Source of the DNA: Nitrospinaceae bacterium
GTDB lineage: Bacteria; Nitrospinota; Nitrospinia; Nitrospinales; JACRGP01
Assembly: GCA_029261555.1 (NCBI GenBank)
Contig: JAJDBB010000075.1
Span: 44,786-108,785 of the forward strand
Length of the DNA: 64,000 bases
Direction of reading: 5' to 3'
The translations under genes were made by a program, and so were the position numbers. Each line of letters starts with the position of its first letter. Within the stretch, counting starts at the first letter, position 1. Positions 1-64,000 of this stretch are shown piece by piece. The notes beneath the pieces were generated by a model. That model was not told the DNA's origin, made no database searches, and saw nothing but the letters and a program-made list of their open reading frames with translations.

Positions 1-306
1 GGAAATAATAGCATGCAGAGACACGTTCACTTTCCGGCTCCAAGGGACGAGAGCTAGGAAGTAAACAAACACGCCGTACTCGATCCAGGAATTTTTAAAC
101 TGATAATGGTTGCTGATCAGGAAGAGAGTGTACAACGCTATGACAAGATAATAAAGGTAGCGATGAAACTTGTAACCCTTGCGGCGTTTGTCCTTGGGCA
201 GGATACTGACGCCGACGATCACGTTTCCGATGACGACGAGGATGGTCGCAAACAGAAAAAGAAAAACGGGGTTGGAAAAAAGCCCCTCTAAAGTGTGCGT
301 TTGCAT
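1..306 (-). CDS. Integral membrane protein, N-terminal part (gene runs off the left edge)
   Basis: The minus-strand frame is open from the ATG at 306-304 to position 1. It is absent from the ORF track because it has no stop in the window. My translation is MQTHTLEGLFSNPVFLFLFATILVVIGNVIVGVSILPKDKRRKGYKFHRYLYYLVIALYTLFLISN..., dominated by hydrophobic helices. It starts 22 nt downstream of the epimerase stop on the same strand. No clear RBS. Confidence 0.45.
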   Translation of the reverse strand, partial: MQTHTLEGLFSNPVFLFLFATILVVIGNVIVGVSILPKDKRRKGYKFHRYLYYLVIALYTLFLISNHYQFKNSWIEYGVFVYFLALVPWSRKVNVSLHAIIS

Positions 307-327
307 GACTTATGCGGGAAGGCTAGG

Positions 328-1449
328 TTAAACTACCAGGCCCTTTTGGACCAGCTCGCGGTGGGCGTTTTCAACGTTGGAGACGGATTGCTGAAGGGCG
401 CCCCATTCCACCAGGTCGCGCAATCCTTCTTCAAAGGTTACCGAGGACGTAAAACCCAGTCCGGACAATTTGGAGACGTCCGCGTAACAATCGCGGATAT
501 CCCCGCTACGGAATTTCTCAACTACATTGGGTTCCAAATCCTTGCCGCTTAATTTGATCAGGGTCTGCGCCAATTCCAGAATGGACGTGGGTTTTCCTGT
601 GCCAATATTGAAAACGCCGAAATCGGACTCGGGCGTTTCCAGCAAAAACAGTTTTCCTTCGACCAGATCCTTAACGTGAATAAAATCGCGTCTCTGCAAA
701 CCGTCCTCGTAAATCAAAGGCGCCTTGTCGTTTTGAATGGCGGACCAGAATATGGCGGCGGCCCCGGTATAAGGATTGTTAAGGCTCTGGCGCGGACCGT
801 AGCAATTAAAAAAACGGCAGGCCACGGTGGGTATCCGGTGCGCCTTCCCAATCATTAACGAATAAACTTCCTGATCTTTTTTGCTCTGCGCGTAAACCGA
901 AGTGCAATCCAACGGCTTGGCCTCGTCGGTGGGAACGGGTTCGACAGCCGCGTCACAATCAGGACAACGCATTTGCCAGTCGCCCTTTATCAATTGTTCG
1001 TCCGGCCTGGGCCGCGGAGCGATTTTTCCATGCGTCGGGCATTGATACCTGCCCTCGCCGTACAGGCTCATGGAACTTGCAACCAGAACTTTTTCCACCT
1101 GGTGTTTATCATTGACCAATATGTCCCACAAGACGGCGGTCCCATGAACGTTGGTGGAAACGTACTGCTCGATAGAATACATGGATTGCCCCACGCCCAC
1201 CTCGGCGGCGTCGTGGATCACCAGCTCGATCCCTTCAAGCGCTTTTTTTAACGCCACGCGGTCGCGCACGTCCCCCAGGATAAATTCGGCGTCGGGGTGC
1301 AGGTAAGCGGGTTTTTCCGCATCCGGACCATGGACCTGCGGATTCAAATTGTCGAATACCCGGACGCCGTATCCGCGCTCGATCAAAGCTTCCACCGTAT
1401 GCGAGCCGATAAAACCGGCGCCGCCCGTCACCAAAACTTTTTTATTCAT
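328..1449 (-). CDS. NAD-dependent epimerase/dehydratase (extended SDR family) with a Cys/His insertion
   Basis: Rossmann motif VLVTGGAGFIGSH at the N-terminus and catalytic YxxxK (SVYAQSKKD). Overall sugar-nucleotide epimerase/dehydratase pattern. An extra segment of about 30 aa carries CPTH...CPDC (see findings). Confidence 0.9.
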   Translation of the reverse strand: MNKKVLVTGGAGFIGSHTVEALIERGYGVRVFDNLNPQVHGPDAEKPAYLHPDAEFILGDVRDRVALKKALEGIELVIHDAAEVGVGQSMYSIEQYVSTNVHGTAVLWDILVNDKHQVEKVLVASSMSLYGEGRYQCPTHGKIAPRPRPDEQLIKGDWQMRCPDCDAAVEPVPTDEAKPLDCTSVYAQSKKDQEVYSLMIGKAHRIPTVACRFFNCYGPRQSLNNPYTGAAAIFWSAIQNDKAPLIYEDGLQRRDFIHVKDLVEGKLFLLETPESDFGVFNIGTGKPTSILELAQTLIKLSGKDLEPNVVEKFRSGDIRDCYADVSKLSGLGFTSSVTFEEGLRDLVEWGALQQSVSNVENAHRELVQKGLVV

Positions 1450-1590
1450 GGTCGTCTCGAAGGTCTCAAGTAATTATTAAAGGAGAGTCCCGCCAAAGCG
1501 GCAGGGCCTTCTTGAGTTAACGTAAGAATTGAAAAGTATCTTTAGAAAATTCGCCTCTATTGGGGAAGAACGGGCGATAAATGGAGAGTG

Positions 1591-1771
1591 TCCAAACTGT
1601 TTTTTCGGATCGAAAATGAAAATGGTTTTTGCCGAAGGCAATCTGCCTCTCCGGCGAGGAGGCCCTCCGCGGAGGAGCGGCGCCCATAGACGGAACATAT
1701 CCAAACCGTCTTTTCCTATCGAAAATAAAAATGATTTTTTGCCGAAGGCAATCTGCCTCTCCGGCGAGGAG
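1591..1771. repeat. Two tandem copies (period about 110 bp) of a ~70-bp element abutting the 3' end of tRNA-Leu
   Basis: 1591-1661 and 1700-1771 align almost base for base: tccaaac[tc]gt..ttttc..atcgaaaat[ga]aaaatg[ga]ttttttgccgaaggcaatctgcctctccggcgaggag. Each copy contains the small hairpin ttgcc-gaa-ggcaa. Confidence 0.75.
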
Positions 1772-1856
1772 TGGTGCCGACGGGGAGACTCGAACTCCCA
1801 CGGATCGCTCCATACGCCCCTCAAGCGCACGTGTCTACCAATTCCACCACGTCGGC
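1772..1856 (-). tRNA. tRNA-Leu (anticodon GAG), class II with long variable arm, CCA encoded
   Basis: Reverse complement is GCCGACGTGGTGGAATTGGTAGACACGTGCGCTTGAGGGGCGTATGGAGCGATCCGTGGGAGTTCGAGTCTCCCCGTCGGCACCA. Acceptor stem GCCGACG/CGTCGGC, T-arm GGGAG-TTCGAGT-CTCCC, anticodon stem TGCGC/GCGTA with loop TTGAGGG. The layout parallels E. coli tRNA-Leu. Position after secG is a common arrangement. Confidence 0.9.
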
Positions 1857-1894
1857 ACGTTCCACCGGAACACAGGCTTCACAGTTTTCTCAAA

Positions 1895-2185
1895 TTATTT
1901 CGAGTCGGTCTCCGCGGGTACCTCGACTTCGCTCGGGATCACCGACTGGGATTCTTTCTTGGAAGAAAACGTGGTCAGGGTCAGGGAGGTGATCATAAAA
2001 ATGATCGCTGCTGCAGTGGTGAGCTTGGTCAGGAAATTCCCGGCTCCGGAGCTTCCAAACATGGTCTGACTACCCCCGCCGCCAAATGCAGACCCCATTC
2101 CGGCCCCTTTGCCGGTCTGGAGTAATACCACCAATATTAAAAATAATGCGACAAGAACGTGAAGCGCGACAATGATCGATTGCAT
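1895..2185 (-). CDS. secG: Preprotein translocase subunit SecG
   Basis: 96 aa with two hydrophobic helices flanking the Gly-rich loop LLQTGKGAGMGSAFGGGGSQTMFGSSGAGNFLTK typical of SecG. Lies in a tpiA-secG-tRNA-Leu arrangement. Confidence 0.9.
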   Translation of the reverse strand: MQSIIVALHVLVALFLILVVLLQTGKGAGMGSAFGGGGSQTMFGSSGAGNFLTKLTTAAAIIFMITSLTLTTFSSKKESQSVIPSEVEVPAETDSK

Positions 2186-2227
2186 GTAAATCTCGTTAGC
2201 TCGTTAATTCGTTGATTCGTTAGTTGG

Positions 2228-2977
2228 TTAATTTAGCGAGGCAATGATAGCACAAAATTTTTCCACCGCCAAACTTGCGCCGCCCACCAGGGCGCCGTCT
2301 ATATCTGATTGATTCAAAAGTTCCCGGCTGTTGTCCTGGTTGACGCTTCCGCCGTACAAAATGCGAACTCCCTCGCTGGCTTCCGGACTCAAAATGCTCC
2401 CCAGGGTGGCGCGTATAAAGGCATGTGCTTCCTGAGCCTGGTCCGGCGTGGCGGTTAGCCCCGTTCCAATGGCCCAAACCGGCTCGTAGGCGACGACCAG
2501 GTCGCCTTTATCCTCTATCCCCTCCAACGCGCCTTGCAGTTGGCTCTTAACAACCTCTTCCGTTTGACCGCCGTTTCTTTGTTCGAGGGTCTCGCCGACG
2601 CAAAGAATGGTTTTCAATCCGTCGGCTTGAGCGGATGAGATTTTTTTATTGATCCCCGCGTCGTCCTCATGAAAAAACAGCCGGCGCTCGGAATGCCCCA
2701 AAATGACATATTCGCAACCGGCGGATTTCAACATGGCCCCGGAAATTTCCCCCGTGAACGCGCCTTGCGGTTCCCAAAACATATTTTGCCCGGCAAGCTT
2801 AAGAGAATCGTTTTTGCAATGCGGTTTCAACGCGGCCAGATGCGTGAAAGGCGGCGCCAGAATAATTTCCGCGTCCGGCAATCCGGGCAACAGCCTCTGG
2901 ATTCCCGCAACCCATTCCACGGCCTCGGGAATCAGCTTGTTCATTTTCCAATTGGCCGCGATCAACGGGCGTCTCAT
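2228..2977 (-). CDS. tpiA: Triosephosphate isomerase
   Basis: MRRPLIAANWKMN start, catalytic His context ILGHSERR, AYEPVWAIGTG and GGASL motifs. 249 aa. Confidence 0.95.
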   Translation of the reverse strand: MRRPLIAANWKMNKLIPEAVEWVAGIQRLLPGLPDAEIILAPPFTHLAALKPHCKNDSLKLAGQNMFWEPQGAFTGEISGAMLKSAGCEYVILGHSERRLFFHEDDAGINKKISSAQADGLKTILCVGETLEQRNGGQTEEVVKSQLQGALEGIEDKGDLVVAYEPVWAIGTGLTATPDQAQEAHAFIRATLGSILSPEASEGVRILYGGSVNQDNSRELLNQSDIDGALVGGASLAVEKFCAIIASLN

Positions 2978-2998
2978 GCTGAACCTTTCAGGTTAAGA

Positions 2999-4015
2999 TC
3001 AAAGCCCTTGTTTGATGACAAATTTCAACAAATCCTTCACCCGTGAAGAGTAGCCCCATTCATTGTCGTACCAGGAAAGGGCCTTGACCATTTTGCCTCC
3101 AATGACCTTGGTCGAAAGAGCGTCCAGAACAGACGACGCCGGGGATCCGTTGAAATCGGCGGAGACCAGAGGTTGCGTTTCAAACTCAAGAATCCCATTG
3201 AGTTCGTTTTCCGCAGAGTTTTCAAAAAACCCGTTCACTTCCTCCGCCGTGGTTTCTCGTTCCACCTCGACCACCAGGTCGATCAACGAAACGTTGGGCG
3301 TGGGCACGCGAATGGCCATGCCGTCCAGTTTCCCCTTCAACTCCGGAAGGACAAGCGACACGGCCTTGGCCGCGCCGGTGGTAGTTGGAATCATGGACAC
3401 CGAAGCGGCGCGCGCGCGTCTCAAATCCTTGTGCGGCAAATCCAATATGCGTTGATCATTGGTGAAGGAATGGATGGTCGTCATTAACCCGCGTTTAATT
3501 TCCAGTTTGTCGTTCAAAACCTTCGCTACGGGCGCCAGGCAATTGGTGGTGCAGGATGCGTTGGAAATGATCTTGTGGTCGGACGGCGAATAGGTCGATT
3601 CGTTGACCCCCAACACAAGCGTGACGTCCGGATCCGTTGCCGGCGCTGAGATAATCACTTTTTTAGCTCCAGCTTTGAGGTGCTTCTCCGCCCCATCCCT
3701 CTTGGTAAATAACCCCGTGCATTCCAGCACAACGTCGACGCCCAAATCTTTCCACGGAAGATTCTCCGGGTCGCGTTCCGCGAGGATCTTGACGGTCTTG
3801 CCGTTGACGACCAAAGCGCTTTCAGAGCATGAAATTTCGGCGAGATTACGGCCTTGAACGGAATCGTACTTGAACAAATGGGCCAACGTTTTGGAATCAG
3901 TGAGGTCGTTGATCGCTACGACTTCTATGTCGGCGCAAGATTTATCCTGAAGGATCGCCTTGAAAACGCTCCTGCCAATTCTCCCGAAACCATTGATCCC
4001 AATTTTTGTAGACAT
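2999..4015 (-). CDS. gap: Glyceraldehyde-3-phosphate dehydrogenase (type I)
   Basis: IGINGFGRIGR NAD-binding start, active-site SNASCTTNCLAP and C-terminal WYDNEWGYS. 338 aa. Confidence 0.95.
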   Translation of the reverse strand: MSTKIGINGFGRIGRSVFKAILQDKSCADIEVVAINDLTDSKTLAHLFKYDSVQGRNLAEISCSESALVVNGKTVKILAERDPENLPWKDLGVDVVLECTGLFTKRDGAEKHLKAGAKKVIISAPATDPDVTLVLGVNESTYSPSDHKIISNASCTTNCLAPVAKVLNDKLEIKRGLMTTIHSFTNDQRILDLPHKDLRRARAASVSMIPTTTGAAKAVSLVLPELKGKLDGMAIRVPTPNVSLIDLVVEVERETTAEEVNGFFENSAENELNGILEFETQPLVSADFNGSPASSVLDALSTKVIGGKMVKALSWYDNEWGYSSRVKDLLKFVIKQGL

Positions 4016-4203
4016 TGCAAGCTCCTGACCCTAAATGGGCGGACAAAATTTTAAAGAAACCCTTGAATTTAATTGGAGTTTAAATAGAGGGGTGAAACCA
4101 AGGCTGATTATGCAAAAAATGGAATTTTAAGTCAACAGCGCGCTTCTAAAAATTAATCATGACCGTGCCGGGCAAGCGCCTATTGGGTCCAGCGTCACGC
4201 TGG

Positions 4204-5085
4204 TTAGCCGGAAGCGAGGTTTTGATCCTCGCCTTCCTCCGTCGAATCGGTTTCAGTCTGAGAGGAATTTTCCAAATGTTCGTCCAAAGACCGAGGTACG
4301 TCTTCCGCCCCGGGCTGATCCAGTTGGGAAAATAATATGTGATCGACCCCCTCCTGAATTTCCAGGCTGGCGTTGGCGGCCCGGACGATTTTTTCCAAAT
4401 CCGAAATGAGTATCCGCTCTTCTTCGATGGAGCCCTCCAGATCCTTTTCCAACGACTTTATTTCCTCCAGCATCTGGTCTCTGTTGGATTCAAGAATCTC
4501 CTTTTTCTCCAGAGCCTCATCGTTCTTTGCGGAAATATCGACGTGCGCCTTTTCCATTTCCAGGCGCATTTTTTCTATGGACTGCAACTCGCCTTCCAAC
4601 CGCTTAAAGACGCCTGACAGGCTTTGCAGGTATTTATTGCGTCGCTCCATCAAAGCCTCGCGGCTCTGGTTTCCCGCAAGCGGAAGAGAAACCACCTTGC
4701 CGGAATTTTTGTCCTCCGGTTCTGGTTCCGCCTCTACTATTCCCAGCTGGACCTCTTCCGGATGGGCGCCTTCCAACAAAAGTTCGAATTTTTCCTTGAA
4801 CTTTTTTTCCTTCTCCTCGACCGATTGCAGGGAGGTCGACAGCTTGTCCATGTTGGCGTTGTATATTTCAATGTTATTGTTGATCGTGTCCAATTGTTTC
4901 TGATTCTTTTTCAACTTGTCCAACGCCCATTCCACGCGCCCGCGATGGGAAAATCGTTTCTGCTCCTTAAATCCGAGAACCTTGTTGAACGTTTCCACCA
5001 CGCGAACAAACTCACGCGCCGACCGAGCGCTTTGTTCGCGAATCTCGCGGTTTTTGTTGAAAATTTCCGAGCTATCGTTTTCCAT
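4204..5085 (-). CDS. Hypothetical coiled-coil protein with acidic C-terminus
   Basis: 293-aa ORF rich in E/K/L heptad-like stretches (LESNRDQMLEEIKSLEKDLEGSIEEE). No signal peptide and no recognisable catalytic motif. The competing plus-strand ORFs here are low-complexity. Confidence 0.6.
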   Translation of the reverse strand: MENDSSEIFNKNREIREQSARSAREFVRVVETFNKVLGFKEQKRFSHRGRVEWALDKLKKNQKQLDTINNNIEIYNANMDKLSTSLQSVEEKEKKFKEKFELLLEGAHPEEVQLGIVEAEPEPEDKNSGKVVSLPLAGNQSREALMERRNKYLQSLSGVFKRLEGELQSIEKMRLEMEKAHVDISAKNDEALEKKEILESNRDQMLEEIKSLEKDLEGSIEEERILISDLEKIVRAANASLEIQEGVDHILFSQLDQPGAEDVPRSLDEHLENSSQTETDSTEEGEDQNLASG

Positions 5086-5192
5086 CCCAAAACCTCTAGT
5101 AATCTCTTAAAAGTCAAATAGTTGGCGGCGCAGAGCAACAATAGATATAATACAATTTTCATGCCAGTTATTAAAGTCTATTTGACCTTGCG

Positions 5193-5915
5193 TCACTTTG
5201 TAATCGGACGAATCGCAAGCCTCATTTCTTCCACCGCCTGCAACATGCCCACCATTACGGCGCGGGAAACGATGTGATGTCCTATGTTTAATTCCTCAAT
5301 AGCATCGATTGCAGAAATAGATCCGACGTTCTTGCGGGTCAACCCATGACCTGCGAACACCCGCAACCCGCGTTGGGCGGCATGCCCGGCGGCGACCCGG
5401 ATTTTCTCCAATTCAGCTTTAAGAGCGTCTGGTGCTTGGCGTTCGGAATACAGCCCGGTATTGATCTCTATGCTGTCGGCGCCAATTTCCCTGGCGGCGT
5501 CTATTTGTAAACGATCCGGATCGACAAACAAACTGAATAGAATTCCGGCGGGTTTAAGTCGATCCCGAATTGCAATCAACCGTTCCTTATGGCCGATTAC
5601 GTCCAGTCCCCCTTCGGTGGTGACCTCCTGCCTGTTTTCCGGAACCAGCGAAATCTGAAAAGGTTTTATTTCAAGCGCAATACAAACCATCTCCTCAACA
5701 GCGGCCATCTCCAGGTTCATCGGAGTCGAAATTCCGCGCCGAATCTTTTGAGCATCCTCGTCCTGAATATGCCGCCGGTCCTCCCGCAGGTGAACGGTAA
5801 TCCCGTCCGCCCCGGCTTTTTCTGCCAGCAGGGCCGCTTCGAGGGGATTGGGTTCGACGGTTTTTCTGGCTTCGCGAATCGTCGCGACATGATCTACGTT
5901 TACAAACAACCTCAT
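5193..5915 (-). CDS. pdxJ: Pyridoxine 5'-phosphate synthase
   Basis: MRLFVNVDHVATIREAR... and GITVHLREDRRHI are hallmark PdxJ motifs. 240 aa. Confidence 0.95.
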   Translation of the reverse strand: MRLFVNVDHVATIREARKTVEPNPLEAALLAEKAGADGITVHLREDRRHIQDEDAQKIRRGISTPMNLEMAAVEEMVCIALEIKPFQISLVPENRQEVTTEGGLDVIGHKERLIAIRDRLKPAGILFSLFVDPDRLQIDAAREIGADSIEINTGLYSERQAPDALKAELEKIRVAAGHAAQRGLRVFAGHGLTRKNVGSISAIDAIEELNIGHHIVSRAVMVGMLQAVEEMRLAIRPITK

Positions 5916-5934
5916 TAATTATTTCTCCCAACCG

Positions 5935-6936
5935 TTAACTCGTTAACCCGTTCATCAAAGCCAGCGCGGTTTTCACGGCTCGAACGGTTTCCGCAACGTC
6001 GTGAACTCGCAGGATATGGACGCCTTTTTGAACCGCAAAAACGCTTGCGGCCAAGGAACCTTCCAGCCTCTCCTCAACCGGCAAGTCCAAAATTTTACCC
6101 AGAAAGGATTTCCGCGAAAGGCCCAACATTATGGGAACCCGCAACTCCTGGAACCTGTCCAGACGCCGGAGAATTTCCAAGTTGTGATCCAGGGTTTTTC
6201 CAAATCCAATTCCCGGATCGGCAATAATATTTTCCCCGTTGACCCCGGCGGCTTTTGCGACGCTCATGCTATCTCGCAATGATTGCATCACCTCGTCGAC
6301 GACGTTCTCATAAGTTGGAGCGGTTTGCATAGTCGCAGGGCTTCCCTGCATGTGCATCAGGACTATTTTGGCGCCATTCCGAGCGACGATGGAAGCGGTT
6401 TCGGGATACAGTCGGAGTCCGGTGATATCGTTGATGATGGCGGCGCCTGCGTCCAGAACGCCTTGAACCACGACGGGCTTGTAGGCGTCGACCGAAACGG
6501 GAACGCCAAACTCCTTGACCAATGCTTCAACGACCGGCAGGAGCCGCTGTAATTCCAGTTTCTCGCCGATGGGTTGCGAGCCAGGCCGCGAACTTTCGGC
6601 GCCGACGTCCAGGAAGTCCGCTCCCTCTTTAAGAAATCGTTCGGCGAGTTTAAGCGCCTCGTTTTCGCTCGCACAACGGCTCTCCGCGAAAAACGAATCT
6701 GGGGTCAAATTGATAATTCCAGCGACTTGTACTGCGGATTTATTTTTGTTCAATTCGATAGGAGCAGGAACGGTCCTGCGATTCGGGTTTTTGAAATAAA
6801 AAAAACCCCGACCCCAAGCCTGAAGCTTGAGGAAGGGGCTTGTAAGTTTTAATATTTGAGCGAAATCAAGCCGGGCTGGGATCGGGCATTCCGCCTCCCA
6901 GAATATCCCCGTCAAGGCCCGGCTTTTTATCCTCAC
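5935..6936 (-). CDS. folP: Dihydropteroate synthase (true start probably downstream of the ORF-track start)
   Basis: Pterin-binding motifs [11 protein letters not shown] and [10 protein letters not shown], and a GFGK loop. The first ~60 residues are non-homologous and overlap the ftsH 3' end by 71 nt, so an internal alternative start near 6750 is likely. ftsH-folP adjacency is common. Confidence 0.88.
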
Positions 6937-8809
6937 CGCTGGTTTTCAATTCATCCTCGCTCAGGGGAATCGGATCACCGACGCCGGTTTCTGCGTCGTC
7001 GTCGCTATCGAGGGATTCTCCCTTCATAATTTTATCAATGTCTTTGGCGCCAAGAGTTTCAAACTCCAGGAGCGCCTGAGCCATATTTTCCAGCGTATCG
7101 CGATTGGTATTTAGAAGTTCAACAGCTCTATCGTAGCCGCCTACCACCAAGGACTTGACTTCCAGGTCAATCAACTTGGCGGTTTCGTCGCTAAAATTTT
7201 TCTGCTGGTTGAAATCCTTTCCGAGGAAAACCTGTTCCTCCTTGGTGCCATAAGTGAGGGGTCCCATCTTTTCGCTCATTCCCCACTCACACACCATTTT
7301 CCGCGCCATTTCCGTGGCGCGTTCGATATCGTTCCCGGCGCCGGTGGTCATCTCGCCTAGACAGATTTCTTCGGCTACTCGACCGCCCATGAAAATAGCC
7401 AGATTGTTATACAAGTAGGTCTTTGGATAGGTGTGCTTATCCTCCTGGGGCAATTGCATGGTAACGCCCAAAGCCTGGCCTCGGGGAATGATGGTGACCT
7501 TGTGCAAAGGATCGGTTCCAGGAAGCAGGAAGGCAACAAGAGCATGCCCCGCTTCATGATAGGCGGTGATCTTTTTTTCTTTTTCGCTGATGACCATGCT
7601 TCGCCGTTCAACTCCCATCAGCACTTTATCTTTGGCGCTGTCAAAATCTTCCATGGCAACCGCCGCTTTATCGTCCCGCGCCGCCAACAAGGCCGCTTCA
7701 TTGACCAGATTGGCCAAATCGGCTCCGGTAAAACCGGGGGTGCCGCGGGCGATGGTTTTCAAAACAACGTCGTCGGTCAAGGGAACCGTGGCGGTGTGCA
7801 CTTTCAATATCCCTTCCCGGCCCTTAATGTCTGGCCGACTGACCACAACCTGACGGTCGAATCTGCCGGGCCTGAGTAAGGCGGGATCGAGAACGTCGGG
7901 ACGGTTGGTGGCCGCGATCAGAATGACCCCTTCGTTGTTTTCGAATCCGTCCATCTCAACCAGGAGTTGGTTCAGGGTCTGCTCGCGCTCGTCGTGTCCG
8001 CCACCCAGTCCAGCGCCGCGATGGCGTCCCACGGCGTCAATTTCATCAATGAAGATGATACAGGGGCTGTTTTTCTTGCCTTGCTCAAACAAATCGCGAA
8101 CCCTGGAGGCTCCCACACCCACAAACATTTCCACAAAATCCGAACCGCTGATGCTGAAAAACGGCACGTTGGCCTCGCCGGCGATGGCGCGGGCCAACAG
8201 GGTTTTGCCTGTGCCTGGAGGTCCCACAAGCAACACGCCTTTGGGAATTTTGCCGCCCAGTTTGCTGAATTTCTGTGGCTCCTTCAAAAACTCGATAACC
8301 TCGTGCAGTTCTTCCTTGGCCTCGTCGACCCCTGCGACGTCCTTAAAGGTCGTCTTGTTGCTTTTGTCACCCATCAGGCGGGCCTTGCTTTTGCCGAAGG
8401 ACATGGCTTTCCCACCTCCGGATTGCATTTGCCGCATGAAGAAAATCCAAATGCCCAGAAGAAGGAGCATAGGAAACCAGGAGACCAGAATATTCATGTA
8501 CCAACTGGTTTGCTCGGGAGGAACGACGACAATGCGAACGTTATTCTCGCGCAACAGCCGGATCACGTCCGGATCCTTGGGAGGAGCGATGGTTTGAAAC
8601 GACCGGCCATCGGTGTATTTCCCGGAGATATTGTCTCCCTGCACCACGACCTCGTTGATCTCGCCTTTTTCCGCCAAGTCCATAAAATCGCTAAACACCA
8701 GCTCCGACTGGGGCGTTATGGGCGTATTAAAAATATTGAACAGGGCAATGAGGATCATGCCAATAACCATCCACAACGCCAGGTTTTTATAAAATTGGTT
8801 CAAGGCCAA
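6866..8809 (-). CDS. ftsH: ATP-dependent zinc metalloprotease FtsH
   Basis: Two N-terminal TM segments, Walker [12 protein letters not shown], Walker [10 protein letters not shown] and zinc site HEAGHAL. 647 aa. Confidence 0.97.
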
Positions 8810-8887
8810 CTCCTTTTCTGGGATTGAAATACATATTTATTCTAGCACATCTGACCTGCATTGGAATTCAATCTTTGTGTTTCAAAT

Positions 8888-10303
8888 TTATACGGACGCG
8901 CCTTCGATAATAAGAATTTTTCGGGTCTCGACGCCCACTTTATAAAGATTTGAAATTCTTTTGCCATAAACCCAAATAATATCGCCGACGGCGGTTGTCA
9001 AGATGGGAATCTTACCGCGCAACTCCCTGGGAACTTTTTGGTCGATAAAAAACGATTTTAATTTTTTGTGTCCGCTCATCCCAAGCGGGACGAAACGATC
9101 GCCGGGCCGAAAAAGCCGGATCCGAATATCCGGCCCGGTTTTGTCAAAATCGAAATGCGCGCAGGTCGTCGAACAATTGGCGCTATCTGCTTCATCGGGC
9201 GTGGCAACCTTGGTTGCAAATTGCAAGCGCCCCAGCGGTCCTCTGGTGGAACCGGGAACTTTAAGCTCAATAATTTCCTCTGAATCCTGCGCCTTTGAAT
9301 TTAATTCCGGGATTTCGTAGTCCCGGTCCAACACGACGTCGGCGCCGCGACTCCAGGCCGTCGCTCCATGAGGCAAGGAAACGCGCCGGAGCCTGCCGTC
9401 GTTTTTAAATAAACCGAGAACGCTCTCAATATGTTTATAAGAAACCCTGCTCAGGGAACCCGTCAATTCAAAAAAAGCCCGTCTCAGCAGACGCCTTTGC
9501 AGGGCGAGGGGGTGAACCAAAAAGGCTGCCCCCATTACGGCAAGCGATTTACCCTCTCGTCGGATCATACCGGGGAAAATTTTCTCCACGACGCCCTGGA
9601 TGAATTCATCGTCGTCCCGGATGATTTGCGCCGTCTCCAGAATATTGGATTTCAGGTTCGCGTTAAAATTTTTTTGCAGGTAAGGAGTCAGGTCGAGGCG
9701 AATCCGGTTTCGTTTATAAAGCGAACTCGAATTGGTAGGGTCCTCGCGAAATGGGATTTTGTTCTTTTCGGCGTAGGATTCAATTTCCGTCCGCAAACAC
9801 TGGGACAAAGGTCGAATGTACGCGCCGCGAACCTGTGGAATTCCCGCCAGGCCTTTCAATCCGCTGCCGCGGAGCAGGTTCAACAAAACGGTTTCTACCT
9901 GATCGTCGGCGTGATGCCCCAGCGCCACTTTATCGCTCCCTGTCTGCGCTCCGACCTCTTCAAAAAACTCATACCGCGCCCGGCGCGCTACCTCCTGAAA
10001 CGAAGTTCCGGAGTTTTTCTGCATAGCCTTCACGTCAATTTCCTTAACACGGCAGGGGATATCGAGAGTCCGGCACAAGTCCCGCACGAACTCGGCGTCC
10101 AGGTTCGATTGCTCCCCGCGCGCCTGGTGGTTTAAATGAGCGACATGCAGACGCAATCCCCATTCCTCCTGAATTTCCTTGAACAAATGCAAAAGAGTCG
10201 AAGAATCCACCCCGCCGGATACGGCGACCAAAACTCCGTCGCTGGGAGCGATCATTTTTTTTGTTTTCAAAGCGGCTTTAAATTGCCTTAACAGGGAGGG
10301 CAT
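8888..10303 (-). CDS. tilS: tRNA(Ile)-lysidine synthase
   Basis: PP-loop SGGVDSSTLLH near the N-terminus. Length and C-terminal TilS domain fit. Lies upstream of ftsH, as in many bacteria. Confidence 0.9.
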   Translation of the reverse strand: MPSLLRQFKAALKTKKMIAPSDGVLVAVSGGVDSSTLLHLFKEIQEEWGLRLHVAHLNHQARGEQSNLDAEFVRDLCRTLDIPCRVKEIDVKAMQKNSGTSFQEVARRARYEFFEEVGAQTGSDKVALGHHADDQVETVLLNLLRGSGLKGLAGIPQVRGAYIRPLSQCLRTEIESYAEKNKIPFREDPTNSSSLYKRNRIRLDLTPYLQKNFNANLKSNILETAQIIRDDDEFIQGVVEKIFPGMIRREGKSLAVMGAAFLVHPLALQRRLLRRAFFELTGSLSRVSYKHIESVLGLFKNDGRLRRVSLPHGATAWSRGADVVLDRDYEIPELNSKAQDSEEIIELKVPGSTRGPLGRLQFATKVATPDEADSANCSTTCAHFDFDKTGPDIRIRLFRPGDRFVPLGMSGHKKLKSFFIDQKVPRELRGKIPILTTAVGDIIWVYGKRISNLYKVGVETRKILIIEGASV

Positions 10304-10561
10304 AAACGTGAAGTTTCCTTACGACTGCTCCTAGCCGGCGAGGACCGGCCAGGCAAAAGCCTGGAGGCAGAGTAGAAACCGGCAAAACTCCCGGAGGCAG
10401 CAGGAGCGTCTTACATGGAGGGCGCAACGCGCCTGGGAACAATTGGATATCGAACTACTCGCCGCAGGGACAGCAAACAACCTCTTACGGTAAATGCCAC
10501 AAGCCAATTTGGATTTTCGAATCCAAAACACTGCCTCCGGCGCCTCGATGAATGGCGGCTA

Positions 10562-11842
10562 TTAAAGCTTCTCAAGCAGTTTTTGTTTTCTCTGCTGATA
10601 TTCAGCCTCGGAAATTATTTTTTTATTTTTCAGCCCTTTAATATAGCGCAACTTATTTTTTAAAACCGCATAGTCAACCGTCTCATTTTTCGGGACGCCG
10701 CTTTTTTCAGGAGGCGACAGGCTGGAGTCCGGACTTTCCGTCGAGATATCCGGCTCGTCGGCAAAATCGCCAACGCTGTTTTTAACCGGTTCATCATCCA
10801 CTTTGAACAAGCCTTTTTGCGGAAGTCCCGCAATCTTTCCAGCGATATTTCCTCCCGACGTATCGTCGTCGTAAAGCGTCCTTTCGATGAAAGCCGCCTT
10901 TCTCAATTCCGCCAGCCATTCCTTAAATTCATCTTCCCTTTTTGACTGGAAAAGAATATTTTCAATTTCCTTACGGACCTCTGAATACAATTTGGTATGG
11001 CCAGGAATGATTTTTATGGTCCGAATGATATGCAAACCATTCTGGGTTTCGACAACGTCGCTGGTCCCGCCGGGTTCCAATCTGAAAGCGGCGTCTTCAA
11101 ATTCCGCCACCATTTTCCCTTTTTCCAACACGCCCAGCTCTCCGCCGGCGCTGGCGGAGATATCTTCAGAATATTTTTTAGCCATTTCGGCAAAGTCCGC
11201 GCCCCTTCGTATCTTCTTCAAAACCTCCCTGGCCTTGGCGCGCTTGAGGTTTTTATGTTGAAGGGTGGTATCTCCGTCGAAAATAAACAATATATGGCGC
11301 AGGCTTCTTTTCTCCGGGATCCAAAAATCCTTGCCGTGCTCTACGTAATATTTTTTCATCGCCTTTTCGCTGACCTTGATCCGGGTGCGGAGTTGGTAGG
11401 AAAGGGTTTTGGACTTCATGATCTGCTTGCGCAGGCGCTTTTTGTATTGTTCCAAAGAAAGGCCTTCGCGCTTCAGGACTTCTTCCAGGGTTTTATCGTC
11501 CCAATTGTTTTTGGACTTTAAATCGTCCACAGCTTTTTGGATGATACTTTCCGAAACTTTTAAGCCTAACTTTTCTCCGCTTTGCACCTGCAACAATTCG
11601 TCGATCAATCGTTCCAGAGCAAACTCCATCACGGCCCTTTCGCTATCCAGGGAGTTTTCCATAGCCTTTCCAGTTTGATGGAGAATGGCGGCTCGCTCCT
11701 GAACGGAACTAAGAGTGACGATGTCCTCGTTGACCTTGGCCACAATCCGATCCAGAATGACTGCTTCGGCGCCGCGAACGACGGACCAGAAACAAAACGC
11801 CGCTACAAGTCCGTATTTAATTAATTTGCTCAAGGGTCGCAT
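10562..11842 (-). CDS. Periplasmic chaperone / parvulin-type peptidyl-prolyl isomerase (SurA-like) with SHOCT-like C-terminal tail
   Basis: Signal peptide (AAFCFWSVVRGAEA), SurA-N-like region (ILDRIVAKVNEDIVT) and a parvulin domain (RHILF...GGELGVLEKGKMVAEFEDAAF...QNGLHIIR). The C-terminus is LKNKKIISEAEYQQRKQKLLEKL. Confidence 0.85.
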   Translation of the reverse strand: MRPLSKLIKYGLVAAFCFWSVVRGAEAVILDRIVAKVNEDIVTLSSVQERAAILHQTGKAMENSLDSERAVMEFALERLIDELLQVQSGEKLGLKVSESIIQKAVDDLKSKNNWDDKTLEEVLKREGLSLEQYKKRLRKQIMKSKTLSYQLRTRIKVSEKAMKKYYVEHGKDFWIPEKRSLRHILFIFDGDTTLQHKNLKRAKAREVLKKIRRGADFAEMAKKYSEDISASAGGELGVLEKGKMVAEFEDAAFRLEPGGTSDVVETQNGLHIIRTIKIIPGHTKLYSEVRKEIENILFQSKREDEFKEWLAELRKAAFIERTLYDDDTSGGNIAGKIAGLPQKGLFKVDDEPVKNSVGDFADEPDISTESPDSSLSPPEKSGVPKNETVDYAVLKNKLRYIKGLKNKKIISEAEYQQRKQKLLEKL

Positions 11843-12797
11843 AATTTATCTTTATATCCGCTTTATTTTTGATTCCCAGCAACCAATCCTTGAACGCCTT
11901 ACCCTGGCGTTCCAGAACCATTTTTTTGAAAATATTTTTTTTCGACTCGGGAAATTTCATTTTTCGTTCGGGTCGCTTGTCGACCACCTTGAAAATATGA
12001 TACCCGTGAGGGGTAAAAATCACCTCGCTCAAGGCGCCTTTCTTCAGGTCGAACAGGCTGTCGAATTCCTCCGGCATCTGCCCCTTTTCAAAGTACCCGA
12101 GATCGCCTCCCCGGGCGCCCTCGGGACCTCGGGAATTCAGACGGGCCAACTCCTTAAAGTCGCCTTTTTTTTTCTTCAATTGGGCCAAAAGTTTTCTAGC
12201 TTCGGTTTCAGTTTCCACCATGATATGAAGCGCGCGGATTTCCTCGCCTTTTAAAAACTCCTCCGGATGATTTTCAAAATAATCCGCCAACTCATCCTCC
12301 CCAACCGTTACCTTACTATCCACCACTTGCTCGATCAATTTTTTTATAAGAAGCAAGTTTTTAACCTCGTTCTCCCATTCGCTAACGGTCATTCCCTGAA
12401 GTTTCACATAGGTTTGAGTAGAATCCGGAGATTCGTCTTCGCGCATATCCGCCAGAGTTTTTTCGTACTCTTCGCGGTTGAGTTTCACCTTAAGTTTTTT
12501 CGCTTCCTGAATCAGCAGTTCATCGCGAATCATCTGGTTGAGGGTATGCGTCTTGAGCCAGATAATTTTTTCCGGAGTCAACGTATCTTTTTTCGCCCGA
12601 TAAACGTTTTTAACGTATCGTAGTTTCTTTTCAAATTCCGTCCGTACAATTTGGCGACCGTTGACCTTCGCCACTCCGGAAAAATTCTGATCCTTTAATG
12701 GATTTGCGGTTTCAGCGCGATCCAGAAGAGCCACAAAAAAAAGAATCCAGAATAGTAAGATTACCCTGGGATATAACTTATTTTTCTTCGACGTCAT
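11817..12797 (-). CDS. Parvulin-type peptidyl-prolyl cis-trans isomerase (PrsA/PpiD-like), secreted or membrane-anchored
   Basis: N-terminal hydrophobic segment. Parvulin core IRALHIMV...GGDLGYFEKGQMPEEFDSLFDLKKGALSEVIFTPHGYHIFKV. Confidence 0.85.
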   Translation of the reverse strand: MTSKKNKLYPRVILLFWILFFVALLDRAETANPLKDQNFSGVAKVNGRQIVRTEFEKKLRYVKNVYRAKKDTLTPEKIIWLKTHTLNQMIRDELLIQEAKKLKVKLNREEYEKTLADMREDESPDSTQTYVKLQGMTVSEWENEVKNLLLIKKLIEQVVDSKVTVGEDELADYFENHPEEFLKGEEIRALHIMVETETEARKLLAQLKKKKGDFKELARLNSRGPEGARGGDLGYFEKGQMPEEFDSLFDLKKGALSEVIFTPHGYHIFKVVDKRPERKMKFPESKKNIFKKMVLERQGKAFKDWLLGIKNKADIKINYATLEQIN

Positions 12798-15700
12798 GGC
12801 AAGCCTCGTTCAGCAACCGGACCAAATAAAAAATCACGACGTCCAAATCTTTCCGCCACCCTTCCCGCTTAAGACTCAATCCCAGTTGATACTCGGAAAC
12901 CAGTTTTAACTGATCGTCCAATATTCCCGCCAGTTTGGACGACGCAAGCGGGGAGCCGTCGGCGATGGTCATGACCGCCGTGTTTCTCCGCAACAGTACC
13001 TTGGAAATATGCAACTTTTGACATAAAAGTTTTACCCGCACCAACGCGATCAACTTTTCCGCGGAATCGGGAGGAGTTCCAAAACGATCCGACCACTCTT
13101 CGGCAAGCGGTTCCAGATACTCCAGATCGACCAGTTGCATCCTGCGATAAGCCTCCAGCCTTTGGTTCAAATCCGGAATGTAGTCTTTTGGGATATAACC
13201 CTTCACTTCCAGATTAATTTCCGGCTCGAAAATACTTTCGACCTTTTTTCCTTTAAGTTCCTTGACCGTTTCCTCCATCATCTTGGTGTACATGTCGAAT
13301 CCGATGCTGTTGATGTGACCGGACTGGTTGTGTCCCAGCATGTTTCCCGTCCCGCGAATTTCCATGTCCCGCGCCGCCAGTTGGAATCCCGAACCCAACT
13401 CGCTCATTTCCTCAATGGCGGCCAGCCGCTTTCGGGCCTCGGTGGAAATCGCCATGGCGCCGGGAATCAATAGATAAGCGTAAGCCTGGAGCCGGGACCG
13501 CCCCACCCGCCCGCGCAATTGATAAAGCTGGCTCAGGCCAAATTGATCTGCCCGGTTGATGATGATGGTATTGGCGGATGGGATGTCCAATCCCGATTCA
13601 ACGATGGTGGTGCAGAGCAAAAGGTCGATATCCCGATTGACGAACTGCGTCATGACCTTCTCCAATTGATGCTCCGGCAACTGGCCGTGGGCGACGCCGA
13701 TGCGGATATCGGGCACAATTTTTTTTAGTTTTTCAGCTACGGAGTGAATGCTTCGGACCTTGTTATGAACGAAATAAATTTGCCCGCCGCGCTTGTGCTC
13801 CCGGAGGATGGCCTCCTGAATCAGATGTTCCTCGAACTTCCGAACGTAGGTTTTAATCGCCAGCCGGTCGATGGGCGGGGTCTCGATCACGCTCAGGTCG
13901 CGCACGCCCATCAGGGAAAAATGCAGGGTCCGCGGAATCGGCGTCGCCGTCAACGTCAATACGTCGGCGGACAAGCGTAATTCTTTCAGTTTTTCTTTGT
14001 GGCGCACGCCAAACCTTTGCTCCTCGTCGACGACGACCAGACCAATGTTGGCAAACTCAACGTCCTTCGACAGCAAACGGTGGGTGCCTATGATTACGTC
14101 CAGTTCCCCGCTCTTCAATTTCGCCAGGGTTTTCTTTTGCTCGCCCGGCGAGCGAAAACGGTTGACCATGTCGATGTTCACGGGATAAGGCCCGAACCGT
14201 TCCTTGAACGTGTTGAGATGCTGTTGCGCCAATACCGTAGTGGGCACCAGCACGGCCACCTGTTTCTTATCCTGGACCACGCGAAAGGCGGCCCGCATGG
14301 CGACCTCGGTTTTTCCGTAACCGACGTCCCCACACACCAGGCGATCCATCGGTTTGTCCTTCTCCAGATCCTCAAAAATTTCCTCGATGGCCCGGTTTTG
14401 ATCCTCGGTTTCCTCGAACTCAAACGTGTCGCTGAATTCCTGCGTCAGGATCGGGTTGGCGGGATAGGAATGACCCTCGGCGGTTTCTCTGGAAGCGTAA
14501 AGCTTCACCAGGCCCTCGGCCATTTGACGAATGGAGTCTTTAATCTTCTGTTTCTGCCGCTTCCAGGAAACGCTTCCCAATTTGCTCAAGGGAGGTGGAG
14601 CGTCCTGGGAGCCGATATATTTCTGGATATGGGCCAAACCGTCCATGGGGATATAAAGTTTTTCTCCCTCTGCAAATTGGATCTCCAGAAACTCGCCGCC
14701 GCCCACGCCTGTGGTCAATTCCTTCGTTCCCTCGTACCTGCCAATTCCATAATCAATATGCACTAAAAAATCGCCGATCTTTAAATCCTTGAACCCGCGC
14801 TGGAAACTTTGCGACTTTGGCTTTTTGCGACGCTTTTGTTTTTGCGAACGGCCAAAAATTTCATGCTCGGCTACAAACGCCTCGAACCGACCGTCGATAG
14901 AAAATCCCGAACTGAGTCGCCCCGGCTCCACGCCAACCTCAACGCCGTAATTGTCCAACAGATCCCGAACCCTTTTGACCTGAATCTTAGTGGGGGCTGC
15001 AACGGTAACGGCATTCCCCGCTTCCTTCCATTCCATCGCTTGTTCGGCAAAAGCTTCAAACCGGCCCTGCAACATGGGAGTACGCCTGGCTTCGAATTGA
15101 ACGACATGACCCAGACTCTCCGGCGAAGTCCTAAGAGTGTTGAACCCGATCCTGGCGGATGCCTCCAGACGCTTTAATAATTCTTCTCTGGGCATGTACA
15201 ATTTTTCCGGTTCCGGGACGGCGTTCTGTTCATCCAGGGAATGCTCGTACTCCGCCTGCACCAGATTTTCAAAATCCTGTACATTCGACAGGAGAAGCTC
15301 CTCCTCGTCCAGGACGATCAACGTCTCCGGCGGCAGATAGTCCAGCAGGGTTTTCATGTCGGAATAAAAAAACGGCGCGAGCGTTTCCATGCCGGAAAAA
15401 TTCCCCAGCCATTGAAGCTTGTCAGACAACTCCTTAAAAGCGTGCTCCTCGGTATGGTGCTGTTTTGCAAACGCGCGGATATTTTTCAGCCCCTGTTCCT
15501 TTTCGGCGGCGGAAAGGCATAGCTCCCGGACCGGAAGTATTTTGGTCTCCTGGATTTCCTTGATGGAGGTCTGCGAATCCAGATTAAAGACGCGAATCGA
15601 TTCCACCTGGTCGCCAAAAAATTCAATACGGACGGGATTGGAATGCGAGGGCAGAAAAACGTCCAGAATATCGCCGCGCAGGCTGAACTCGCCGCGTTCC

Positions 15701-16230
15701 TCTACCAGAGAAGCGCGGGTGTAGCCATTGTCCATCAGGCAGGTCTCCAGAAATTCACGCTCAATGGAATCCCCCGATTTTATAGGAAAGGTCAACTTGC
15801 CGAGGGTTTCCATGGAGATCACGCGTTGCATGAGCGCCTCCACGGGGGCGATTAACAAGGGAACTTTCCCCGTCGTCAATTGATCGAGGATTTCCAAACG
15901 TTCGCCGCTGATTTCGCAAAGCGGCGACAACGGCTCGTAAGGCGTCAATTCCCAGGAAGGAAAAAAGCGCGGTTCCAGCTTGATTTTCTCCCGGCGGGCA
16001 AAAAACTGAATATCGCCCAGCAGAGACTCCCCGGACAAAGGATCGGCGGAGACAACGAGTATGGGGCGCGAAAGCTTTTTGTAGAGTTGGCTCAGTACCT
16101 GGGCGCGGGCCGCCGGCGGCAAGCCTTCCAGCAAAAGCTTTTGACCGGGCGCGTTCAGGCGGTCTACGACCCTTTGCAGTTTTTCGTCAAATGTTTCGGT
16201 TTCGAATTTGGAATCGAGGGCTTGCGGCAT
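12778..16230 (-). CDS. mfd: Transcription-repair coupling factor
   Basis: 1150 aa. UvrB-homology N-terminus, CarD-like RNAP-interaction region (FQRGFKDLKIGDFLVHIDYGIGRY), SF2 motifs GDVGYGKTEVA, VVDEEQRFG and TLTATPIPRTL, plus a TRCF C-terminal domain. Confidence 0.97.
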   Translation of the reverse strand: MPQALDSKFETETFDEKLQRVVDRLNAPGQKLLLEGLPPAARAQVLSQLYKKLSRPILVVSADPLSGESLLGDIQFFARREKIKLEPRFFPSWELTPYEPLSPLCEISGERLEILDQLTTGKVPLLIAPVEALMQRVISMETLGKLTFPIKSGDSIEREFLETCLMDNGYTRASLVEERGEFSLRGDILDVFLPSHSNPVRIEFFGDQVESIRVFNLDSQTSIKEIQETKILPVRELCLSAAEKEQGLKNIRAFAKQHHTEEHAFKELSDKLQWLGNFSGMETLAPFFYSDMKTLLDYLPPETLIVLDEEELLLSNVQDFENLVQAEYEHSLDEQNAVPEPEKLYMPREELLKRLEASARIGFNTLRTSPESLGHVVQFEARRTPMLQGRFEAFAEQAMEWKEAGNAVTVAAPTKIQVKRVRDLLDNYGVEVGVEPGRLSSGFSIDGRFEAFVAEHEIFGRSQKQKRRKKPKSQSFQRGFKDLKIGDFLVHIDYGIGRYEGTKELTTGVGGGEFLEIQFAEGEKLYIPMDGLAHIQKYIGSQDAPPPLSKLGSVSWKRQKQKIKDSIRQMAEGLVKLYASRETAEGHSYPANPILTQEFSDTFEFEETEDQNRAIEEIFEDLEKDKPMDRLVCGDVGYGKTEVAMRAAFRVVQDKKQVAVLVPTTVLAQQHLNTFKERFGPYPVNIDMVNRFRSPGEQKKTLAKLKSGELDVIIGTHRLLSKDVEFANIGLVVVDEEQRFGVRHKEKLKELRLSADVLTLTATPIPRTLHFSLMGVRDLSVIETPPIDRLAIKTYVRKFEEHLIQEAILREHKRGGQIYFVHNKVRSIHSVAEKLKKIVPDIRIGVAHGQLPEHQLEKVMTQFVNRDIDLLLCTTIVESGLDIPSANTIIINRADQFGLSQLYQLRGRVGRSRLQAYAYLLIPGAMAISTEARKRLAAIEEMSELGSGFQLAARDMEIRGTGNMLGHNQSGHINSIGFDMYTKMMEETVKELKGKKVESIFEPEINLEVKGYIPKDYIPDLNQRLEAYRRMQLVDLEYLEPLAEEWSDRFGTPPDSAEKLIALVRVKLLCQKLHISKVLLRRNTAVMTIADGSPLASSKLAGILDDQLKLVSEYQLGLSLKREGWRKDLDVVIFYLVRLLNEACHDVEEK

Positions 16231-16280
16231 GACTTTAATAAAAAGAGAGAAGTGCGGCGGGCGTTATATTTATTCTTCTG

Positions 16281-16646
16281 TTAACCCAGTGGATCTTCCG
16301 GAATCAGATGTTCCCATTTCGGGTCGCCCTTGGGCTTGAAGTTCACGGTAACAATGAAGGAATCGCCTTCATAAAAATTGAGCTTAAAATTTCCGCCGCC
16401 GAACTGCTCATAAATGTATTGTTCTGGCCGGTCCTTCCACTGCTCAAAATCTTCCAACCTGTATTTGGCGATTTCGTAGAAAACGATAATACTGCCTTCG
16501 AAGACGCCGACCAGTAGAGTCAGGCGCACTCGGCTGTATATCTCACCAAAACGCGCGTCCATTTCCTCCTGGCTGGGATCGCGTTTTAATTCACGACGCA
16601 GTTTGGGCTTGTAATAATCCCGGAATTCTTTTTGTACCCAGAACAA
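16281..16646 (-). CDS. Hypothetical protein (start uncertain; non-ATG start in ORF track)
   Basis: 121-aa ORF between the fibre locus and mfd on the same strand. One hydrophobic stretch (LTLLVGVFEGSIIVFY). No recognisable motif and no clear RBS. Confidence 0.45.
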   Translation of the reverse strand: MFWVQKEFRDYYKPKLRRELKRDPSQEEMDARFGEIYSRVRLTLLVGVFEGSIIVFYEIAKYRLEDFEQWKDRPEQYIYEQFGGGNFKLNFYEGDSFIVTVNFKPKGDPKWEHLIPEDPLG

Positions 16647-16747
16647 TTTAGATAGTTGGAACGCGAGGCGTTAAAGCGTTTAAGAGGGACGGTTGGAAAA
16701 AACCTTGATGTATTTTTATAACATAAAGGCTGGCGCCGCCGCTACCA

Positions 16748-17509
16748 TTATCGCCGACGCTCGGCAAGCGGGTCTATTTTTTCAAATCCCAGTGGAATCT
16801 GAGGCGGCTTAGAGAGGCCGACCTGGCTGAGGTATTCATCAAAAGCCGGGTCTTCATAAATTTCTTTAGGGATCGGCAGGCTTCGCCTTTTTGTATAATG
16901 GCTCCTCCCTTCTTCCTCACCGTCAATGGGCAAGCCATATTTCTTTTTGAACTCATCGGGAATGTCCACATTACTATCCAGCAGATAATTCATGATCGCC
17001 GGTTCCATGAACACATGCGATGGCAGTTTGGCCAGGGGATGGTCGGGATAAATCTCTTCCGGTTTGGGCAGAGGCGGCGGGCGAACCCAACGTTTTTTGC
17101 CCTTGGGCTCCAGAGAGGCTCGCCGTTCCGCCGGCGCGGCCTTGCCAACAACCTTCCGCGAGGCCGACGAAGCGGGTACGTACTGGCCGATACCGGTGAT
17201 CTTGATCTTGCTCCCGGCGATTTTTTCGTTCCACAACTCAACTTTGGAAAAATCGCGCAACAATTTCTTAACCAGCGCTTTCCAATCGGGAGCGCTGATC
17301 TCTACGGTGACAGGCGTCTCGTTCAACTCCTCGCGCAGGGAAAATTTTATGCCGCTTTTCTCGCCGATGGACTGCAACACCTTCGATAGTGGCTGGTTGA
17401 TGGATTTGAAATGGACGCCGTCTTTGTTCTGCTTTAGTTCAAAGTCCGCCGCCATGACGGGATGGACCAGGAATAAAAAAAGAAGTAGGGCCAGTAGCTT
17501 CATACGCAT
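16748..17509 (-). CDS. Secreted fibre-partner protein, copy 1 (STN/FecR-C-like N-domain, Pro-rich linker, conserved C-domain)
   Basis: Signal peptide MRMKLLALLLFLFLVHPVMA. The N-domain INQPLSKVLQSIGEKSGIKFSLREELNETPVTVEI...WKALVKKLL fits the secretin/TonB-receptor STN pattern. Followed by KKRWVRPPPLPKPEEIYPDHP. Close paralogue of 21238-21990. Confidence 0.8.
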   Translation of the reverse strand: MRMKLLALLLFLFLVHPVMAADFELKQNKDGVHFKSINQPLSKVLQSIGEKSGIKFSLREELNETPVTVEISAPDWKALVKKLLRDFSKVELWNEKIAGSKIKITGIGQYVPASSASRKVVGKAAPAERRASLEPKGKKRWVRPPPLPKPEEIYPDHPLAKLPSHVFMEPAIMNYLLDSNVDIPDEFKKKYGLPIDGEEEGRSHYTKRRSLPIPKEIYEDPAFDEYLSQVGLSKPPQIPLGFEKIDPLAERRR

Positions 17510-17520
17510 GGTCTATTTAC

Positions 17521-17585
17521 CTGATTTTACTGGATTGCTTCACGGAGCCTGTCCTGAGCTTGCCGAAGAGTTCGCAATGACGTAA
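17521..17585. repeat. REP/MITE-like palindromic element (ggattgcttc ... tcgcaatgacg family)
   Basis: ctggattgcttcacggagcctgtcctgagcttgccgaagagttcgcaatgacg has ATTGC/GCAAT termini. A second member with the same termini is at 19010-19050. Lies between the fibre A terminator and partner 1. Confidence 0.5.
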
Positions 17586-17591
17586 GGAAAA

Positions 17592-17628
17592 AAGCCGGGC
17601 GGGGGAAAACGATCCCCCCCACCCGCTA
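17592..17628 (-). terminator. Rho-independent terminator-like hairpin directly after fibre gene A
   Basis: Minus strand reads AGCGGGTGGGGGGGATCGTTTTCCCCCGCCCGGCT followed by TTTTTTCC. The same hairpin family follows fibre genes B and C. Confidence 0.65.
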
Positions 17629-17636
17629 GGTTAGAT

Positions 17637-18896
17637 TTAAAAGTCCTCAATCAAACCGCCGGCCGCCCAATCAAAGTTGGCAGGGGCGAAACGTACCAAC
17701 CCGCCGCTTACGCTGGAAGAGGTTCCGAGGGCGCTTCCCTGTTTTCCGCCGCTGACACTGGAATTAAGTCCAGAAGCGGAATTTAAGTTTCCGCCGCTGA
17801 CACTGGATTCAATGCCGGAGGCGGTATTAGAGAATCCGCCGCTTACGCTGGCAGAAGGTCCGGAAGCTATGTTCGATGTTCCACCACTGACACTGGAGGT
17901 GACGTCAAAGGCAATATTCAATGCCCCGCCACTGACGCTGGATATAGCGCCGGAGGCGGTACTTGATTTTCCACCGCTGACGCTGGCTTGAACTCCAGAA
18001 GCGATATTAAAGGTGCCTCCGCTGATGCTAGAATCCGTTCCGGAGGCTAGGTTGGAGTTTCCGCCGCTAACAATGGAGTACAATCCACTAGCGGTATTTT
18101 GTCTTCCACCCATGACCGAGGCATAAGCATTTGAGGAAATGTTATTCAGCCCAGCGACAATGCTTCCGTAGCTAGAATAGTTTGCGCCTTTGCCAGCAAT
18201 CAAGTTGTGCGAACCGGTCTTAATATTACCAAAAAGGTCGTTGACCTCGTTGTAACCAATAAAGAGGTTGCCGAGTCCGTTGACGGAACCGTCTGTGTCG
18301 CCAGAACCATCCACAATTTGCAAGTTCATGTTGGTGAATAGCAGGCGGTCGAAACCATTGGCGTCGGTGTCGCGCGTGACTCCGCTGAAACGGTCTTGAA
18401 GTTCCGTAATATCTGCTTCCACAAACGTCAGGTCGGCTGCTGCGCCATCTGCTCCGTCGGCGCCATCTGCTCCATTGGCTCCCGCTGGACCGGTCAAACC
18501 AATCGGTCCAATCAGTCCTTGTGGACCAGCAGGTCCAGCGGGACCGGCGACGCCTTGAATACCCTGTACCCCATCTACCCCGTCAGCGCCATCTGCTCCA
18601 TTGGCTCCCGCTGGACCGGTCAAACCAATCGGTCCAATCAATCCCTGCGCTCCGTCGTTTCCATCAGCTCCGTCAGCGCCATCAGCGCCTGCTGGGCCCT
18701 GCGGGCCGGGGGTCAGTTGAATGTTATCCAATTGAGTCTGGAGACTAGCTACCAAAATTTGAAGCGCGGCTACTTGTTGCGACAGGCTGTTACCATTTCC
18801 ATTTCCGTTCCCATTTCCCGCTTGGGCATTTGCCCCGACGAACAACAGGCTGACCATTAAAACCATGGCCATTTCAGTTTTGAGAATGCGTTTCAT
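17637..18896 (-). CDS. Secreted collagen-like / beta-repeat fibre protein, paralogue A (419 aa)
   Basis: Cleavable-looking signal peptide (VGANAQA/GNGNGNGN) and coiled coil [24 protein letters not shown]. Uninterrupted G-X-Y from about aa 64 to 151 (18444-18707). Conserved neck [34 protein letters not shown]. About 11 repeats of the 15-aa unit SSVSGGxxNxASGxx, then a C-terminal DWAAGGLIEDF. Confidence 0.9.
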   Translation of the reverse strand: MKRILKTEMAMVLMVSLLFVGANAQAGNGNGNGNGNSLSQQVAALQILVASLQTQLDNIQLTPGPQGPAGADGADGADGNDGAQGLIGPIGLTGPAGANGADGADGVDGVQGIQGVAGPAGPAGPQGLIGPIGLTGPAGANGADGADGADGAAADLTFVEADITELQDRFSGVTRDTDANGFDRLLFTNMNLQIVDGSGDTDGSVNGLGNLFIGYNEVNDLFGNIKTGSHNLIAGKGANYSSYGSIVAGLNNISSNAYASVMGGRQNTASGLYSIVSGGNSNLASGTDSSISGGTFNIASGVQASVSGGKSSTASGAISSVSGGALNIAFDVTSSVSGGTSNIASGPSASVSGGFSNTASGIESSVSGGNLNSASGLNSSVSGGKQGSALGTSSSVSGGLVRFAPANFDWAAGGLIEDF

Positions 18897-19007
18897 TTAA
18901 CCCCCAATTCAAATAAAGAAATATAATTTGATGAATCAATCAAGTTGGAAAATATATATAAATTTCGGTTTATTATTTTCAATAAATAATCTGCGGCTCT
19001 TCATTTT

Positions 19008-19236
19008 TTTCTGGATTGCTTCGTCACTTCCGTTCCTCGCAATGACGCATGGACCGTCGTCGCGAGCGACCCACCGGCGAAGCTCCGGGTTATTATTCCC
19101 CCCTGCAAGGGGGGCGAGGGGGGTTGTTTCTCTAAAATTTTCAATGGTCGTCGGGTAGCAGTTTCAAAAAGAAAAACCGATCCATCAAATTTCTTAAAGG
19201 AAGAATCACCCCAACCCTCTTTGCAAGAGGGAGCAA
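19008..19236. repeat. Cluster of GC-rich palindromic (REP-like) elements occupying the slot where a partner gene would be expected after fibre gene B
   Basis: Contains ggattgcttcgtcacttccgttcctcgcaatgacg, the palindromes cccccctgcaagggggg/cgagggggg and ccctctttgcaagaggg. The ORFs here (e.g. 19001-19312) translate to the low-information ...ASLRGTEVTKQS / PLQGG peptides typical of such repeats. Confidence 0.55.
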
Positions 19237-19270
19237 AGCCGGGCGGGGGAAAACGATCCCCCACCCGGCT
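19237..19270 (-). terminator. Terminator-like hairpin after fibre gene B (weak U-tract)
   Basis: Minus strand reads AGCCGGGTGGGGGATCGTTTTCCCCCGCCCGGCT followed by TTGC. Homologous to the hairpins at 17592-17628 and 22027-22060. Confidence 0.5.
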
Positions 19271-19278
19271 ATTTGGAA

Positions 19279-21036
19279 TTAAAAGTCCTGAAACAATCCA
19301 CCAGCTCTCCAATCATCAAGGCCCGAGGCGGTACGCCCGGTGCCACCGCTCACACTAGATTCGAGACCAGAGGCCGCATTGAAATGACCGCCACTAACGC
19401 TGGATTCTTGGCCTGTGGCATTGTTACCATTCCCACCACTGACACTAGCGCGGCGTCCAACTGCGGAATTTTGAATTCCGCCACTGACGCTGGACTCCAC
19501 TCCAGAGGCGGCATTATCACTTCCGCCGCTGACGCTGGACCTGCTTCCGGAGGCGATATTAGTGATTCCCCCGCTGACGCTGGAAACTTCTCCGGAGGCG
19601 GTGTTAAATTGACCGCCACTGACGCTGGAACCACCTCCATCGGCACTACCATTGTCCCCCCCGCTGACGCTGGAATTAGTTCCGAAGGCTGTGTTAATAC
19701 TACCGCCGCTGACGCTAGCGAGGTCGCCGGAGGCGGAGTTTAAGACGCCGCCGCTGACGCTGGAAGCGGCGCCGCTAGCGTCTCCCCGGTCCCCGCCGCT
19801 GACGCTGGAATTAATTCCGGAGGCGGTGTTAACGCTTCCGCCGCTAACGCTGGAATTAATTCCGGAAGCAGTGTTTGATAAACCGCCGCCGACGCTGGCA
19901 AAATCGCCGATGGCCTGGTTGGCATCGCCGCCGTTAACGCTTGAGTTAAACCCAGAGGCGATGTTTCGGATCCCTCCGCTGATGCTAGCGAAATCGCCGG
20001 TGGCCTGGTTGCGTTGTCCATTCGTAACCGAGGCGTAAGTTCCCGACGACACGTTGTTCAGCCCGGCGACAATACCGCCATAACTGGAATAATTGAGTCC
20101 TTTACCTACAACCAGATTATGGGAACCGCTCTTGTCATTGGCAGGCAATCCACCGCCGAGGAACGGGAAAATATCCTCGTTGTAGCCGATAATTACGTTG
20201 CCGGTTCCGTTGACAATACCATTAGTATCGCCGGACCCATCAACAACCTGCAAATTCATACCGGTGAATAGCAGACGGTCGAAGCCGTTAGCGTCCGTGT
20301 CGCGCGTGACGCCGCTTAGACGGCCTTGCAGTTCAGTAATATCCGCTTCCACAAGAGTCAGATCCGCGGCCGCACCATCGGCTCCGTCAGCTCCATCGGC
20401 GCCATCGGCTCCTGCCGGGCCGGTCAATCCAATCGGCCCGATCAATCCTGGCGCTCCATCGGCGCCATCAGCTCCGTCTGAACCATTAGCTCCTGCAGGT
20501 CCGGTCAATCCAATCGGTCCAATCAATCCTTGTGCGCCATCTGCTCCATCAGCGCCGTCTGAACCATTAGCTCCTGCGGGTCCGGTCAAACCAATCGGTC
20601 CGATCAAACCTTGTGCGCCATCTGCTCCATCAGCGCCGTCTGAACCATTAGCTCCTGCGGGTCCGGTCAAACCAATCGGTCCAATCAATCCTTGCGCCCC
20701 GTCGGCTCCATCCGCTCCATCTGCGCCGTCATTCCCTGTTGGTCCTTGAGGTCCAGCGGGGCCTTGAGGGCCGGGCGTCAGTACTATGTTTTCCAATTGA
20801 GTTTGCAGGCTGGCCACCAAGGCTTCGAGTTCGGCGACACGATGCTTCAAGCCGTGTTTTTTCCCATGACCTTTTTTATCATCGTCGTCATCATCGTGGT
20901 CCTTATGTTTTTTCTTGGCGTACGCCACTCCGGTCCACTGGGGGTCGTCAATTACTAACCCCGCCCCCAGTTGCACGAACAAAAACAAAAACGCCAAGCC
21001 AAAAACCAGCGCCGATTTCTTCAATTGGACATTCAT
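19279..21036 (-). CDS. Secreted collagen-like / beta-repeat fibre protein, paralogue B (585 aa)
   Basis: N-terminal hydrophobic segment [21 protein letters not shown], charged box [22 protein letters not shown] and coiled coil [22 protein letters not shown] from aa 89 to 221 (20374-20772). Same neck as A, about 16 SSVSGG-type 15-mers and a C-terminal DDWRAGGLFQDF. Confidence 0.9.
   Translation of the reverse strand: MNVQLKKSALVFGLAFLFLFVQLGAGLVIDDPQWTGVAYAKKKHKDHDDDDDDKKGHGKKHGLKHRVAELEALVASLQTQLENIVLTPGPQGPAGPQGPTGNDGADGADGADGAQGLIGPIGLTGPAGANGSDGADGADGAQGLIGPIGLTGPAGANGSDGADGADGAQGLIGPIGLTGPAGANGSDGADGADGAPGLIGPIGLTGPAGADGADGADGADGAAADLTLVEADITELQGRLSGVTRDTDANGFDRLLFTGMNLQVVDGSGDTNGIVNGTGNVIIGYNEDIFPFLGGGLPANDKSGSHNLVVGKGLNYSSYGGIVAGLNNVSSGTYASVTNGQRNQATGDFASISGGIRNIASGFNSSVNGGDANQAIGDFASVGGGLSNTASGINSSVSGGSVNTASGINSSVSGGDRGDASGAASSVSGGVLNSASGDLASVSGGSINTAFGTNSSVSGGDNGSADGGGSSVSGGQFNTASGEVSSVSGGITNIASGSRSSVSGGSDNAASGVESSVSGGIQNSAVGRRASVSGGNGNNATGQESSVSGGHFNAASGLESSVSGGTGRTASGLDDWRAGGLFQDF
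20458..20700 (-). repeat. Three near-perfect 81-nt in-frame tandem repeats inside the collagen region of fibre gene B
   Basis: The marker gtctgaaccattagctcctgc recurs at 20476, 20557 and 20638 (period exactly 81). Each unit encodes [27 protein letters not shown] (27 aa, 9 G-X-Y triplets). Confidence 0.9.
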
Positions 21037-21128
21037 TTTACTTTCCCCCTCGGATGGTTCAAATATTGGAAAACATTTATAAAATCTCAGTCTAGGACTG
21101 CAAAAAACAAATACTTTCCTACGTATAA

Positions 21129-21157
21129 ATTAGAAAGCCATTGGCTCGTATTATCAA
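21129..21157 (-). promoter_or_regulatory. Putative sigma-70 promoter of fibre gene B (TTGATA-N17-TCTAAT)
   Basis: Minus strand reads TTGATAatacgagccaatggcttTCTAAT. It sits in a block conserved with the region upstream of fibre gene C (24122-24150). Confidence 0.4.
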
Positions 21158-21237
21158 TATCATAATTACCTCAAATGAGTCATAGAGTTATTCAAACCCC
21201 TTGGGAAAAAAGATCCGCGTGGACACAGCAATAGAAC

Positions 21238-21990
21238 TTATTGCTGTTCCGGGAACTGCGGGGGTTTGGGAAGATTGACCGCGTCGAGGTATTCCTGAAA
21301 GGCGGGATCGTCGTAGATATGCGGCGGGATAGGATAAATCTTGCGGGGAATCTCGGCAACCTCCTCCTCGCCATCCCCATCCCCATAGACGTCCAACCCG
21401 TATTTCTTCTTAAACTCGGGAGGAATGTCCACCTTGCTCTTCAATAAATAGTCCATGACCGCCGATTCCATAAAAATATGCGTCGGCAGTTTGGCCAGGG
21501 GGTGGTCGGGATAAATCTCTTCGGGTTTGGGCGGAGGCGGCGGGCGGACCCAACGTTTTTTGCGCTTGGACTTCCCGGAAAGGTCCAGCTTGGCCTGCGA
21601 TTGCCCGGACGCGTCGCCGGAAACAGCCTTCGACGGCGACGGGGCGGTTCCCGGCACGTACTGGCCAATACCGGTGATCCTGATCCGGCTCCCGGCGATT
21701 TTTTCGTTCCACAACTCGACCTTGGAAAAATCGCGCAACAATTTCTTCACAAGGGCTTTCCAGTCCGCCGCCTCAATTTCCACAGTGACGGGCGTCTCGT
21801 TTAACTCCTCGCGCAGGGAAAAGTCTATGCCACTTTGCTCGCCGATCGCTTGCAAAACTTTAGACAGCGGCTGGTCCACCGCATACAATTGGACCCTCCC
21901 ATGGTTCCGGGTCAGTTCAAAATTGTCGTCCCCAAAAACCGGAGCGGCGAACAAACAAACGCTGAAAATTATTAGAAACAACAGGCGCAT
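21238..21990 (-). CDS. Secreted fibre-partner protein, copy 2 (STN/FecR-C-like N-domain, Pro-rich linker)
   Basis: I place the start at the ATG at 21990 (MRLLFLIIFSVCLFAAPVFG signal peptide) by analogy with copy 1. The ORF track starts at an upstream TTG (22008). VDQPLSKVLQAIGEQSGIDFSLREELNETPVTVEI... and KKRWVRPPPPPKPEEIYPDHPLAKLP are nearly identical to copy 1. Confidence 0.8.
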   Translation of the reverse strand: MRLLFLIIFSVCLFAAPVFGDDNFELTRNHGRVQLYAVDQPLSKVLQAIGEQSGIDFSLREELNETPVTVEIEAADWKALVKKLLRDFSKVELWNEKIAGSRIRITGIGQYVPGTAPSPSKAVSGDASGQSQAKLDLSGKSKRKKRWVRPPPPPKPEEIYPDHPLAKLPTHIFMESAVMDYLLKSKVDIPPEFKKKYGLDVYGDGDGEEEVAEIPRKIYPIPPHIYDDPAFQEYLDAVNLPKPPQFPEQQ

Positions 21991-22026
21991 GGTTTTATTG
22001 TAACCCAATGCAAAAGTTAAAGGAAA

Positions 22027-22060
22027 AGCCGGGCGGGGGAAGACGATCCTCCGCCCGGCT
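22027..22060 (-). terminator. Rho-independent terminator-like hairpin between fibre gene C and partner gene 2
   Basis: Minus strand reads AGCCGGGCGGAGGATCGTCTTCCCCCGCCCGGCT (10-bp GC stem) followed by TTTTCCTTT. It lies 9 nt after the fibre stop and about 36 nt before the partner ATG. Confidence 0.7.
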
Positions 22061-22068
22061 AGTTGGAT

Positions 22069-24024
22069 TTAAAAGTCCTCAATCAAACTACCGGCCGCCC
22101 AGTCATAAGGAGCCGGGGCGAAACGCGTAAACCCTCCGCTGACGCTGGAAGCGTCGCCGATGGCGCTTCCCTGGTCTCCGCCGCTAACGCTGGAATTTAT
22201 CCCGGAGGCGGTATTTGAGCTTCCGCCGCTAACGCTGGATCTAATCCCGGAGGCAGTGTTCTGAAATCCGCCGCTAACGCTGGAACGGCTTCCAGAAGCG
22301 ACGTTAAGTTCTCCGCCGCTGACGCTTGAATTGTCGGAGGACGCGGTGTTAGCGCTTCCGCCGCTAACGCTGGAATTATTTCCGGAGACTGTATTAGAGC
22401 TTCCGCCACTGACGCTGGAATTAATTCCGAAGGCGGCATTTGTAAATCCCCCGCTGATGCTGGAACCGGGACCGGAGGAGAAGTTATCGGCCCCACCACT
22501 GACGCTGGAATAAAAATCGTCGGCTTCGTTTCGGAACCCGCCGCTGATGCTGGATTGAATGCCGGAGGCAGTGTTCTGAAATCCGCCGCTGACGCTGGAG
22601 TTAAGTCCAGAGGCAACGTTAAGTTCTCCACCGCTAACACTAGATTCAGTGCCCGAGGCGATATTAGAGATTCCGCCGCTGACGCTGGAGTTAAGTCCAG
22701 AGGCGACGTTAAGTTCTCCACCGCTAACACTAGATTCAGTGCCTGAGGCGGTATTAGAGAATCCGCCGCTGACGCTGGCAGAAGGTCCGGAAGCTGTGTT
22801 CGATGTTCCGCCACTGACACTTGAGGTAGGATGGGAAGCAATATTAAATGCCCCGCCGCTGATGCTGGATCCAAAATCGGAAGCGGCATTAGATACTCCA
22901 CCGCTGACGCTGGAAGCCTCGCTCCATGCGGTATTTAAACTCCCGCCACTGACGCTAGCGAAATTGTGGATGGCACGGTTGCGTTCGCCGCCGGTGACCG
23001 AGGCGTAATATCCCCCAGCAACGTTGTTCAGTCCGGCGACGATTCCGCCGTAGTAGGAATAATTGAGTCCTTTACCCACCACCAGATAGTGAGAACCGGA
23101 CTTGTCACTCGTCGGATTATTTCCGCGGAACGGGAAGATATCCTCGTTGTAGCCTATGATAACGTTGCCGACTCCGTTAACGACTCCATCGGTATCGCCA
23201 GAACCATCAACAACCTGCAGGTTCATGCCGGTGAACAGCAGACGGTCGAACCCGTTGACGTCCGTATCGCGCGTGACGCCGCTGAAACGGCCTTGCAATT
23301 CCGCGATATCCGCTTCAACAAGAGTCAAGTCCCCGCCGCCGGTACCCGCCGGACCCTCTGGTCCTATGGGACCAATCGGTCCAATGGGTCCTATCACTCC
23401 TTGAATACCCTGAGCTCCATCTGCTCCATCCGAACCATCAACTCCGTCGACTCCCGCCGGTCCGGTCAACCCAATCGGCCCGATCAATCCTTGTGCGCCA
23501 TCGGCTCCATCCGCTCCGTCCGATCCATCGGCTCCTGCCGGACCGGTCAAACCAATCGGTCCAATCAGTCCCTGTGCGCCATCGGCTCCGGCAGGTCCGG
23601 TCAAACCTATCGGTCCGATCAATCCTTGTGGTCCAGCGGGTCCAATAGGACCAACCGGCCCTATAGGTCCTTGTGCGCCATCGGTGCCATCGGCTCCATC
23701 AGTTCCATTCGTTCCCGCGGGACCCTGCGGTCCAGTTGGACCAGGATCGCCTTGAGGGCCGGGAGTCAGTTGGATATTATTCAGTTGAGTTTGAAGACTC
23801 GCGACAATATCCTGGAGTTGCGCGACGTTACGTTTCAATTTTTTTATCGTTCGATTTCCTTTTTTATCATCATCGTCATCGTCGTGGTCCTTGCCATTTT
23901 TCTTGGCGTACGCGACGCCGGTCCATTCGGGATCGTCAATGACAAGCCCGCTTCCCATCTGAACAAATAAAAACAGAAACGCCAGGCCAACTACCTGCAA
24001 CGATTTCTTCAATTGGATATTCAT
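22069..24024 (-). CDS. Secreted collagen-like / beta-repeat fibre protein, paralogue C (651 aa from the ATG at 24024)
   Basis: The start [42 protein letters not shown] aligns with the paralogue B start and follows the shared GAGGGGGAAGG RBS; the ORF-track start at 24117 adds 31 unsupported residues. Charged box [11 protein letters not shown] and a coiled coil follow. G-X-Y from aa 89 to about 230 (23335-23760), then the neck, about 20 SSVSGG 15-mers and a C-terminal [12 protein letters not shown]. Confidence 0.9.
22578..22757 (-). repeat. Two near-identical 90-nt in-frame tandem repeats in the beta-repeat region of fibre gene C
   Basis: gacgctggagttaagtccagaggc[ag]acgttaagttctccaccgctaacactagattcagtgcc occurs at 22591 and 22681 (period 90). 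Each unit encodes [30 protein letters not shown] (two 15-mers). Confidence 0.85.
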
Positions 24025-24121
24025 TTTACCTTCCCCCTCGGATGGTTCAGATATTGGATAAATTTTTATTCGTGAAAAACTGATGATAAATGCACGCTTA
24101 AGATGATAAATATACATTTAA

Positions 24122-24150
24122 AGTAGAAAGCCGTTGGACTGTATTGTCAA
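24122..24150 (-). promoter_or_regulatory. Putative sigma-70 promoter of fibre gene C (TTGACA-N17-TCTACT)
   Basis: Minus strand reads TTGACAatacagtccaacggcttTCTACT, about 95 nt upstream of the ATG. The surrounding block (agtagaaagcc.ttgg.ct.gtatt.tcaatat..taattacctcaaa) is conserved upstream of fibre gene B. Confidence 0.45.
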
Positions 24151-24333
24151 TATTTTAATTACCTCAAACAGGTCACATTCGTGTCACATTTATGACCGGT
24201 TTATAAATACAATTCAATTGCCTTGAAAATCCCCTTGTTATAGCGCCGGAATCGGAGATCCAAATAAAAAAAATTAAACTACTACCCGAGATTTCTAATT
24301 TGAAGTCTTCACCAACCCATGGAGTAGGTATGA

Positions 24334-24361
24334 TTGAGTAAACTCCAAATTTTGTTATAAT
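24334..24361 (+). promoter_or_regulatory. Putative sigma-70 promoter of aguB with extended -10 (TTGAGT-N16-TATAAT, TG at -15/-14)
   Basis: ttgagtaaactccaaattttgttataat ends 31 nt upstream of the aguB start. Confidence 0.45.
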
Positions 24362-24391
24362 TTACCGCTTTAACCCGCCCTTTGGGAAACT

Positions 24392-25279
24392 ATGAACATG
24401 GCAAATACAACCCAGGTCACTCTGGGCCTGATACAAACAACCTGCTCGCCTGAAAAGCAAAGCAACCTGGAGTCCGCCGAGAAACAGATTCGCGAAGCGG
24501 CCAGTCAAGGCGCGCAAATTATTTGCCTGCAGGAGTTGTTTCTCACTCGATACTTTTGCCAACGGGAGGACGCGGAGAATTTTGCCCTGGCGGAAACCAT
24601 TCCCGGTCCAGCGACTGACAAACTGTGCGCGCTGGCGAAGGAACTGGAAACGGTGATCGTCGCCCCTCTTTTTGAAAAGCGGACGCAGGGAATTTACCAC
24701 AACTCTGCCATTGTCATCGACTCCGACGGAACGGTCGCCGGGCGCTACCGCAAAATGCACATTCCGGACGACCCGGGGTTCCACGAAAAATTTTACTTCA
24801 CGCCGGGCGACCAGGGGTTCGTCAGCTTTCAGACCCGCTATGCGCGAGTTGGGGTTTTGATTTGCTGGGACCAATGGTTTCCCGAAGCGGCGCGATTGAC
24901 CGCGTTGTCTGGCGCGCAGATTCTTGTTTATCCCACCGCCATCGGTATTCGTCCGGAGGACCGCGAGGAGTCCGTTAAGCAAGCGGCGGCCTGGAAAACT
25001 ATTCAGAAAAGCCACGCTATCGCCAACGGTGTTTTTGTCGCCAGCGCCAACCGCGTGGGCCGGGAGGACGATATTGAATTTTGGGGGCAATCGTTTGTGT
25101 GCGACCCCTTTGGCGAACTGCTGGCCGAGGCGGGAGACGGCGGGGAAGAAATTTTGATCGCGCAATGCGATTTGGACCTCATCGAATCGACCCGCCAAAA
25201 CTGGCCGTTCCTGCGCGACCGACGCGTCGACGCCTACAAGGATATAGGGAAACTCTACCTTGACCCCGACGCCTCCTGA
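24392..25279 (+). CDS. aguB: N-carbamoylputrescine amidase (carbon-nitrogen hydrolase family)
   Basis: Nitrilase-superfamily Glu/Lys/Cys contexts (ICLQELF, YRKMHIPDDPGFHEKFYF, VLICWDQWFPEAAR). Immediately followed by agmatine deiminase. The 278-aa antisense ORF (24362-25198) has no motif support. Confidence 0.9.
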   Translation: MNMANTTQVTLGLIQTTCSPEKQSNLESAEKQIREAASQGAQIICLQELFLTRYFCQREDAENFALAETIPGPATDKLCALAKELETVIVAPLFEKRTQGIYHNSAIVIDSDGTVAGRYRKMHIPDDPGFHEKFYFTPGDQGFVSFQTRYARVGVLICWDQWFPEAARLTALSGAQILVYPTAIGIRPEDREESVKQAAAWKTIQKSHAIANGVFVASANRVGREDDIEFWGQSFVCDPFGELLAEAGDGGEEILIAQCDLDLIESTRQNWPFLRDRRVDAYKDIGKLYLDPDAS

Positions 25280-26327
25280 GCCGCCCTTCCCCGCCGGGCT
25301 GGGGTATTACATGCCGGCGGAGTGGGAACCTCATTCTGCCACCTGGCTGACCTGGCCGCACAATCCCGAAACCTGGCCGGGCGTAAACCTGGCGGAAATT
25401 GAATCGGCGTACGTCCGTATGATCGGCGCCTTATGCGGCGGCGAACGTATTTGCATTCTGGTCAACGACGCGGAAACGTCGCAAGCGGTTACGGCAAAAC
25501 TTTTGGCGGGAAACCTGCCTCTGCAAAATATTGATCTGCACGTCGTCCCCACTAACGACGCCTGGATACGCGACTACGGACCCAATTTCCTTATAAATCC
25601 TGAAGGTCCCGACAGCGTCGCCTTTAATAAGTGGGGATTCGATTCCTGGGGCGGAAAATATGAATACGACTTGGACGATCGAGTCGGCCACGTCCTGAAA
25701 AATTTGCTGAGCGTTCCGGCGTTTGACCCCGGAATTGTTTTTGAGGGCGGCGCAGTGGAGGTCAACGGCAATGGAACCTGTCTCGTCACGGAAGAATGTT
25801 TGCTGAATAAAAACCGCAACGGCGGATTGAGTCGGGAGGTTATGGAAACGTATTTAAAAAACTACCTCGGCGTTCGGCAGGTAATCTGGCTTCATGGCGA
25901 CTTGCAGGGGGACGATACGGACGGGCACATCGACAATCTAGCGCGTTTTGTAAATCCAAATACCATTCTGTGCGCGTTGCAGGAAGACCCCGCCGACCCT
26001 GATTATTCCTGCCTGCAAGAAAATTTTAGAATTTTAAAATCCGTGCTCGACCCGGATGGAAAACCTTTTGACGTGGTTCCGCTCCCCATGCCAAAAGTAG
26101 AGAGCGGAGGCGAAATGCTTCCGGCCAGTCATGCCAATTTTTATATCGGGAACGAGGCGGTTTTACTGCCGATATACGGCGGGGACAGCGACGACAAGGC
26201 CGCCGCGCTGCTGGAGAAATTTTTTCCAGATCGCAATGTGGAACGGATTGACTGCCAATCTTTGGTTATAGGACTGGGCGCCGCGCATTGCCTCACGCAA
26301 CAACAGCCTGCTAGTCCAAAAACTTAG
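25260..26327 (+). CDS. aguA: Agmatine deiminase
   Basis: MPAEWEPH, TDGHIDNLARF and the catalytic-Cys C-terminus GLGAAHCLTQQQP. The start is either the TTG at 25260 (overlapping aguB) or the ATG at 25311. Confidence 0.9.
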   Translation: MTPTPPEPPFPAGLGYYMPAEWEPHSATWLTWPHNPETWPGVNLAEIESAYVRMIGALCGGERICILVNDAETSQAVTAKLLAGNLPLQNIDLHVVPTNDAWIRDYGPNFLINPEGPDSVAFNKWGFDSWGGKYEYDLDDRVGHVLKNLLSVPAFDPGIVFEGGAVEVNGNGTCLVTEECLLNKNRNGGLSREVMETYLKNYLGVRQVIWLHGDLQGDDTDGHIDNLARFVNPNTILCALQEDPADPDYSCLQENFRILKSVLDPDGKPFDVVPLPMPKVESGGEMLPASHANFYIGNEAVLLPIYGGDSDDKAAALLEKFFPDRNVERIDCQSLVIGLGAAHCLTQQQPASPKT

Positions 26328-26335
26328 TGCGCCCT

Positions 26336-26872
26336 TTAGTTTTCGTTTAGTTTTTCTAAAAACTCAACTGGGTTTTTGAGGCTTGCCAGAACGACGAAGT
26401 CTCTTGTAGGTAGGTATAGTACTTTCTCGGGTTTCGTAACCAGCAAAAAAGCCTTTTCCCGGTTCCTCAATATAAACCAACCGGCCTTTAAAGTGGGCGC
26501 GCCAGTGCCGCCTGTCCGGACAACGGGTTGTAACGACCGCTCTTGGTCAAGATTCACGACCCTTGCTTCATCGAGTCTTAAGTCCGACAGTAAAATTTCC
26601 GGACTGCCCCAGCCCGCATGAATCACCAACGCTTGAGGAGTTATTTCCAACGTGGCCGTTTCCTGCTGATAAACAAGCCATCCCCCCATCATCAGCCCCA
26701 TAAAAGAAAAAGGCAAAATAAAACGAAGCGCCAAAACCCGCCATTTCCCCTTAACCGGATCATTCGATTCCTGAGCCATTTTTAAATAACCAAGGATCAT
26801 AACGAATCCGCCTAAAACAAAAACAGCGTAAAGCCACCACAGGCCTTCTGCAGGATAAATTCCGAAACTCAC
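26336..26872 (-). CDS. Membrane protein with bacterial PH-like C-terminal domain
   Basis: Two N-terminal TM helices, then a ~110-aa soluble domain (LEITPQALVIHAGWG...IDEARVVNL...GWFILRNREKAFLLVT...VLYLPT) resembling bPH-type domains. No catalytic motif. Confidence 0.6.
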   Translation of the reverse strand: MSFGIYPAEGLWWLYAVFVLGGFVMILGYLKMAQESNDPVKGKWRVLALRFILPFSFMGLMMGGWLVYQQETATLEITPQALVIHAGWGSPEILLSDLRLDEARVVNLDQERSLQPVVRTGGTGAPTLKAGWFILRNREKAFLLVTKPEKVLYLPTRDFVVLASLKNPVEFLEKLNEN

Positions 26873-27012
26873 AATGGTTTCTCCACCTGAGATTTAAGAT
26901 TGCAGGTTTAAATAGCTTCGATGGCGCCGTTGAGCCTGGGACGCTGGGAGGAAGGTAAAAGAAGACTTAGAAAGGAACAACCTCCGATTTACATATGAAA
27001 TCAGAGGGTTTA

Positions 27013-27372
27013 CTAGTTATTGACTGACGCCGTTTCTGTGGGGCGGGCTTGCAGGTTTTCCAACTCACCGGACATTTTTTCCAGTGATTTATTTTGCCTG
27101 CGAATTCGGGATCTCAATTTGATTTGAGAGACCACTCCAAATACCCAGGCTAATAAAAAACCGCTACTGATGGAGACAAAAACGACGACCAACAGGGGCG
27201 CGTGAAAACTGTGCAGTTCAAATAGAAGGTCGTAATAATACACCTCGACCACATGCATGTTCTGCACGGAAACCGAGGCGATGATAATGGAAAATAATAA
27301 AAAGATGAAAAACTTGAAAGTGGCGCGCCCTCTCGAGTTGCCGCCCTGGTCTTCGCTCTCAATAGAACTCAT
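27013..27372 (-). CDS. LapA-family (DUF1049-like) inner-membrane protein
   Basis: 119 aa with two TM helices separated by a short loop (FFIFLLFSIIIASVSVQN ... APLLVVVFVSISSGFLLAWVFGVV). Followed by a basic/coiled tail RSRIRRQNKSLEKMSGELENLQ, as in LapA/YciS. Confidence 0.65.
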   Translation of the reverse strand: MSSIESEDQGGNSRGRATFKFFIFLLFSIIIASVSVQNMHVVEVYYYDLLFELHSFHAPLLVVVFVSISSGFLLAWVFGVVSQIKLRSRIRRQNKSLEKMSGELENLQARPTETASVNN

Positions 27373-27407
27373 GATTTATTTCCCGCAGTTGATTTAATGG
27401 ATTGGGT

Positions 27408-28475
27408 TTAATGATGTTCCGCCCCTGCTTCTTCATGAGATTCTTCGTGGGCCTCTTCGTCCATTGAAATCGCAGGAAGCTCCTCGACCTCTCCGGCTTC
27501 ATGCTCCAACTGGATTTCGCCTACAGGTTCTTCAGCGTGTCCGGCGTCGGCGTGAACTTCCTCAGCGGCCTCTTCGTGCCCGGACTCCTCTGCCTCGGCG
27601 TGACCTTCATCTTCGGCTTCATCTTCTTCGCCATGAGCCTCTTCAGCAGGCTCTTCTTCTTCATCGGCTTCGGCGGATTCATCCTCAGCGGCCTCTTCGT
27701 CTTCTGTTTCTTCACCGGCTTCAGCATGTCCTTCATCGGAAGCCTCTTCTTCGCCCGACTCTTCTTCGGCTGAAGCCTCATCCTCTGCGCCTTCACTCTC
27801 GCCGTCGTGTTCCTCAGCGGCGGCTTCGTCTTCTCCTCCGGCTTCTTCATGGGAACCAGCCGCGCCGGAAGTATCGCCTCCCAAACGCTCGATCAACGAC
27901 TCGAGATTTTGAATGGCCTCGTCTGTATCCGATCCGCCCCCCATTTCCTTAAGGGTGAGTATCGCTCTCTTCAGGCGTAAAATTTTAGCTTTACGCTCGG
28001 CGGCGTTCATCTTGTCTCGCAATCCTCCGACCTTCTTATTGATACCGGTGATGCTTGCGGAAACCTCTTCCTTGAAAGGCAGGAATTCATCGGTGATGCT
28101 TTTCAACGCGGCGTTGACCGACAGCATCTGAGTCTCTATGGAGGACACTTTGACTTGTTCCTGTTCGACGCCGGCCTGAACCCCGCGCAATTTATCGTCC
28201 AGATTTTGGACCATGAACCAGATAAAACCAACGCCCACAAGCACGCCGCCGACGGCAAGAATCGTCAGGGCTTTCATCATGTTAAACTGTTCCTGTACAG
28301 AGTCTATTCCCGGCAGGGGTTTGCCATATTCCGCCTTGAGGTCGTCTTCCTTGTGTTCTCCCTGCGCATAATAGGAGCTGGCGTCTTCCTTCGCTTCGCG
28401 CTTGATTTCTTCTATGCGCTCCTCATTGCTCTTTTCACCTGATTCTTTATCCATATCATCGCCGCTAACTGCCAT
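27408..28475 (-). CDS. Single-pass membrane coiled-coil protein with ~160-aa poly-acidic Glu/Ala/His tail
   Basis: One TM segment (ALTILAVGGVLVGVGFIWFMV) and a coiled-coil middle. The C-terminus is almost only E, A, D, G and H (…EEHDGESEGAEDEASAEEESGEEEASDEGHAEAGEETEDEE…HEESHEEAGAEHH). The other frames are low-complexity mirror ORFs. Confidence 0.7.
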   Translation of the reverse strand: MAVSGDDMDKESGEKSNEERIEEIKREAKEDASSYYAQGEHKEDDLKAEYGKPLPGIDSVQEQFNMMKALTILAVGGVLVGVGFIWFMVQNLDDKLRGVQAGVEQEQVKVSSIETQMLSVNAALKSITDEFLPFKEEVSASITGINKKVGGLRDKMNAAERKAKILRLKRAILTLKEMGGGSDTDEAIQNLESLIERLGGDTSGAAGSHEEAGGEDEAAAEEHDGESEGAEDEASAEEESGEEEASDEGHAEAGEETEDEEAAEDESAEADEEEEPAEEAHGEEDEAEDEGHAEAEESGHEEAAEEVHADAGHAEEPVGEIQLEHEAGEVEELPAISMDEEAHEESHEEAGAEHH

Positions 28476-28747
28476 AACTCCTCCAGGATTTGCTTAAAAT
28501 AAATTCTTATTCAGTTTAAATAAATATAGATCATTGAAGCGTAACCCGGGCTTCAATTCCAATCGAATTTACAGAAAAATGCTATATAATAAGTGTAATT
28601 ATGATCGCAGTAAGGCTTATGACGCTTGCGCAAAGCGAGACTGAATCAAATTAAGTTTAGCCGCGCCATAGTTTTACCTTGCTCGGCCCTGAGATTTTTC
28701 GGACAAACAATCGTAAAACCTGCCATTTTAAAGCGGCTTGGAGAAAA

Positions 28748-29692
28748 ATGAAGACTGATATTACAAGCGGTCCCGGCATTTTGTCAAGAAAAATCAAATG
28801 GGCGTTGGGTCCGTTTTTTATCCTGTTGATTCTCCTCTCCCAGGCGGTCGCCGCCCCAGTCAATCAAGGCTATTTTGATCCTTTGATGACCGCGTCGCGG
28901 TTGATGAGCGTCCCGAAAAATGAATTGGTTGTCGTGGATACGCGGTCCAAATTGAAGTATTTATTCGGCCACATTCCGGGAGCCGTCAACCTGAGCAGTT
29001 GGGAAGAATTTACGCGTAAAAAAAACGGCTCCCCCGGCTTTTTGATCGACGATCTAAAACTCATCGCACAAAAACTGCGGTCGGCGGGAATCGATCATTC
29101 CAAAACCATTGTGGTGTACGGCAACCCGGAGGACAAATGGCGGTCCGACGGACGTTTCTTCTGGATGTTTGAACGGTTTGGATTTCAAAAAACCGCGCTG
29201 TTGGACGGCGGACTGGACGCCTGGACCGGAAAAGGCGGCGAACTGGAACGCGGACGCGGCGACGCCCCTCGCCCTTCCAATCTTAAAGCGAGCGATATCC
29301 GACTCAACGAGAACGTGATCGCCGACAAATCCTGGATCAAGTCCCGGCTGGGATCCCCAAATATAAAATTGATAGACAACCGGGAAAAACACGAATATGA
29401 AGGCGCCACGCCTTACGGCTCGAAGCGCGGCGGCCACATCCCCGGAGCCGTGCACATTGACTGGCGACGGTTTTTCTCCGACGATGGATTTTTGAAAAAC
29501 CGGGAACAGGTCAAAGCGCTTTTGGCGTCCTACGGGATAAACCGCGACGACGAGGCGGTGATGTATTGCACCGGCGGGGTGCGGTCGGCCATGGCGTATT
29601 TTGTTTTCCGCCATTTAAAAATGAAAACCAGAAACTACGACGGGTCCTGGTGGGACTGGAGCGCCGACCTCGTTTTACCTGTGGAGTCCTAA
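28748..29692 (+). CDS. Exported tandem-rhodanese sulfurtransferase (thiosulfate/3-mercaptopyruvate sulfurtransferase-like)
   Basis: ATG at 28748 preceded by GGAG. Signal peptide ...FFILLILLSQAVAAP. Two rhodanese domains with the active-site loop MYCTGGVRSA in the second. Confidence 0.85.
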   Translation: MKTDITSGPGILSRKIKWALGPFFILLILLSQAVAAPVNQGYFDPLMTASRLMSVPKNELVVVDTRSKLKYLFGHIPGAVNLSSWEEFTRKKNGSPGFLIDDLKLIAQKLRSAGIDHSKTIVVYGNPEDKWRSDGRFFWMFERFGFQKTALLDGGLDAWTGKGGELERGRGDAPRPSNLKASDIRLNENVIADKSWIKSRLGSPNIKLIDNREKHEYEGATPYGSKRGGHIPGAVHIDWRRFFSDDGFLKNREQVKALLASYGINRDDEAVMYCTGGVRSAMAYFVFRHLKMKTRNYDGSWWDWSADLVLPVES

Positions 29693-29699
29693 CGACAAA

Positions 29700-30026
29700 A
29701 TGACGGATCAATACATTGCGGTCGCCAAGCTGGACGAAGTGCCCGTCGACGGACGCAAACGGGTGGAGATCGAAGGCAAGCGCATTGCGCTATTTAACGT
29801 GGACGGCGAGGTGTACGCCATACTGGATACTTGTCCACACAAAAAAACCGCGCCGCTGGTGCGCGGGACGCTCGACGGATTGGGGATCCGCTGCCCGAAT
29901 CACGGTTACCGGTTTGACTTTAAAACTGGGGAATGCAACGTGAGTCCGCAATTCGACACTCAGGTGTTCCCGGTAAAAATCGTCGGCGACGATATTTTAA
30001 TTTCCCTCGCCTCCCCCTCCGACTAA
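29700..30026 (+). CDS. Small Rieske [2Fe-2S] protein (NirD / ferredoxin-subunit-like)
   Basis: Rieske ligand motifs CPH (DTCPHKK) and CPNH (IRCPNHGYRF). 108 aa. Starts 8 nt after the rhodanese gene. Confidence 0.85.
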   Translation: MTDQYIAVAKLDEVPVDGRKRVEIEGKRIALFNVDGEVYAILDTCPHKKTAPLVRGTLDGLGIRCPNHGYRFDFKTGECNVSPQFDTQVFPVKIVGDDILISLASPSD

Positions 30027-30065
30027 CCATTAGGAAGCTTTGCTAAACAGCCACGCAAAATATTT

Positions 30066-30482
30066 TTACCGGTGGCGCGAACCTTCTTCGTAGCTTTGGG
30101 AATCGTTTTTCTGGCTGTGACCGGAACCTTCTTCATGCGAATGACTTTCCCCGCCGCCACCGGAACCTTCGCCAGAAGGCGCGACGCGCGAGGGCCTACC
30201 CAACGCTTCCGAGGCGTGCGTGAGCGCCGCGTCGTATTTTTTCAAAGCTTCGCGGGCGTTCACCAAGGCGGTCTCTGTATGGCTGACCAGGGTCGGGTCG
30301 GCGTCCGACATTTTCAGGCTGAACTCCAGATGTTTTATCATCTCTTCTAATTGTAAATAACCTTCCTCGCCGTGACCCAAACCTACGCTGGCATGGCCCT
30401 TGGCCTGCGCCCAAACGGAACCTGAGACCAAAAATAACGCCGCGAAGACCAAACTAAAAATAAAACAAATCCTGTTTTTCAT
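30066..30482 (-). CDS. Small exported His-rich protein, tentatively SmbP-like metal-binding protein
   Basis: Signal peptide FIFSLVFAALFLVSGSVWA. Helical His-containing repeats (GHGEEGYLQLEEMIKHLE..., ALTHASEAL) and a tail GESHSHEEGSGHSQKNDSQSYEEGSRHR. The functional call rests on pattern resemblance only. Confidence 0.55.
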   Translation of the reverse strand: MKNRICFIFSLVFAALFLVSGSVWAQAKGHASVGLGHGEEGYLQLEEMIKHLEFSLKMSDADPTLVSHTETALVNAREALKKYDAALTHASEALGRPSRVAPSGEGSGGGGESHSHEEGSGHSQKNDSQSYEEGSRHR

Positions 30483-30608
30483 AATTCCTCCGAACCCGTT
30501 TTCCCGGCGTCATATTTGCGCAAGGCCTTTAGGGATAATGAACGTTTCAAAATAATATCTGCCTTTTTTCAAGCCTTGTCAAGCTAGCCAATTTCATTTT
30601 TACGCAAT

Positions 30609-30640
30609 AAAAAAAGCCTCCGGGAAAGTTCCCGAAGGCT
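30609..30640 (-). terminator. Rho-independent terminator after fliE
   Basis: Minus strand reads AGCCTTCGGGAACTTTCCCGGAGGCT followed by TTTTTTTATT. Confidence 0.75.
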
Positions 30641-30667
30641 TGATATATTTTACGATCCAACCGCCCG

Positions 30668-30985
30668 TCACACCTGCATGCGCATGACTTCCTGATAGGC
30701 TTCGACAATCTTGTTGCGCACTTGCATGGTCATGCGAAACGCCAGGTCGGCTTTGCTGACGGCGATCATCGTGTCGTGAATATTTTGGGAATCGCCGGTG
30801 ACCAGTCCTTCTATGGCGCTATCGGCGTCTTTTTGTAATTCGTTGACCTGCTTGATGGAATCAGTCAGGTTTTCGGCAAAGGATTTCCCATCCTCGCCCG
30901 ATTCCGCCTTGCCTGTCTTGCCAAGATCGGTGAGGCCAGGTCCCAAGACCGCCTTGAGATTATTTTTTACTGTAAAGTCGCTCAT
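30668..30985 (-). CDS. fliE: Flagellar hook-basal body complex protein FliE
   Basis: 105 aa. The C-terminal half SFAENLTDSIKQVNELQKDADSAIEGLVTGDSQNIHDTMIAVSKADLAFRMTMQVRNKIVEAYQEVMRMQV matches the FliE signature. Confidence 0.9.
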   Translation of the reverse strand: MSDFTVKNNLKAVLGPGLTDLGKTGKAESGEDGKSFAENLTDSIKQVNELQKDADSAIEGLVTGDSQNIHDTMIAVSKADLAFRMTMQVRNKIVEAYQEVMRMQV

Positions 30986-31066
30986 AACGTCAAACCCATT
31001 ATCTCATTTTCTCATTACGAGGTAAACATTTATAAATTCCGTGTCAACCTAATTGAGCCTCGAGCG

Positions 31067-31489
31067 CTATTGAGCGCTTTCGGTGATGGCGGCCCGCAAG
31101 GTGGAACCACGTTTTGAAAATGCCTGCGCGATGGTATTATACATTAATTGGGTCTCGGCCAATTTGGCCATTTCTTTATCCACGTTCACGTTGTTGCCGT
31201 TGGATTTTGCGGCGTCCGGCTCTTCAATCACCTCGGGTTGCATGTGTTTCACCGCATTGGCCTGCGCGCCGATATGTTTGGGATCCGTGTTCGCCATATG
31301 CAAACCGCCTTTGCCCACCCCAGCCTGACGCAGTTGTTGGGCAAAATCAACGTCCACCGCCTTGTATCCTGGCGTTTCCATATTGCTGATATTATTTGAA
31401 ACCAGCAATTGCCTTGCAGATTGAAAATCAAGGCCCTTCTTCAATAGTCCTGGGGTCTTATCGGCAAATAAAATTCGGTCCAAAAGCAT
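31067..31489 (-). CDS. flgB: Flagellar basal-body rod protein FlgB
   Basis: N-terminal rod motif LLVSNNISNMETPGYKAVDVDF and C-terminal NGNNVNVDKEMAKLAETQLMYNT. I place the start at the ATG at 31489 (MLLDRILF), which is 8 nt after GGAGG; the GTG at 31504 in the ORF track lies inside that RBS. Confidence 0.85.
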   Translation of the reverse strand: MLLDRILFADKTPGLLKKGLDFQSARQLLVSNNISNMETPGYKAVDVDFAQQLRQAGVGKGGLHMANTDPKHIGAQANAVKHMQPEVIEEPDAAKSNGNNVNVDKEMAKLAETQLMYNTIAQAFSKRGSTLRAAITESAQ

Positions 31490-31513
31490 AATCTTCACCT
31501 CCACCTAGTACTA

Positions 31514-31529
31514 AGCAAGATGAATGCCA
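31514..31529 (-). promoter_or_regulatory. Sigma-54 (-24/-12) promoter of flgB-fliE
   Basis: Minus strand reads TGGCATtcatcTTGCT, with GG and GC separated by exactly 10 nt as in the TGGCAC-N5-TTGCW consensus. It lies about 25 nt upstream of the flgB ATG and is divergent from a sigma-54 activator gene. Confidence 0.7.
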
Positions 31530-31754
31530 ACTTTTAAAATCCGGCGATATCCACATAAGTAATTGATTTAATTATATTTATAGTTCACTCTCCCAATTTG
31601 GAATGCTGATTTATTGGCAGTTTTTTCCTTTGCCAGCGATGATTTTTTGACATGCCATTCAAAAAAGAATCTCCGCCACAAGCTGACGTTACATTTTATG
31701 TTATACTATGCTTCCAGTTTTATGTAACTTTTCTACTCTTCCAGTGGAGCCTAC

Positions 31755-34616
31755 ATGCCCGCCGACCTAAAAAAGCTAAGCAAAGTATTGCAAGGGTTTG
31801 CCAAGGAAAACCTTTCAGATATTTTACATTTCACAGCTCTCGGGCTTAAGGAGAAGTACAAAAGCACAATGGTGCGGGTTTACCTCGAGGACTTGTACGA
31901 GGGTATGCTCATTTGCCAGTATGTCACCGGCGAGGACCAGCCACACGAACATCAGATCCTGCACTACATTTCCCCCAAGGAATCGGTAATTTCCCAGGCC
32001 TTTTTCAAAAATGAGCCGGTAGCCTCCTGGGATTTGCCGGAAGACTTCGACAGTTACCGGAGTCCTTTTGAAATTAACGCCAATATCCATTCCTCCCTGG
32101 TTCTTCCCATTGTCTATCAATTGCGCCCCATCGGAACCATCAGCCTGGACTGGGAAACACCGGGGACGCATTTAAGCCCGGCGCAAGTTGAAGAAATCGC
32201 CAGGTTTTTATCCTTGAACAGCGTGGTGATAGATAAAGCCAAACGCTTCCATCAGAAAATTTCATTCTCTAAGCATCTGGATCTGGCGCGAAAAAAGGAA
32301 GCCGCCTGGCGGATGGTTCGTTCAGCCGTTAATCTAATCGATAAATTGTCCCTGGCTTCGGTCTTGGTCCCCTCTTCCAGCTCGGGTTCTCAAACGGAAT
32401 CCATGGAACCGCAGGACCAAATCCAGGCGCTTTCCGTTTTTTCGAAGGACGAAAAGGACGCCGACGTCTACCTCAGCAAAGGCCAGATCAGCATTTCCAA
32501 GGGAAGGAACCTTATCAACCGAATATTAAAATACGACAAAAAAAAAGGGTTGGTCGTTCGCAACCTGAATCAGAAAGCGGTCTATATTCCCGACGTCCGC
32601 GAAGAAGAGTTTGAACGCAAGCCCATCGCCAGTAAAATCGATCTGGTCTCCCTTTACCAGATTCCGAAATTCAATCCCACCACAGGCCAGTTCATTTGCG
32701 CGGTCAATTACTTTACAAACTCGACTTACGAGTTCAAGGAATCCGAGAAGCGGCTTTTGGAAGAACACGCCTCCATGGTGGAAAAACTGATTCTCGAGGA
32801 AAGCCTGGCCCACATCGAGATTGAGGTGCTTTCCGAAATCGAGGAGCTGCTTTCCGGGCAGGACGATTCCCTGCGCCATTTCCTGGTAAAAATTCTCGAC
32901 AAAACTTCGGAGTTGATTGGCGCCGACTGCGGCACGATTTCCATCATGAAAACCGTCAACGGTCAATCCTGGTTGATGGTCGAAGACGAACAGGGAAACC
33001 CGGTCGGCGCGAAATCGCGCGGCTGGAAAAAAAGTAAAATCCCTCCTCTAAAAGTAGGCGGCGCCGAGTTGCCCGAGGAATTAAAATCCCTGAACGGCTA
33101 CTGCGCTCATCAGGCAAAACCCATACTTGTAAACGACGCTCAAAACACCCTGCTCACTCAGGGGTTTTATAAAGGACTGTCTCCAAAAATCCGGTCCGAG
33201 CTGGCAGTTCCCATCATCTCCGGAAACAGCGTTTTGGGCATTATCAATCAGGACAGTTTTAAAAGAAATTTCTTCAACGAGGAGCATAAAAATATCCTTT
33301 TGATCATTGCCCGACTTATCAGCCAAAAAGTTTACAACCTGAAGCAAATCGAGGAACTGCGCGGCGAGATGACGGAAATGAGCCGGGACATTGAGTACCG
33401 CGACCCCAAAGTGTCCTCGTATTTTTTTGGCAACGTTATAGGGAAAAGCCAGAAGATCAACACGCTGGTCAGCCAGATCAATACGGTGGTGGAATCCATG
33501 TGCCATCAAATGTTGCAATGGGATCGGGGGGATCATCCCGGCAACCTGATGGGCCTGCCCGCCATGCTCATCACCGGGGAGACGGGAACGGGCAAGGAGT
33601 TTTTCTTCAATAATATTTTCTCCCTGATCACGGAAATTTTTCAAAAAACCCGAGGCTCGGACCACAAACTGCCGCTAAAAAAAACCAACATCGCGGCCTA
33701 CAGCGGCGAACTCACTTACAGCGAACTGTTCGGTCACAAGAAAGGCGCCTTCACCGGCGCGGACTCCCATCGCCAGGGAATCCTGGAAGAAGCCAACGGA
33801 GGCGTGGTGTTTCTGGACGAGATCGGCGACGCCGATCCCAAAACTCAGGTTCAGTTATTGCGCTTTCTGGACACAGGCGTGTTCATGCGCCTGGGTGAAA
33901 ACGACCCCCGGCATTCGAGGATATTTCTAATCGCCGCCACCAATAAGAATCTCGCGGAGGAAATCAAGAAAGGCGCTTTTAGGGAGGATCTTTTTCATCG
34001 GCTCAGCGCCCTCAGCTTTCACATCCCGCCCCTGAACGAACGTAGGGAAGATATCGACGACCTGGCGACTCATTATCTGGGTCGGCTGTTCCAGACTTAC
34101 AAAAAGGATTTAGCAAAAGACGCACCCCCGCCCACCTTATCCAAGGAAGCGGTGGACTTTTTAAAAAACTACCACTACACGGGAAACGTTCGCGAGTTGA
34201 AAAACATCCTGATGCGCGCCACCTTGTTCAGTCAGGGAAACGCCGTTACGGCGCAAGATATTATGACGGCGACCCGGACGGAGGAACCCGTCCGATCAAC
34301 CAACGCCCTGAAACGCCCTGACGAAAACGGCGGAGGCGAGGTCGAAGAAATTCTTGCGACTCTGGAAATTCTCGAAAAAGGGGAAGGGACTTTTTGGACA
34401 CACATTCGCCAGCCTTTTCGCGATAAGAAAATGACGCGCGACAACTTGAGGTCGATTATCCAACTGGCCAAAGACCGCTATCAAACCAACCTGCCCGGAC
34501 TGGCGGTTAAGCTCAAGGCCTGCGGTCCGAATTTCCGGAGCGACGGAGGGGAAAAAAAGAAGTTCAACAGCTTTAAAAACTTTTTATACAAAACCGCAAA
34601 AATCACGGAGAATTGA
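31755..34616 (+). CDS. Sigma-54-dependent transcriptional activator (bEBP) with ~560-aa multi-GAF sensory N-terminus
   Basis: AAA+ core with Walker [11 protein letters not shown], the sigma-54 contact loop GAFTGA (KKGAFTGA), Walker [12 protein letters not shown], and FREDLFHRL and NVRELKN motifs. The N-terminal regions have GAF-like patterns. A helical, probably DNA-binding, region sits at the C-terminus. Confidence 0.9.
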
Positions 34617-34640
34617 CAACCGCCTAACGGCTTATTTAAA

Positions 34641-34856
34641 TCACTCCTCGGTCTGATCCTCTGGCGCTTCATCCTGTTGTAACCTGCCCTCCATTTTTGA
34701 AACCGCGTCTTCAACTTTTTTCTGCGCATCGTCGACTTTCTTACCGGGGATCGTTCCCCTCTCCTCGGCCTTTTTCTTTTGTTCGTCGCAAGCGGCGACG
34801 CCAAAAAGCAACATTCCCACAACAATCACGCGCATAACCTTTATACAAAGTTTCAT
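34641..34856 (-). CDS. Small lipoprotein (71 aa)
   Basis: ATG at 34856 lies 5 nt after GGGAGG. Lipobox LLFGVAAC. The mature part is a K/E-rich helix. The ORF-track start (34868) lies within the RBS. Confidence 0.6.
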   Translation of the reverse strand: MKLCIKVMRVIVVGMLLFGVAACDEQKKKAEERGTIPGKKVDDAQKKVEDAVSKMEGRLQQDEAPEDQTEE

Positions 34857-35121
34857 TTTGCCTCCCAAAAGGTGAGTTTACAGTCAAATTAAAAGAGTAT
34901 AACGTTCCAACCCTCCAACCCTCTTACAACAATGCCTCCGGCGGCCGGCGAGGCGCCGGGGCCATTAGTTGGCGAATGGAAATTTTTCTTTTAATGCCCC
35001 TCCCCGTCCTCGTCGCTAGCGTGTGAGGAAAAAAGGGGACTAAAGTCGACTCGACAGCTATCAATTTAAAAGGATTATTCCAAACGCCGCTATCTGCCTC
35101 CGGGCGCATGCCCGGCGCCGG

Positions 35122-35150
35122 TTGGAAATTTTGGAAACATCTGCTATAAT
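35122..35150 (+). promoter_or_regulatory. Putative sigma-70 promoter of ahcY (TTGGAA-N17-TATAAT)
   Basis: ttggaaattttggaaacatctgctataat. It would give a ~185-nt leader before the ahcY ATG at 35342. Confidence 0.5.
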
Positions 35151-35341
35151 TCTCCAACGCCTGCCCTGCCCTGTTTAGTTTACAGGACAACCCAACGCTA
35201 TTTACCTTGTTAAACGCGGAACGTTTTGAATCCCCGATGCGGCGCAACATGCGCGACGAACGCAGGGCGGCATGAATCCAAACAAAACCAATCCGATACA
35301 CTTTTCTATTATATTCATTTTAAACATTTGAGGAGATTTAC

Positions 35342-36652
35342 ATGGCGCCCACTACCGTAGCCGCAGAAAAATTCAAAGTCAAAGACCTTTCCCTGGCCGA
35401 CTGGGGCCGGGAGGAAATCATCCTGGCGGAAAAGGAAATGCCCGGCCTGATGGCTTTGCGCGACAAATATAAAACTTCCAAACCCCTCAAGGGCGCGCGC
35501 ATCGCGGGCTCCCTGCACATGACCATTCAAACGGCGGTCCTGATTGAAACCCTGATCGACCTTGGAGCAGATATCCGCTGGGCCTCCTGCAATATTTTTT
35601 CCACCCAGGACCACGCGGCGGCGGCCATCGCCAAAGCCGGCATTCCCGTTTTTGCCTGGAAAGAGGAAACCGAGGACGAATACTGGTGGTGCACGGCTCA
35701 AACCCTTCACTTCGACAACGATCAGGGACCCAACATGATCCTCGACGACGGCGGCGACCTGACGGATTACGTCTATAAAAACCACCCCGATATGGTTGCG
35801 GAAATCAAGGGGATCTCCGAGGAAACCACTACGGGCGTGCATAAATTGTATCAAATGATGAAAGACGGAAGCCTGAAAACTCCGACAATGAACGTAAACG
35901 ACTCGGTCACCAAGTCGAAATTCGACAACCTATACGGTTGCCGCGAATCGCTGGCGGACGGCATCAAACGCGCCACGGATATTATGATCGCGGGCAAGGT
36001 GGTTGTGGTTGGCGGTTACGGCGACGTTGGAAAAGGATGCGCCCAGTCCATGCGCGACTTGGGAGCGCGGGTGCTGATTACGGAAATCGATCCCATCTGC
36101 GCCCTGCAGGCCGCCATGGAAGGTTACGAGATAACCACCATGGAAGAGGCCGTTAAAGAAGGCGATATTTTTGTCACCACCACGGGTTGCAAGGATATCA
36201 TCCGCATCGACCACATGGAAAAAATGAAAGACGCCGCCATCGTTTGCAACATCGGCCATTTCGATTGCGAAATCCAGGTCGAAGCCTTGAACAATTTTCC
36301 CGGAATCAAAAAGCAGGTCGTCAAGCCGCAGGTGGACAAATACACGTTCTCCGACGGACGTTGCCTCATCCTGCTGGCGGAAGGCCGCCTCGTCAACCTG
36401 GGTTGCGCCACCGGCCACCCCTCGTTTGTAATGTCCAACTCTTTCACCAATCAGGTACTGGCCCAGATCGAGTTGTTCAATAATAAATATGAGGTGGGAG
36501 TTTTCACCCTGCCCAAGAAGCTTGACGAGGAAGTCGCTCGCCTGCATCTTGACAAGCTGGGCGTCAAACTGACGACCTTGTCCAAGGATCAGGCGGATTA
36601 CCTGGGAATTCCACAGGAAGGACCGTTCAAGCCGGACCATTACCGCTATTAA
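35342..36652 (+). CDS. ahcY: Adenosylhomocysteinase
   Basis: [13 protein letters not shown]-type start ([16 protein letters not shown]), [16 protein letters not shown], the NAD-binding [10 protein letters not shown], and a C-terminal PDHYRY. 436 aa. Confidence 0.97.
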
Positions 36653-36675
36653 TACGTTTCAATAGCAATTAAAAA

Positions 36676-36709
36676 CCCCGCTTCCAATTTTTGGGAGCGG
36701 GGTTTTTTT
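36676..36709. terminator. Bidirectional Rho-independent terminator between ahcY and the convergent operon
   Basis: aaaaaCCCCGCTTCCaatttttGGGAGCGGGGttttttt: a GC stem flanked by an A-run and a T-run. Confidence 0.8.
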
Positions 36710-37037
36710 ATTTTGAAATTTTTAACAAAGCGGCGCGAAGCAAAGTTTCCGGCGGGCAGGAGTTCGCCCTTCCATTCTCATAATACACCCGACACTTGAA
36801 ACCATATTCCTGAGCGGCCCCGCTTGCATCTTCAATATCCCATCCGTTAATCCTTACCGTAGGCGAACCGGGAAACTCATGTTCCACCGCCGCTCTCTCG
36901 TCTGCTATTTCGATTTCGATCAAACCGCAATCAATATTCAACTCCCGCATCAGCCGCAACAAAAGACTTTTGGATGATTCATGACCAGGACATCCCTGGA
37001 AATATAATAGTTCGACTTTATCTGAATCCTTCATCAT
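36708..37037 (-). CDS. Small thioredoxin-fold protein with single GCP motif
   Basis: VELLYFQGCPGHE...FPGSPTVRINGWDIE...FKCRVY...PPETLLRAAL matches the pattern of small thioredoxin-like proteins. Its ATG overlaps the stop of the preceding gene (ATGA at 37034-37037). Confidence 0.65.
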   Translation of the reverse strand: MMKDSDKVELLYFQGCPGHESSKSLLLRLMRELNIDCGLIEIEIADERAAVEHEFPGSPTVRINGWDIEDASGAAQEYGFKCRVYYENGRANSCPPETLLRAALLKISK

Positions 37038-37942
37038 CCAAGAGGACGTCGATTGAAAAATTCCCGCATCCAGGGAATGATTTTTTCATGGGCGTCTTCG
37101 ACAATGTAATGGCCCGCCTCGTCGACTTCGTGAACTTCGGCTTTGGGGAAAATTTCTTTCCATCGGTTCAGAAAATGGTCGTTAAAACAAAAATCCTGCT
37201 TGCCCCATATGATAAGTATGGGACGGTCGCTGAACTCGTGCAACCGCGATTCGATTTCCTGAACCACCGGATAACTTGGAACGTCGGGGGTCATGGGAAT
37301 GTCCTGAACGAAGCGCAGGTTGGCGACGCGGTTGGCGTAGGAATCGTAGGGCGCCAGATAACCAGCCTTGACCTGCGGAGTCATGCGCGCCCTTTGCTTA
37401 CAGGCGCGAACCACGGCCATGCCGGCAAAGGCGTTGAAGCGCCGGATGGCGACAGAACCAATCACCGGTAGTCGGCAGACTTCTATACTGAAAGGAATAT
37501 GCGGCGATAAAAATGCGGCGGTATTAAAAATCACAAAGCGTTTTACTTTTTCGGGATGGCGCAGGGCAAAGCCCATGCCAATGGCCCCGCCCCAGTCGTG
37601 AACCGCCAGAGTGATGTTGTCCAGGCTCAATCGTTCGCAAAGCGCTTCCAGGTTTTCTATATGTTGGGCGAGCGTGTAATTATAGTCCTGCGGTTTGTCT
37701 GACAGGCCGCAACCGATATGGTCCGGCGCAATGCATCGGTAATCTTTGCTCAAATCCTGAATTAGATTGCGGTAATAAAACGACCAGGTGGGGTTGCCGT
37801 GGAGCATGACAATCGGGTCGCCCTTGCCTTCGTCCAGATAATGATACCGGTGGCCGTCGAGAAAAATCTCCCGCGACTCGAAAGGATACAATTCTTTGAA
37901 CGAAGAAACCTCCGTCACCATTCCACGCCCAGCATGAGGCAA
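37034..37942 (-). CDS. Alpha/beta hydrolase of the haloalkane-dehalogenase-like / OleB-like group
   Basis: LHGNPTWSFYYRNLI...APDHIGCGLSDKP, nucleophile elbow VHDWGG and a C-terminal HY(I/V)xED (AGHYIVEDA). The likely real start is the ATG at 37921, giving an ATGGTGA overlap with the upstream gene. Confidence 0.85.
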   Translation of the reverse strand: MPHAGRGMVTEVSSFKELYPFESREIFLDGHRYHYLDEGKGDPIVMLHGNPTWSFYYRNLIQDLSKDYRCIAPDHIGCGLSDKPQDYNYTLAQHIENLEALCERLSLDNITLAVHDWGGAIGMGFALRHPEKVKRFVIFNTAAFLSPHIPFSIEVCRLPVIGSVAIRRFNAFAGMAVVRACKQRARMTPQVKAGYLAPYDSYANRVANLRFVQDIPMTPDVPSYPVVQEIESRLHEFSDRPILIIWGKQDFCFNDHFLNRWKEIFPKAEVHEVDEAGHYIVEDAHEKIIPWMREFFNRRPLG

Positions 37943-38964
37943 ACCAGCCCGCTTCCAATTCCCAACAGGGCTATTTTATCGGCGCTGTTCAGAGCTCCTT
38001 CGTCCTGAGCAAGCGCCAGGGTCGTTGGTAGGGAAGCGGCTCCCGTGTTGCCCAGAAACTCCAGCGAAGGAAAATCCTTTGCGGGATCCAACTCTAGCAT
38101 ATTGAATAGAAGTTTCCGGTGCATGGTTCCTACTTGATGGGTGACGATGCGGTCGACGTCGGAGTTTTGCCACGCAAGAGTTTTCTTTGTCGCCGCCCAG
38201 GTTTTTTGCGCCAGGGCGCAACCTTCTTTCATCATGGTTTCAGAATCGGTTTCCATAAGCGGCGCCGACTCGGTGTGCACGCCGCGGTCCTGGGATCCCT
38301 GGCACAATTCGTTGAAGCGGGTCTCTACCATCGACGCGCCGCCTAACAGTTTGTGGGTCGTGGTGGCCAGGTCTTTATGCGCCAGCAAAACGCCGACGGC
38401 GGCGGAACCGATGGTGAGCGAAGCGAAGGCTTTTTTAATTTCCGCGCGGGTTGTGTTCGGTCGAGCCAAAAGGTTTTCGATGGTGTTGTCGACCAATGGA
38501 CCGCCGTTCTCCCCGGCCACAACCAGACCGGCGCGAATCTGCCCCAGCTCAATCATCGTCGCAACCTGTACCATACCGTTCAATACTCCAAGGCAGGCGT
38601 TGGAAACGTCGTAAAGCAAAACGTTTTGCGGCAAACCCAGCTTGTGGTGAACCACGCTGGCGGTGGCCGGCTCCAGAAAATCGCGACACACCGAGGCGTT
38701 GATCAGGCATCCAATCTCCTTGCGATCGAGCCCGGCTTTTTGCAGGGCTTTCTCTCCGGCCATCGCGCTCGCCTCGCTGGGGAACGTTCCCTTGTCCCAA
38801 AACCTTCGTTCTTTAATGCCGGTCATCAACTCCAGTCGACCGGCGGGCAATTTCAGATTTTCATATATGGGCCCCAGACGGTTTTCTATATCCGCTGAGG
38901 ACACTATGTTTCCAGGCAGGCAGCTGGCGATGGATTCTATGAAAACGTTTTCAAAGCGCATCAT
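37915..38964 (-). CDS. KAS III-like thiolase-fold condensing enzyme (OleA-like)
   Basis: From MMRFENVFIES (ATG at 38964, overlapping the ABC gene stop as ATGA). Active-site Cys context YDVSNACLG. INASVCRDFLEPATAS, IVTHQVG and GNTGAASLP motifs, and a C-terminal IALLGIGSGLVCLMLGVEW, resemble OleA-type head-to-head condensing enzymes and FabH. Confidence 0.85.
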   Translation of the reverse strand: MMRFENVFIESIASCLPGNIVSSADIENRLGPIYENLKLPAGRLELMTGIKERRFWDKGTFPSEASAMAGEKALQKAGLDRKEIGCLINASVCRDFLEPATASVVHHKLGLPQNVLLYDVSNACLGVLNGMVQVATMIELGQIRAGLVVAGENGGPLVDNTIENLLARPNTTRAEIKKAFASLTIGSAAVGVLLAHKDLATTTHKLLGGASMVETRFNELCQGSQDRGVHTESAPLMETDSETMMKEGCALAQKTWAATKKTLAWQNSDVDRIVTHQVGTMHRKLLFNMLELDPAKDFPSLEFLGNTGAASLPTTLALAQDEGALNSADKIALLGIGSGLVCLMLGVEW

Positions 38965-40727
38965 GATTCCAACTCCCCGCCGCGGTCTCCCTTTTCGCCC
39001 ACGTCCAGAAATTGCATCTCGTGATATTTCTGGTAAATACCGCAATGAGCTAGCAACTCGTCGTGGGTTCCGGTTTCCACAATTTCTCCATGACTGAGCA
39101 CTATGATCCTGTCGGCGTGTTTTACGGTGGAGAGCCGGTGCGCGATGACAAAACTGGTGCGATGTTCCATGAGATTATCCAAGGCCGCCTGGACGAGTTT
39201 TTCCGATTCGGAATCCAGAGACGAGGTCGCCTCGTCCAAAACCAGGATGGGCGCGTTGCGCAAGATGGCGCGGGCGATGGCGATGCGCTGGCGCTGTCCG
39301 CCGGATAGTTTTACGCCGCGCTCGCCGATAATGGTCTCGTACTTTTCGTCCAAAGTCTGCACAAAGGAATCGACGTGAGCCGCGCGCGACGCTTCCATCA
39401 CTTCCTCCTTACTTGCCTCCGGAGCGCCGAAGGCGATGTTGTTCCAAATCGTGTCGTTGAACAAAAAAGTTTCTTGCGTGACCAGCGCTAAATTGCTTCT
39501 CAACGACTTCAAGGAAAATTCGCGGACGTCCACGCCGTCGATTTCAATCCTGCCCTCGGTCGGATCGAAAAACCGGAACAAAAGATCCACCAGCGTGGTC
39601 TTTCCCGCTCCGCTCATCCCGACGATGGCAAGAATTTCTGATTTTTTAACTTCGAGTTTGACGTTTTTCAAAACCATCGCGGCGCGAGAAGGATATTTAA
39701 AAGAAACGTCGCGAAACTCAATGGATTCATTTAAACCTACCAATTCCTTTTTCCCGGCTTCGGATTCCTCCAAAGGCCGGTCGAGAACTTCAAAAACCCG
39801 CTCTGCGCCGGCCAGCGAGGTTTGAAAGCGGGTATAGATTTTGAACAACAAGCGAACGGGCGCGTACATCATAAACAAGGCGACGATGAACGCGATAAAA
39901 GTTCCTTGCGAAACCTGGCCGTCCAGAACCTGAGTCCCGCCAAACCAAATGATAAATCCGCCGCTGACCGCTCCGAGAATTTCCATGAACGGAGAGGTGA
40001 TCTCGGTGTACTTCACGTTCTTTTTCATGACCTTCAGGAAACCGGCGTTGATCTCAGAAAAGTTTTTGCTCTGCGCCTCTTCCATTCCAAAGGCGCGGAT
40101 AATTTTGACCCCGGAAAATGATTCGTGAATATACGACGTCACGTCGGCGAGAATCGCCTGACCCTTGTGCCCCAGGCGCCGGAGTTTTCTGGCGATGTTG
40201 GATATCGGGAGAACGGCGATGGGAAAAACAATAGTCGCCATCAAGGCCCAGTCCCACTTAAGGTAAAACACCCAGCAGAACAGGCCGATCAGCATCATCG
40301 AGTTTTGCAACAGCTCTTTCACCAGGTTGGTTACGGAGGATTGCATGATGGAGACGTCGTTGGTAATTTTTGAAAGCAGGCGTCCGGTGGATTCTTCTTC
40401 AAAAAAGCCCAGCGGCAGGGAGTGGATGTGGTCGAACATTTGCTTGCGCAGGGATACCACCAACTCCCAGGAAACGCCAAAGATGATCAGGTTCTGAACG
40501 TAGGAGAGTCCGCCCTTTATCGTATACATCCCAATAAAAAGCAGGGGAATGATCCGCAACATCCCGTAATCTTTATTTACAAATATCTCATCGAACGTTT
40601 TTTGGATGATGGGCACCGGGGAGGTGGCGATCAGGCCGACGACGACGGAACAGAAAATTGCCAGCCCCACTTTGCCCCAATAGGGTCCCAGGTATTTCCA
40701 AAGACGCTTGTATAGTTGAAGGTTCAT
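38961..40727 (-). CDS. ABC transporter, fused permease/ATPase (MsbA-like lipid exporter family)
   Basis: Six-TM exporter domain followed by an NBD with Walker A GMSGAGKTT, signature LSGGQRQR and Walker B ILVLDEATS. 588 aa. Confidence 0.9.
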   Translation of the reverse strand: MNLQLYKRLWKYLGPYWGKVGLAIFCSVVVGLIATSPVPIIQKTFDEIFVNKDYGMLRIIPLLFIGMYTIKGGLSYVQNLIIFGVSWELVVSLRKQMFDHIHSLPLGFFEEESTGRLLSKITNDVSIMQSSVTNLVKELLQNSMMLIGLFCWVFYLKWDWALMATIVFPIAVLPISNIARKLRRLGHKGQAILADVTSYIHESFSGVKIIRAFGMEEAQSKNFSEINAGFLKVMKKNVKYTEITSPFMEILGAVSGGFIIWFGGTQVLDGQVSQGTFIAFIVALFMMYAPVRLLFKIYTRFQTSLAGAERVFEVLDRPLEESEAGKKELVGLNESIEFRDVSFKYPSRAAMVLKNVKLEVKKSEILAIVGMSGAGKTTLVDLLFRFFDPTEGRIEIDGVDVREFSLKSLRSNLALVTQETFLFNDTIWNNIAFGAPEASKEEVMEASRAAHVDSFVQTLDEKYETIIGERGVKLSGGQRQRIAIARAILRNAPILVLDEATSSLDSESEKLVQAALDNLMEHRTSFVIAHRLSTVKHADRIIVLSHGEIVETGTHDELLAHCGIYQKYHEMQFLDVGEKGDRGGELES

Positions 40728-40769
40728 GGACGAGAAATTAACCGCGAATTTTTAAAACGTGGAACAATG

Positions 40770-40817
40770 CAAAAAAAGCCCCTGAATCATCGATATCGAA
40801 TCAATGAAACAGGAGCT
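40770..40817 (-). terminator. Rho-independent terminator after the USP/PCP-red gene
   Basis: Minus strand reads AGCTCCTG...(internal ATCGATATCGAT palindrome)...CAGGGGCT followed by TTTTTTTGC. Confidence 0.7.
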
Positions 40818-40877
40818 TTATTATAACAGGATGATTCATCCTTAAGTTTTGATTGAGCTTTGGAACTCGAAGCGACT

Positions 40878-42830
40878 TTAAACGCCGGACTTCTCCTTTT
40901 TCGGGAGAAAGTCTTCCAGAGTCATCCCGTTCTTCACGGCGTCTTCCATCATTTTTTTGGACTCTTCAATCCCGGTTTCGCACACTTCCTGGGTGATATG
41001 CTTTATTCCCTTGGATTGCGCGTATGCCATCACCCGGTTTTGCGTGTTGTCCCGCATAAACCCGGCGGGCACTAGCTCCAGGCGCTCGTTGGCTTTATCG
41101 TCCCAGGTGAAATCATCCGCGCTCATTTCCTTGGCGCGATGGTCGTCGCCATTGGAAGAGCCGATTTTTTCATTGAGGATCTTTTCAAAAAACGCCACGG
41201 TGATGGGGGAAATTTTCTGCACACGCGCGTTTTTCTCAACCCGCGCATGAGCCTTGCGACGGATATGACCTTCCGGATACTCGTTCAACAAGTCGAGAGC
41301 GTCCTGGGTCCATTGCACCTCTTCGGAATCAAACGTGGTGAAGGTGGTTACTTTACCCTCTGTTTCGGCCACAGTTTCCGACCCTTCGTCGTCGACTGGA
41401 AGCAGACGTTCCATGCCCGCGCTGCACACGCCGCATTTCACCGCGTCTCCGCCCATGACAGCGCCACAGTCTCCGCACATGAGCCGGAGGTCCGCCGCGG
41501 CTTTGCCGGAATGAGCTTCCATCATTTCGTCTTTCAAGGAATTGAGGCCTACCTCGTTGACGGGATCTTTGCCTTCTACTTCCGCCGAGCGGATTTTTTC
41601 GCCGATCTTCTGCATGGCCTGCATGGCTCCGGCGGGCAGGATGTTTGCTACCGCCTCGGTGATAACACCGGACGTGATCATGCTATGGCCGCGCTCCAGG
41701 GCGTAACGATAAATCGCCGTGGTGGCCATGGGACGAACAAACCCGGGGATGTTGAGCAGGCGCTCCTTGGCTTCTGCCGTCCAGTCGATGCTTTCCTCCG
41801 CCTGCATATCCACCGGCGGTTTGAACACCTTGCTCGACAGGTAAACGTTACAGGGAACGAGGCGCAGAAGATTCTCGGTGTTGCCTCCGATATCCATGTC
41901 CGGAGTGCTGTGCACGCCAATGCGTCCCAGGATGAGCAGGTAGGGATTTTCCTCGCGGGCGTACTGCAGGACTTTTTCAAACACCTTGCCGTCCAGAAGG
42001 CGAATGGTGCATTCAATCCCCTCTTCCTCGACGAGCCTGCGGGAAATTTCCAAATGCGCCTGATAGATTTTGGCCAGTCCCTTGTCGATAATATCTTCGT
42101 GCAGTTTTTCCTGCTGTTCAAACTTGAATACCTTGCCCGCTTCCTTGGACAAAACGCCGGTGAGGCTGTTGAACATGGCGTAATGAAAATAAGGATCGAA
42201 GGTGGAGATGACTTCCAACGGCTTGTTAAGCGCCTTCGCCATTGCGATTCCCGTCTTCAACCCGCCAAAGGAGTAGCCGCTCCCGTCGACGGAGACGACG
42301 ATTTTTCCGCTGGACGGCTTTTCTCCATGCAGAGCGGGGATGTTTTTGATGACCAACGTGTCGGTCTGGATGCGGCGAATCACGCGCTCCGCTACCGTGC
42401 CGATCTGGCTGTCGCGGATGGCGCCGAGTCCCAATGCGCCCAAAATCACCAAATCATAATCCGATTCCTTAATGTCCCGAACCAGTTCCACCCAGTTCTT
42501 GCCTTCCAGGGATTTCCCGACGAAGGGAATGTCTTCCTGAGTACAGCGGAACTTGGGCACGTCGAGGTAAGAGTCGGTGATGACCTCCATGCCTTTGGTG
42601 ATCAACTGGTCGTGAATATTTCTTTGCTTTTCGAGTTCCTCTTCGTCCTGATATTCCTCGGGCAGGCCGCTTTCCATCTGGCGGAAACGCACGTCGTGCA
42701 TTTTAGCCGCGTAAACGTGGCTGGCGCTGATGGTGGTCCCCTCGCCTGCCTTGGCGAATTCGAGGGCCATGTCTATACAGGTATTTGAATAATCGGAGTT
42801 ATCGACTGGGATATAAATATTTTTAAACAT
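40878..42830 (-). CDS. Tandem universal-stress-protein domains fused to a zinc ribbon and three PCP-reductase-like (BchB C-terminal-like) domains
   Basis: Two UspA-like modules (IYIPVDNSDYS...DLVILGALGLGA...VIRRIQTDTLVIK; IVVSVDGSGYS...LLILGRIG...). A CGDCG...CGVC ribbon. Three repeats of W(T/D)xxAxxxLxxxPxxF(V/I/M)R...I(T/S) (e.g. WTAEAKERLLNIPGFVRPMATTAIYRYALERGHSMITSG). Confidence 0.85.
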   Translation of the reverse strand: MFKNIYIPVDNSDYSNTCIDMALEFAKAGEGTTISASHVYAAKMHDVRFRQMESGLPEEYQDEEELEKQRNIHDQLITKGMEVITDSYLDVPKFRCTQEDIPFVGKSLEGKNWVELVRDIKESDYDLVILGALGLGAIRDSQIGTVAERVIRRIQTDTLVIKNIPALHGEKPSSGKIVVSVDGSGYSFGGLKTGIAMAKALNKPLEVISTFDPYFHYAMFNSLTGVLSKEAGKVFKFEQQEKLHEDIIDKGLAKIYQAHLEISRRLVEEEGIECTIRLLDGKVFEKVLQYAREENPYLLILGRIGVHSTPDMDIGGNTENLLRLVPCNVYLSSKVFKPPVDMQAEESIDWTAEAKERLLNIPGFVRPMATTAIYRYALERGHSMITSGVITEAVANILPAGAMQAMQKIGEKIRSAEVEGKDPVNEVGLNSLKDEMMEAHSGKAAADLRLMCGDCGAVMGGDAVKCGVCSAGMERLLPVDDEGSETVAETEGKVTTFTTFDSEEVQWTQDALDLLNEYPEGHIRRKAHARVEKNARVQKISPITVAFFEKILNEKIGSSNGDDHRAKEMSADDFTWDDKANERLELVPAGFMRDNTQNRVMAYAQSKGIKHITQEVCETGIEESKKMMEDAVKNGMTLEDFLPKKEKSGV

Positions 42831-42905
42831 GAAGTATGACTCTCCCTTTCAAACTGCGGGTAAGTATATTGGATATATTTTTTATATGAAAACTTTTATA
42901 TGAAA

Positions 42906-42932
42906 ACCCTGAAAAATTGAAAATTTCAGGGT
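42906..42932 (-). promoter_or_regulatory. Terminator-like hairpin plus tandem 12-mers in the leader of the USP/PCP-red gene (candidate attenuator or operator)
   Basis: Minus strand reads ACCCTGAAAttttcaattTTTCAGGGT followed by TTTTCATATAAaagTTTTCATATAA. It lies between the putative promoter (42969-42996) and the start codon (42830). Confidence 0.4.
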
Positions 42933-42968
42933 AAATCCAGCGTCAAAAAGCTAAAAATGTCCATCGGG

Positions 42969-42996
42969 ATTCTAACAAAATATGGCGGACTGTCAA
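42969..42996 (-). promoter_or_regulatory. Putative strong sigma-70 promoter (TTGACA-N16-TAGAAT with TG extension) for the USP/PCP-red gene
   Basis: Minus strand reads TTGACAgtccgccatattttgtTAGAAT, about 135 nt upstream of the ATG at 42830. Confidence 0.55.
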
Positions 42997-43258
42997 TATA
43001 AAACAGGGTGAACCCCAAACCTTCCTAATAACCAACAATTCTATAGTTTTCCAGAACTAAGCTAATAAAAAAAACGGGAAAAAATCCTAACGGTAAAAGC
43101 GAGATTAATAATTTAGTGAGACCCAGTTTTTTGGTTTGAAATGATGTAATCCTAACCAGGCAAAAGACGCCAAACAACCTCATAATATTAATTAAAAATA
43201 TCACAATAACTTATTGAAAAATTTAACTTTTTTAAACACAGCCCAAGAATAGACGCCC

Positions 43259-46120
43259 TCAATTAAACAACGCCTTTACCTCGGAAACCTCGCGCAGGGC
43301 GTTAGGCGGGGGAGCTTCCTCGTTCTTTTTGGATTGCATGAGTATGGCCATGCGCGGGGTTTTGGGATTATTGAAAATTTCCTGCGCCAGTTTCTGCACC
43401 GCTTCTTTGGTGGTATTTTCCGTCGCCTGGATCAGTTTTTTCTTGTAGGCGAAGTCGCCATCCTCCTGGGTGGCCAGGTAATACAACTCCCCCATATCCT
43501 CGCCCATCGTTTCGCCCTTTTTCTTGAATTTCAGCAACAAGCTTTCGCGGTGCTTTTCAAAATCCGCGTCGCTCAAATTCTCGAACAATGCAGGCGCCCC
43601 TTTAAACCAAGCCTCCACGCGCCGTTCCAACTCAAACGGACTGTGGTTCGCCGACTGGATCACAAATTTCAAAAATATCCGGTCCTCCAGACGCCGGTAA
43701 AAACTCCACACCAGATAACCGAGTTGCTGGTTGGTGCGCATTTGGGTGTAAAAGTCGCTTTCAATTACCGCCGCCACCAGCGAAGCGTTCACCTGGCGCG
43801 TAAATTCCTTTTCTCCCACTTGAATGGCGTAGGCCAGGGAGTTATTGTTGTCCTCCACTTTTTGGGCGAACTCCACGTCCCGACCGGATCCCAACACCTC
43901 AATCTTCGGCTCAAACCTCTCCGCCTCCGGCAAGGGACCGCTTTTTATTTTGCCGAACAAATTGTCCAGACTCTTGCGAATCGCCTCTTCCGTCCAGTTG
44001 CCATAAACCATCCCGGTCACGTGCACGCGCTGGTAAAGAGACTTGGCAAAGTCCCGGACGTCCTGCAGGGTGACGGGTTTCAAAGCTTTGACAATATCTT
44101 CCTCGCGGTACTGTTTCTTTTTCCAGATCAGGCCGGAATAATACGAGCCGCGGGCGTAAGCCTGTCCCAGCTTGCGGTTTTCATAACCGCGAAGCATCGC
44201 TTCCTTGATATTGGCGAATTTTTGTTCGTCGATATTTGGGTTCATCAGGTTGGACGCCGCCAGGTTGGCCAGGTCGGATATTCTCTCTGAATACCCTCCC
44301 ACGGTGAAGACCACGCCTTTTTTCTCCAATCCCAATCCGTAGGAAAGCCCGGAAAGCTGGATGGGATAGACCTCCTCGTTCAAGCTTTCGGAAACGGCGG
44401 CGGCGTATAGCTTGGCGCGAACGTAATTTTCGACTGTATCGTACACCCGGGGCGTTTCAATCTGCAGTTTCATGAACGCCTTGGGCTGATTGAACCGGTG
44501 ATCGAACTTGAAGTACACTTTTCCCAAGGGATTGTTCCACACCAGATGAGGATCCTCGTCGTACAGCTTCAAATTGTATGGGATGAATTTGTTGGGCGCC
44601 GGATAGGAAATCCCGGAAATTTTTGCGGGGCGCGCCAGCTTTTTAAACGCCTCGCCTCCCACCTCGGCGAGGGAATATTCCGCGTCGTAAAACGGCGCCT
44701 TTTGGTCTACCGCTTCAGAATTGGTTTGCAAAACAACCAGCATGTTCTCCGGGGTCAACGTGTCTAAAACGGCGGAATAGGCTTGAGGGTCGTATTTTTT
44801 AAACAGATACGGCAGGGTCTCGACGTCTTCCAATTTAAAATCAAACATCAGCGCCGATTTTCCCGCGACGTAGCCCATGCCTTCGTCCTTGTCCTTCCAG
44901 TCAAAGTCGATTTGAGCCATGGCCTGGTTTTCCTTGAAGGTATACTCTTCAATCCCACGCTTTCGGACCCTGTCGATATAAGAGAATATAAGCTCCAGAA
45001 TTTTTTCGTATTCCGCCACGCCTTTTTTTGTGAGGCTGACGGAGAAGGTCATCGAGTTGATATTGGGATGACTGTACCCACCGCCTGCGGAAAGCCCCAG
45101 AGCCAACCCCTCTTCCTTCAGTTTGGAAAGCAAAGATCCCTTGCCCTCATAGCCCAAAATCGATCCGATAATGGACGCCGGTTTACTGCCCTGGTGGTCA
45201 ATCAAATGAATGGTGGGAAACTCCAGGCTCATTTGCCGAATGTCCTTGATCGTCTTGATTTTTAGCAACCGGTATTTGCCCTCCAACGGTCTCCGAAAAT
45301 TGGAATCGATTTCGGGCAGTGAAAACTCAAACCGGGGAATGTCCGCGAAATGTTTTCGGACCAGCGCTTCCTGCTCGTTCAACGGCAGGCTGGAAAGCAT
45401 CGCCAGTTTCATATTGCCTGCGCTGTAGTAGGTCTCGTAAAACTTTTTTAAGACGGGCCGATTGTCTCCCGCCAGGGTCGATTTGTTTCCGGTCCCGAAA
45501 TTGGAGAGAGGGTGACCCGGTTCGGAAACCAACCCTTTAACAAAACTTCCCCTCCAACCGTCGTTCAATTTGTTTTTATCGTGCTCGCTGGAAACGGCGT
45601 TGACCTCCCGTTCCGCGTAGGTGGGATTAAACAATGGCTCCTTGAAAAACTGGCTGAACCGGTCCAGCGCGCCGTCGAACGCTTCATGGGAAACCTGAAA
45701 AAAATAGTTGGTGATTTCCGAAGCCGTGTAAGCGTTGCTGCCCCCGGAGTTTTCATTCAAGTATTTTTTGTAGTCGTCGACTTCGGGATATTTTTTGGTG
45801 CCCAGAAACAGCATATGCTCCAGGTAATGCGCCAGTCCCATTTTATCCTTGGGATCGTACAGGTGCCCGGTTCCAACAGCCAGTGAAGCGGCGCTCCGGT
45901 GCACCTCGGGATCGTATTCCAATAAAACGTCCAGTCCGTTTGAAAGGGTGAGGATGCGGGTTTGGCGGTCGTCCGCCTGGGAAATCCCGGTAAGGATCAA
46001 CAACCATAGGAGCAGAATTACCTTGAGCTTGATATATGATTTAAAAAAGGACACCAAAACCTCCATGGGAAAACAATCGAGAAGAAGCGCAAGAGCTTGC
46101 GCTGAAGGAGCAAAGAACAC
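43259..46120 (-). CDS. Secreted M16-family zinc metallopeptidase (pitrilysin/insulinase-like)
   Basis: Inverted zinc motif HxxEH in GLAHYLEHMLFLGTKKYP, with ENSGGSNAYT downstream. About 950 aa, as in pitrilysin-type enzymes. The signal-like segment KVILLLWLLILTGISQA suggests the real start is the ATG at about 46066. Confidence 0.9.
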   Translation of the reverse strand: MFFAPSAQALALLLDCFPMEVLVSFFKSYIKLKVILLLWLLILTGISQADDRQTRILTLSNGLDVLLEYDPEVHRSAASLAVGTGHLYDPKDKMGLAHYLEHMLFLGTKKYPEVDDYKKYLNENSGGSNAYTASEITNYFFQVSHEAFDGALDRFSQFFKEPLFNPTYAEREVNAVSSEHDKNKLNDGWRGSFVKGLVSEPGHPLSNFGTGNKSTLAGDNRPVLKKFYETYYSAGNMKLAMLSSLPLNEQEALVRKHFADIPRFEFSLPEIDSNFRRPLEGKYRLLKIKTIKDIRQMSLEFPTIHLIDHQGSKPASIIGSILGYEGKGSLLSKLKEEGLALGLSAGGGYSHPNINSMTFSVSLTKKGVAEYEKILELIFSYIDRVRKRGIEEYTFKENQAMAQIDFDWKDKDEGMGYVAGKSALMFDFKLEDVETLPYLFKKYDPQAYSAVLDTLTPENMLVVLQTNSEAVDQKAPFYDAEYSLAEVGGEAFKKLARPAKISGISYPAPNKFIPYNLKLYDEDPHLVWNNPLGKVYFKFDHRFNQPKAFMKLQIETPRVYDTVENYVRAKLYAAAVSESLNEEVYPIQLSGLSYGLGLEKKGVVFTVGGYSERISDLANLAASNLMNPNIDEQKFANIKEAMLRGYENRKLGQAYARGSYYSGLIWKKKQYREEDIVKALKPVTLQDVRDFAKSLYQRVHVTGMVYGNWTEEAIRKSLDNLFGKIKSGPLPEAERFEPKIEVLGSGRDVEFAQKVEDNNNSLAYAIQVGEKEFTRQVNASLVAAVIESDFYTQMRTNQQLGYLVWSFYRRLEDRIFLKFVIQSANHSPFELERRVEAWFKGAPALFENLSDADFEKHRESLLLKFKKKGETMGEDMGELYYLATQEDGDFAYKKKLIQATENTTKEAVQKLAQEIFNNPKTPRMAILMQSKKNEEAPPPNALREVSEVKALFN

Positions 46121-46191
46121 TCTTTAAATTATACCCATCTGAACCGGCGGAATGAAAAAATATTTGGGACCCGGCAAGCGGGGAGAAATTT

Positions 46192-46222
46192 GACAAAAAA
46201 AAGGCCCGCCTGACGGCGGGCC
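46192..46222 (-). terminator. Rho-independent terminator after the 158-aa secreted protein gene
   Basis: Minus strand reads GGCCCGCCgtcaGGCGGGCC followed by TTTTTTTTTG. Confidence 0.8.
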
Positions 46223-46280
46223 TTGGACTGATGAACCGGACTGCTAACGAGATTTGGAAAAATTTCTATCTAAATTGATC

Positions 46281-46757
46281 TTACCGGCGACCTCGCTGAC
46301 GGTGGCGGTCGTCGTCGTCTTCACCGTCGTCGTCTTCGCCGTCATGGTCGTCGTCGTTGTTAAACTCGATCCGGAATTTACCGATCGGACCGTCACAATC
46401 TCCGCCGCCAATCACGTTGATCACCAAATCGTCGGTCGGCTCGTCGTAAATCGGAATGGCCAGTAAGGAACCAGGGCAACCGTCGTCGTCCCAGGCAAAC
46501 TCGATCAACTGGGTGCCGGTGGCGGCGCTTTTGGAATATGTTTCGATAGTTCCAGTCAAACCAGATTTGGTATTTTCCCAGGTTCCGGAATAATCGCTGT
46601 CCACGCTGATAAAGGGGCCGGTCGTCAGTTCAACCATGATTTTCGGGTTTCCAGAGCCGCCAAGTTTCAGGGAATAAGAATTAGCGAATGAACTAGCAGG
46701 TTGGGCGATAAAGGCAACTGCAAACATTAACAAAAAGGCTTTTACAGAATTTTTCAT
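46281..46757 (-). CDS. Secreted hypothetical protein with poly-Asp/His C-terminal tail
   Basis: Signal peptide AFLLMFAVAFIAQPASSFA, a beta-rich body with Cys residues, and the tail EFNNDDDHDGEDDDGEDDDDRHRQRGRR. Confidence 0.65.
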   Translation of the reverse strand: MKNSVKAFLLMFAVAFIAQPASSFANSYSLKLGGSGNPKIMVELTTGPFISVDSDYSGTWENTKSGLTGTIETYSKSAATGTQLIEFAWDDDGCPGSLLAIPIYDEPTDDLVINVIGGGDCDGPIGKFRIEFNNDDDHDGEDDDGEDDDDRHRQRGRR

Positions 46758-47057
46758 GAAGTTCCTCTCTTTTCCAGGTTGAAGTTACAATTAATGGGAC
46801 TGTTCAAAATGGCTACGCCAGATTTTGTCCGCGTTTTGGGAAAAGAACGTGCAAGCCCGAGGCCAAAACTTGTTTAAAATTTGAGAAAGTAATTATTTTT
46901 CAATTAACTACCCATTTTCCAAGCCTTATTTTTTTAAAATATTTTTTGCGGGAACTCGCGATAAAATTTTTGGGTGGGATGTGTAAATATTTTTTCTCAT
47001 AATTGGTAAAAATTTATCCAGTTTGGAATTTAGCATCTTTTTAGATACATGAAACCC

Positions 47058-47951
47058 CTACCTCCCAATAAGAAAAACACCGATCATAATCAAAATTGAG
47101 GCAGTAAGCCTTTGTTTACCAAATGGTTCCCTCAGCTTCCAACATCCCCAGCAGACCACGAACATCACGCTGATTTGTCGAAGGGCAACCACGGCGCTCA
47201 CGCTTTCAAACTGTAATACAACGCAAATCAGTCCATAAGAACCTACCGTAGCGGCGCCCGCCAGCAAACCGGTTTTCCAATCCCTTCTCCAGGCCGACAA
47301 GATGGTTTCTTTGGGATTTCTTAAAAATAGATACGCCAGGCAAAGAGAAAACCCAACAAGGGATTCCAGAAAGAAAAACAGAAATCCATTGAGAACGGGC
47401 TGGTCGGGATAGGCGATTAGAAACGCATCCATGCCGCGTTTGTCCACCAGACTGTAGGAAACCACAAGCGCCAGGGTCACAAACGCCCACCGCAAGTCCT
47501 TATGGATAACCGCGTCGAACAAATTTCTGAATCCTCGTATTAAATGCCCTTCAAAATGCAGGGTGTAAATGGCGAGAAGTATGAGGACAATGGCGAAGAA
47601 GATAGGCCCGGTCAGTTTCTCGCCCAACAATAACCAGGCGAACAGGGGCACGAATACCGGGGCGGACCGGGCGATGGGGTAAACGTAGGAAATGTCCTGC
47701 GTGTCGTAGGCTTTGGACAAACATAATATATATATCCCGTGCAGAACACCTGAAGACGCCGCCCAAAATAAAATTTCTCCCGAAAAGGAAAACTGACCGT
47801 TGAAGCTCCAAAACAGAACTCCAAGAGCCATTATCCAGGCTCCTTTTAATCCGGAAAAAAATTGCGGCTCGGAGCTTTTTTGGGTCACAATATTCCAGAA
47901 GGCGTGGAAAAAGCTGGACAGCAAAATCAAGGTTATACTTAACAGGGACAA
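47058..47951 (-). CDS. EamA/DMT-superfamily transporter
   Basis: 297 aa with about 10 predicted TM helices in two EamA-like halves. Confidence 0.8.
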   Translation of the reverse strand: MSLLSITLILLSSFFHAFWNIVTQKSSEPQFFSGLKGAWIMALGVLFWSFNGQFSFSGEILFWAASSGVLHGIYILCLSKAYDTQDISYVYPIARSAPVFVPLFAWLLLGEKLTGPIFFAIVLILLAIYTLHFEGHLIRGFRNLFDAVIHKDLRWAFVTLALVVSYSLVDKRGMDAFLIAYPDQPVLNGFLFFFLESLVGFSLCLAYLFLRNPKETILSAWRRDWKTGLLAGAATVGSYGLICVVLQFESVSAVVALRQISVMFVVCWGCWKLREPFGKQRLTASILIMIGVFLIGR

Positions 47952-48061
47952 ACCGCCGGTCTCCTTTTTAAATTACCCGCGCAAGACGCCGGGTGAGTGG
48001 TAGGCTCTTCAAAAAAATTTAAGTTTACGCGCCGGTTGCGGCAAAGCAAAATCAAAATAAC

Positions 48062-48409
48062 ATGATCCCAAAAATCGCCTTCACCCATTATTGCGTTTCG
48101 GATATGAACCGGGCGCTCGAATTTTACCAGAACGTTTTGGGATTAACGTTGGAGCTGAAAGAAGCTGAATGGTCCGAGTTTCTGATCGGCGGGCAACGCC
48201 TGGCTCTATACTTAAAAGAAGGCGACGTTGAAAAGTCCGGAGGCGCGGTGGTCTGGTTTCATGCAGACTCCATAGAAGAAACGGCGTCCGAGTTGAAAAA
48301 CCGGGGCGTGCTTTTCAATCAGGACGTCCGGGAATTCCCCTACGGTAAAACCGCAACTTTTCTGGACCCGGACGGCAATCTGCTCGGCTTATATCAACCG
48401 CCCAAATAA
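48062..48409 (+). CDS. VOC-family (glyoxalase/bleomycin-resistance fold) protein
   Basis: 115 aa. IAFTHYCVSDMNRALEFYQNVLGL ... TATFLDPDGNLLGLYQ is the typical paired beta-alpha-beta-beta-beta pattern. Confidence 0.8.
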   Translation: MIPKIAFTHYCVSDMNRALEFYQNVLGLTLELKEAEWSEFLIGGQRLALYLKEGDVEKSGGAVVWFHADSIEETASELKNRGVLFNQDVREFPYGKTATFLDPDGNLLGLYQPPK

Positions 48410-48512
48410 TGAGATGCATGGTTTTTCCCTTGAAGTTTGGGGATGAAAGGGATAATTTAAAGAAAAACTATAACCCTGTACGCCGCAATCTTTTCATCAA
48501 TTTATAAATATC

Positions 48513-49028
48513 ATGTCCAATCCCTTAACTCACTTTAATGAAGAAGGCCGGGCGCGGATGGTCGACGTTACGGACAAAGACGTCACCGAAAGAACCGCGA
48601 CCGCCCAGGGCGTCGTGCACCTGCAACCCGCCACGTTGAAACTCATTAAAGAGCGTGGAATCAAAAAGGGCGACGTTTTTGCCGTGGCCCAGGTGGCGGG
48701 AATCATGGCGGCAAAAAAAACCTGGGACCTGATTCCCATGTGCCATCCCCTGCCTCTAACGAGCGTGAACATAAAGTTTTCGGACCGGGCAGAGTCCAAC
48801 CCCACGACCGGCTTAAGTTCCATCCGGATCGAGGCCACCGCAAAGGTCACGGGCCAAACCGGCGTGGAAATGGAAGCGCTGACCGCGGTATCCGTCGCGG
48901 CGCTTACTATTTACGACATGTGCAAGGCCGTGGACAAGGGAATGATTTTTAATAATATCGGGTTGACGCATAAGGACGGCGGCAAGTCCGGGTTGTTTCA
49001 ACGCGAATTACCGGAAAACGGCAAATGA
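48513..49028 (+). CDS. moaC: Cyclic pyranopterin monophosphate synthase
   Basis: [66 protein letters not shown]. Confidence 0.95.
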
Positions 49029-49276
49029 TCACCGTAAAATATTTTGCCAATTTAAAAAGTATCGTCGGACGGGAAGAGGAAAAACTCGACCTCGGTGCGG
49101 AAACTACCTTGCTAAAGATCAGCGAAGCCATCAGCCAACACTCGCCGAACATGGGAGAATTGATCCGGGAAAAGAAAGTCATGGTCTCCGTCAATATGGA
49201 AATGGTCCCGCTCGATGCGGTGATCCGCGACGGCGACGAAGTGGCCCTGCTCCCGCCCTTCTCCGGCGGCGTTTAG
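49025..49276 (+). CDS. moaD: Molybdopterin synthase sulfur-carrier subunit (MoaD/ThiS fold), ending GG-Val
   Basis: 83 aa. [12 protein letters not shown]...[17 protein letters not shown] overlap with moaC, and moaE follows. Confidence 0.8.
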
Positions 49277-49290
49277 TCTACGAGGCAAAT

Positions 49291-49731
49291 ATGACCACCG
49301 CCACAGCAGAATGGAAAGTAAGAATCCAGAAGGAAGATTTCAACGTCAACGATGAAATTGAGTTGATGAAAAAAGTCTCCAGAAATATCGGAGGCGTGAC
49401 CACTTTCCTGGGAACCGGACGCGCAATTTCCAAAGGCGAAACCATCTCGAAACTCAATTTCGAACATTACCCCGAGATGGCCGAGAAGAAACTGGAAGAG
49501 CTTCGTCAAAAGGCCATCAAGGATTTCGGCGTCATTGATATGAGCATCATCCACCGTATCGGCGAAATCGATATCGGGGAAAACATCGTTCTCATCGTTG
49601 CGGCGTCCGAACATCGCGGCGAAACCTTCAAAGCCTGCGAATGGGCGATTGCCGAACTCAAGCGCACGGTTCCCATCTGGAAACGGGAAACCACCGGTTC
49701 GGGAGAAGTCTGGGTTTCCCCCACTCCCTAA
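49291..49731 (+). CDS. moaE: Molybdopterin synthase catalytic subunit
   Basis: IIHRIGEIDIGENIVLIVAASEHRGETFKACEWAIAELKRTVPIWKRE is the MoaE signature region. Confidence 0.9.
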   Translation: MTTATAEWKVRIQKEDFNVNDEIELMKKVSRNIGGVTTFLGTGRAISKGETISKLNFEHYPEMAEKKLEELRQKAIKDFGVIDMSIIHRIGEIDIGENIVLIVAASEHRGETFKACEWAIAELKRTVPIWKRETTGSGEVWVSPTP

Positions 49732-49823
49732 TAAAGCCGCGTCCGCGCCAGCAACCGGTTTTCACAACGCTTCCTTAATTCGTCTTCAGACCGGAGAACC
49801 GCCCGGTCGCCGCCCTTCGACCC

Positions 49824-52523
49824 ATGCTGGATTCCCTACCCCCAGGAACCGTCGTCCTCACAGAAACCGCCCTGCAATCCCGATGGCTTTTAAACCTTTT
49901 CAATAAAAAACGACGAGCCGAGGGACGCACCGTCTGGGCGACGCCGCAAATCCTTCCCCTACGCCCCTGGCTGAAAAAACTCTGGGCGGATTCCTGGCCC
50001 GATCGCTTTATCTTGTCCGAATTACAGAGCGCCAAGTTATGGGAGAACATTATAAGTCGGGATCCCAATTTCAATTCCAACGACCTGTTGCGCCTCAAGG
50101 GAGCTGCCGCACAAGTCGCACAGGCGTGGAACCTTGTCGCCCGATATGGAATTCCTCTGGAAAGCGCGCAATTTGTCTGGACGCCCGAAACTGAAATTTT
50201 TTACCGTTGGGCGCGCAAATACAAACAAAGGTTGGAGGAGTGGCGGGCGCTGGACGCCGCAACCTTGCCCCGTCGTTTTATAGAGACCGCTACAGAAAAA
50301 AATTTTCCGTTGCCGGAGTCCGTTTTCTTCTACGGTTTTCGGCGCCCCTACCCTCAACTCCAGTCCCTGGCTGATTTTTTAAAAAAGCAAAACGTAAAAA
50401 TTCAATTCCTACCTGCGGCGTCCCAGGACGTTTCCGAATCGCTTGTTTCAAAAACCAGAGACGACGGCGCCTTTGAGGTCAGGGAATTTAAAGACGCGAA
50501 GGAGGAATGCGTCCAATGCGCGCGTTGGGTCCGGAGCGAATACGGCTCCGGGAAAACCATCGGCGTTGCCGTTTGCGATCTACCCGCTTATGCTCCACTG
50601 CTCCAAAAAGAAATGAGCGCGGAGTTGGCGCCACGCTCCGTCTACCCCTGGGAAGAGGTCGACCTGCCCTTCAATTCGTCCCATGGAGAGGCATTGTCTC
50701 AGGAGCCTGCCGTCCACTTAGCCCTGGCCCTTTTGTCCGCAAACAACGAAACCGTATCCAGCTATCTCGCCGCCGCAATTTTAAACACGCCCTTCCTCGC
50801 CGGCGCCGAACAGGAAAAAGAGGATAGGAACCGAATCGATCTGGCGCTCAAGAAGGAAGGACTGATTTCCATTCCATTAAACAAGATTCGCGAACTGGCA
50901 AAAAAAAATGGATGCGTCCGGTTGGAAGCTATTCTGGATTCCTGGAAAAATCTCATTCGGTTCCAGGGCGCCGGAACGCTGCATTACTGGACGCATGAAT
51001 TTTCGCGATTTTTAAAAAACCTCGGTTGGCCCTGGGATTCCAAAACGGGCGCCAAACAAATTTACGTCAAAAACATTCACCGGGCATGGACCCAATGTCT
51101 GGACGGTTTTGCCAGCCTTGATAATTTATACGGAAGCGTCGGCAGGACCCAGGCCGTCGATCTTTTACGCGAACTGGCGAGGGATAAAACTTTTCAACCG
51201 GAGCGGGAATGTAAAAGCGTCCAGGTCGTCGACCTTGACGAGACCTATGGATTGGAGTTTGACCGTTTGTGGATACTGGGGTGCCATGCCGACGCCCTGC
51301 CCTCCATGCCCGCGCCCAATCCTTTTATTCCTTTTCATTTGCAACACTCTCATGACGTCCCTCATTCCTCCGCCCTGTGGGAGCTTGAGAAATCGGAAAA
51401 AATATTGGATTGGATTTTGGACTCCTCTTCCGGCGCGGTTTTCAGTTATCCCGCCTGGGACTCAAATTCAAAATTCCGCGCCAGCCCGCTGTTAAAAAAA
51501 CTGGGACCTCCTGAAAAAAATCTCCACATCGCCGTATCCAATAAACTCGTCGACAAAATATCCAACTCAGCCGGTCTGGAAACCTGGGACGACGGCGCCA
51601 ATATTGTTTTGTTGGAAGAAGAGCGCAGGCTAATCGCCGAAAGAAAATTACCCGGCGGGCATAAACTTTTACAAAACCAAACTCAATGCCCGTTCCTGGC
51701 TTTCGCTTACCACCGCCTGGGAGCCATAAGCCGGGAGGCTCCGGAAATTGATTTTGAAAACCGGCAAAGGGGAACGTTGGTTCATAAAGTGTTGGACCTG
51801 TTTTGGAAACAAACCAAGTCCCGAGCCAATTTGCAAACCTTGGCAATCAACGATCAACTCGCCTCGAAAATTAAAGACTGCATCGCCCAGGCGCAACAAT
51901 CCTTCGCCGAAATTTTAGCGGGGCAAAAAGAGTTTGCCGCTCTGGAGAACGAAAGAATATTTGATCTTACAACGACCTGGTTGACCAGGGAGTTGGAGCG
52001 ACCGGATTTTGAAGCGGTGGAATGCGAATACCAGATCAATGTAGACGTCGGAGGTCTCGAACTGGTATTAAAAATCGACCGCATGGACAAGACAGAAGAC
52101 GGGTTGACCGTATTGATGGATTACAAGACCGGGTCTTCCCTGACTCAAAAAGATTGGTTTCAACCTCGCTTGCAGGATGTTCAACTACCTTTATACAATT
52201 ACCACTTACGCCCCAACCTCGCGGCCATTGCCCATATCCAGAAAGAAGAAAGCAAAAGCAGGTTTTTATTTTTTGGCGAACCCGTCTCCACTCTGCCGGG
52301 AAAACCCATAAAGTATCAAGATGAATGCAAGGAAATGTCGTTTGCAGAATTAACCGAACACTGGAACGGCCAACTCCTAAACCTGACGGAAGAATTCAAA
52401 GCCGGCGTTTTGAAAGTCGATCCTTTCAATTATTTCAAAACCTGCGAAACCTGCAATCTCCAGACCCTGTGTCGCGTTGAAGAGCGCAAACTGGCTCTGC
52501 GCGGCGTGATGGAGGAGGAATGA
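49824..52523 (+). CDS. addB: AddB-like PD-(D/E)XK nuclease subunit of a two-subunit helicase-nuclease (Fe-S Cys cluster at C-terminus)
   Basis: 899 aa without a Walker A motif. The C-terminal nuclease has QCPFLAFAYHRL, IDRMD...VLMDYKTG and the CETCNLQTLC cysteine cluster. Translationally coupled (ATGA) to the UvrD-like gene. Confidence 0.8.
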   Translation: MLDSLPPGTVVLTETALQSRWLLNLFNKKRRAEGRTVWATPQILPLRPWLKKLWADSWPDRFILSELQSAKLWENIISRDPNFNSNDLLRLKGAAAQVAQAWNLVARYGIPLESAQFVWTPETEIFYRWARKYKQRLEEWRALDAATLPRRFIETATEKNFPLPESVFFYGFRRPYPQLQSLADFLKKQNVKIQFLPAASQDVSESLVSKTRDDGAFEVREFKDAKEECVQCARWVRSEYGSGKTIGVAVCDLPAYAPLLQKEMSAELAPRSVYPWEEVDLPFNSSHGEALSQEPAVHLALALLSANNETVSSYLAAAILNTPFLAGAEQEKEDRNRIDLALKKEGLISIPLNKIRELAKKNGCVRLEAILDSWKNLIRFQGAGTLHYWTHEFSRFLKNLGWPWDSKTGAKQIYVKNIHRAWTQCLDGFASLDNLYGSVGRTQAVDLLRELARDKTFQPERECKSVQVVDLDETYGLEFDRLWILGCHADALPSMPAPNPFIPFHLQHSHDVPHSSALWELEKSEKILDWILDSSSGAVFSYPAWDSNSKFRASPLLKKLGPPEKNLHIAVSNKLVDKISNSAGLETWDDGANIVLLEEERRLIAERKLPGGHKLLQNQTQCPFLAFAYHRLGAISREAPEIDFENRQRGTLVHKVLDLFWKQTKSRANLQTLAINDQLASKIKDCIAQAQQSFAEILAGQKEFAALENERIFDLTTTWLTRELERPDFEAVECEYQINVDVGGLELVLKIDRMDKTEDGLTVLMDYKTGSSLTQKDWFQPRLQDVQLPLYNYHLRPNLAAIAHIQKEESKSRFLFFGEPVSTLPGKPIKYQDECKEMSFAELTEHWNGQLLNLTEEFKAGVLKVDPFNYFKTCETCNLQTLCRVEERKLALRGVMEEE

Positions 52524-55500
52524 ACTCCCCCATCGCCGATCAGTTTCAACGCCAAAAAGCCCTCGACCCCGCAACCTCATTCATCGTCCAGGCCCCGGCG
52601 GGTTCCGGAAAAACGGAATTGCTCATCCAGCGGTTTCTCAAATTACTGTCGGGGGTCCGGCGCCCGGAGCAAATCCTGGCCATGACCTTCACCAGAAAAG
52701 CGGCGGGGGAAATGAAATCCCGTGTCATGGAAGCTCTCGACCGGGCTGTCTCCGAGGAAATACCGAGCCTGGAACATGAGAGGATCACCTTTCGTTTGGC
52801 TCAAAAAGTTTTGGAAAGAAACCAGGAGTTTGGTTGGCGGCTTCTGGACAATCCGGCGCGTCTGAAAATCATGACCATGGATTCATTTTGCGCGGCGCTG
52901 ACCTGCCAACTCCCCACCTTGTCCGGCCAGGGGGCGTCGCTTTCAATCGAAGAACAGGCCCAGGAATTGTACCGGGAAATCGCCCACGCCCTTTTAGAAA
53001 AGACAGAGGAAAACAGCGCCGACGGCGAGGCCGTGCGAACCATTTTAAAACACGTGGACGCCAACAAAAATTCGTTCGTCGACCGGGTGATCCAGTTATT
53101 GGAAAAACGCGATCAATGGATGACTTATTTTTTTGAAAATTTCCAATTGGAAACACGCTTTCAAAAAGATCAGGAAGCTGTTTTAACTGGATTGGTCGAA
53201 TCCATCCTTCAGGAAACCGCCAACTCCATACCCAAAGAAAAGATCGACCCACTGATAAAATTCGCCGCCTACAGCGGCGACAATTTATCCGACGACGATC
53301 CAGGCTCATGTCTGCGAAATTTAACGACTCTTCCAGAACCGAAATCTTCCCGCTTGGATCAATGGCGCACTCTTGCAACGCTTCTGCTCGTAAAAGACGG
53401 TTCGGGATACAAATGGAGAAAACAAGTTACCGTTAAAAACGGTTTTCCTTCCGGCGCTAAAGAAGAAAGGCAAATTAAAAAAGACTTTTCTGAATTTTTA
53501 TCCAATTTGAATCATGAAAACGCCTTTAAACAAAATCTGTCAAAAGCGCTCGACCTGCCCGACCCACAATTCTCCGAACAGGAATGGAAGGTTTTAAGTT
53601 CCACCCTTTTGCTTCTCCCAAAAATTGAAACGACCCTGCGCCGAATTTTTCAACAGCGCGGCAAAACGGATTTTTCCGAGCTGGCCCTTTCCGCCCTGAA
53701 AGGTTTGGGTTCCGCAGACGACCCCTCCGATCTCCTGTTGAAGCTGGACGCCCGGATCGAGCATATCCTGGTGGACGAATACCAGGACACTTCCTACAAA
53801 CAAAAACTCCTGTTGGAAAAATTGACTGCTGGGTGGAGCGTCGGCGACGGTCGAACCTTATTCATCGTGGGCGATCCCATGCAGTCTATTTACCGGTTTC
53901 GCGACGCGGAGGTGGGATTGTTCCTCCAAACCAGAGACGAAGGATTTGAAAATGTTCCGCTTCAATCCCTCGTGCTGGAAACCAATTTCCGCTCTCAAAA
54001 AAAGATCGTTGATTGGGTCAACGCCTGTTTTAAAACTTTATTCCCGAAACACGACAACCAGGATTTGGGAGCCATTCAGTACTCTGGCTCCATTGCGATT
54101 CATCCGGAGATGGACGTCGAGGGCGCGGTCCTTCATCCCTGCGCCGACGACAAAGGGATCGACGAAGCCGGACAAATCACCCAAACGATCCTGGATATAA
54201 AAATTGAAAATCCCTCGGCTTCCATAGCCATTCTGGTGCGCGCCCGATCCCATTTGAAGGAAATCGTTCAACGCTTCAAGGAGAGCGAGATTCCCTTCCG
54301 GTCCGAAGCCATCGACTCCTTGACCAGCAGGCCGCACATCCAGGATCTCCAGGCCCTTCTCAAAGCCCTGATGATTCCTTTGGACAGAATTTCCTGGTTG
54401 TCGATTCTCAGAGCGCCGTGGTGCGGTTTATCTTTGAAAGATATCCACTCGCTCTGCCTGAACAGCGGACAAAGACCTGTCTGGGATTTGTTGAATGATC
54501 GAAGTCATACAGAAAAACTGGGACCCGACGGTCAGGCCCGCGTCGAGCGATTCGCTTCGGTCCTGGAAAAAGTTCAAAAGGCCGCGGTTTCCACGCGCAT
54601 GGGAGACCTGATCGAAGCCTGCTGGGTGGCGCTGGGCGGGCCGGCATGCGTGAACGCCGAGGACCTGGCGGACGTCGAAATGTTTTTCGCCAAGGTTCGC
54701 GAGGTTTTGCGCGACGAAGACGCCAGGACTCTTCACCATTTTGATCGCGCCATTGAAAAGCTTTACGCCAACCCAACGGTGGAGGATGAACACGCCGTTC
54801 AAATCATGACCATGCACAAGGCCAAAGGGCTGGAGTTTGATTACGTCCTGCTTCCCGGCCTGGGCGCCCGAAAAGGCGCGGAGAAACCTCGCCTGATCCA
54901 TTGGATGGCGCACGGCGCCGATTTATTGCTGGCGCCCAGCAAGGAAACTGGAGGCGAGCGGTCCAAAGTTTTTGATTTCCTCAAAAGCCTGGACAAGGAA
55001 AAGGAAGAATTTGAAACCCTGCGTTTGCTTTACGTTTCCGCCACACGAGCCCGGAATCAGCTTCACCTGTTCGGCCATGTCCCCGCCGGGGGCGACGAAC
55101 CGTATCCCGTCAAATCGTCCCTGCTGGAAAAATTGTGGCCCTATGTGGGAAATGATTGGGGGAAAATACATGCGGATTTAAAAATCAAAACGAGTCCATC
55201 TGAAACCGCTGCGCAAAAACTGGATCAAAGCATCCGGCGTCTCCCCGCAAATTTTGTTCTTCCCGAAGACGCAGAGGACCGGGATTCCGATTCACCGGTA
55301 AAAGAATCGATGAATGAAGAAGCGCCGGACTTCCAATGGGCGGGCAACCAGGCCAGAGCGCTGGGAAACGTGCTCCACCGCGTTTTTTGCGACATGGCCG
55401 AGCAGGGATTGGATTCCTGGCCGATGGAAAGAGTTCAAAACCTGGAGCCGCAAATAATCTCGGCCCTGCTTTCGGAGGGTCTTTCCCCCTATCAGGCCAA

Positions 55501-55867
55501 AGCGACGTTAAAGCAAGCCATGACGGCATTGAACCATATTCTCGAGGACGAGCGCGGCCGCTGGGTCTTGACCGATCACAAGGACCATCGGTCCGAGTAT
55601 CCATTGACGGGATGGGACGGGGAGGAATTTTTCAACCGGGTGATCGACCGAACCTTTGTCGACGAAAGCGACGTGAGGTGGATCGTCGATTATAAAACCG
55701 GCCGACACGAAGGAGCCAAACTGGAAAAGTTTTTTAAAGAAGAAAGCGATCGCTACCGCGAACAGTTGAGCGTCTATGAAAACCTGCTCCGCATGGAAGG
55801 AGAAACCCGGCAAATAAAAAAGGCCCTCTACTATCCCATGCACCAACGCCTGGTAGAAATAGAATAA
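52520..55867 (+). CDS. addA: AddA-like UvrD/Rep-family helicase with C-terminal PD-(D/E)XK nuclease
   Basis: Walker A VQAPAGSGKTE, motif II ILVDEYQDTS, TMHKAKGLEFD and YVSATRAR. The C-terminus has DRTFVDESD...WIVDYKTG. Confidence 0.88.
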   Translation: MNSPIADQFQRQKALDPATSFIVQAPAGSGKTELLIQRFLKLLSGVRRPEQILAMTFTRKAAGEMKSRVMEALDRAVSEEIPSLEHERITFRLAQKVLERNQEFGWRLLDNPARLKIMTMDSFCAALTCQLPTLSGQGASLSIEEQAQELYREIAHALLEKTEENSADGEAVRTILKHVDANKNSFVDRVIQLLEKRDQWMTYFFENFQLETRFQKDQEAVLTGLVESILQETANSIPKEKIDPLIKFAAYSGDNLSDDDPGSCLRNLTTLPEPKSSRLDQWRTLATLLLVKDGSGYKWRKQVTVKNGFPSGAKEERQIKKDFSEFLSNLNHENAFKQNLSKALDLPDPQFSEQEWKVLSSTLLLLPKIETTLRRIFQQRGKTDFSELALSALKGLGSADDPSDLLLKLDARIEHILVDEYQDTSYKQKLLLEKLTAGWSVGDGRTLFIVGDPMQSIYRFRDAEVGLFLQTRDEGFENVPLQSLVLETNFRSQKKIVDWVNACFKTLFPKHDNQDLGAIQYSGSIAIHPEMDVEGAVLHPCADDKGIDEAGQITQTILDIKIENPSASIAILVRARSHLKEIVQRFKESEIPFRSEAIDSLTSRPHIQDLQALLKALMIPLDRISWLSILRAPWCGLSLKDIHSLCLNSGQRPVWDLLNDRSHTEKLGPDGQARVERFASVLEKVQKAAVSTRMGDLIEACWVALGGPACVNAEDLADVEMFFAKVREVLRDEDARTLHHFDRAIEKLYANPTVEDEHAVQIMTMHKAKGLEFDYVLLPGLGARKGAEKPRLIHWMAHGADLLLAPSKETGGERSKVFDFLKSLDKEKEEFETLRLLYVSATRARNQLHLFGHVPAGGDEPYPVKSSLLEKLWPYVGNDWGKIHADLKIKTSPSETAAQKLDQSIRRLPANFVLPEDAEDRDSDSPVKESMNEEAPDFQWAGNQARALGNVLHRVFCDMAEQGLDSWPMERVQNLEPQIISALLSEGLSPYQAKATLKQAMTALNHILEDERGRWVLTDHKDHRSEYPLTGWDGEEFFNRVIDRTFVDESDVRWIVDYKTGRHEGAKLEKFFKEESDRYREQLSVYENLLRMEGETRQIKKALYYPMHQRLVEIE

Positions 55868-55869
55868 AA

Positions 55870-55892
55870 CCCGAAGAACTTCGGGGCTTTTT
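55870..55892 (+). terminator. Rho-independent terminator after addA
   Basis: CCCGAAGaaCTTCGGG followed by GCTTTTTC, 3 nt after the stop. Confidence 0.6.
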
Positions 55893-55931
55893 CAAAAGAA
55901 AAAAAAGATGGGGGAAATGGGGATTAAAAAA

Positions 55932-56885
55932 TTATTCGATCCCCTGCGCGGCGAGCCAGCGTTCCACTTCCAGGGCGGCGGCGCAACCGGTTCCGGCGGC
56001 GGTAACCGCCTGCCGATATTTATGGTCGTGAACGTCGCCGGCGGCAAAGACGCCTTCGCAACTGGTTTCCTGGGTTCCGGGTTTGACTTTGATATAACCC
56101 GTTTCGTCGAGGTCGATCTGCCCTTGAAAAATTTTTGTGTTGGGGACATGGCCGATGGCGTAAAACAATCCAGCCAATTCGATTTCTTTTTCTTCCTTGG
56201 TTTTTACGTTCTGGATTCTGGCGCCAGTCAAAAAATCGGTTCCTATCGAGTCTATCAAAACGGAATCCCAGACCATTTCAATTTTTTCGTTTTTCAGAGT
56301 GCGCTCCGCCATTATTTTTGAAGCGCGGAGTTCATCGCGCCGATGGACCATATAAACTTTCGAGCCGAACTTTGTTAAATACATAGCCTCTTCGCAAGCG
56401 GTATCCCCTCCGCCGATCACCATCAACGGCTGGTTGCGGAAAAAAGGCAGCGCGCCGTCGCACACCGCGCAGGCGGACATCCCGTTGTTCCAGAGTTTCT
56501 CTTCATTGGGCACGCCCATTCGCCGGGCGGTGGCTCCGGTGCAGATGATCACGGAATGAGCCAGTTTTTCGGTTTTATCTCCCTTGATGCGGAACGGACG
56601 TTGGCTGAAGTCGACTTCCTGAACGTCCTCCTGAACCATTTTAGTTCCGAAGCGTTCCGCCTGTTTGCGAAACAGTTGCATCATTTCCGGACCGTTGATC
56701 CCGTCGGGAAAACCCGGATAGTTTTCAACGTCGGTGGTGGTCGTCAATTGTCCTCCCGCGGATCCTCCCATGACGTAGCCTTCGTACATGAAGGGGGCGA
56801 GGTTGGCGCGCGCGGAATAAATGGCGGCGGTGTGCCCGGCGGGACCGGACCCGATGATCGCGATTTTTTCAACCTGGTCTGACAT
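55932..56885 (-). CDS. trxB: Thioredoxin-disulfide reductase
   Basis: FAD site IIGSGPAGHTAAIY, redox-active CAVCDG, NADPH site VIGGGDTACEEA and C-terminal GDVHDHKYRQAVTAAGTGC. Confidence 0.95.
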   Translation of the reverse strand: MSDQVEKIAIIGSGPAGHTAAIYSARANLAPFMYEGYVMGGSAGGQLTTTTDVENYPGFPDGINGPEMMQLFRKQAERFGTKMVQEDVQEVDFSQRPFRIKGDKTEKLAHSVIICTGATARRMGVPNEEKLWNNGMSACAVCDGALPFFRNQPLMVIGGGDTACEEAMYLTKFGSKVYMVHRRDELRASKIMAERTLKNEKIEMVWDSVLIDSIGTDFLTGARIQNVKTKEEKEIELAGLFYAIGHVPNTKIFQGQIDLDETGYIKVKPGTQETSCEGVFAAGDVHDHKYRQAVTAAGTGCAAALEVERWLAAQGIE

Positions 56886-56900
56886 TGAAACTTATCCTTT

Positions 56901-57644
56901 CTATGGTCGAGAGCGCGCGCAACGAAACCCGACGTCGCTGTAACTGAAATCGGGAAACCGGCTCACTCTGTCGGATGCTCTAATAAAATGGCGCGCGGAA
57001 TTCCACGATCCGCCGCGCGCTCCTTTTTCCTTTCCCTCGGCGGGTCCCTTGGGATTATCCGCAACGCCTTGGGTTTGATAGGGACCGTACCAGTCGGCGA
57101 CCCACTCATAAACATTGCCGAGCATGTCGTGCAGGCCCCGCGAGTTGGGATTCAACGAACCCACGAAACGCGGCGAGCCGCTGTTGTAGTTCAACCCGAA
57201 ATGGGCGCCGCCCAGATCGTCGGCTTGCGCGGCGACTTCCCATTCCGCCTCTGTGGGCAAACGTCCGCCCTTCCAGCGGCAAAAATCCTCGGCGTCCTTC
57301 CAACGAACAAACACGGCGGGCTGTTTCATGTAGGAGAAATCCTTGGGACGGCTTTCGTGTAAATCATTGGGGCGGCATTTCGACTCGGCCGCGCATTCAT
57401 AATACTGCTCGTTGGTCGCTTCGTACTTATCGATACTGTAGGCGTCCAACTTTACCTTGTGCGGCGTCTCGTCGGCGCACCAATCGGAATTGCCCTGCCG
57501 GTCCTGGCAATAGGCGTCCCCTACCGAGTATTCTCCGCCGGGAATATCAATCATGCCCGGAGCTGCCTCGTCCGCGCAGACGGGGGCGGCCAAAAGCAAA
57601 AGCGCTACTGCTGATAGCATTCCTTTAGAAAGGGTACATTTCAT
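56901..57644 (-). CDS. Secreted formylglycine-generating-enzyme (SUMF1) family protein
   Basis: Signal peptide, then YSIDKYEATNEQY, GGRLPTEAEWE, GNVYEWVADWY and ARGGSWNS... typical of the FGE-sulfatase fold. Confidence 0.85.
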   Translation of the reverse strand: MKCTLSKGMLSAVALLLLAAPVCADEAAPGMIDIPGGEYSVGDAYCQDRQGNSDWCADETPHKVKLDAYSIDKYEATNEQYYECAAESKCRPNDLHESRPKDFSYMKQPAVFVRWKDAEDFCRWKGGRLPTEAEWEVAAQADDLGGAHFGLNYNSGSPRFVGSLNPNSRGLHDMLGNVYEWVADWYGPYQTQGVADNPKGPAEGKEKGARGGSWNSARHFIRASDRVSRFPDFSYSDVGFRCARSRP

Positions 57645-57649
57645 ATGGA

Positions 57650-58981
57650 TTATTTCTTATCCAGTTCCTTTAAAATCCGGCTCTGAATTTTTTGAAAGTT
57701 TGCGGGAAGATTGATGGGTTTGAAAGCGTAATCGGAATGCACGCCTTTTATTTTCCGGGCGTGGTAGTTGTAAAGAAACTCGGTGAATTTAAGTCCGTTG
57801 GCCGTGGAAATAACGACCACCTTGTCCTTTTTCCTGATCACGCCTTTCCTGGCCAGTTTTTCTGTAACCGCTAAGGCGACGCCGGTGTGCGGACAACATA
57901 AAAGTCCCGTCCGGTTTCCTTTGCCGGCGGCGTTGGCCAATTCCTGTTCGGTCGCTTCTTCCACTATGCCTCGAAAGGCCTGCAAGGTGCGAATGGCTTT
58001 ATTGACGCTGATCGGGTTGCCGATCTGGATGGCGCTGGCCTGGGTTTTCCGCGCGCGAATGGGTTTGAAATCCTTGAAGCCATTCTTGAAACTGCGATAC
58101 AAAGGATCGGCGCGCTCCGCCTGGGCGCATACCAGGCGCGGAAGTTTATCGATCAATCCCAATTCCTTGAGCATCAGGAACCCGTTTCCAATCGCGCTGA
58201 CATTGCCCAGGTTGCCTCCGGGAACGACGACAAAATCCGGAACCGCCCAATCAAATTGCTGGACCAGTTCGAAACTGATCGTTTTCTGCCCTTCAATCCG
58301 CAAGGAATTCATCGAATTGGCGAGGTAAATATTATTTGCGGAACATACTTCCTGCACCAGTTTCATGCACCCGTCGAAATCCGTGTCCAGAGATATGGTC
58401 AGAACGCCGTGGGTGATGGGTTGAATGAGTTGGGGAAGCGAAATTTTATTTTTAGGTAAAAAAACAATCGCCGGAATGCCGGCCACCGCACAATAAGCCG
58501 CCAGCGCGGCGGAGGTGTCTCCCGTGGAAGCGCAGGCCACGGCGCGGATTTCTTTGCCTTCGCTGATCATTTGCTTGACCATGGAAACCAGAACCGTCAT
58601 TCCAAGGTCCTTGAAGGATCCCGTGTGGGCCATGCCGCATTGCTTGATCCATAAATCATCCAGCCCGATCTGACTCCCCAATCGTTCGGCCCAGAATAAA
58701 TTGCTTCCGCCTTCGTAAGTGGAAACGATATTTTCATTTTTAAGATTGGGACAAACCAGTTCCTTTTTGCCCCACACGGAACTGCCGTACGGCCATTCGT
58801 GTTTGCGATATCTTTTCTCGAACAAATCCTTCCACCGTTTCGGCTTCCACTTTTTAAGTTCATTCAAGTCGTGCCTGACTTCAAACAAGTCGCCGCAGGT
58901 ATCGCAACGGTACTTGATTTCGTTGAGAGCGACCTTTTCAGGACAGCCGTTAATGCATTGAAACCAGGAGTTGAGCTTCAT
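57650..58981 (-). CDS. thrC: Threonine synthase (with N-terminal zinc ribbon)
   Basis: PLP-lysine motif HTGSFKDLGM and N-terminal C..C...C..C (CINGCPEK...CDTCGD). Start taken as the ATG at 58981, 2 nt after the hom stop. Confidence 0.93.
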   Translation of the reverse strand: MKLNSWFQCINGCPEKVALNEIKYRCDTCGDLFEVRHDLNELKKWKPKRWKDLFEKRYRKHEWPYGSSVWGKKELVCPNLKNENIVSTYEGGSNLFWAERLGSQIGLDDLWIKQCGMAHTGSFKDLGMTVLVSMVKQMISEGKEIRAVACASTGDTSAALAAYCAVAGIPAIVFLPKNKISLPQLIQPITHGVLTISLDTDFDGCMKLVQEVCSANNIYLANSMNSLRIEGQKTISFELVQQFDWAVPDFVVVPGGNLGNVSAIGNGFLMLKELGLIDKLPRLVCAQAERADPLYRSFKNGFKDFKPIRARKTQASAIQIGNPISVNKAIRTLQAFRGIVEEATEQELANAAGKGNRTGLLCCPHTGVALAVTEKLARKGVIRKKDKVVVISTANGLKFTEFLYNYHARKIKGVHSDYAFKPINLPANFQKIQSRILKELDKK

Positions 58982-58983
58982 GT

Positions 58984-60294
58984 TCAGTTTTCCACTCGAA
59001 TGAAGTTGGCTTTTTGGCAAACGACCTCTAAATGGTCGATTTCACTCAGGGCGTCGCGGACGTTCTTCTCGACGGCCAGATGCGTCATGATGATCAAGGG
59101 AACGCCTTTGCCTTGCGGGCCCCGCCCCCTTTGAATAACGGATTCTATACCAATGGAATGATCTCCGAGGATTCCCGAGATTTTTGAAAGTACGCCCGGT
59201 TGATCCAACACGCCAAAGCGCAGGAAATATTCCGATTCGACCGATTCAATATTTTTAAGGGGAATTTTTCTAACGTGTTTCCCCTGGTAAGACTGCGCCG
59301 GAAGCCTGTCTTTTGCGCCGGAAATAATGTTCCGGGAAATTTCCACAATGTCGCCGACGACGGCGCTCCCGGTGGGAAGCGCTCCCGCGCCGTGCCCCAC
59401 CAATATATTTTCCTCCATATAATTATCGCAAACGCGGACGGCGTTTAAAACCCCATTGATGTTCGCCATGGAATGGCTTGCGGGAATCATGGCGGGATGC
59501 ACACGAACGTCCAGAGCCTGCCCGTCGAACTTGGCGACCGCCAACAGCTTGATCCGGTAGCCAAATTCGCGCGCGCATTGAATATCTTCCGGGGTGACGC
59601 TGGATATTCCCTCGATGCAAATTTCTTCCATGGCAATCCGGGCGCCAAACGCCAGGCGCGCAAGGAGAATAATTTTATGCGCCGAATCCATTCCTTCAAT
59701 ATCGAAAGTAGGATCGGCCTCGGCAAAGCCTTTCTCCTGCGCCTCCTTGAGAGCCATTTCGAAACCGCAATCTTCATCCGACATTTTACTGAGGATGTAG
59801 TTGGCCGTGCCGTTCACGATTCCTTCAATCACGCCAATATCGTTGGCGACCATGGCTTCTTTAAGGGAGCGGATGATTGGAATGGCGCCGCCGACGGAGG
59901 CCTCGAATCCAATATTTAAATGTTTGTCTTCCACGGCGGAAAAAATCTCGTCGCCATGTTTGGCCAATAACGCTTTGTTCGCCGTGACCACATGTTTTCC
60001 TGCGGCAAGAGCTTTTAGGATAAACGTCCGGGCGGGTTCATAACCGCCGACCAACTCGACGACGATATCGATCTCGGGATCGTCAAAAATCTCGTCCGCC
60101 TTATCGGTCAGGATTCCCGGAGCCACGGCGACTCCGCGGTCGGTCGTGATATCCAAATCGGCGATTTTTGTCAGCTCAAGCGAGGCGCCCAGTCTTTTTT
60201 CCAGGGTTTCCCGGCTCTGGGAAATTATTTTAACCACGCCGGCTCCGATGGTTCCGAATCCGATCAAACCGATTTTTATCGTTTTATTGTCCAT
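58984..60294 (-). CDS. hom: Homoserine dehydrogenase
   Basis: IGLIGFGTIGAG NAD site, catalytic domain GIVNGTANYILS, and a C-terminal ACT domain. 436 aa. Confidence 0.95.
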   Translation of the reverse strand: MDNKTIKIGLIGFGTIGAGVVKIISQSRETLEKRLGASLELTKIADLDITTDRGVAVAPGILTDKADEIFDDPEIDIVVELVGGYEPARTFILKALAAGKHVVTANKALLAKHGDEIFSAVEDKHLNIGFEASVGGAIPIIRSLKEAMVANDIGVIEGIVNGTANYILSKMSDEDCGFEMALKEAQEKGFAEADPTFDIEGMDSAHKIILLARLAFGARIAMEEICIEGISSVTPEDIQCAREFGYRIKLLAVAKFDGQALDVRVHPAMIPASHSMANINGVLNAVRVCDNYMEENILVGHGAGALPTGSAVVGDIVEISRNIISGAKDRLPAQSYQGKHVRKIPLKNIESVESEYFLRFGVLDQPGVLSKISGILGDHSIGIESVIQRGRGPQGKGVPLIIMTHLAVEKNVRDALSEIDHLEVVCQKANFIRVEN

Positions 60295-60313
60295 AACTCT
60301 TTACGCCTGAATT

Positions 60314-61480
60314 TTATAATAACTCGCGAATGCCCCGAATCGCCTGGCGGGTTCGGTGTTCGTTTTCCACTAAAGAGAAGCGGACAAATTCGTCGCCGCC
60401 TTCGCCGAAACCGATCCCGGGGGAAACGGCCACCTTGGCTTTCTCCAAAAGGAGCTTGGAAAACTCCACCGATCCTAAATGCCGAAGTTTCTCGGGAATT
60501 TGCGCCCAAACAAACATGGTGGCTTTGGGCGGTTCCACGGTCCACCCGATCCGATTGAGTCCTTCACACAGCACGTTTCGACGCAGGTAGTACGTGTCCC
60601 GTATATCCTCGACCCATTTCCGAGGTCCATTCAGAGCGATCACCGAGGCGATTTGAATGGGAGTGAACATTCCATAATCCTGATAACTTTTCAACCGGGT
60701 GAGCGCATGAATGAGTTCCTGGTTACCGACGGCAAAACCCATGCGCCATCCTGGCATGTTGTAACTTTTGGACAGGGTAAAAAATTCCACCCCCACGTCC
60801 TTGGCGCCGGGAACCTGTAAAAAACTGGGCGCCTTATAGTCTTCATAAACGATGTCGGCGTAGGCAAAATCGTGAATCACAATCAATTCGTGTTCCTTGG
60901 CGAACGCCACCACTTTTTCAAAAAATTCGATATCCACCACCTCGGTGGTTGGATTGTGCGGGAAGTTGATCACCAGGGCCTTCGGGCGCGGCCAGGTTCT
61001 TTTAAACGCTTCCAACAACGCCTCAAAAAAATCCCTGTCCTTGTTCAACGGCACATTGATGACGTCGCAGTTGGACAAAATGAATGCGTAGGTATGGATC
61101 GGATAAGTGGGAGTGGGCACCATGATGGAGTCGCCGGGACCCGTGATGGCAACCGCCAAATGTGAAATTCCCTCCTTGGAACCTATGGTCGCAATGGCCT
61201 CGGTATCCGGATCCAGTTCCACCGAATAATTACGCATGTACCAATCGGTAATAGCGAGGCGAAGTTTATAGACGCCCTTTGAAAGGGAATAACGGTGGCT
61301 TTGCGGTTTCCGAGCCGTCTCGATCAATTTTTCGATGATGGGGTCGGGCGGAGGCTGGTCCGGATTTCCCATTCCAAAGTCGATAATGTCCTCCCCCTGA
61401 CGACGGGCCTTGAGCTTCAACTCGTTAATGATGTTGAAAACGTAAGGGGGTAAACGGTTGATTCTAGGAAATTCCCGCAT
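60314..61480 (-). CDS. Class I/II pyridoxal-phosphate-dependent aminotransferase (AlaT/AspC-like)
   Basis: [22 protein letters not shown], and the PLP-lysine motif [15 protein letters not shown]. Located upstream of hom-thrC. Confidence 0.9.
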
Positions 61481-61836
61481 GGTTTGAAGGCCTAATCTAT
61501 TACTTTCAAAAGTACTGTATGAATTAAAGAGGACTCTGTAGGCGGGAGGTCATACTCTTCCCAGACAACAATAAAAACTCGCGTAAGATAGCACAATTCC
61601 CAAAAACCGGCAAGGCGGCAAAAACGCTAAACTACGCATAAAAACCGGGCGTTCAGGTATTAGGAGGGGAGTTCCAAAAACATTCACGGCGATCAAAATA
61701 AATTTTAATCGTCATTCCCGACCCATCTTTTTTCTTGATTAGCAACGTTGGCAAAGGGTAGTATTCCCTCTTGGATTGACCGCCCACATCCGTTTATCCC
61801 CATCAAACCGCTTCCCTGATTTACCGGTAAATTCTT

Positions 61837-62637
61837 ATGGACTATGCGAACACGATTCTCCTGGGGATCATCCAAGGAGTCACGGAGTTTTTACCGGTCT
61901 CAAGTTCGGGCCACCTGATATTAGCGCCCGTGGTTTTTGGCTTTAAGGATCAGGGGTTGGTGATGGACGTCATCCTGCATCTGGCCACCCTGCTGTCGAT
62001 AATCATGTTTTTCCGCCAGGATCTGACTAATATAGTGAAAGCTATTATAAGTCCCAATGGCGACCCTGCTTATAAAAAACTGGGATGGAGCCTCCTGATC
62101 GCCACCATCCCGGCGGGGATCGTCGGTTTGGTTTTTGAAAGCTGGATCGAATCCAATCTGCGAAGTTCCACCTTTGTCGCCTGCAACCTGATTTTCTGGT
62201 CTCTGGTCTTTTGGATCGCGGACAAAAAAGTCACAAAAACTCCTACCTCGGACGTCCGCGAAATGAGTTTTGCCCAAATATTTTTTATCGGTTGCGCCCA
62301 AGCCGTGGCGCTTTTGCCGGGAACCTCGCGCTCGGGAATAACCATCGCGGCGGGTTTGTTCGGCAATTTGTCCAGAGAGGCGGCGGCCAGGTTTTCTTTT
62401 TTATTGGGAACGCCCATCATCCTGGCGGCGGGAGCGCATAAATCCCTGTCAATTTTTACTGTGCCGGGAATTCAATTGGACGTTGGCCTGGGGGAACTGG
62501 CGACGGGATTTTTAATCACCTTTGCGGTGGGTTATCTTTCTATAAAAATTTTGCTGGACGTCGTTAAACGCCTCGGTCTTTTACCTTTTATTATTTACCG
62601 AATCCTGCTCGCCGCGTTGATCCTGATTTATTATTAA
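61837..62637 (+). CDS. uppP: Undecaprenyl-diphosphate phosphatase
   Basis: GIIQGVTEFLPVSSSGHL and PGTSRSGITI signature motifs. 266 aa polytopic membrane protein. Confidence 0.95.
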   Translation: MDYANTILLGIIQGVTEFLPVSSSGHLILAPVVFGFKDQGLVMDVILHLATLLSIIMFFRQDLTNIVKAIISPNGDPAYKKLGWSLLIATIPAGIVGLVFESWIESNLRSSTFVACNLIFWSLVFWIADKKVTKTPTSDVREMSFAQIFFIGCAQAVALLPGTSRSGITIAAGLFGNLSREAAARFSFLLGTPIILAAGAHKSLSIFTVPGIQLDVGLGELATGFLITFAVGYLSIKILLDVVKRLGLLPFIIYRILLAALILIYY

Positions 62638-62663
62638 AGCGCGCAATTTAATTCCATAAAAAA

Positions 62664-62699
62664 AGCCGGTCGGGGGAAACCCGACCGGCTTTATTTTTT
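62664..62699. terminator. Bidirectional Rho-independent terminator between uppP and the convergent small secreted-protein gene
   Basis: aaaaaaAGCCGGTCGGGggaaaCCCGACCGGCTttatttttt. Confidence 0.8.
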
Positions 62700-62723
62700 A
62701 GTTCCCGAAGGAACGGACGATGA

Positions 62724-63143
62724 TTAGTTGCAGCTTACGTTCATCGGAATCGTGCCAGTGTTGGTGATACGAACTTCGCCGCTGATGTCGCCAATGCTGT
62801 CGCCGCGGCTGAAGTTATTTTGACCCTTCAAGGTCACGCTTTTTTTACCCATGCTGTGATACTCTTGGGTGTGCGCCTTGCTACCAGGCCCTTTACCGGG
62901 AATTCCTTGATCATCCGTCGGTCCCAAAGTAATCGGAATCGTGGTGAAGTTGGAAGACTTCCAGATCACCGCGTTAGCGTTTCCGCGATCGCCAGCGGAA
63001 GAATTGCCAACCGCTTCCAGAGTGATAGATTTAGCGTTGTTGCAACTCGTTTTGCCGCCCGGAGCCAAAGACGCGGCCGATGCGCTGGATGCGAAACAGA
63101 ATACAGAAAAAATTACAAGGCTAACCAAAACAGTTTTTTTCAT
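62724..63143 (-). CDS. Small secreted hypothetical protein (Cys near both ends of the mature chain)
   Basis: Signal peptide VLVSLVIFSVFCFASSASA. The beta-rich mature part begins ...KTSCNN and ends ...NVSCN. No recognisable family. Confidence 0.6.
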   Translation of the reverse strand: MKKTVLVSLVIFSVFCFASSASAASLAPGGKTSCNNAKSITLEAVGNSSAGDRGNANAVIWKSSNFTTIPITLGPTDDQGIPGKGPGSKAHTQEYHSMGKKSVTLKGQNNFSRGDSIGDISGEVRITNTGTIPMNVSCN

Positions 63144-63543
63144 AGCTTCATCCTCCCTACCCTAGTTAAGATTTAAAAACATTATAAAAGACTGTTCGAG
63201 GTAAATACCTGTAAGGTCCACCCCCATTTAATAAATTCCAATATGGAATACAGGTCGTTTTTAATTAACGCTTATCTAGCCTTTGGAAGCGCAAAATACA
63301 ACCGAAATTCAGCGTTTTTCTTCCTCAGGCTAAACAACGGGGTAAGTATACCCCTGTGACCAAACATGTCAACATTTTATTTTAGTAATTCCACAACTTA
63401 TTTGCCTTTTTGGCGGGGGTTATATTTTGCAAACCTCAAAAGCAAATAAAATCAAGCCTTTCATATCCTTACGGGTCTCGAATTTCAATAATTCGCCTTA
63501 AAATTTCAACAGGCAAATATTGTTTTTTCCGAGCCAAAATGTC

Positions 63544-64000
63544 TCATCGACGCCAGGAAGTGTTTTTCAACAATTCCCCTCTACCAATGGTTCTCGATCC
63601 ATGATTAGCGCTCAGGACCACTTTGCCCTCCAAAACCGCCGGGCCTTCAAAAACGATATCGCCCTCAAGCGTCAATGATTCCAGGTTCAATATATTCGGG
63701 ATCGCTTTGAGGCGTGAATTGTATTCATCCAGACGGTCAAACGGCGCTCCAAAGTTGACGTCCGGCAACTCAGGAATTGTCCTTTGCGAATTGATCCGCA
63801 AGCGGCCTTCCTCTAGCTCGAACAGGTTGGACTGAACCAGGAACAGATCGCTGGTCCTTTTAACGGGACGGAATCTTTCCCTGGGAACCAGCAACCCCGT
63901 AGCGCCTGGGAAAAATTCTATGGCGGCGCCGATCGCGGTTTCCAGTTGAACGACGTCGACTCCCTCTACGGTTTTATTGTTAACGATCAACTCCAGTCCC
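63544..64000 (-). CDS. UTP-glucose-1-phosphate uridylyltransferase family (UDPGP-type), C-terminal part; gene continues beyond the right edge
   Basis: VVQLETAIGAAIEFF...LLVPRERFRPVKRTSDLFLVQSNLFEL...LESLTLEGDIVFEG matches the C-terminal beta-helix region of UDPGP pyrophosphorylases. The frame stays open (…GLEL…) to position 64000. Confidence 0.8.
   Translation of the reverse strand, partial: GLELIVNNKTVEGVDVVQLETAIGAAIEFFPGATGLLVPRERFRPVKRTSDLFLVQSNLFELEEGRLRINSQRTIPELPDVNFGAPFDRLDEYNSRLKAIPNILNLESLTLEGDIVFEGPAVLEGKVVLSANHGSRTIGRGELLKNTSWRR

Follow-up and report, generated by a model that had tools for sequence, protein, structure and literature searches.

Inverted, anchorless fibres with trimeric-autotransporter-type heads and a candidate docking partner in Nitrospinota

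Trimeric autotransporter adhesins (TAAs) carry the head N-terminal to a stalk that leads into a C-terminal anchor. Their heads, a textbook module of virulence adhesins, are thought to be brought to the surface solely by the protein's own C-terminal barrel. The DNA of a Nitrospinaceae bacterium analyzed here (the window, a stretch of 64 kb) encodes TAA-type heads placed at the far end of barrel-less collagen rods. It raises the question of what these fibres are, and what the small secreted proteins encoded next to them contribute. The initial annotation had reported three fibre and two partner paralogues, all on the minus strand, and each of these ORFs was confirmed at its coordinates. The features of the locus are as follows.

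16748-17509, minus strand: partner 1, ORF of 253 aa
17596-17625, minus strand: intrinsic terminator between fibre A and partner 1, 13-bp GC stem and T-run
17637-18896, minus strand: fibre A, ORF of 419 aa
18438-18707, minus strand: fibre A collagen, 30 uninterrupted GXY triplets
19237-19270, minus strand: terminator hairpin after fibre B, same hairpin as after fibre A
19279-21036, minus strand: fibre B, ORF of 585 aa, without a partner downstream
20368-20772, minus strand: fibre B collagen, 45 uninterrupted GXY triplets
21037-21182, minus strand: upstream region of fibre B, with strong Shine-Dalgarno sequence GAGGGGGAAAGTAAAATG
21120-21182, minus strand: promoter-like block of fibre B, TTGATA-N17-TCTAAT
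21238-21990, minus strand: partner 2, ORF of 250 aa
22027-22060, minus strand: terminator hairpin between fibre C and partner 2, same hairpin, ending only about 37 nt before the start codon of partner 2
22069-24024, minus strand: fibre C, ORF of 651 aa
23329-23760, minus strand: fibre C collagen, 48 uninterrupted GXY triplets
24025-24175, minus strand: upstream region of fibre C, with Shine-Dalgarno sequence and leader as in fibre B
24113-24175, minus strand: promoter-like block of fibre C, paralogous to that of fibre B

The frame of fibre C is open up to 24117; the ATG at 24024 was taken as the start because it has the same GAGGGGGAA Shine-Dalgarno sequence and leader as fibre B. A partner lies downstream of two of the three fibre copies (fibre A is followed by partner 1, fibre C by partner 2). 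The "repeat debris" that had been noted between fibres B and A could not be upheld: the 382-nt spacer contains nothing but the shared terminator hairpin; a degraded partner remnant was sought there and not found. The adjacent 121-aa ORF (16281-16646, no Pfam or NCBIfam match), mfd, and the agmatine genes were rejected as members of the module, since none is conserved beside it elsewhere. None of the 26 ORFs scanned, a part of all ORFs in the window, is a gene of phage, sortase, autotransporter-anchor, or secretion-system type, as had been stated earlier, and neither a secretin nor another export channel was identified among them.

From N- to C-terminus, each fibre consists of a cleavable Sec signal peptide, a short, often Asp/Lys-rich segment, a coiled coil of about three heptads directly N-terminal to the collagen, the collagen itself, a helical neck, a head, and a cap. 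The region before the collagen takes up 40-85 residues, and its coiled coil, which would set the register of the trimer, begins 10-60 residues after the signal peptide. In fibre A the signal peptide ends in AQA and is followed by (GN)5 and the coiled coil; fibre C has a D/K-rich segment at this position. The collagen triple helices of fibres A-C are roughly 26-41 nm long, and the folded trimer, of about 35-55 nm, would have to cross the outer membrane if the fibres are surface-exposed. This collagen is acidic, GAD-rich, and free of hydroxyproline, with many Asp residues. Strict 15-residue repeats (SSVSGGxxNxASGxx) build the head as a left-handed beta-roll, with about 16 repeats in fibre B and about 20 in fibre C; neck and head of fibre A span residues 152-419. 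All three proteins end in the previously recognized DWxAGxLxxDF motif (DWAAGGLIEDF in fibre A, DWRAGGLFQDF in fibre B) and stop 11 residues past the last head repeat. The Pfam scan of the fibres at E<=1 gave only Collagen, LbR_Ice_bind, and UspA1_rep, without YadA_anchor or any other C-terminal domain.

The fibre head is homologous to the heads of the TAAs UspA1, CbpF, AtaA, and BoaA. By sequence it matches the UspA1 head (3pr7_A) with an E-value of 4.2e-16 and the beta-roll of the Lolium IRI protein (3ult) with 2e-5. The AF2 model of residues 152-419 of fibre A (pLDDT 92, pTM 0.80) has as its top Foldseek matches UspA1 (2.8e-6), CbpF, the Ylhead of AtaA, and the YadA-like head of BoaA. The module had been considered unplaceable in any adhesin class; the fibre is in fact a TAA-type head on a collagen stalk. 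No curated family is above threshold for either protein; for the collagen region of the fibres, Pfam Collagen is above its cut-off (E 1e-14 to 7e-21). The fibre rearranges known modules into a TAA-like molecule that is inverted and has no anchor. Literature searches returned no description of Nitrospina collagen-like proteins or of anchorless TAA-like fibres.

More than 2000 proteins, almost all unnamed, combine a head of this type with a DWxAGxL cap, and most of these homologues end in DWxAGxLFxDx. The majority have neither collagen nor a partner. Where the N-terminus of the fibres sits, other members of the head family have a lipobox, a transmembrane helix, an SLH domain, or just a plain signal peptide. 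The genome of Ca. Nitronauta litoralis encodes five fibres in tandem, all with plain signal peptides and none with a partner, and tandem arrays of head-family paralogues are observed in other genomes as well. A few relatives are annotated by JGI as "trimeric autotransporter adhesin", and the relative at locus L001 contains N@d-type "ATNASGI" heptads, typical of TAA stalks.

Comparison with described systems shows what is shared and what is rearranged. Like the TAAs UspA1 (Moraxella), CbpF (Fusobacterium), YadA, and AtaA, the fibres combine a Sec signal peptide, a predicted obligate-trimer rod, and a left-handed parallel beta-roll head; unlike them, they have the head at the C-terminal end, a collagen instead of a coiled-coil stalk, a repeat period of 15 rather than 14 residues, and no C-terminal YadA-type barrel. 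The 12-stranded barrel anchor is the sole sequence-conserved, defining part of TAAs (PMC7247746). A long uninterrupted GXY tract adjoining a trimerization element, the generic mark of bacterial collagen-like proteins, is present, the element being the predicted heptad coiled coil. As in Scl1/Scl2 (Streptococcus), Lcl (Legionella), and BclA (Bacillus exosporium), this hydroxyproline-free tract serves as a spacer carrying a globular domain, which in BclA and Lcl is also C-terminal; here, however, it is a TAA-type beta-roll and not a C1q-like or Lcl C-domain. The NCBIfam Scl/Lcl models match only the GXY part (48-97 bits against cut-offs of 325-500 bits). LPXTG-anchored collagen adhesins were rejected because the C-termini are DWxAGxLxxDF, with no LPXTG.

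A further parallel is provided by the MAT (mosaic adhesive trimer) fibres of Bdellovibrio, Sec-exported, barrel-less trimers with many paralogues, for which the N-terminus is proposed to lie at the surface with the variable C-terminal tips outward (PMC10769870). MATs have a common beta-rich N-terminal domain of about 130 aa immediately behind the signal peptide, phage-spike-like shafts, and in some cases an S74 chaperone-protease (PMC10769870). The fibres are set apart by their layout: they lack the N-terminal domain, having at most about 60 residues before the coiled coil, and their shaft is collagen and their tip a beta-roll. For MATs, a dedicated partner is not described.

The partner is a secreted protein with a signal peptide, an STN/secretin-N0-like domain, a Pro/Lys-rich linker, and two short helical repeats. 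In partner 1 the STN/N0-like domain covers residues ~22-105, the disordered linker ~105-148, and the helical C-terminal domain 150-240. The signal peptides end in VMA/AD (partner 1) and VFG/DD (the other paralogue), without Cys, and neither partner matches a Pfam or NCBIfam family. The AF2 model has a mean pLDDT of 66, with 70-81 in the N-domain. This domain is matched by Foldseek to secretin N0 domains (InvG, MxiD, EscC, GspD, PilQ), and also to the signaling domains of FecA and PupA, the STN domain of PupR, and DotD. The best twenty PDB matches have probabilities of 0.97-1.0, yet weak E-values (0.01-0.3), and the closest superimpose with an rmsd of about 3 A over 71-79 columns; the top match in BFVD is pIV of phage f1. 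At the sequence level, Pfam STN (PF07660) is matched by five of 28 partner-family members (best E 2e-4, 21.5 bits against a cut-off of 28.4) and by neither partner in the window. The family profile has PilQ N0 domains as its best PDB match at a marginal E of 0.1, and another alignment profile yielded KH domains at a marginal E of 0.3. The Foldseek matches, weak but convergent, suggest that the N-domain adopts the beta-alpha-beta-beta-alpha-beta N0 fold. For the C-terminal domain, with its helical repeat motif PPHφφxDPxφxxYL, neither PDB nor BFVD yielded a convincing structural match. A secretin was rejected as an identity for the partner, which has no Pfam Secretin match, is only 250 aa long, and has a C-terminal part predicted as short helices.

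STN/N0 domains (PilQ, GspD, InvG, FecA, PupA, the C-terminus of FecR/PupR, DotD) are periplasmic protein-protein docking modules. The partner resembles these proteins in the fold of residues ~22-105, but is a free, soluble protein of 250 aa without a secretin, a TonB-dependent barrel, or an anti-sigma part. In relatives its N-domain occurs in fusions with secreted peptidases, PASTA, and FG-GAP modules, as expected for a general extracytoplasmic docking module. All named relatives belong to Nitrospinota; the divergent L014 copy, apparently frameshifted, lies at a contig end. Small Sec-exported periplasmic helpers encoded beside a fibre are known from TAAs: TpgA for AtaA (PMC13082670) and SadB for SadA (PMC3953254) act from the periplasmic side, aiding the display of the fibre or anchoring it mechanically. 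The partner is likewise small, Sec-exported, and encoded next to its fibre. In contrast to these helpers, to which it has no sequence or domain relationship, its fold is STN/N0-like; it lacks the OmpA-like peptidoglycan-binding domain of TpgA (no Pfam or NCBIfam match) and the lipobox of SadB, and a TAA barrel to which it could bind is missing.

The two-gene module proposed earlier is borne out by other genomes. In seven independent places (twice in the window and at L001, L003, L009, L010, and L015/L016), whose flanking genes differ completely, a fibre gene is immediately followed by a full-length partner gene in the same orientation; one of the genomes with the module is that of the cultured Ca. 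Nitrohelix vancouverensis (PMC8026999). At L009 the partner is paired with a fibre that has a coiled-coil stalk, which rules out a collagen-specific role, and at L002/L004 the fibre is lost and the partner has decayed too. Adjacency thus recurs, but the co-occurrence of the two families is limited to one sub-branch, because most heads have no partner and the more distant paralogues of the partner are found by themselves in housekeeping gene contexts; the partner accompanies such fibres only in Nitrospinota. The stand-alone paralogues imply that the core function of the partner family need not concern fibres. Since the Nitronauta fibres and fibre B exist without a partner, it is not generally required, and the idea that it replaces the missing covalent anchor is weakened by the plain signal peptides of the partnerless Nitronauta fibres.

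Within the window, the partner was duplicated along with a fibre. Fibres B and C align with fibre A over the full length (67-68% identity), the necks of B and C are 84% identical, and the partners share 63% (E 8e-100). The near-identical fibre stretch reported before was found again one nucleotide off, at 17822-17900 versus 22749-22827 (75/79, 95% identity, against a background of 60-75%); that of the partners, at 17190-17290 versus 21668-21768, is 89% identical. A recent duplication was overstated: partner 2 is 79% identical to its orthologue P0002 in another genome and only 66% to partner 1, so the duplication is not very recent. The DNA is internally repetitive, with 81-nt collagen units (four in tandem in fibre B, 74-100% identical to the reference copy), 45-nt head units, and the A/C patch, and could allow length and surface variation through recombination.

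The expression signals of the two genes differ. A common GC hairpin follows each fibre, as had been annotated, and is accompanied by a T-run; a GC hairpin with a T-run separates the genes in all seven places, with stem sequences differing among genomes. Partner genes begin 37-90 nt behind the fibre terminator. Ribosome-binding sites are strong at fibre genes and weak at partner genes, which together with the terminator suggests that the partner is made in far smaller amounts, probably as a low-abundance protein produced mostly by read-through. Fibres B and C have the common leader and upstream block described earlier (63 nt, 79% identical). By eye, this block contains a sigma-70-like TTGAYA-N17-TCTAMT and no sigma-54 or sigma-28 motif.

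Taken together, we consider it somewhat probable that the locus encodes anchorless, inverted TAA-like surface fibres and a periplasmic adaptor of low abundance for docking or export. The fibres would be Sec-exported and are predicted to be homotrimeric; the N-terminus would stay near the envelope, with the head pointing away from the cell to form a tip for adhesion or matrix formation. The partner would link the folded trimer, or the trimer's N-terminal base, with a channel in the outer membrane or an envelope structure, and would not be a stoichiometric subunit of the fibre. Its fold is supported by the matches above; its role is what we infer.

An unlikely alternative is that the partner is functionally unrelated, a general periplasmic STN-domain protein of Nitrospinota beside self-sufficient secreted fibres. 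The stand-alone paralogues, the partnerless fibre B and five Nitronauta fibres, and the terminator between the genes agree with it, but the two genes remain adjacent, in the same order and on the same strand, in seven places despite different flanks and with both stalk types (collagen and coiled coil), partner decay accompanies fibre loss, and the pair was duplicated jointly in the window. We regard as a little less likely still that the fibres are not adhesins but secreted or periplasmic proteins that bind ice, minerals, or polysaccharide with the regular, Ser/Thr/Asn-rich faces of the beta-roll, similar in function to an ice-recrystallization inhibitor, or structural elements in an enlarged periplasm. 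The TAA-head matches are much stronger than the match to the plant ice-binding beta-roll that suggests this reading (together with the sub-threshold Pfam LbR_Ice_bind); a stalk of 26-41 nm is typical of proteins projecting a tip from a surface, and relatives have N-terminal cell-envelope anchors. In favor of this reading, the fibres have no identifiable membrane anchor, and their acidic, GAD-rich collagen and poly-Asp stretches are potential cation binders.

Two further readings have very low probability. The tail-fibre gene of a prophage or tailocin, with its assembly chaperone downstream, is suggested by PHROG tail-fibre matches with E-values down to 2e-30 and a gene order resembling tail fibre plus Tfa. 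However, these matches are limited to the collagen triplets (except phrog_819, which reaches the head repeats of fibre C), the partner has no PHROG match, and a tblastn search of 50,697 phage genomes gave no match for the head/neck or the partner. A Sec signal peptide is present in both proteins, the neighbors are housekeeping genes, and related loci, like the 26 scanned ORFs, contain no phage genes. Even less credible is a conventional TAA (type Vc) or an inverse autotransporter (type Ve), despite the head homology and the JGI label of a few relatives: the fibres have neither a YadA-type C-terminal nor an N-terminal barrel, there being no room for the ~250-aa barrel of type Ve before the collagen; they end shortly after the last repeat, with the head C-terminal to the stalk; and the partner is predicted to be alpha/beta rather than a barrel.

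If our preferred reading of surface-exposed fibres is true, there is another route of export and anchoring for long, pre-folded trimers across the outer membrane, a question that Bdellovibrio MAT fibres raise as well, and the Nitrospinota-specific partner is a concrete candidate for a part of it. A broader proposal is possible but rather doubtful: that Nitrospinota and, by extension, the more than 2000 anchorless DWxAG-capped proteins display TAA-type heads by a non-type-V route, in a two-component system whose STN/N0 partner docks the collagen trimer to a secretin-like channel or holds its base. The capped head family is large and spread over environmental bacteria of many phyla. Nitrospinota are the main marine nitrite oxidizers, and adhesive fibres in them, if confirmed, would matter for how these bacteria attach to particles. 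Collagen that is free of hydroxyproline, rich in Asp, and equipped with a defined trimerizing head may also be of interest for the design of recombinant collagens.

The fibre and partner genes of the window form one block, flanked by mfd on one side and by the genes for N-carbamoylputrescine amidase and agmatine deiminase on the other:

12778-16230, mfd
16748-17509, minus strand, partner 1 (small secreted protein)
17637-18896, minus strand, fibre A (collagen-stalked)
19279-21036, minus strand, fibre B (collagen-stalked)
21238-21990, minus strand, partner 2 (small secreted protein)
22069-24024, minus strand, fibre C (collagen-stalked)
24392-26327, N-carbamoylputrescine amidase and agmatine deiminase genes

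Fibres A, B, and C align from end to end, and the two partners are 63-66% identical. As described in the initial annotation, the fibres terminate in DWxAGxLxxDF, each fibre gene is followed by a nearly identical copy of a GC hairpin with a T-run, and fibres B and C have a common Shine-Dalgarno sequence and leader as well as a conserved upstream block. The reported high-identity DNA patches are also present, both in the fibre genes (75 of 79 nt, 17822-17900 vs. 22749-22827) and in the partner genes (89% across 101 nt). The two-gene module is genuine and the finding is real. The proposed duplication, however, is not recent, because partner 2 is closer to its orthologue in another genome (79% identity) than to partner 1 (66%). 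The "repeat debris" in the spacer between fibres B and A proved to be a terminator hairpin, with no debris of a partner gene. The same spacer carries a second GC-rich hairpin-like element 3' of the fibre B terminator (19060-19130, minus strand; CCCCCCTCGCCCCCCTTGCAGGGGGG), which has no match in the rest of the window.

Wherever upstream sequence is available, a full-length partner gene is immediately preceded by a fibre gene on the same strand. Such pairs occur twice in the window and in the related loci L001, L003 (a Nitrospinae MAG), L009 (with a coiled-coil stalk in the fibre), L010, and L015/L016 (Ca. Nitrohelix vancouverensis), and their flanking genes differ from genome to genome. In every pair, the two genes are separated by a GC hairpin with a T-run, the stem sequence of which varies by genome; the ribosome-binding site is strong for the fibre and weak for the partner. 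The fibre would be abundant relative to the partner. At locus L002/L004 of the Nitrospinaceae OFTM96 MAG (JAJDBG010000024), the fibre is absent, a RelA_SpoT-domain gene occupies its place, and the partner is reduced to a remnant (9995-10498) that has lost its 5' half, with the N-terminal 90 residues missing. Since the flanks are syntenic with those of the intact L003 module, the locus has lost its fibre, with accompanying decay of the partner. A strict dependency is nevertheless disfavoured, because fibre B and the Ca. Nitronauta litoralis fibres are without a partner, and more distant partner paralogues stand alone, beside FxsA and cytochrome-c-like genes.

All three fibres of the block begin with a Sec-type signal peptide. 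Next come, in fibres B and C, the conserved segment LVIDDPxWTGVAYA and a stretch rich in Lys and Asp, and in fibre A, (GN)5. About three coiled-coil heptads then lead straight into an uninterrupted region of 30, 45, or 48 GXY triplets, which is Pro-poor (10-15%) and rich in Gly, Ala, and Asp. The remainder of each fibre consists of a helix and strictly 15-residue repeats, SSVSGGxxNxASGxx. We hold this architecture with high confidence. The fibre B collagen is mostly composed of four tandem 81-nt units (20336-20799; 27 amino acids, nine GXY triplets each) with 74-100% identity to the reference copy, and this array is probably a hotspot for variation in stalk length. Prolyl isomerisation is limiting for collagen folding. 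Two genes for SurA-like periplasmic peptidyl-prolyl isomerases (10562-11842 and 11817-12797, both on the minus strand) follow immediately on mfd, at a distance of a few kb from the collagen genes, and a parvulin gene (8292-8642 of L006) is found 3' of the Nitronauta fibre array; these are probably ordinary housekeeping arrangements.

The head can be assigned to a left-handed beta-roll of the trimeric autotransporter adhesin (TAA) type, as sequence and model agree. By sequence alone, the repeats match the UspA1 head of Moraxella, known from a crystal structure (E 4.2e-16), and, more weakly, a Lolium ice-binding beta-roll (E 2e-5). The AlphaFold2 model, based on 57 homologues (pLDDT 92, pTM 0.80), consists of a helix at the N-terminus and, after it, a regular beta-roll, and its closest PDB neighbours are the heads of UspA1, Fusobacterium CbpF, AtaA, and BoaA. 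Although the fibre head is thus homologous to heads of obligate trimers, it is C-terminal to the stalk, in the order opposite to that of TAAs, and the protein lacks the one feature that defines TAAs, an anchor barrel at the C-terminus (PMC7247746). As to phage fibres, PHROG tail-fibre matches cover only the collagen triplets, except for phrog_819, which reaches the fibre C head repeats; head and neck have no match among 50,697 phage genomes. Rather than belonging to a class that could not be placed, as initially proposed, the fibres represent a new arrangement of known modules, a collagen stalk and a TAA-type head, and are part of a large family that has no name.

With the non-collagen part as a query, more than 2000 proteins were retrieved, nearly all annotated as "hypothetical"; among their sources are Deltaproteobacteria, Gammaproteobacteria, and Nitrospinota. 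Most end in DWxAGxLFxDx; very few contain collagen, and the stalk is usually formed by a coiled coil instead. At the N-terminus, some have only a signal peptide, whereas others are equipped with a lipoprotein lipobox, a membrane helix, or an SLH domain. Paralogues commonly occur in tandem arrays, with five genes in Ca. Nitronauta litoralis and three in a deltaproteobacterial MAG. The family plan, an envelope-proximal N-terminus followed by a trimeric stalk, neck, beta-roll head, and cap, is that of a TAA reversed and is reminiscent of the mosaic adhesive trimer (MAT) fibres of Bdellovibrio (PMC10769870).

Several individual proteins deserve mention. Ca. Nitrohelix vancouverensis has another collagen-like protein (L015, 14682-15503, minus strand), which is without a partner. 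It combines an N-terminal module of the fibre B/C type (signal peptide, DPxxTxVAFA, Lys/Asp-rich stretch, coiled coil, GXY) with an unrelated C-terminal domain, which suggests that tips may be exchanged on a shared base. The L001 orthologue (4575-6452) has approximately 16 ATNASGI heptads between collagen and neck, in which Asn occupies a core position, as it does in TAA stalks; compared with the DWxAG cap, the final ~50 residues of this orthologue appear to be frameshifted. Two membrane-anchored members of the fibre family in L008 (4038-5504, minus strand; 6001-7308, plus strand), divergently oriented, adjoin genes for an IS110 transposase and a phage-type integrase; the family thus has some members in mobile contexts.

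The partner also has a Sec-type signal peptide, without a lipobox, and matches no curated family in Pfam or NCBIfam. Word-indexed search yielded only seven close relatives, and exhaustive profile search yielded 234 representative clusters (84 at E<=1e-10), almost all 200-270 amino acids long and identical in layout. All named members are from Nitrospinota; one partial relative comes from a contig attributed to a Mariprofundaceae MAG. In the AlphaFold2 model (mean pLDDT 66), two parts are reasonably confident, a beta-beta-alpha-beta-beta-alpha fold (residues 22-105) and short helices corresponding to two PPHφφxDPxφxxYL repeats (residues 150-240). Three weak but convergent lines suggest that the N-domain is of the secretin-N0 (STN/N0) type. 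Its structural neighbours are secretin N0, the FecA/PupA signalling domains, PupR STN, and DotD (probability ~1, E only 0.01-0.3), with phage f1 pIV as the top match in BFVD; Pfam STN is matched, below threshold, by 5 of 28 family members; and the best profile matches in PDB are PilQ N0 domains. In the distant relatives P0152, P0216, P0261, P0263, and P0262, the domain is found in fusions with signal peptidase S26, four PASTA domains, reprolysin-type metallopeptidases (in one case with FG-GAP repeats), or HEAT repeats. Accordingly, it seems to be a docking module of general extracytoplasmic use. The partner itself is a lineage-restricted putative helper with a recognisable fold.

Taken together, the fibre would be a homotrimer of ~35-55 nm with the head as its distal, binding end, and recombination within the repetitive paralogue array could generate variation. 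A function as a surface adhesin or matrix component is slightly favoured. More tentatively, and by loose analogy with TpgA for AtaA (PMC13082670) and SadB for SadA (PMC3953254), the partner might be a periplasmic docking, export, or anchoring adaptor acting via its STN/N0 domain. The mode of export and retention of TAA-like fibres without a barrel is an interesting question, which is also posed by the Bdellovibrio MAT fibres (PMC10769870) and can be tested in a Nitrospinota strain that is in culture.

In three contexts unrelated to one another, flagellar genes are close to the module or to paralogues of it, which may be due to chance. In the window, genes for FliE (30668-30985, minus strand), a rod protein (31067-31504, minus strand), and a GAF-domain sigma-54 activator (31755-34616, plus strand) are located at ~6.5 kb from the block; upstream of the L003 fibre, at 1.1 kb, is a flagellin-like ORF (6838-7707); and in L017/L019, FliD/FliS (11950-14060) are ~3 kb from stand-alone partner paralogues.

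Follow-up and report, generated by a model that had tools for sequence, protein, structure and literature searches.

Three paralogous fibre genes in the window

The window, the whole stretch of 64,000 nt that was analysed, carries three neighbouring paralogous fibre genes, A, B and C, all on the minus strand. The other two paralogues are 68% and 67% identical to A in pairwise comparison, and no fourth fibre copy was found elsewhere in the 64-kb window. An earlier note on this DNA had described the three as built on one shared plan, and every part it described was located at the following positions, with counts that differ slightly from its own.

22069–24024, minus strand: fibre gene C, 651 aa, span with stop codon included
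23761–24024, minus strand: C, predicted signal peptide, K/D-rich segment and heptad helix
23329–23760, minus strand: C, collagen, 48 triplets
23095–23331, minus strand: C, neck
22105–23094, minus strand: C, beta-roll, 22 layers
22072–22104, minus strand: C, cap, 11 residues
19279–21036, minus strand: fibre gene B, 585 aa
20773–21036, minus strand: B, N-terminal part
20368–20772, minus strand: B, collagen, 45 triplets, with an 81-nt tandem repeat inside
20125–20364, minus strand: B, neck
19315–20124, minus strand: B, beta-roll, 18 layers
19282–19314, minus strand: B, cap, DWRAGGLFQDF
17637–18896, minus strand: fibre gene A, 419 aa
18708–18896, minus strand: A, predicted classical signal peptide, (GN)5 and heptad helix
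18438–18707, minus strand: A, collagen, 30 triplets
18213–18434, minus strand: A, neck
17673–18212, minus strand: A, beta-roll, 12 layers
17640–17672, minus strand: A, cap, DWAAGGLIEDF

A promoter-like region and one strong terminator-like hairpin of its own accompany each fibre gene:

22027–22060, minus strand: GC-rich hairpin then a T-run, 7 nt past the C stop, dG −28.1 kcal/mol, intrinsic-terminator-like
19237–19270, minus strand: near-identical hairpin past the B stop, dG −33.1 kcal/mol
17593–17627, minus strand: near-identical hairpin and T6 past the A stop, dG −26.7 kcal/mol

Upstream of B and C, sigma-70-like hexamers, TTGA(C/T)A-17-TCTA(A/C)T, were found by eye and are absent from the promoter-scan output, and inspection by eye gave no convincing match to sigma-54 or sigma-28 promoters in front of either gene. 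Because B and C share an upstream region that includes the ribosome-binding site GAGGGGGAA(A/G)GTAAAATG, ATG 24024 is probably where C really starts, as had been proposed, and the extension of its open reading frame to 24117 is probably an artefact. Among the flanking genes, which are cellular, are Mfd and flagellar genes, together with carbon-nitrogen hydrolase-like and agmatine-deiminase-like reading frames that were assigned by eye. The closest matches of the window proteins come from Nitronauta and Nitrospinaceae, which makes a marine member of the Nitrospinota the probable source of the DNA.

Signal peptides and a short heptad helix precede the stalk

All three proteins are predicted to carry signal peptides and to be exported by Sec. 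The signal peptide anticipated for A reads as a textbook cleavable one (ANAQA↓G), and in B and C the hydrophobic stretch can be aligned to the signal peptide, a classical one, of the nearest relative that has collagen, which disfavours a membrane anchor for these two proteins. The N-terminal anchor of the earlier note is not supported by these observations, since cleavage would leave A with only (GN)5, the stretch in B and C aligns with a signal peptide, and no lipobox Cys occurs in A, B or C. Residues 27–63 of A and 29–88 of B and C consist of a linker or charged segment and a helix; A lacks a candidate attachment segment. AlphaFold2 predicted the helix of A at residues 36–57, before the collagen, and its heptad a/d positions, read from the sequence, are V-L-V-L-L-I, which bears out the coiled-coil segment of about 20 residues that had been suggested. 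A search with residues 1–95 of C found no relatives sharing this N-terminal module.

An acidic collagen stalk

The stalk is an uninterrupted G-X-Y run, as first described, of 30 (A), 45 (B) and 48 (C) triplets rather than the 29, 44 and 47 originally counted. In the Collagen model check that had been called for, the three proteins scored 54–74 bits (E 1.5e-14 to 7e-21) against a Pfam gathering cut-off of 27.2, and at the level of sequence the collagen stalk is real. Its composition includes no Lys or Arg, 10–17 Asp per chain and Pro at 14–22% of X and Y positions. With such a composition triple-helix stability is unproven and may need cations. Monomer prediction (AlphaFold2/Foldseek) placed helices on both sides of the collagen and a trimeric-autotransporter-type head after it. 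An acidic, Lys/Arg-free collagen between two registering domains would make a test case for the stability rules of bacterial triple helices.

Legionella pneumophila Lcl and bacterial collagen-like proteins in general, such as Scl1/2 and BclA, resemble the window fibres in having a signal peptide, then G-X-Y tandem repeats with DNA-level units, followed by a C-terminal non-collagen domain. Lcl consists of a signal peptide, collagen repeats of varying number and a C-terminal domain, and acts in aggregation and biofilm formation; like the window fibres, it is a diderm protein without a barrel. However, the C-terminal domain of the window fibres is unrelated to that of Lcl and other bacterial collagen-like proteins, LPXTG is absent, and the NCBIfam Scl1/Scl2/Lcl equivalogs reached 47.8–97.1 bits against cut-offs of 325–500, through the collagen part only.

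A 15-residue beta-roll head of the UspA1 type

The neck, proposed to be conserved, is nearly invariant across A, B and C. In the head that follows, the motif S[VI][SGN]GG recurs at a spacing of exactly 15 residues with zero slip, in 8 (A), 15 (B) and 19 (C) strict copies. Full in-register layers, the first at SH(N/Y)L, number 12, 18 and 22, every layer contains an SGG doublet, and the DNA of the repeats has periodicities of 45, 90 and 135 nt. Thus, the 15-residue period reported earlier is exact, and the copy numbers of about 11, 16 and 20 give way to the in-register counts.

Sequence comparison matched the head to that of Moraxella catarrhalis UspA1 (3PR7) with E 2.6e-16, in register over 157 residues. 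AlphaFold2 modelled A with a pLDDT of ~95–98 through the roll, and the best PDB fold matches found with Foldseek were the trimeric autotransporter heads UspA1, CbpF and BoaA, with UspA1 at the top. The UspA1 (3PR7, 3NTN) and window heads share a left-handed parallel beta-roll, 15-residue layers and the layer consensus S-[ST]-[VI]-x-G-G-x-x-N-x-A-x-G; the heads of Fusobacterium CbpF and of Burkholderia BoaA and BpaC are also among the closest known systems. UspA1 is a 15-residue variant of the roll in which an additional Gly stands next to the invariant one (PMC9543794), and this known GG-doublet variant explains the odd period of the window heads. The likeness to YadA-head/Hep_Hag repeats therefore proved sound, the 3PR7 and Foldseek matches placing the roll in that class as a UspA1-type member. 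Judged from the alignment and the predicted model, homology links the head to that of UspA1, a trimeric autotransporter adhesin. Against Pfam UspA1_rep, the window proteins scored 16.7 and 14.4 bits, under the threshold of 27, and the relatives P0037 and P0066 scored above it.

The 11-residue ends listed for A and B follow the pattern DWxAGxLxxDF, which is present in all three proteins. The DWxAG end lies in the 15-residue register as a shortened last layer of the roll, and 86 of 120 relatives keep the motif. Conservation does not extend to the final Phe, the last residue across the family being N in 21, Q in 19, D in 12 and F in 9. The C-terminal motif singled out earlier is thus real, but its interpretation as a sorting tag ending in Phe is not borne out; with a variable last residue and a motif in roll register, the final Phe was rejected as a sorting or BAM-type signal and a solenoid cap fits better.

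No YadA_anchor or other barrel was matched in Pfam or NCBIfam, and the chain stops 11 residues past the last full layer, which upholds the claim that a C-terminal beta-barrel anchor is absent. The window fibres differ in this respect from trimeric autotransporters (type Vc), which have a YadA-type barrel anchor. They also differ in order, running from signal peptide through helix, collagen stalk and neck to head, whereas the autotransporters run from head through neck and stalk to anchor; in their stalk, which is collagen and not the long coiled coil of UspA1-type proteins; and in a family-specific entry neck and DWxAG cap that UspA1 does not have. This head is usually viewed as a type Vc part, and here its rare 15-residue UspA1 form lies C-terminally on barrel-less proteins with predicted Sec export.

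The head was also compared with the Lolium perenne ice-binding protein (3ULT; PF21300), which has the same roll fold with coils of 14–15 residues (E 1.4e-5). 3ULT, from a plant, is monomeric and stalkless, which weakens the earlier statement that every element forms obligate trimers and counts against a trimeric head. This match could suggest that the head is a surface for binding ice or other crystals or minerals, comparable to the ryegrass antifreeze protein, and that the stalk displays three such heads; several relatives, among them P0037 (46.9 bits) and P0103 (49.8 bits), exceed the Pfam LbR_Ice_bind cut-off of 30, the flat layers are rich in Ser, Thr, Asn and Ala, and the family is common in marine metagenomes. 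We consider such a role extremely improbable for the window proteins, which scored 22.5, 13.5 and 16.6 bits against that threshold and match UspA1 ten orders of magnitude more strongly. Furthermore, regular Ser/Asn ladders are structural in every roll of the class (PMC9543794), and there is no evidence for a cold-specific distribution.

Collagen combined with the same beta-roll head also occurs in phage and giant-virus fibres (collagen triple helix repeat, YadA-like and LbR_YadA-like proteins), some of them with Peptidase_S74. In the tail-fibre model check, PHROG tail-fibre families did match the window proteins, fold matches in BFVD included phage YadA-like and Pithovirus-bin collagen proteins, P0010 joins the same repeats to a phage structural-protein N-terminus, and in Nitronauta the neighbourhood of the partner-linked copy includes Bro-N, restriction-modification, ParDE and phage-sheath genes. 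The genes could on these grounds be tail-fibre-like remnants of a phage or giant virus and not encode envelope proteins. However, the top PHROG stretches fall wholly or largely within the collagen region, and a tblastn search of 50,697 phage records with the head gave no match; on these two results we rejected a phage origin as very improbable. Viral collagen/YadA-like proteins are virion parts without a signal peptide, whereas all window copies are predicted to have Sec signal peptides and each gene, in a cellular neighbourhood, has its own promoter-like region and terminator.

Genes for STN/N0-like proteins follow two of the fibre genes

Two related genes lie directly downstream of fibre genes C and A:

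21238–21990, minus strand: partner gene 2, ~250 aa from ATG 21990 (TTG 22008 in the list of open reading frames), directly downstream of C
16748–17509, minus strand: partner gene 1, 253 aa, 64% identical to partner 2, directly downstream of A

Partner 2 is laid out as a predicted signal peptide, an STN/secretin-N0-like domain, a K/R/Pro-rich linker and a small helical C-terminal domain. Its STN fold matches were PupR, FpvA, InvG and PilQ N0, with probabilities of 0.9–0.98 but E values of 0.02–0.1. Pfam, including STN PF07660, gave no match for the window partner proteins, and distant partner relatives have STN matches below threshold. The order of a fibre gene followed by a partner gene is conserved in several independent loci, occurring twice in the window and again in loci L002/L003, L007 and L008/L009. 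A genome scan with the partner profile found only two loci, one of them truncated and lacking a fibre gene. Five tandem Nitronauta fibre paralogues have no partner gene, which indicates that the partner is not a general requirement. Near the fibre genes, no component for export across the outer membrane or for anchoring was identified.

The neck-head-cap module belongs to a large family

At least 2,423 relatives of the neck, head and cap module were found, none of them annotated, and the module is C-terminal in all of them. Nearly all have non-collagen stalks. Some distant relatives have N-terminal SLH or CWB2 domains or lipoboxes, which places the N-terminus at the envelope, and others have N-terminal binding modules (CBM96, CBM_4_9, Big_5, FG-GAP), suggesting that the variable N-terminus, and not the head, may be the binding end in some members. 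In the relative P0082, the head is followed by Peptidase_S74, a trimerisation chaperone in phage spikes (PMC10769870). Members occur in Nitrospinota, Deltaproteobacteria, Planctomycetota, Myxococcota and Gammaproteobacteria. A literature search found nothing specific on this architecture or on Nitrospina collagen-like proteins.

Barrel-less fibres are also known in Bdellovibrio, where the MAT (mosaic adhesive trimer) fibres have a signal peptide and are displayed on a diderm surface. MAT proteins, trimeric and surface-located, resemble the window fibres in their signal peptide, C-terminal tip, lack of a barrel and large paralogous repertoire. They have a beta-rich domain of ~130 aa straight after the signal peptide and beta-prism fibres, whereas the window proteins have a short charged segment and a helix at that place. 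Membership of the MAT family was rejected because this domain is absent and the search with the N-terminal module was negative.

A model for the window fibres

On balance, A, B and C are probably Sec-exported, homotrimeric, barrel-less fibres that act in adhesion or aggregation. We infer the trimeric state, dimensions, surface location, adhesive function and role of the partner; of the possible models we find a trimeric rod the most reasonable, supported indirectly by the collagen run and by Peptidase_S74 in a relative, and by the combination of collagen with the same head in viral fibre proteins. Signal peptidase would remove the N-terminal signal peptide, and chain register would be set by the short heptad helix that precedes the collagen and by the helix-plus-beta neck and the head that follow it. 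The acidic G-X-Y run could then form a triple helix of about 26 (A), 39 (B) and 41 (C) nm, and the 12, 18 or 22 C-terminal layers a left-handed parallel UspA1-type beta-roll of ~6–11 nm closed by the DWxAG cap layer, giving whole rods of ~38, 54 and 59 nm whose free end is the head. Such a fibre may act like an autotransporter passenger or Legionella Lcl, in attachment to particles and surfaces or in cell-cell aggregation, with the stalk providing reach and the head or stalk surface the binding. Since the autotransporter barrel is absent, export across the outer membrane and retention on it would need another route, plausibly through the periplasmic STN/N0-like partner and, for B and C, also through the N-terminal segment rich in K, H and D. 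The two-gene unit of fibre and STN-like partner offers a concrete handle on how the fibres, if they are indeed on the surface, cross or attach to the outer membrane.

The same proteins could instead be released matrix or sheath components or periplasmic proteins, with neck, head and cap as the self-assembly or docking end and with stalk and variable N-terminus conferring the specific function. That A would be anchorless once its signal peptide is cleaved, that the C-terminal module is constant across the family while the N-terminus is variable, with binding modules in some members, and that Lcl builds supramolecular assemblies are all consistent with such a role. We nevertheless regard it as unlikely, given that the SLH, CWB2 and lipobox members put the N-terminus at the envelope and that rods of 38–59 nm, as estimated from residue counts, would exceed a typical periplasm.

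Returning to the adhesive fibres that we favour, the module marks a large unstudied family with thousands of unannotated relatives. As a speculative extension, which we hold to be improbable, neck, head and DWxAG cap might define barrel-less fibres, similar to trimeric autotransporters, that form a very large and as yet unnamed class in environmental diderms and that reach the surface and stay attached to it independently of type V secretion; the Nitrospinota subgroup would use the periplasmic STN/N0-like partner, which could serve, for instance, as the adaptor to a secretin or to some other component of the outer membrane. Nitrospinota have a major part in marine nitrite oxidation, and adhesive fibres in a series of lengths would be relevant to how they attach to particles and aggregate.

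Three paralogous genes encode fibre proteins with a collagen stalk

The fibre genes A, B and C all lie on the minus strand:

17637-18896, minus strand, fibre gene A (419 aa)
19279-21036, minus strand, fibre gene B (585 aa)
22069-24024, minus strand, fibre gene C (651 aa)

Pairwise comparison revealed 68% (B) and 67% (C) identity to A. The open reading frame of C could reach back as far as 24117; since B and C have in common an upstream region and a ribosome-binding site ahead of MN(V/I)QLKK, the start at 24024 chosen in the earlier note is likely correct. The architecture described there was confirmed in all three paralogues, with slight corrections to the counts: a hydrophobic N-terminus is followed by a heptad helix, a G-X-Y run, a neck, 15-residue repeats and the terminal DWxAGxL(I/F)(E/Q)DF. 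The heptad-pattern helix before the collagen includes ...VA(A/E/Q)L(Q/E) in each protein and spans residues 36-57 of A in the AlphaFold2 prediction, and the neck is almost invariant among the three. Two other minus-strand reading frames were observed in the region. One encodes 121 aa between partner gene 1 and mfd (16281-16646), with no match in Pfam or NCBIfam; the other (27408-28475) encodes 355 aa, with a single hydrophobic segment and a C-terminal half in which nearly all residues are Glu, Ala, Asp, Gly or His.

The collagen run is uninterrupted, as had been noted, but comprises 30 (A), 45 (B) and 48 (C) triplets rather than 29, 44 and 47, and the window proteins match the Pfam Collagen model above threshold (E 1.5e-14 to 7e-21). 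Low confidence is to be expected when one chain is modelled alone, and pLDDT is <50 across most of this region in the AlphaFold2 model of A. With 0.286 nm taken for each residue, the residue counts predict collagen lengths of 25.7 (A), 38.6 (B) and 41.2 nm (C). Lys and Arg are absent from the collagen, each chain has 10-17 Asp, and Pro occupies only 14-22% of the X and Y positions. The collagen DNA of B (20371-20723; 4.4 copies, 88% matches) and C (23408-23630) contains 81-nt (27-aa) tandem units; by analogy with Legionella lcl, these VNTR-like repeats could make stalk length changeable.

The head is a UspA1-type beta-roll with a probable C-terminal cap

The 15-residue head repeat proved real and strictly periodic, the S[VI][SGN]GG motif recurring at exactly 15 residues with zero slips in the three heads, although the full in-register layers number 12 (A), 18 (B) and 22 (C), not about 11, 16 and 20. 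The head DNA displays tandem periods of 45, 90 and 135 nt, including a 90-nt, two-layer unit in C (22580-22794; 2.4 copies, 91% identity), and the head seems to grow by recent tandem duplication of one- to three-layer units, comparable to the triplet-layer expansion of BpaC.

Searched against all PDB chains, the neck-head-cap part of A matched 3PR7, the head of UspA1 from Moraxella catarrhalis, with E 2.6e-16 over 157 residues in register, and the ryegrass ice-binding protein 3ULT, which has the same roll fold but is monomeric, matched with E 1.4e-5. The AlphaFold2 model of A, built on a 65-sequence alignment, has pLDDT ~95-98 over most of the repeat region, and a Foldseek search of the PDB returned UspA1 at the top, followed by CbpF of Fusobacterium, BoaA, UspA1 3NTN, 3ULT, EibD and YadA. 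UspA1 carries an extra conserved Gly adjoining the invariant Gly (PMC9543794). Because the window proteins have an SGG doublet in every layer, the odd 15-residue period corresponds to this known UspA1 variant of the trimeric-autotransporter head. Ordered waters along the roll are spaced 4.6-4.8 Å (PMC9543794), consistent with the ~0.48 nm per layer, the usual strand spacing, that we assumed; head length would thus be ~6 (A), 9 (B) and 11 nm (C), and the whole rod including the helices ~38, 54 and 59 nm, respectively.

The C-terminal end had been read as a conserved tag ending in Phe. The motif is indeed family-wide, with [DNE]W.[AG] at the terminus of 86 of the 120 best relatives and the Trp at least 90% conserved in the alignment of 65 family members, but the terminal Phe is not part of it: the final residue of these relatives is N in 21, Q in 19, D in 12, F in 9 and another residue in the rest. 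DWAAGGLIEDF in A occupies, in register, the first 11 positions that a further 15-residue layer would have. The motif reads best as a cap closing the solenoid and may have an additional recognition role.

The N-termini resemble cleavable signal peptides

A begins with a Sec signal peptide of textbook form (MKRILKTE, then 13 hydrophobic core residues and an ANAQA|G cleavage site); because solely (GN)5 and the helix remain after it, A has no anchor. In B and C, MN(V/I)QLKK precedes ~22 hydrophobic residues, previously read as a possible anchor. This stretch aligns onto the classical signal peptide (...SAPAALA|KN) of the closest collagen-bearing relative found, encoded on ENA contig L007, and the N-termini of B and C contain no lipobox Cys, so that a cleavable signal peptide is the more economical reading. 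Past the signal peptide, B (~20875-20950) and C (~23863-23938) have a Lys/His-rich segment with an uninterrupted run of six Asp (10 K+R and 11 D+E); the same unusual segment, with seven Asp, follows the signal peptide of the L007 relative (4575-4800). A lacks it, and no relatives were found when the N-terminal module was used as query.

The neck-head-cap module defines a large family

With a query running from the last collagen triplet of C through its neck and head to the cap (E ≤ 1e-3), we found at least 2,423 matching proteins among the 8,000 candidates scored, with identity of at most 55-59%. Named matches are "hypothetical protein" and occasionally "trimeric autotransporter adhesin", from Candidatus Nitronauta litoralis (Nitrospinota), Deltaproteobacteria, Planctomycetota, Myxococcota and Gammaproteobacteria. 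Most of the sequences that were read or scanned carry the module at the C-terminus behind some other part, usually a coiled coil; collagen is rare, with 8 or more triplets in only 2 of the 120 best matches plus the L007 protein. Five tandem paralogues of Candidatus Nitronauta litoralis (CP048685; L001, 3724-11056) share neck, head and cap and have classical signal peptides, with coiled-coil rather than collagen stalks.

Some members carry lipoboxes (e.g., LVGC in P0001 and VLSC in P0062), an N-terminal SLH domain (P0019) or CWB2 (P0072 and P0108). Other N-terminal domains are CBM96, CBM_4_9 with Big_5, and FG-GAP; the carbohydrate-binding modules at this end suggest that in some members the head is not the binding end. 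P0082 has a Peptidase_S74 domain C-terminal to the head, an intramolecular chaperone ensuring productive trimerisation in phage spikes (PMC10769870) and in Bdellovibrio MAT fibres.

Terminator-like hairpins separate fibre and partner genes

Near-identical, GC-rich hairpins with a T-run follow the three fibre genes, and A and C are each followed by a partner gene:

17593-17627, minus strand, hairpin and T-run after the A stop (dG -26.7 kcal/mol)
19237-19270, minus strand, hairpin and T-run after the B stop (dG -33.1 kcal/mol)
22027-22060, minus strand, hairpin and T-run after the C stop (dG -28.1 kcal/mol)
16748-17509, minus strand, partner 1, directly past the A hairpin
21238-21990, minus strand, partner 2, directly past the C hairpin

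The 13-mer hairpin core is confined to the fibre genes within the window, except for one unrelated one-mismatch match (62664-62676). The hairpins may lower partner relative to fibre expression, a pattern seen with major structural subunits. Between B and A (19013-19046, minus strand) is an intergenic element, GTCATTGCGAGGAACGGAAGTGACGAAGCAATCC, with a looser copy after the A terminator near 17535-17585 and related sequence seemingly upstream of a partner gene at locus L006 (2-208); it may be a small repeat element.

In the paralogous partners (64% identical; ~250 residues each), a signal peptide is followed by an N-terminal domain, a linker rich in K, R and Pro, and a C-terminal domain that is small and helical; they matched no family in Pfam or NCBIfam. 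A word-indexed search returned only 9 relatives, and an exhaustive profile search 282 representatives at E ≤ 1e-3 (105 at E ≤ 1e-10). The N-terminal domain (pLDDT 78-88, AlphaFold2) matches the fold of STN/secretin-N0 domains of PupR, FpvA, InvG, PilQ and XcpQ with probability 0.9-0.98 and weak E values of 0.02-0.1; distant relatives have Pfam STN matches below threshold. In these relatives the STN-like domain occurs in fusions with PASTA, metallopeptidase or signal-peptidase modules, as would suit an extracytoplasmic interaction domain.

A partner directly follows the fibre gene in Nitronauta litoralis (L002, gap 13 bp; L003 is arranged alike) and on three metagenome contigs: after the collagen-bearing fibre gene on L007, and after a fibre-family gene on two Logan contigs (L008, L009). 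In contrast, one Nitrospinaceae genome (L004) lacks a fibre gene and its sole partner is truncated, and no partner gene accompanies the five tandem paralogues of Nitronauta. The pairing is thus conserved but not universal.

Proposed assembly and relation to viral fibres

In the proposed mechanism, the chains would be exported by Sec and their signal peptides cleaved; the heptad helix ahead of the collagen and, behind it, the neck helix and head would put three chains in register in the predicted trimer, and the G-X-Y run would then wind into a putative triple helix of unproven stability. The fibres would act like trimeric-autotransporter passengers or Legionella Lcl, which is likewise built of a signal peptide, collagen repeats and a C-terminal domain, varies in repeat number, and functions in auto-aggregation, attachment and biofilm formation. 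Bdellovibrio MAT fibres, likewise barrel-less with a signal peptide and yet surface-located in a diderm, provide a precedent for surface location. Candidate elements for passage across the outer membrane and retention on it are the STN-domain partner and, in B and C, the K/H/D-rich segment.

A Foldseek search of predicted viral structures returned, from bins of Pithovirus-like and Marseillevirus-like origin, proteins named "Collagen triple helix repeat protein", and "YadA-like" and "LbR_YadA-like" proteins of uncultured phages, so the combination of collagen with a roll head is already present in viral fibres. As for the window genes, a tblastn search of 50,697 phage records with the head found nothing, the best-scoring PHROG stretches fall wholly or mostly within the collagen region, and nearby lie mfd, flagellar genes and ORFs that, by eye, resemble polyamine-pathway genes. 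Together with the signal peptides, these results indicate that A, B and C are cellular genes. The parts themselves (bacterial collagen, UspA1-type roll, STN fold) are all known; new are the joining of collagen and roll in a barrel-less cellular protein exported by Sec, the large size of the unannotated neck-head-cap family and the dedicated partner gene. At L002 (8821-16762), the partner-linked Nitronauta fibre gene adjoins Bro-N, an Eco57I-type restriction-modification enzyme, ParDE and a phage-sheath-domain gene, a neighbourhood that may be a mobile or defence island.
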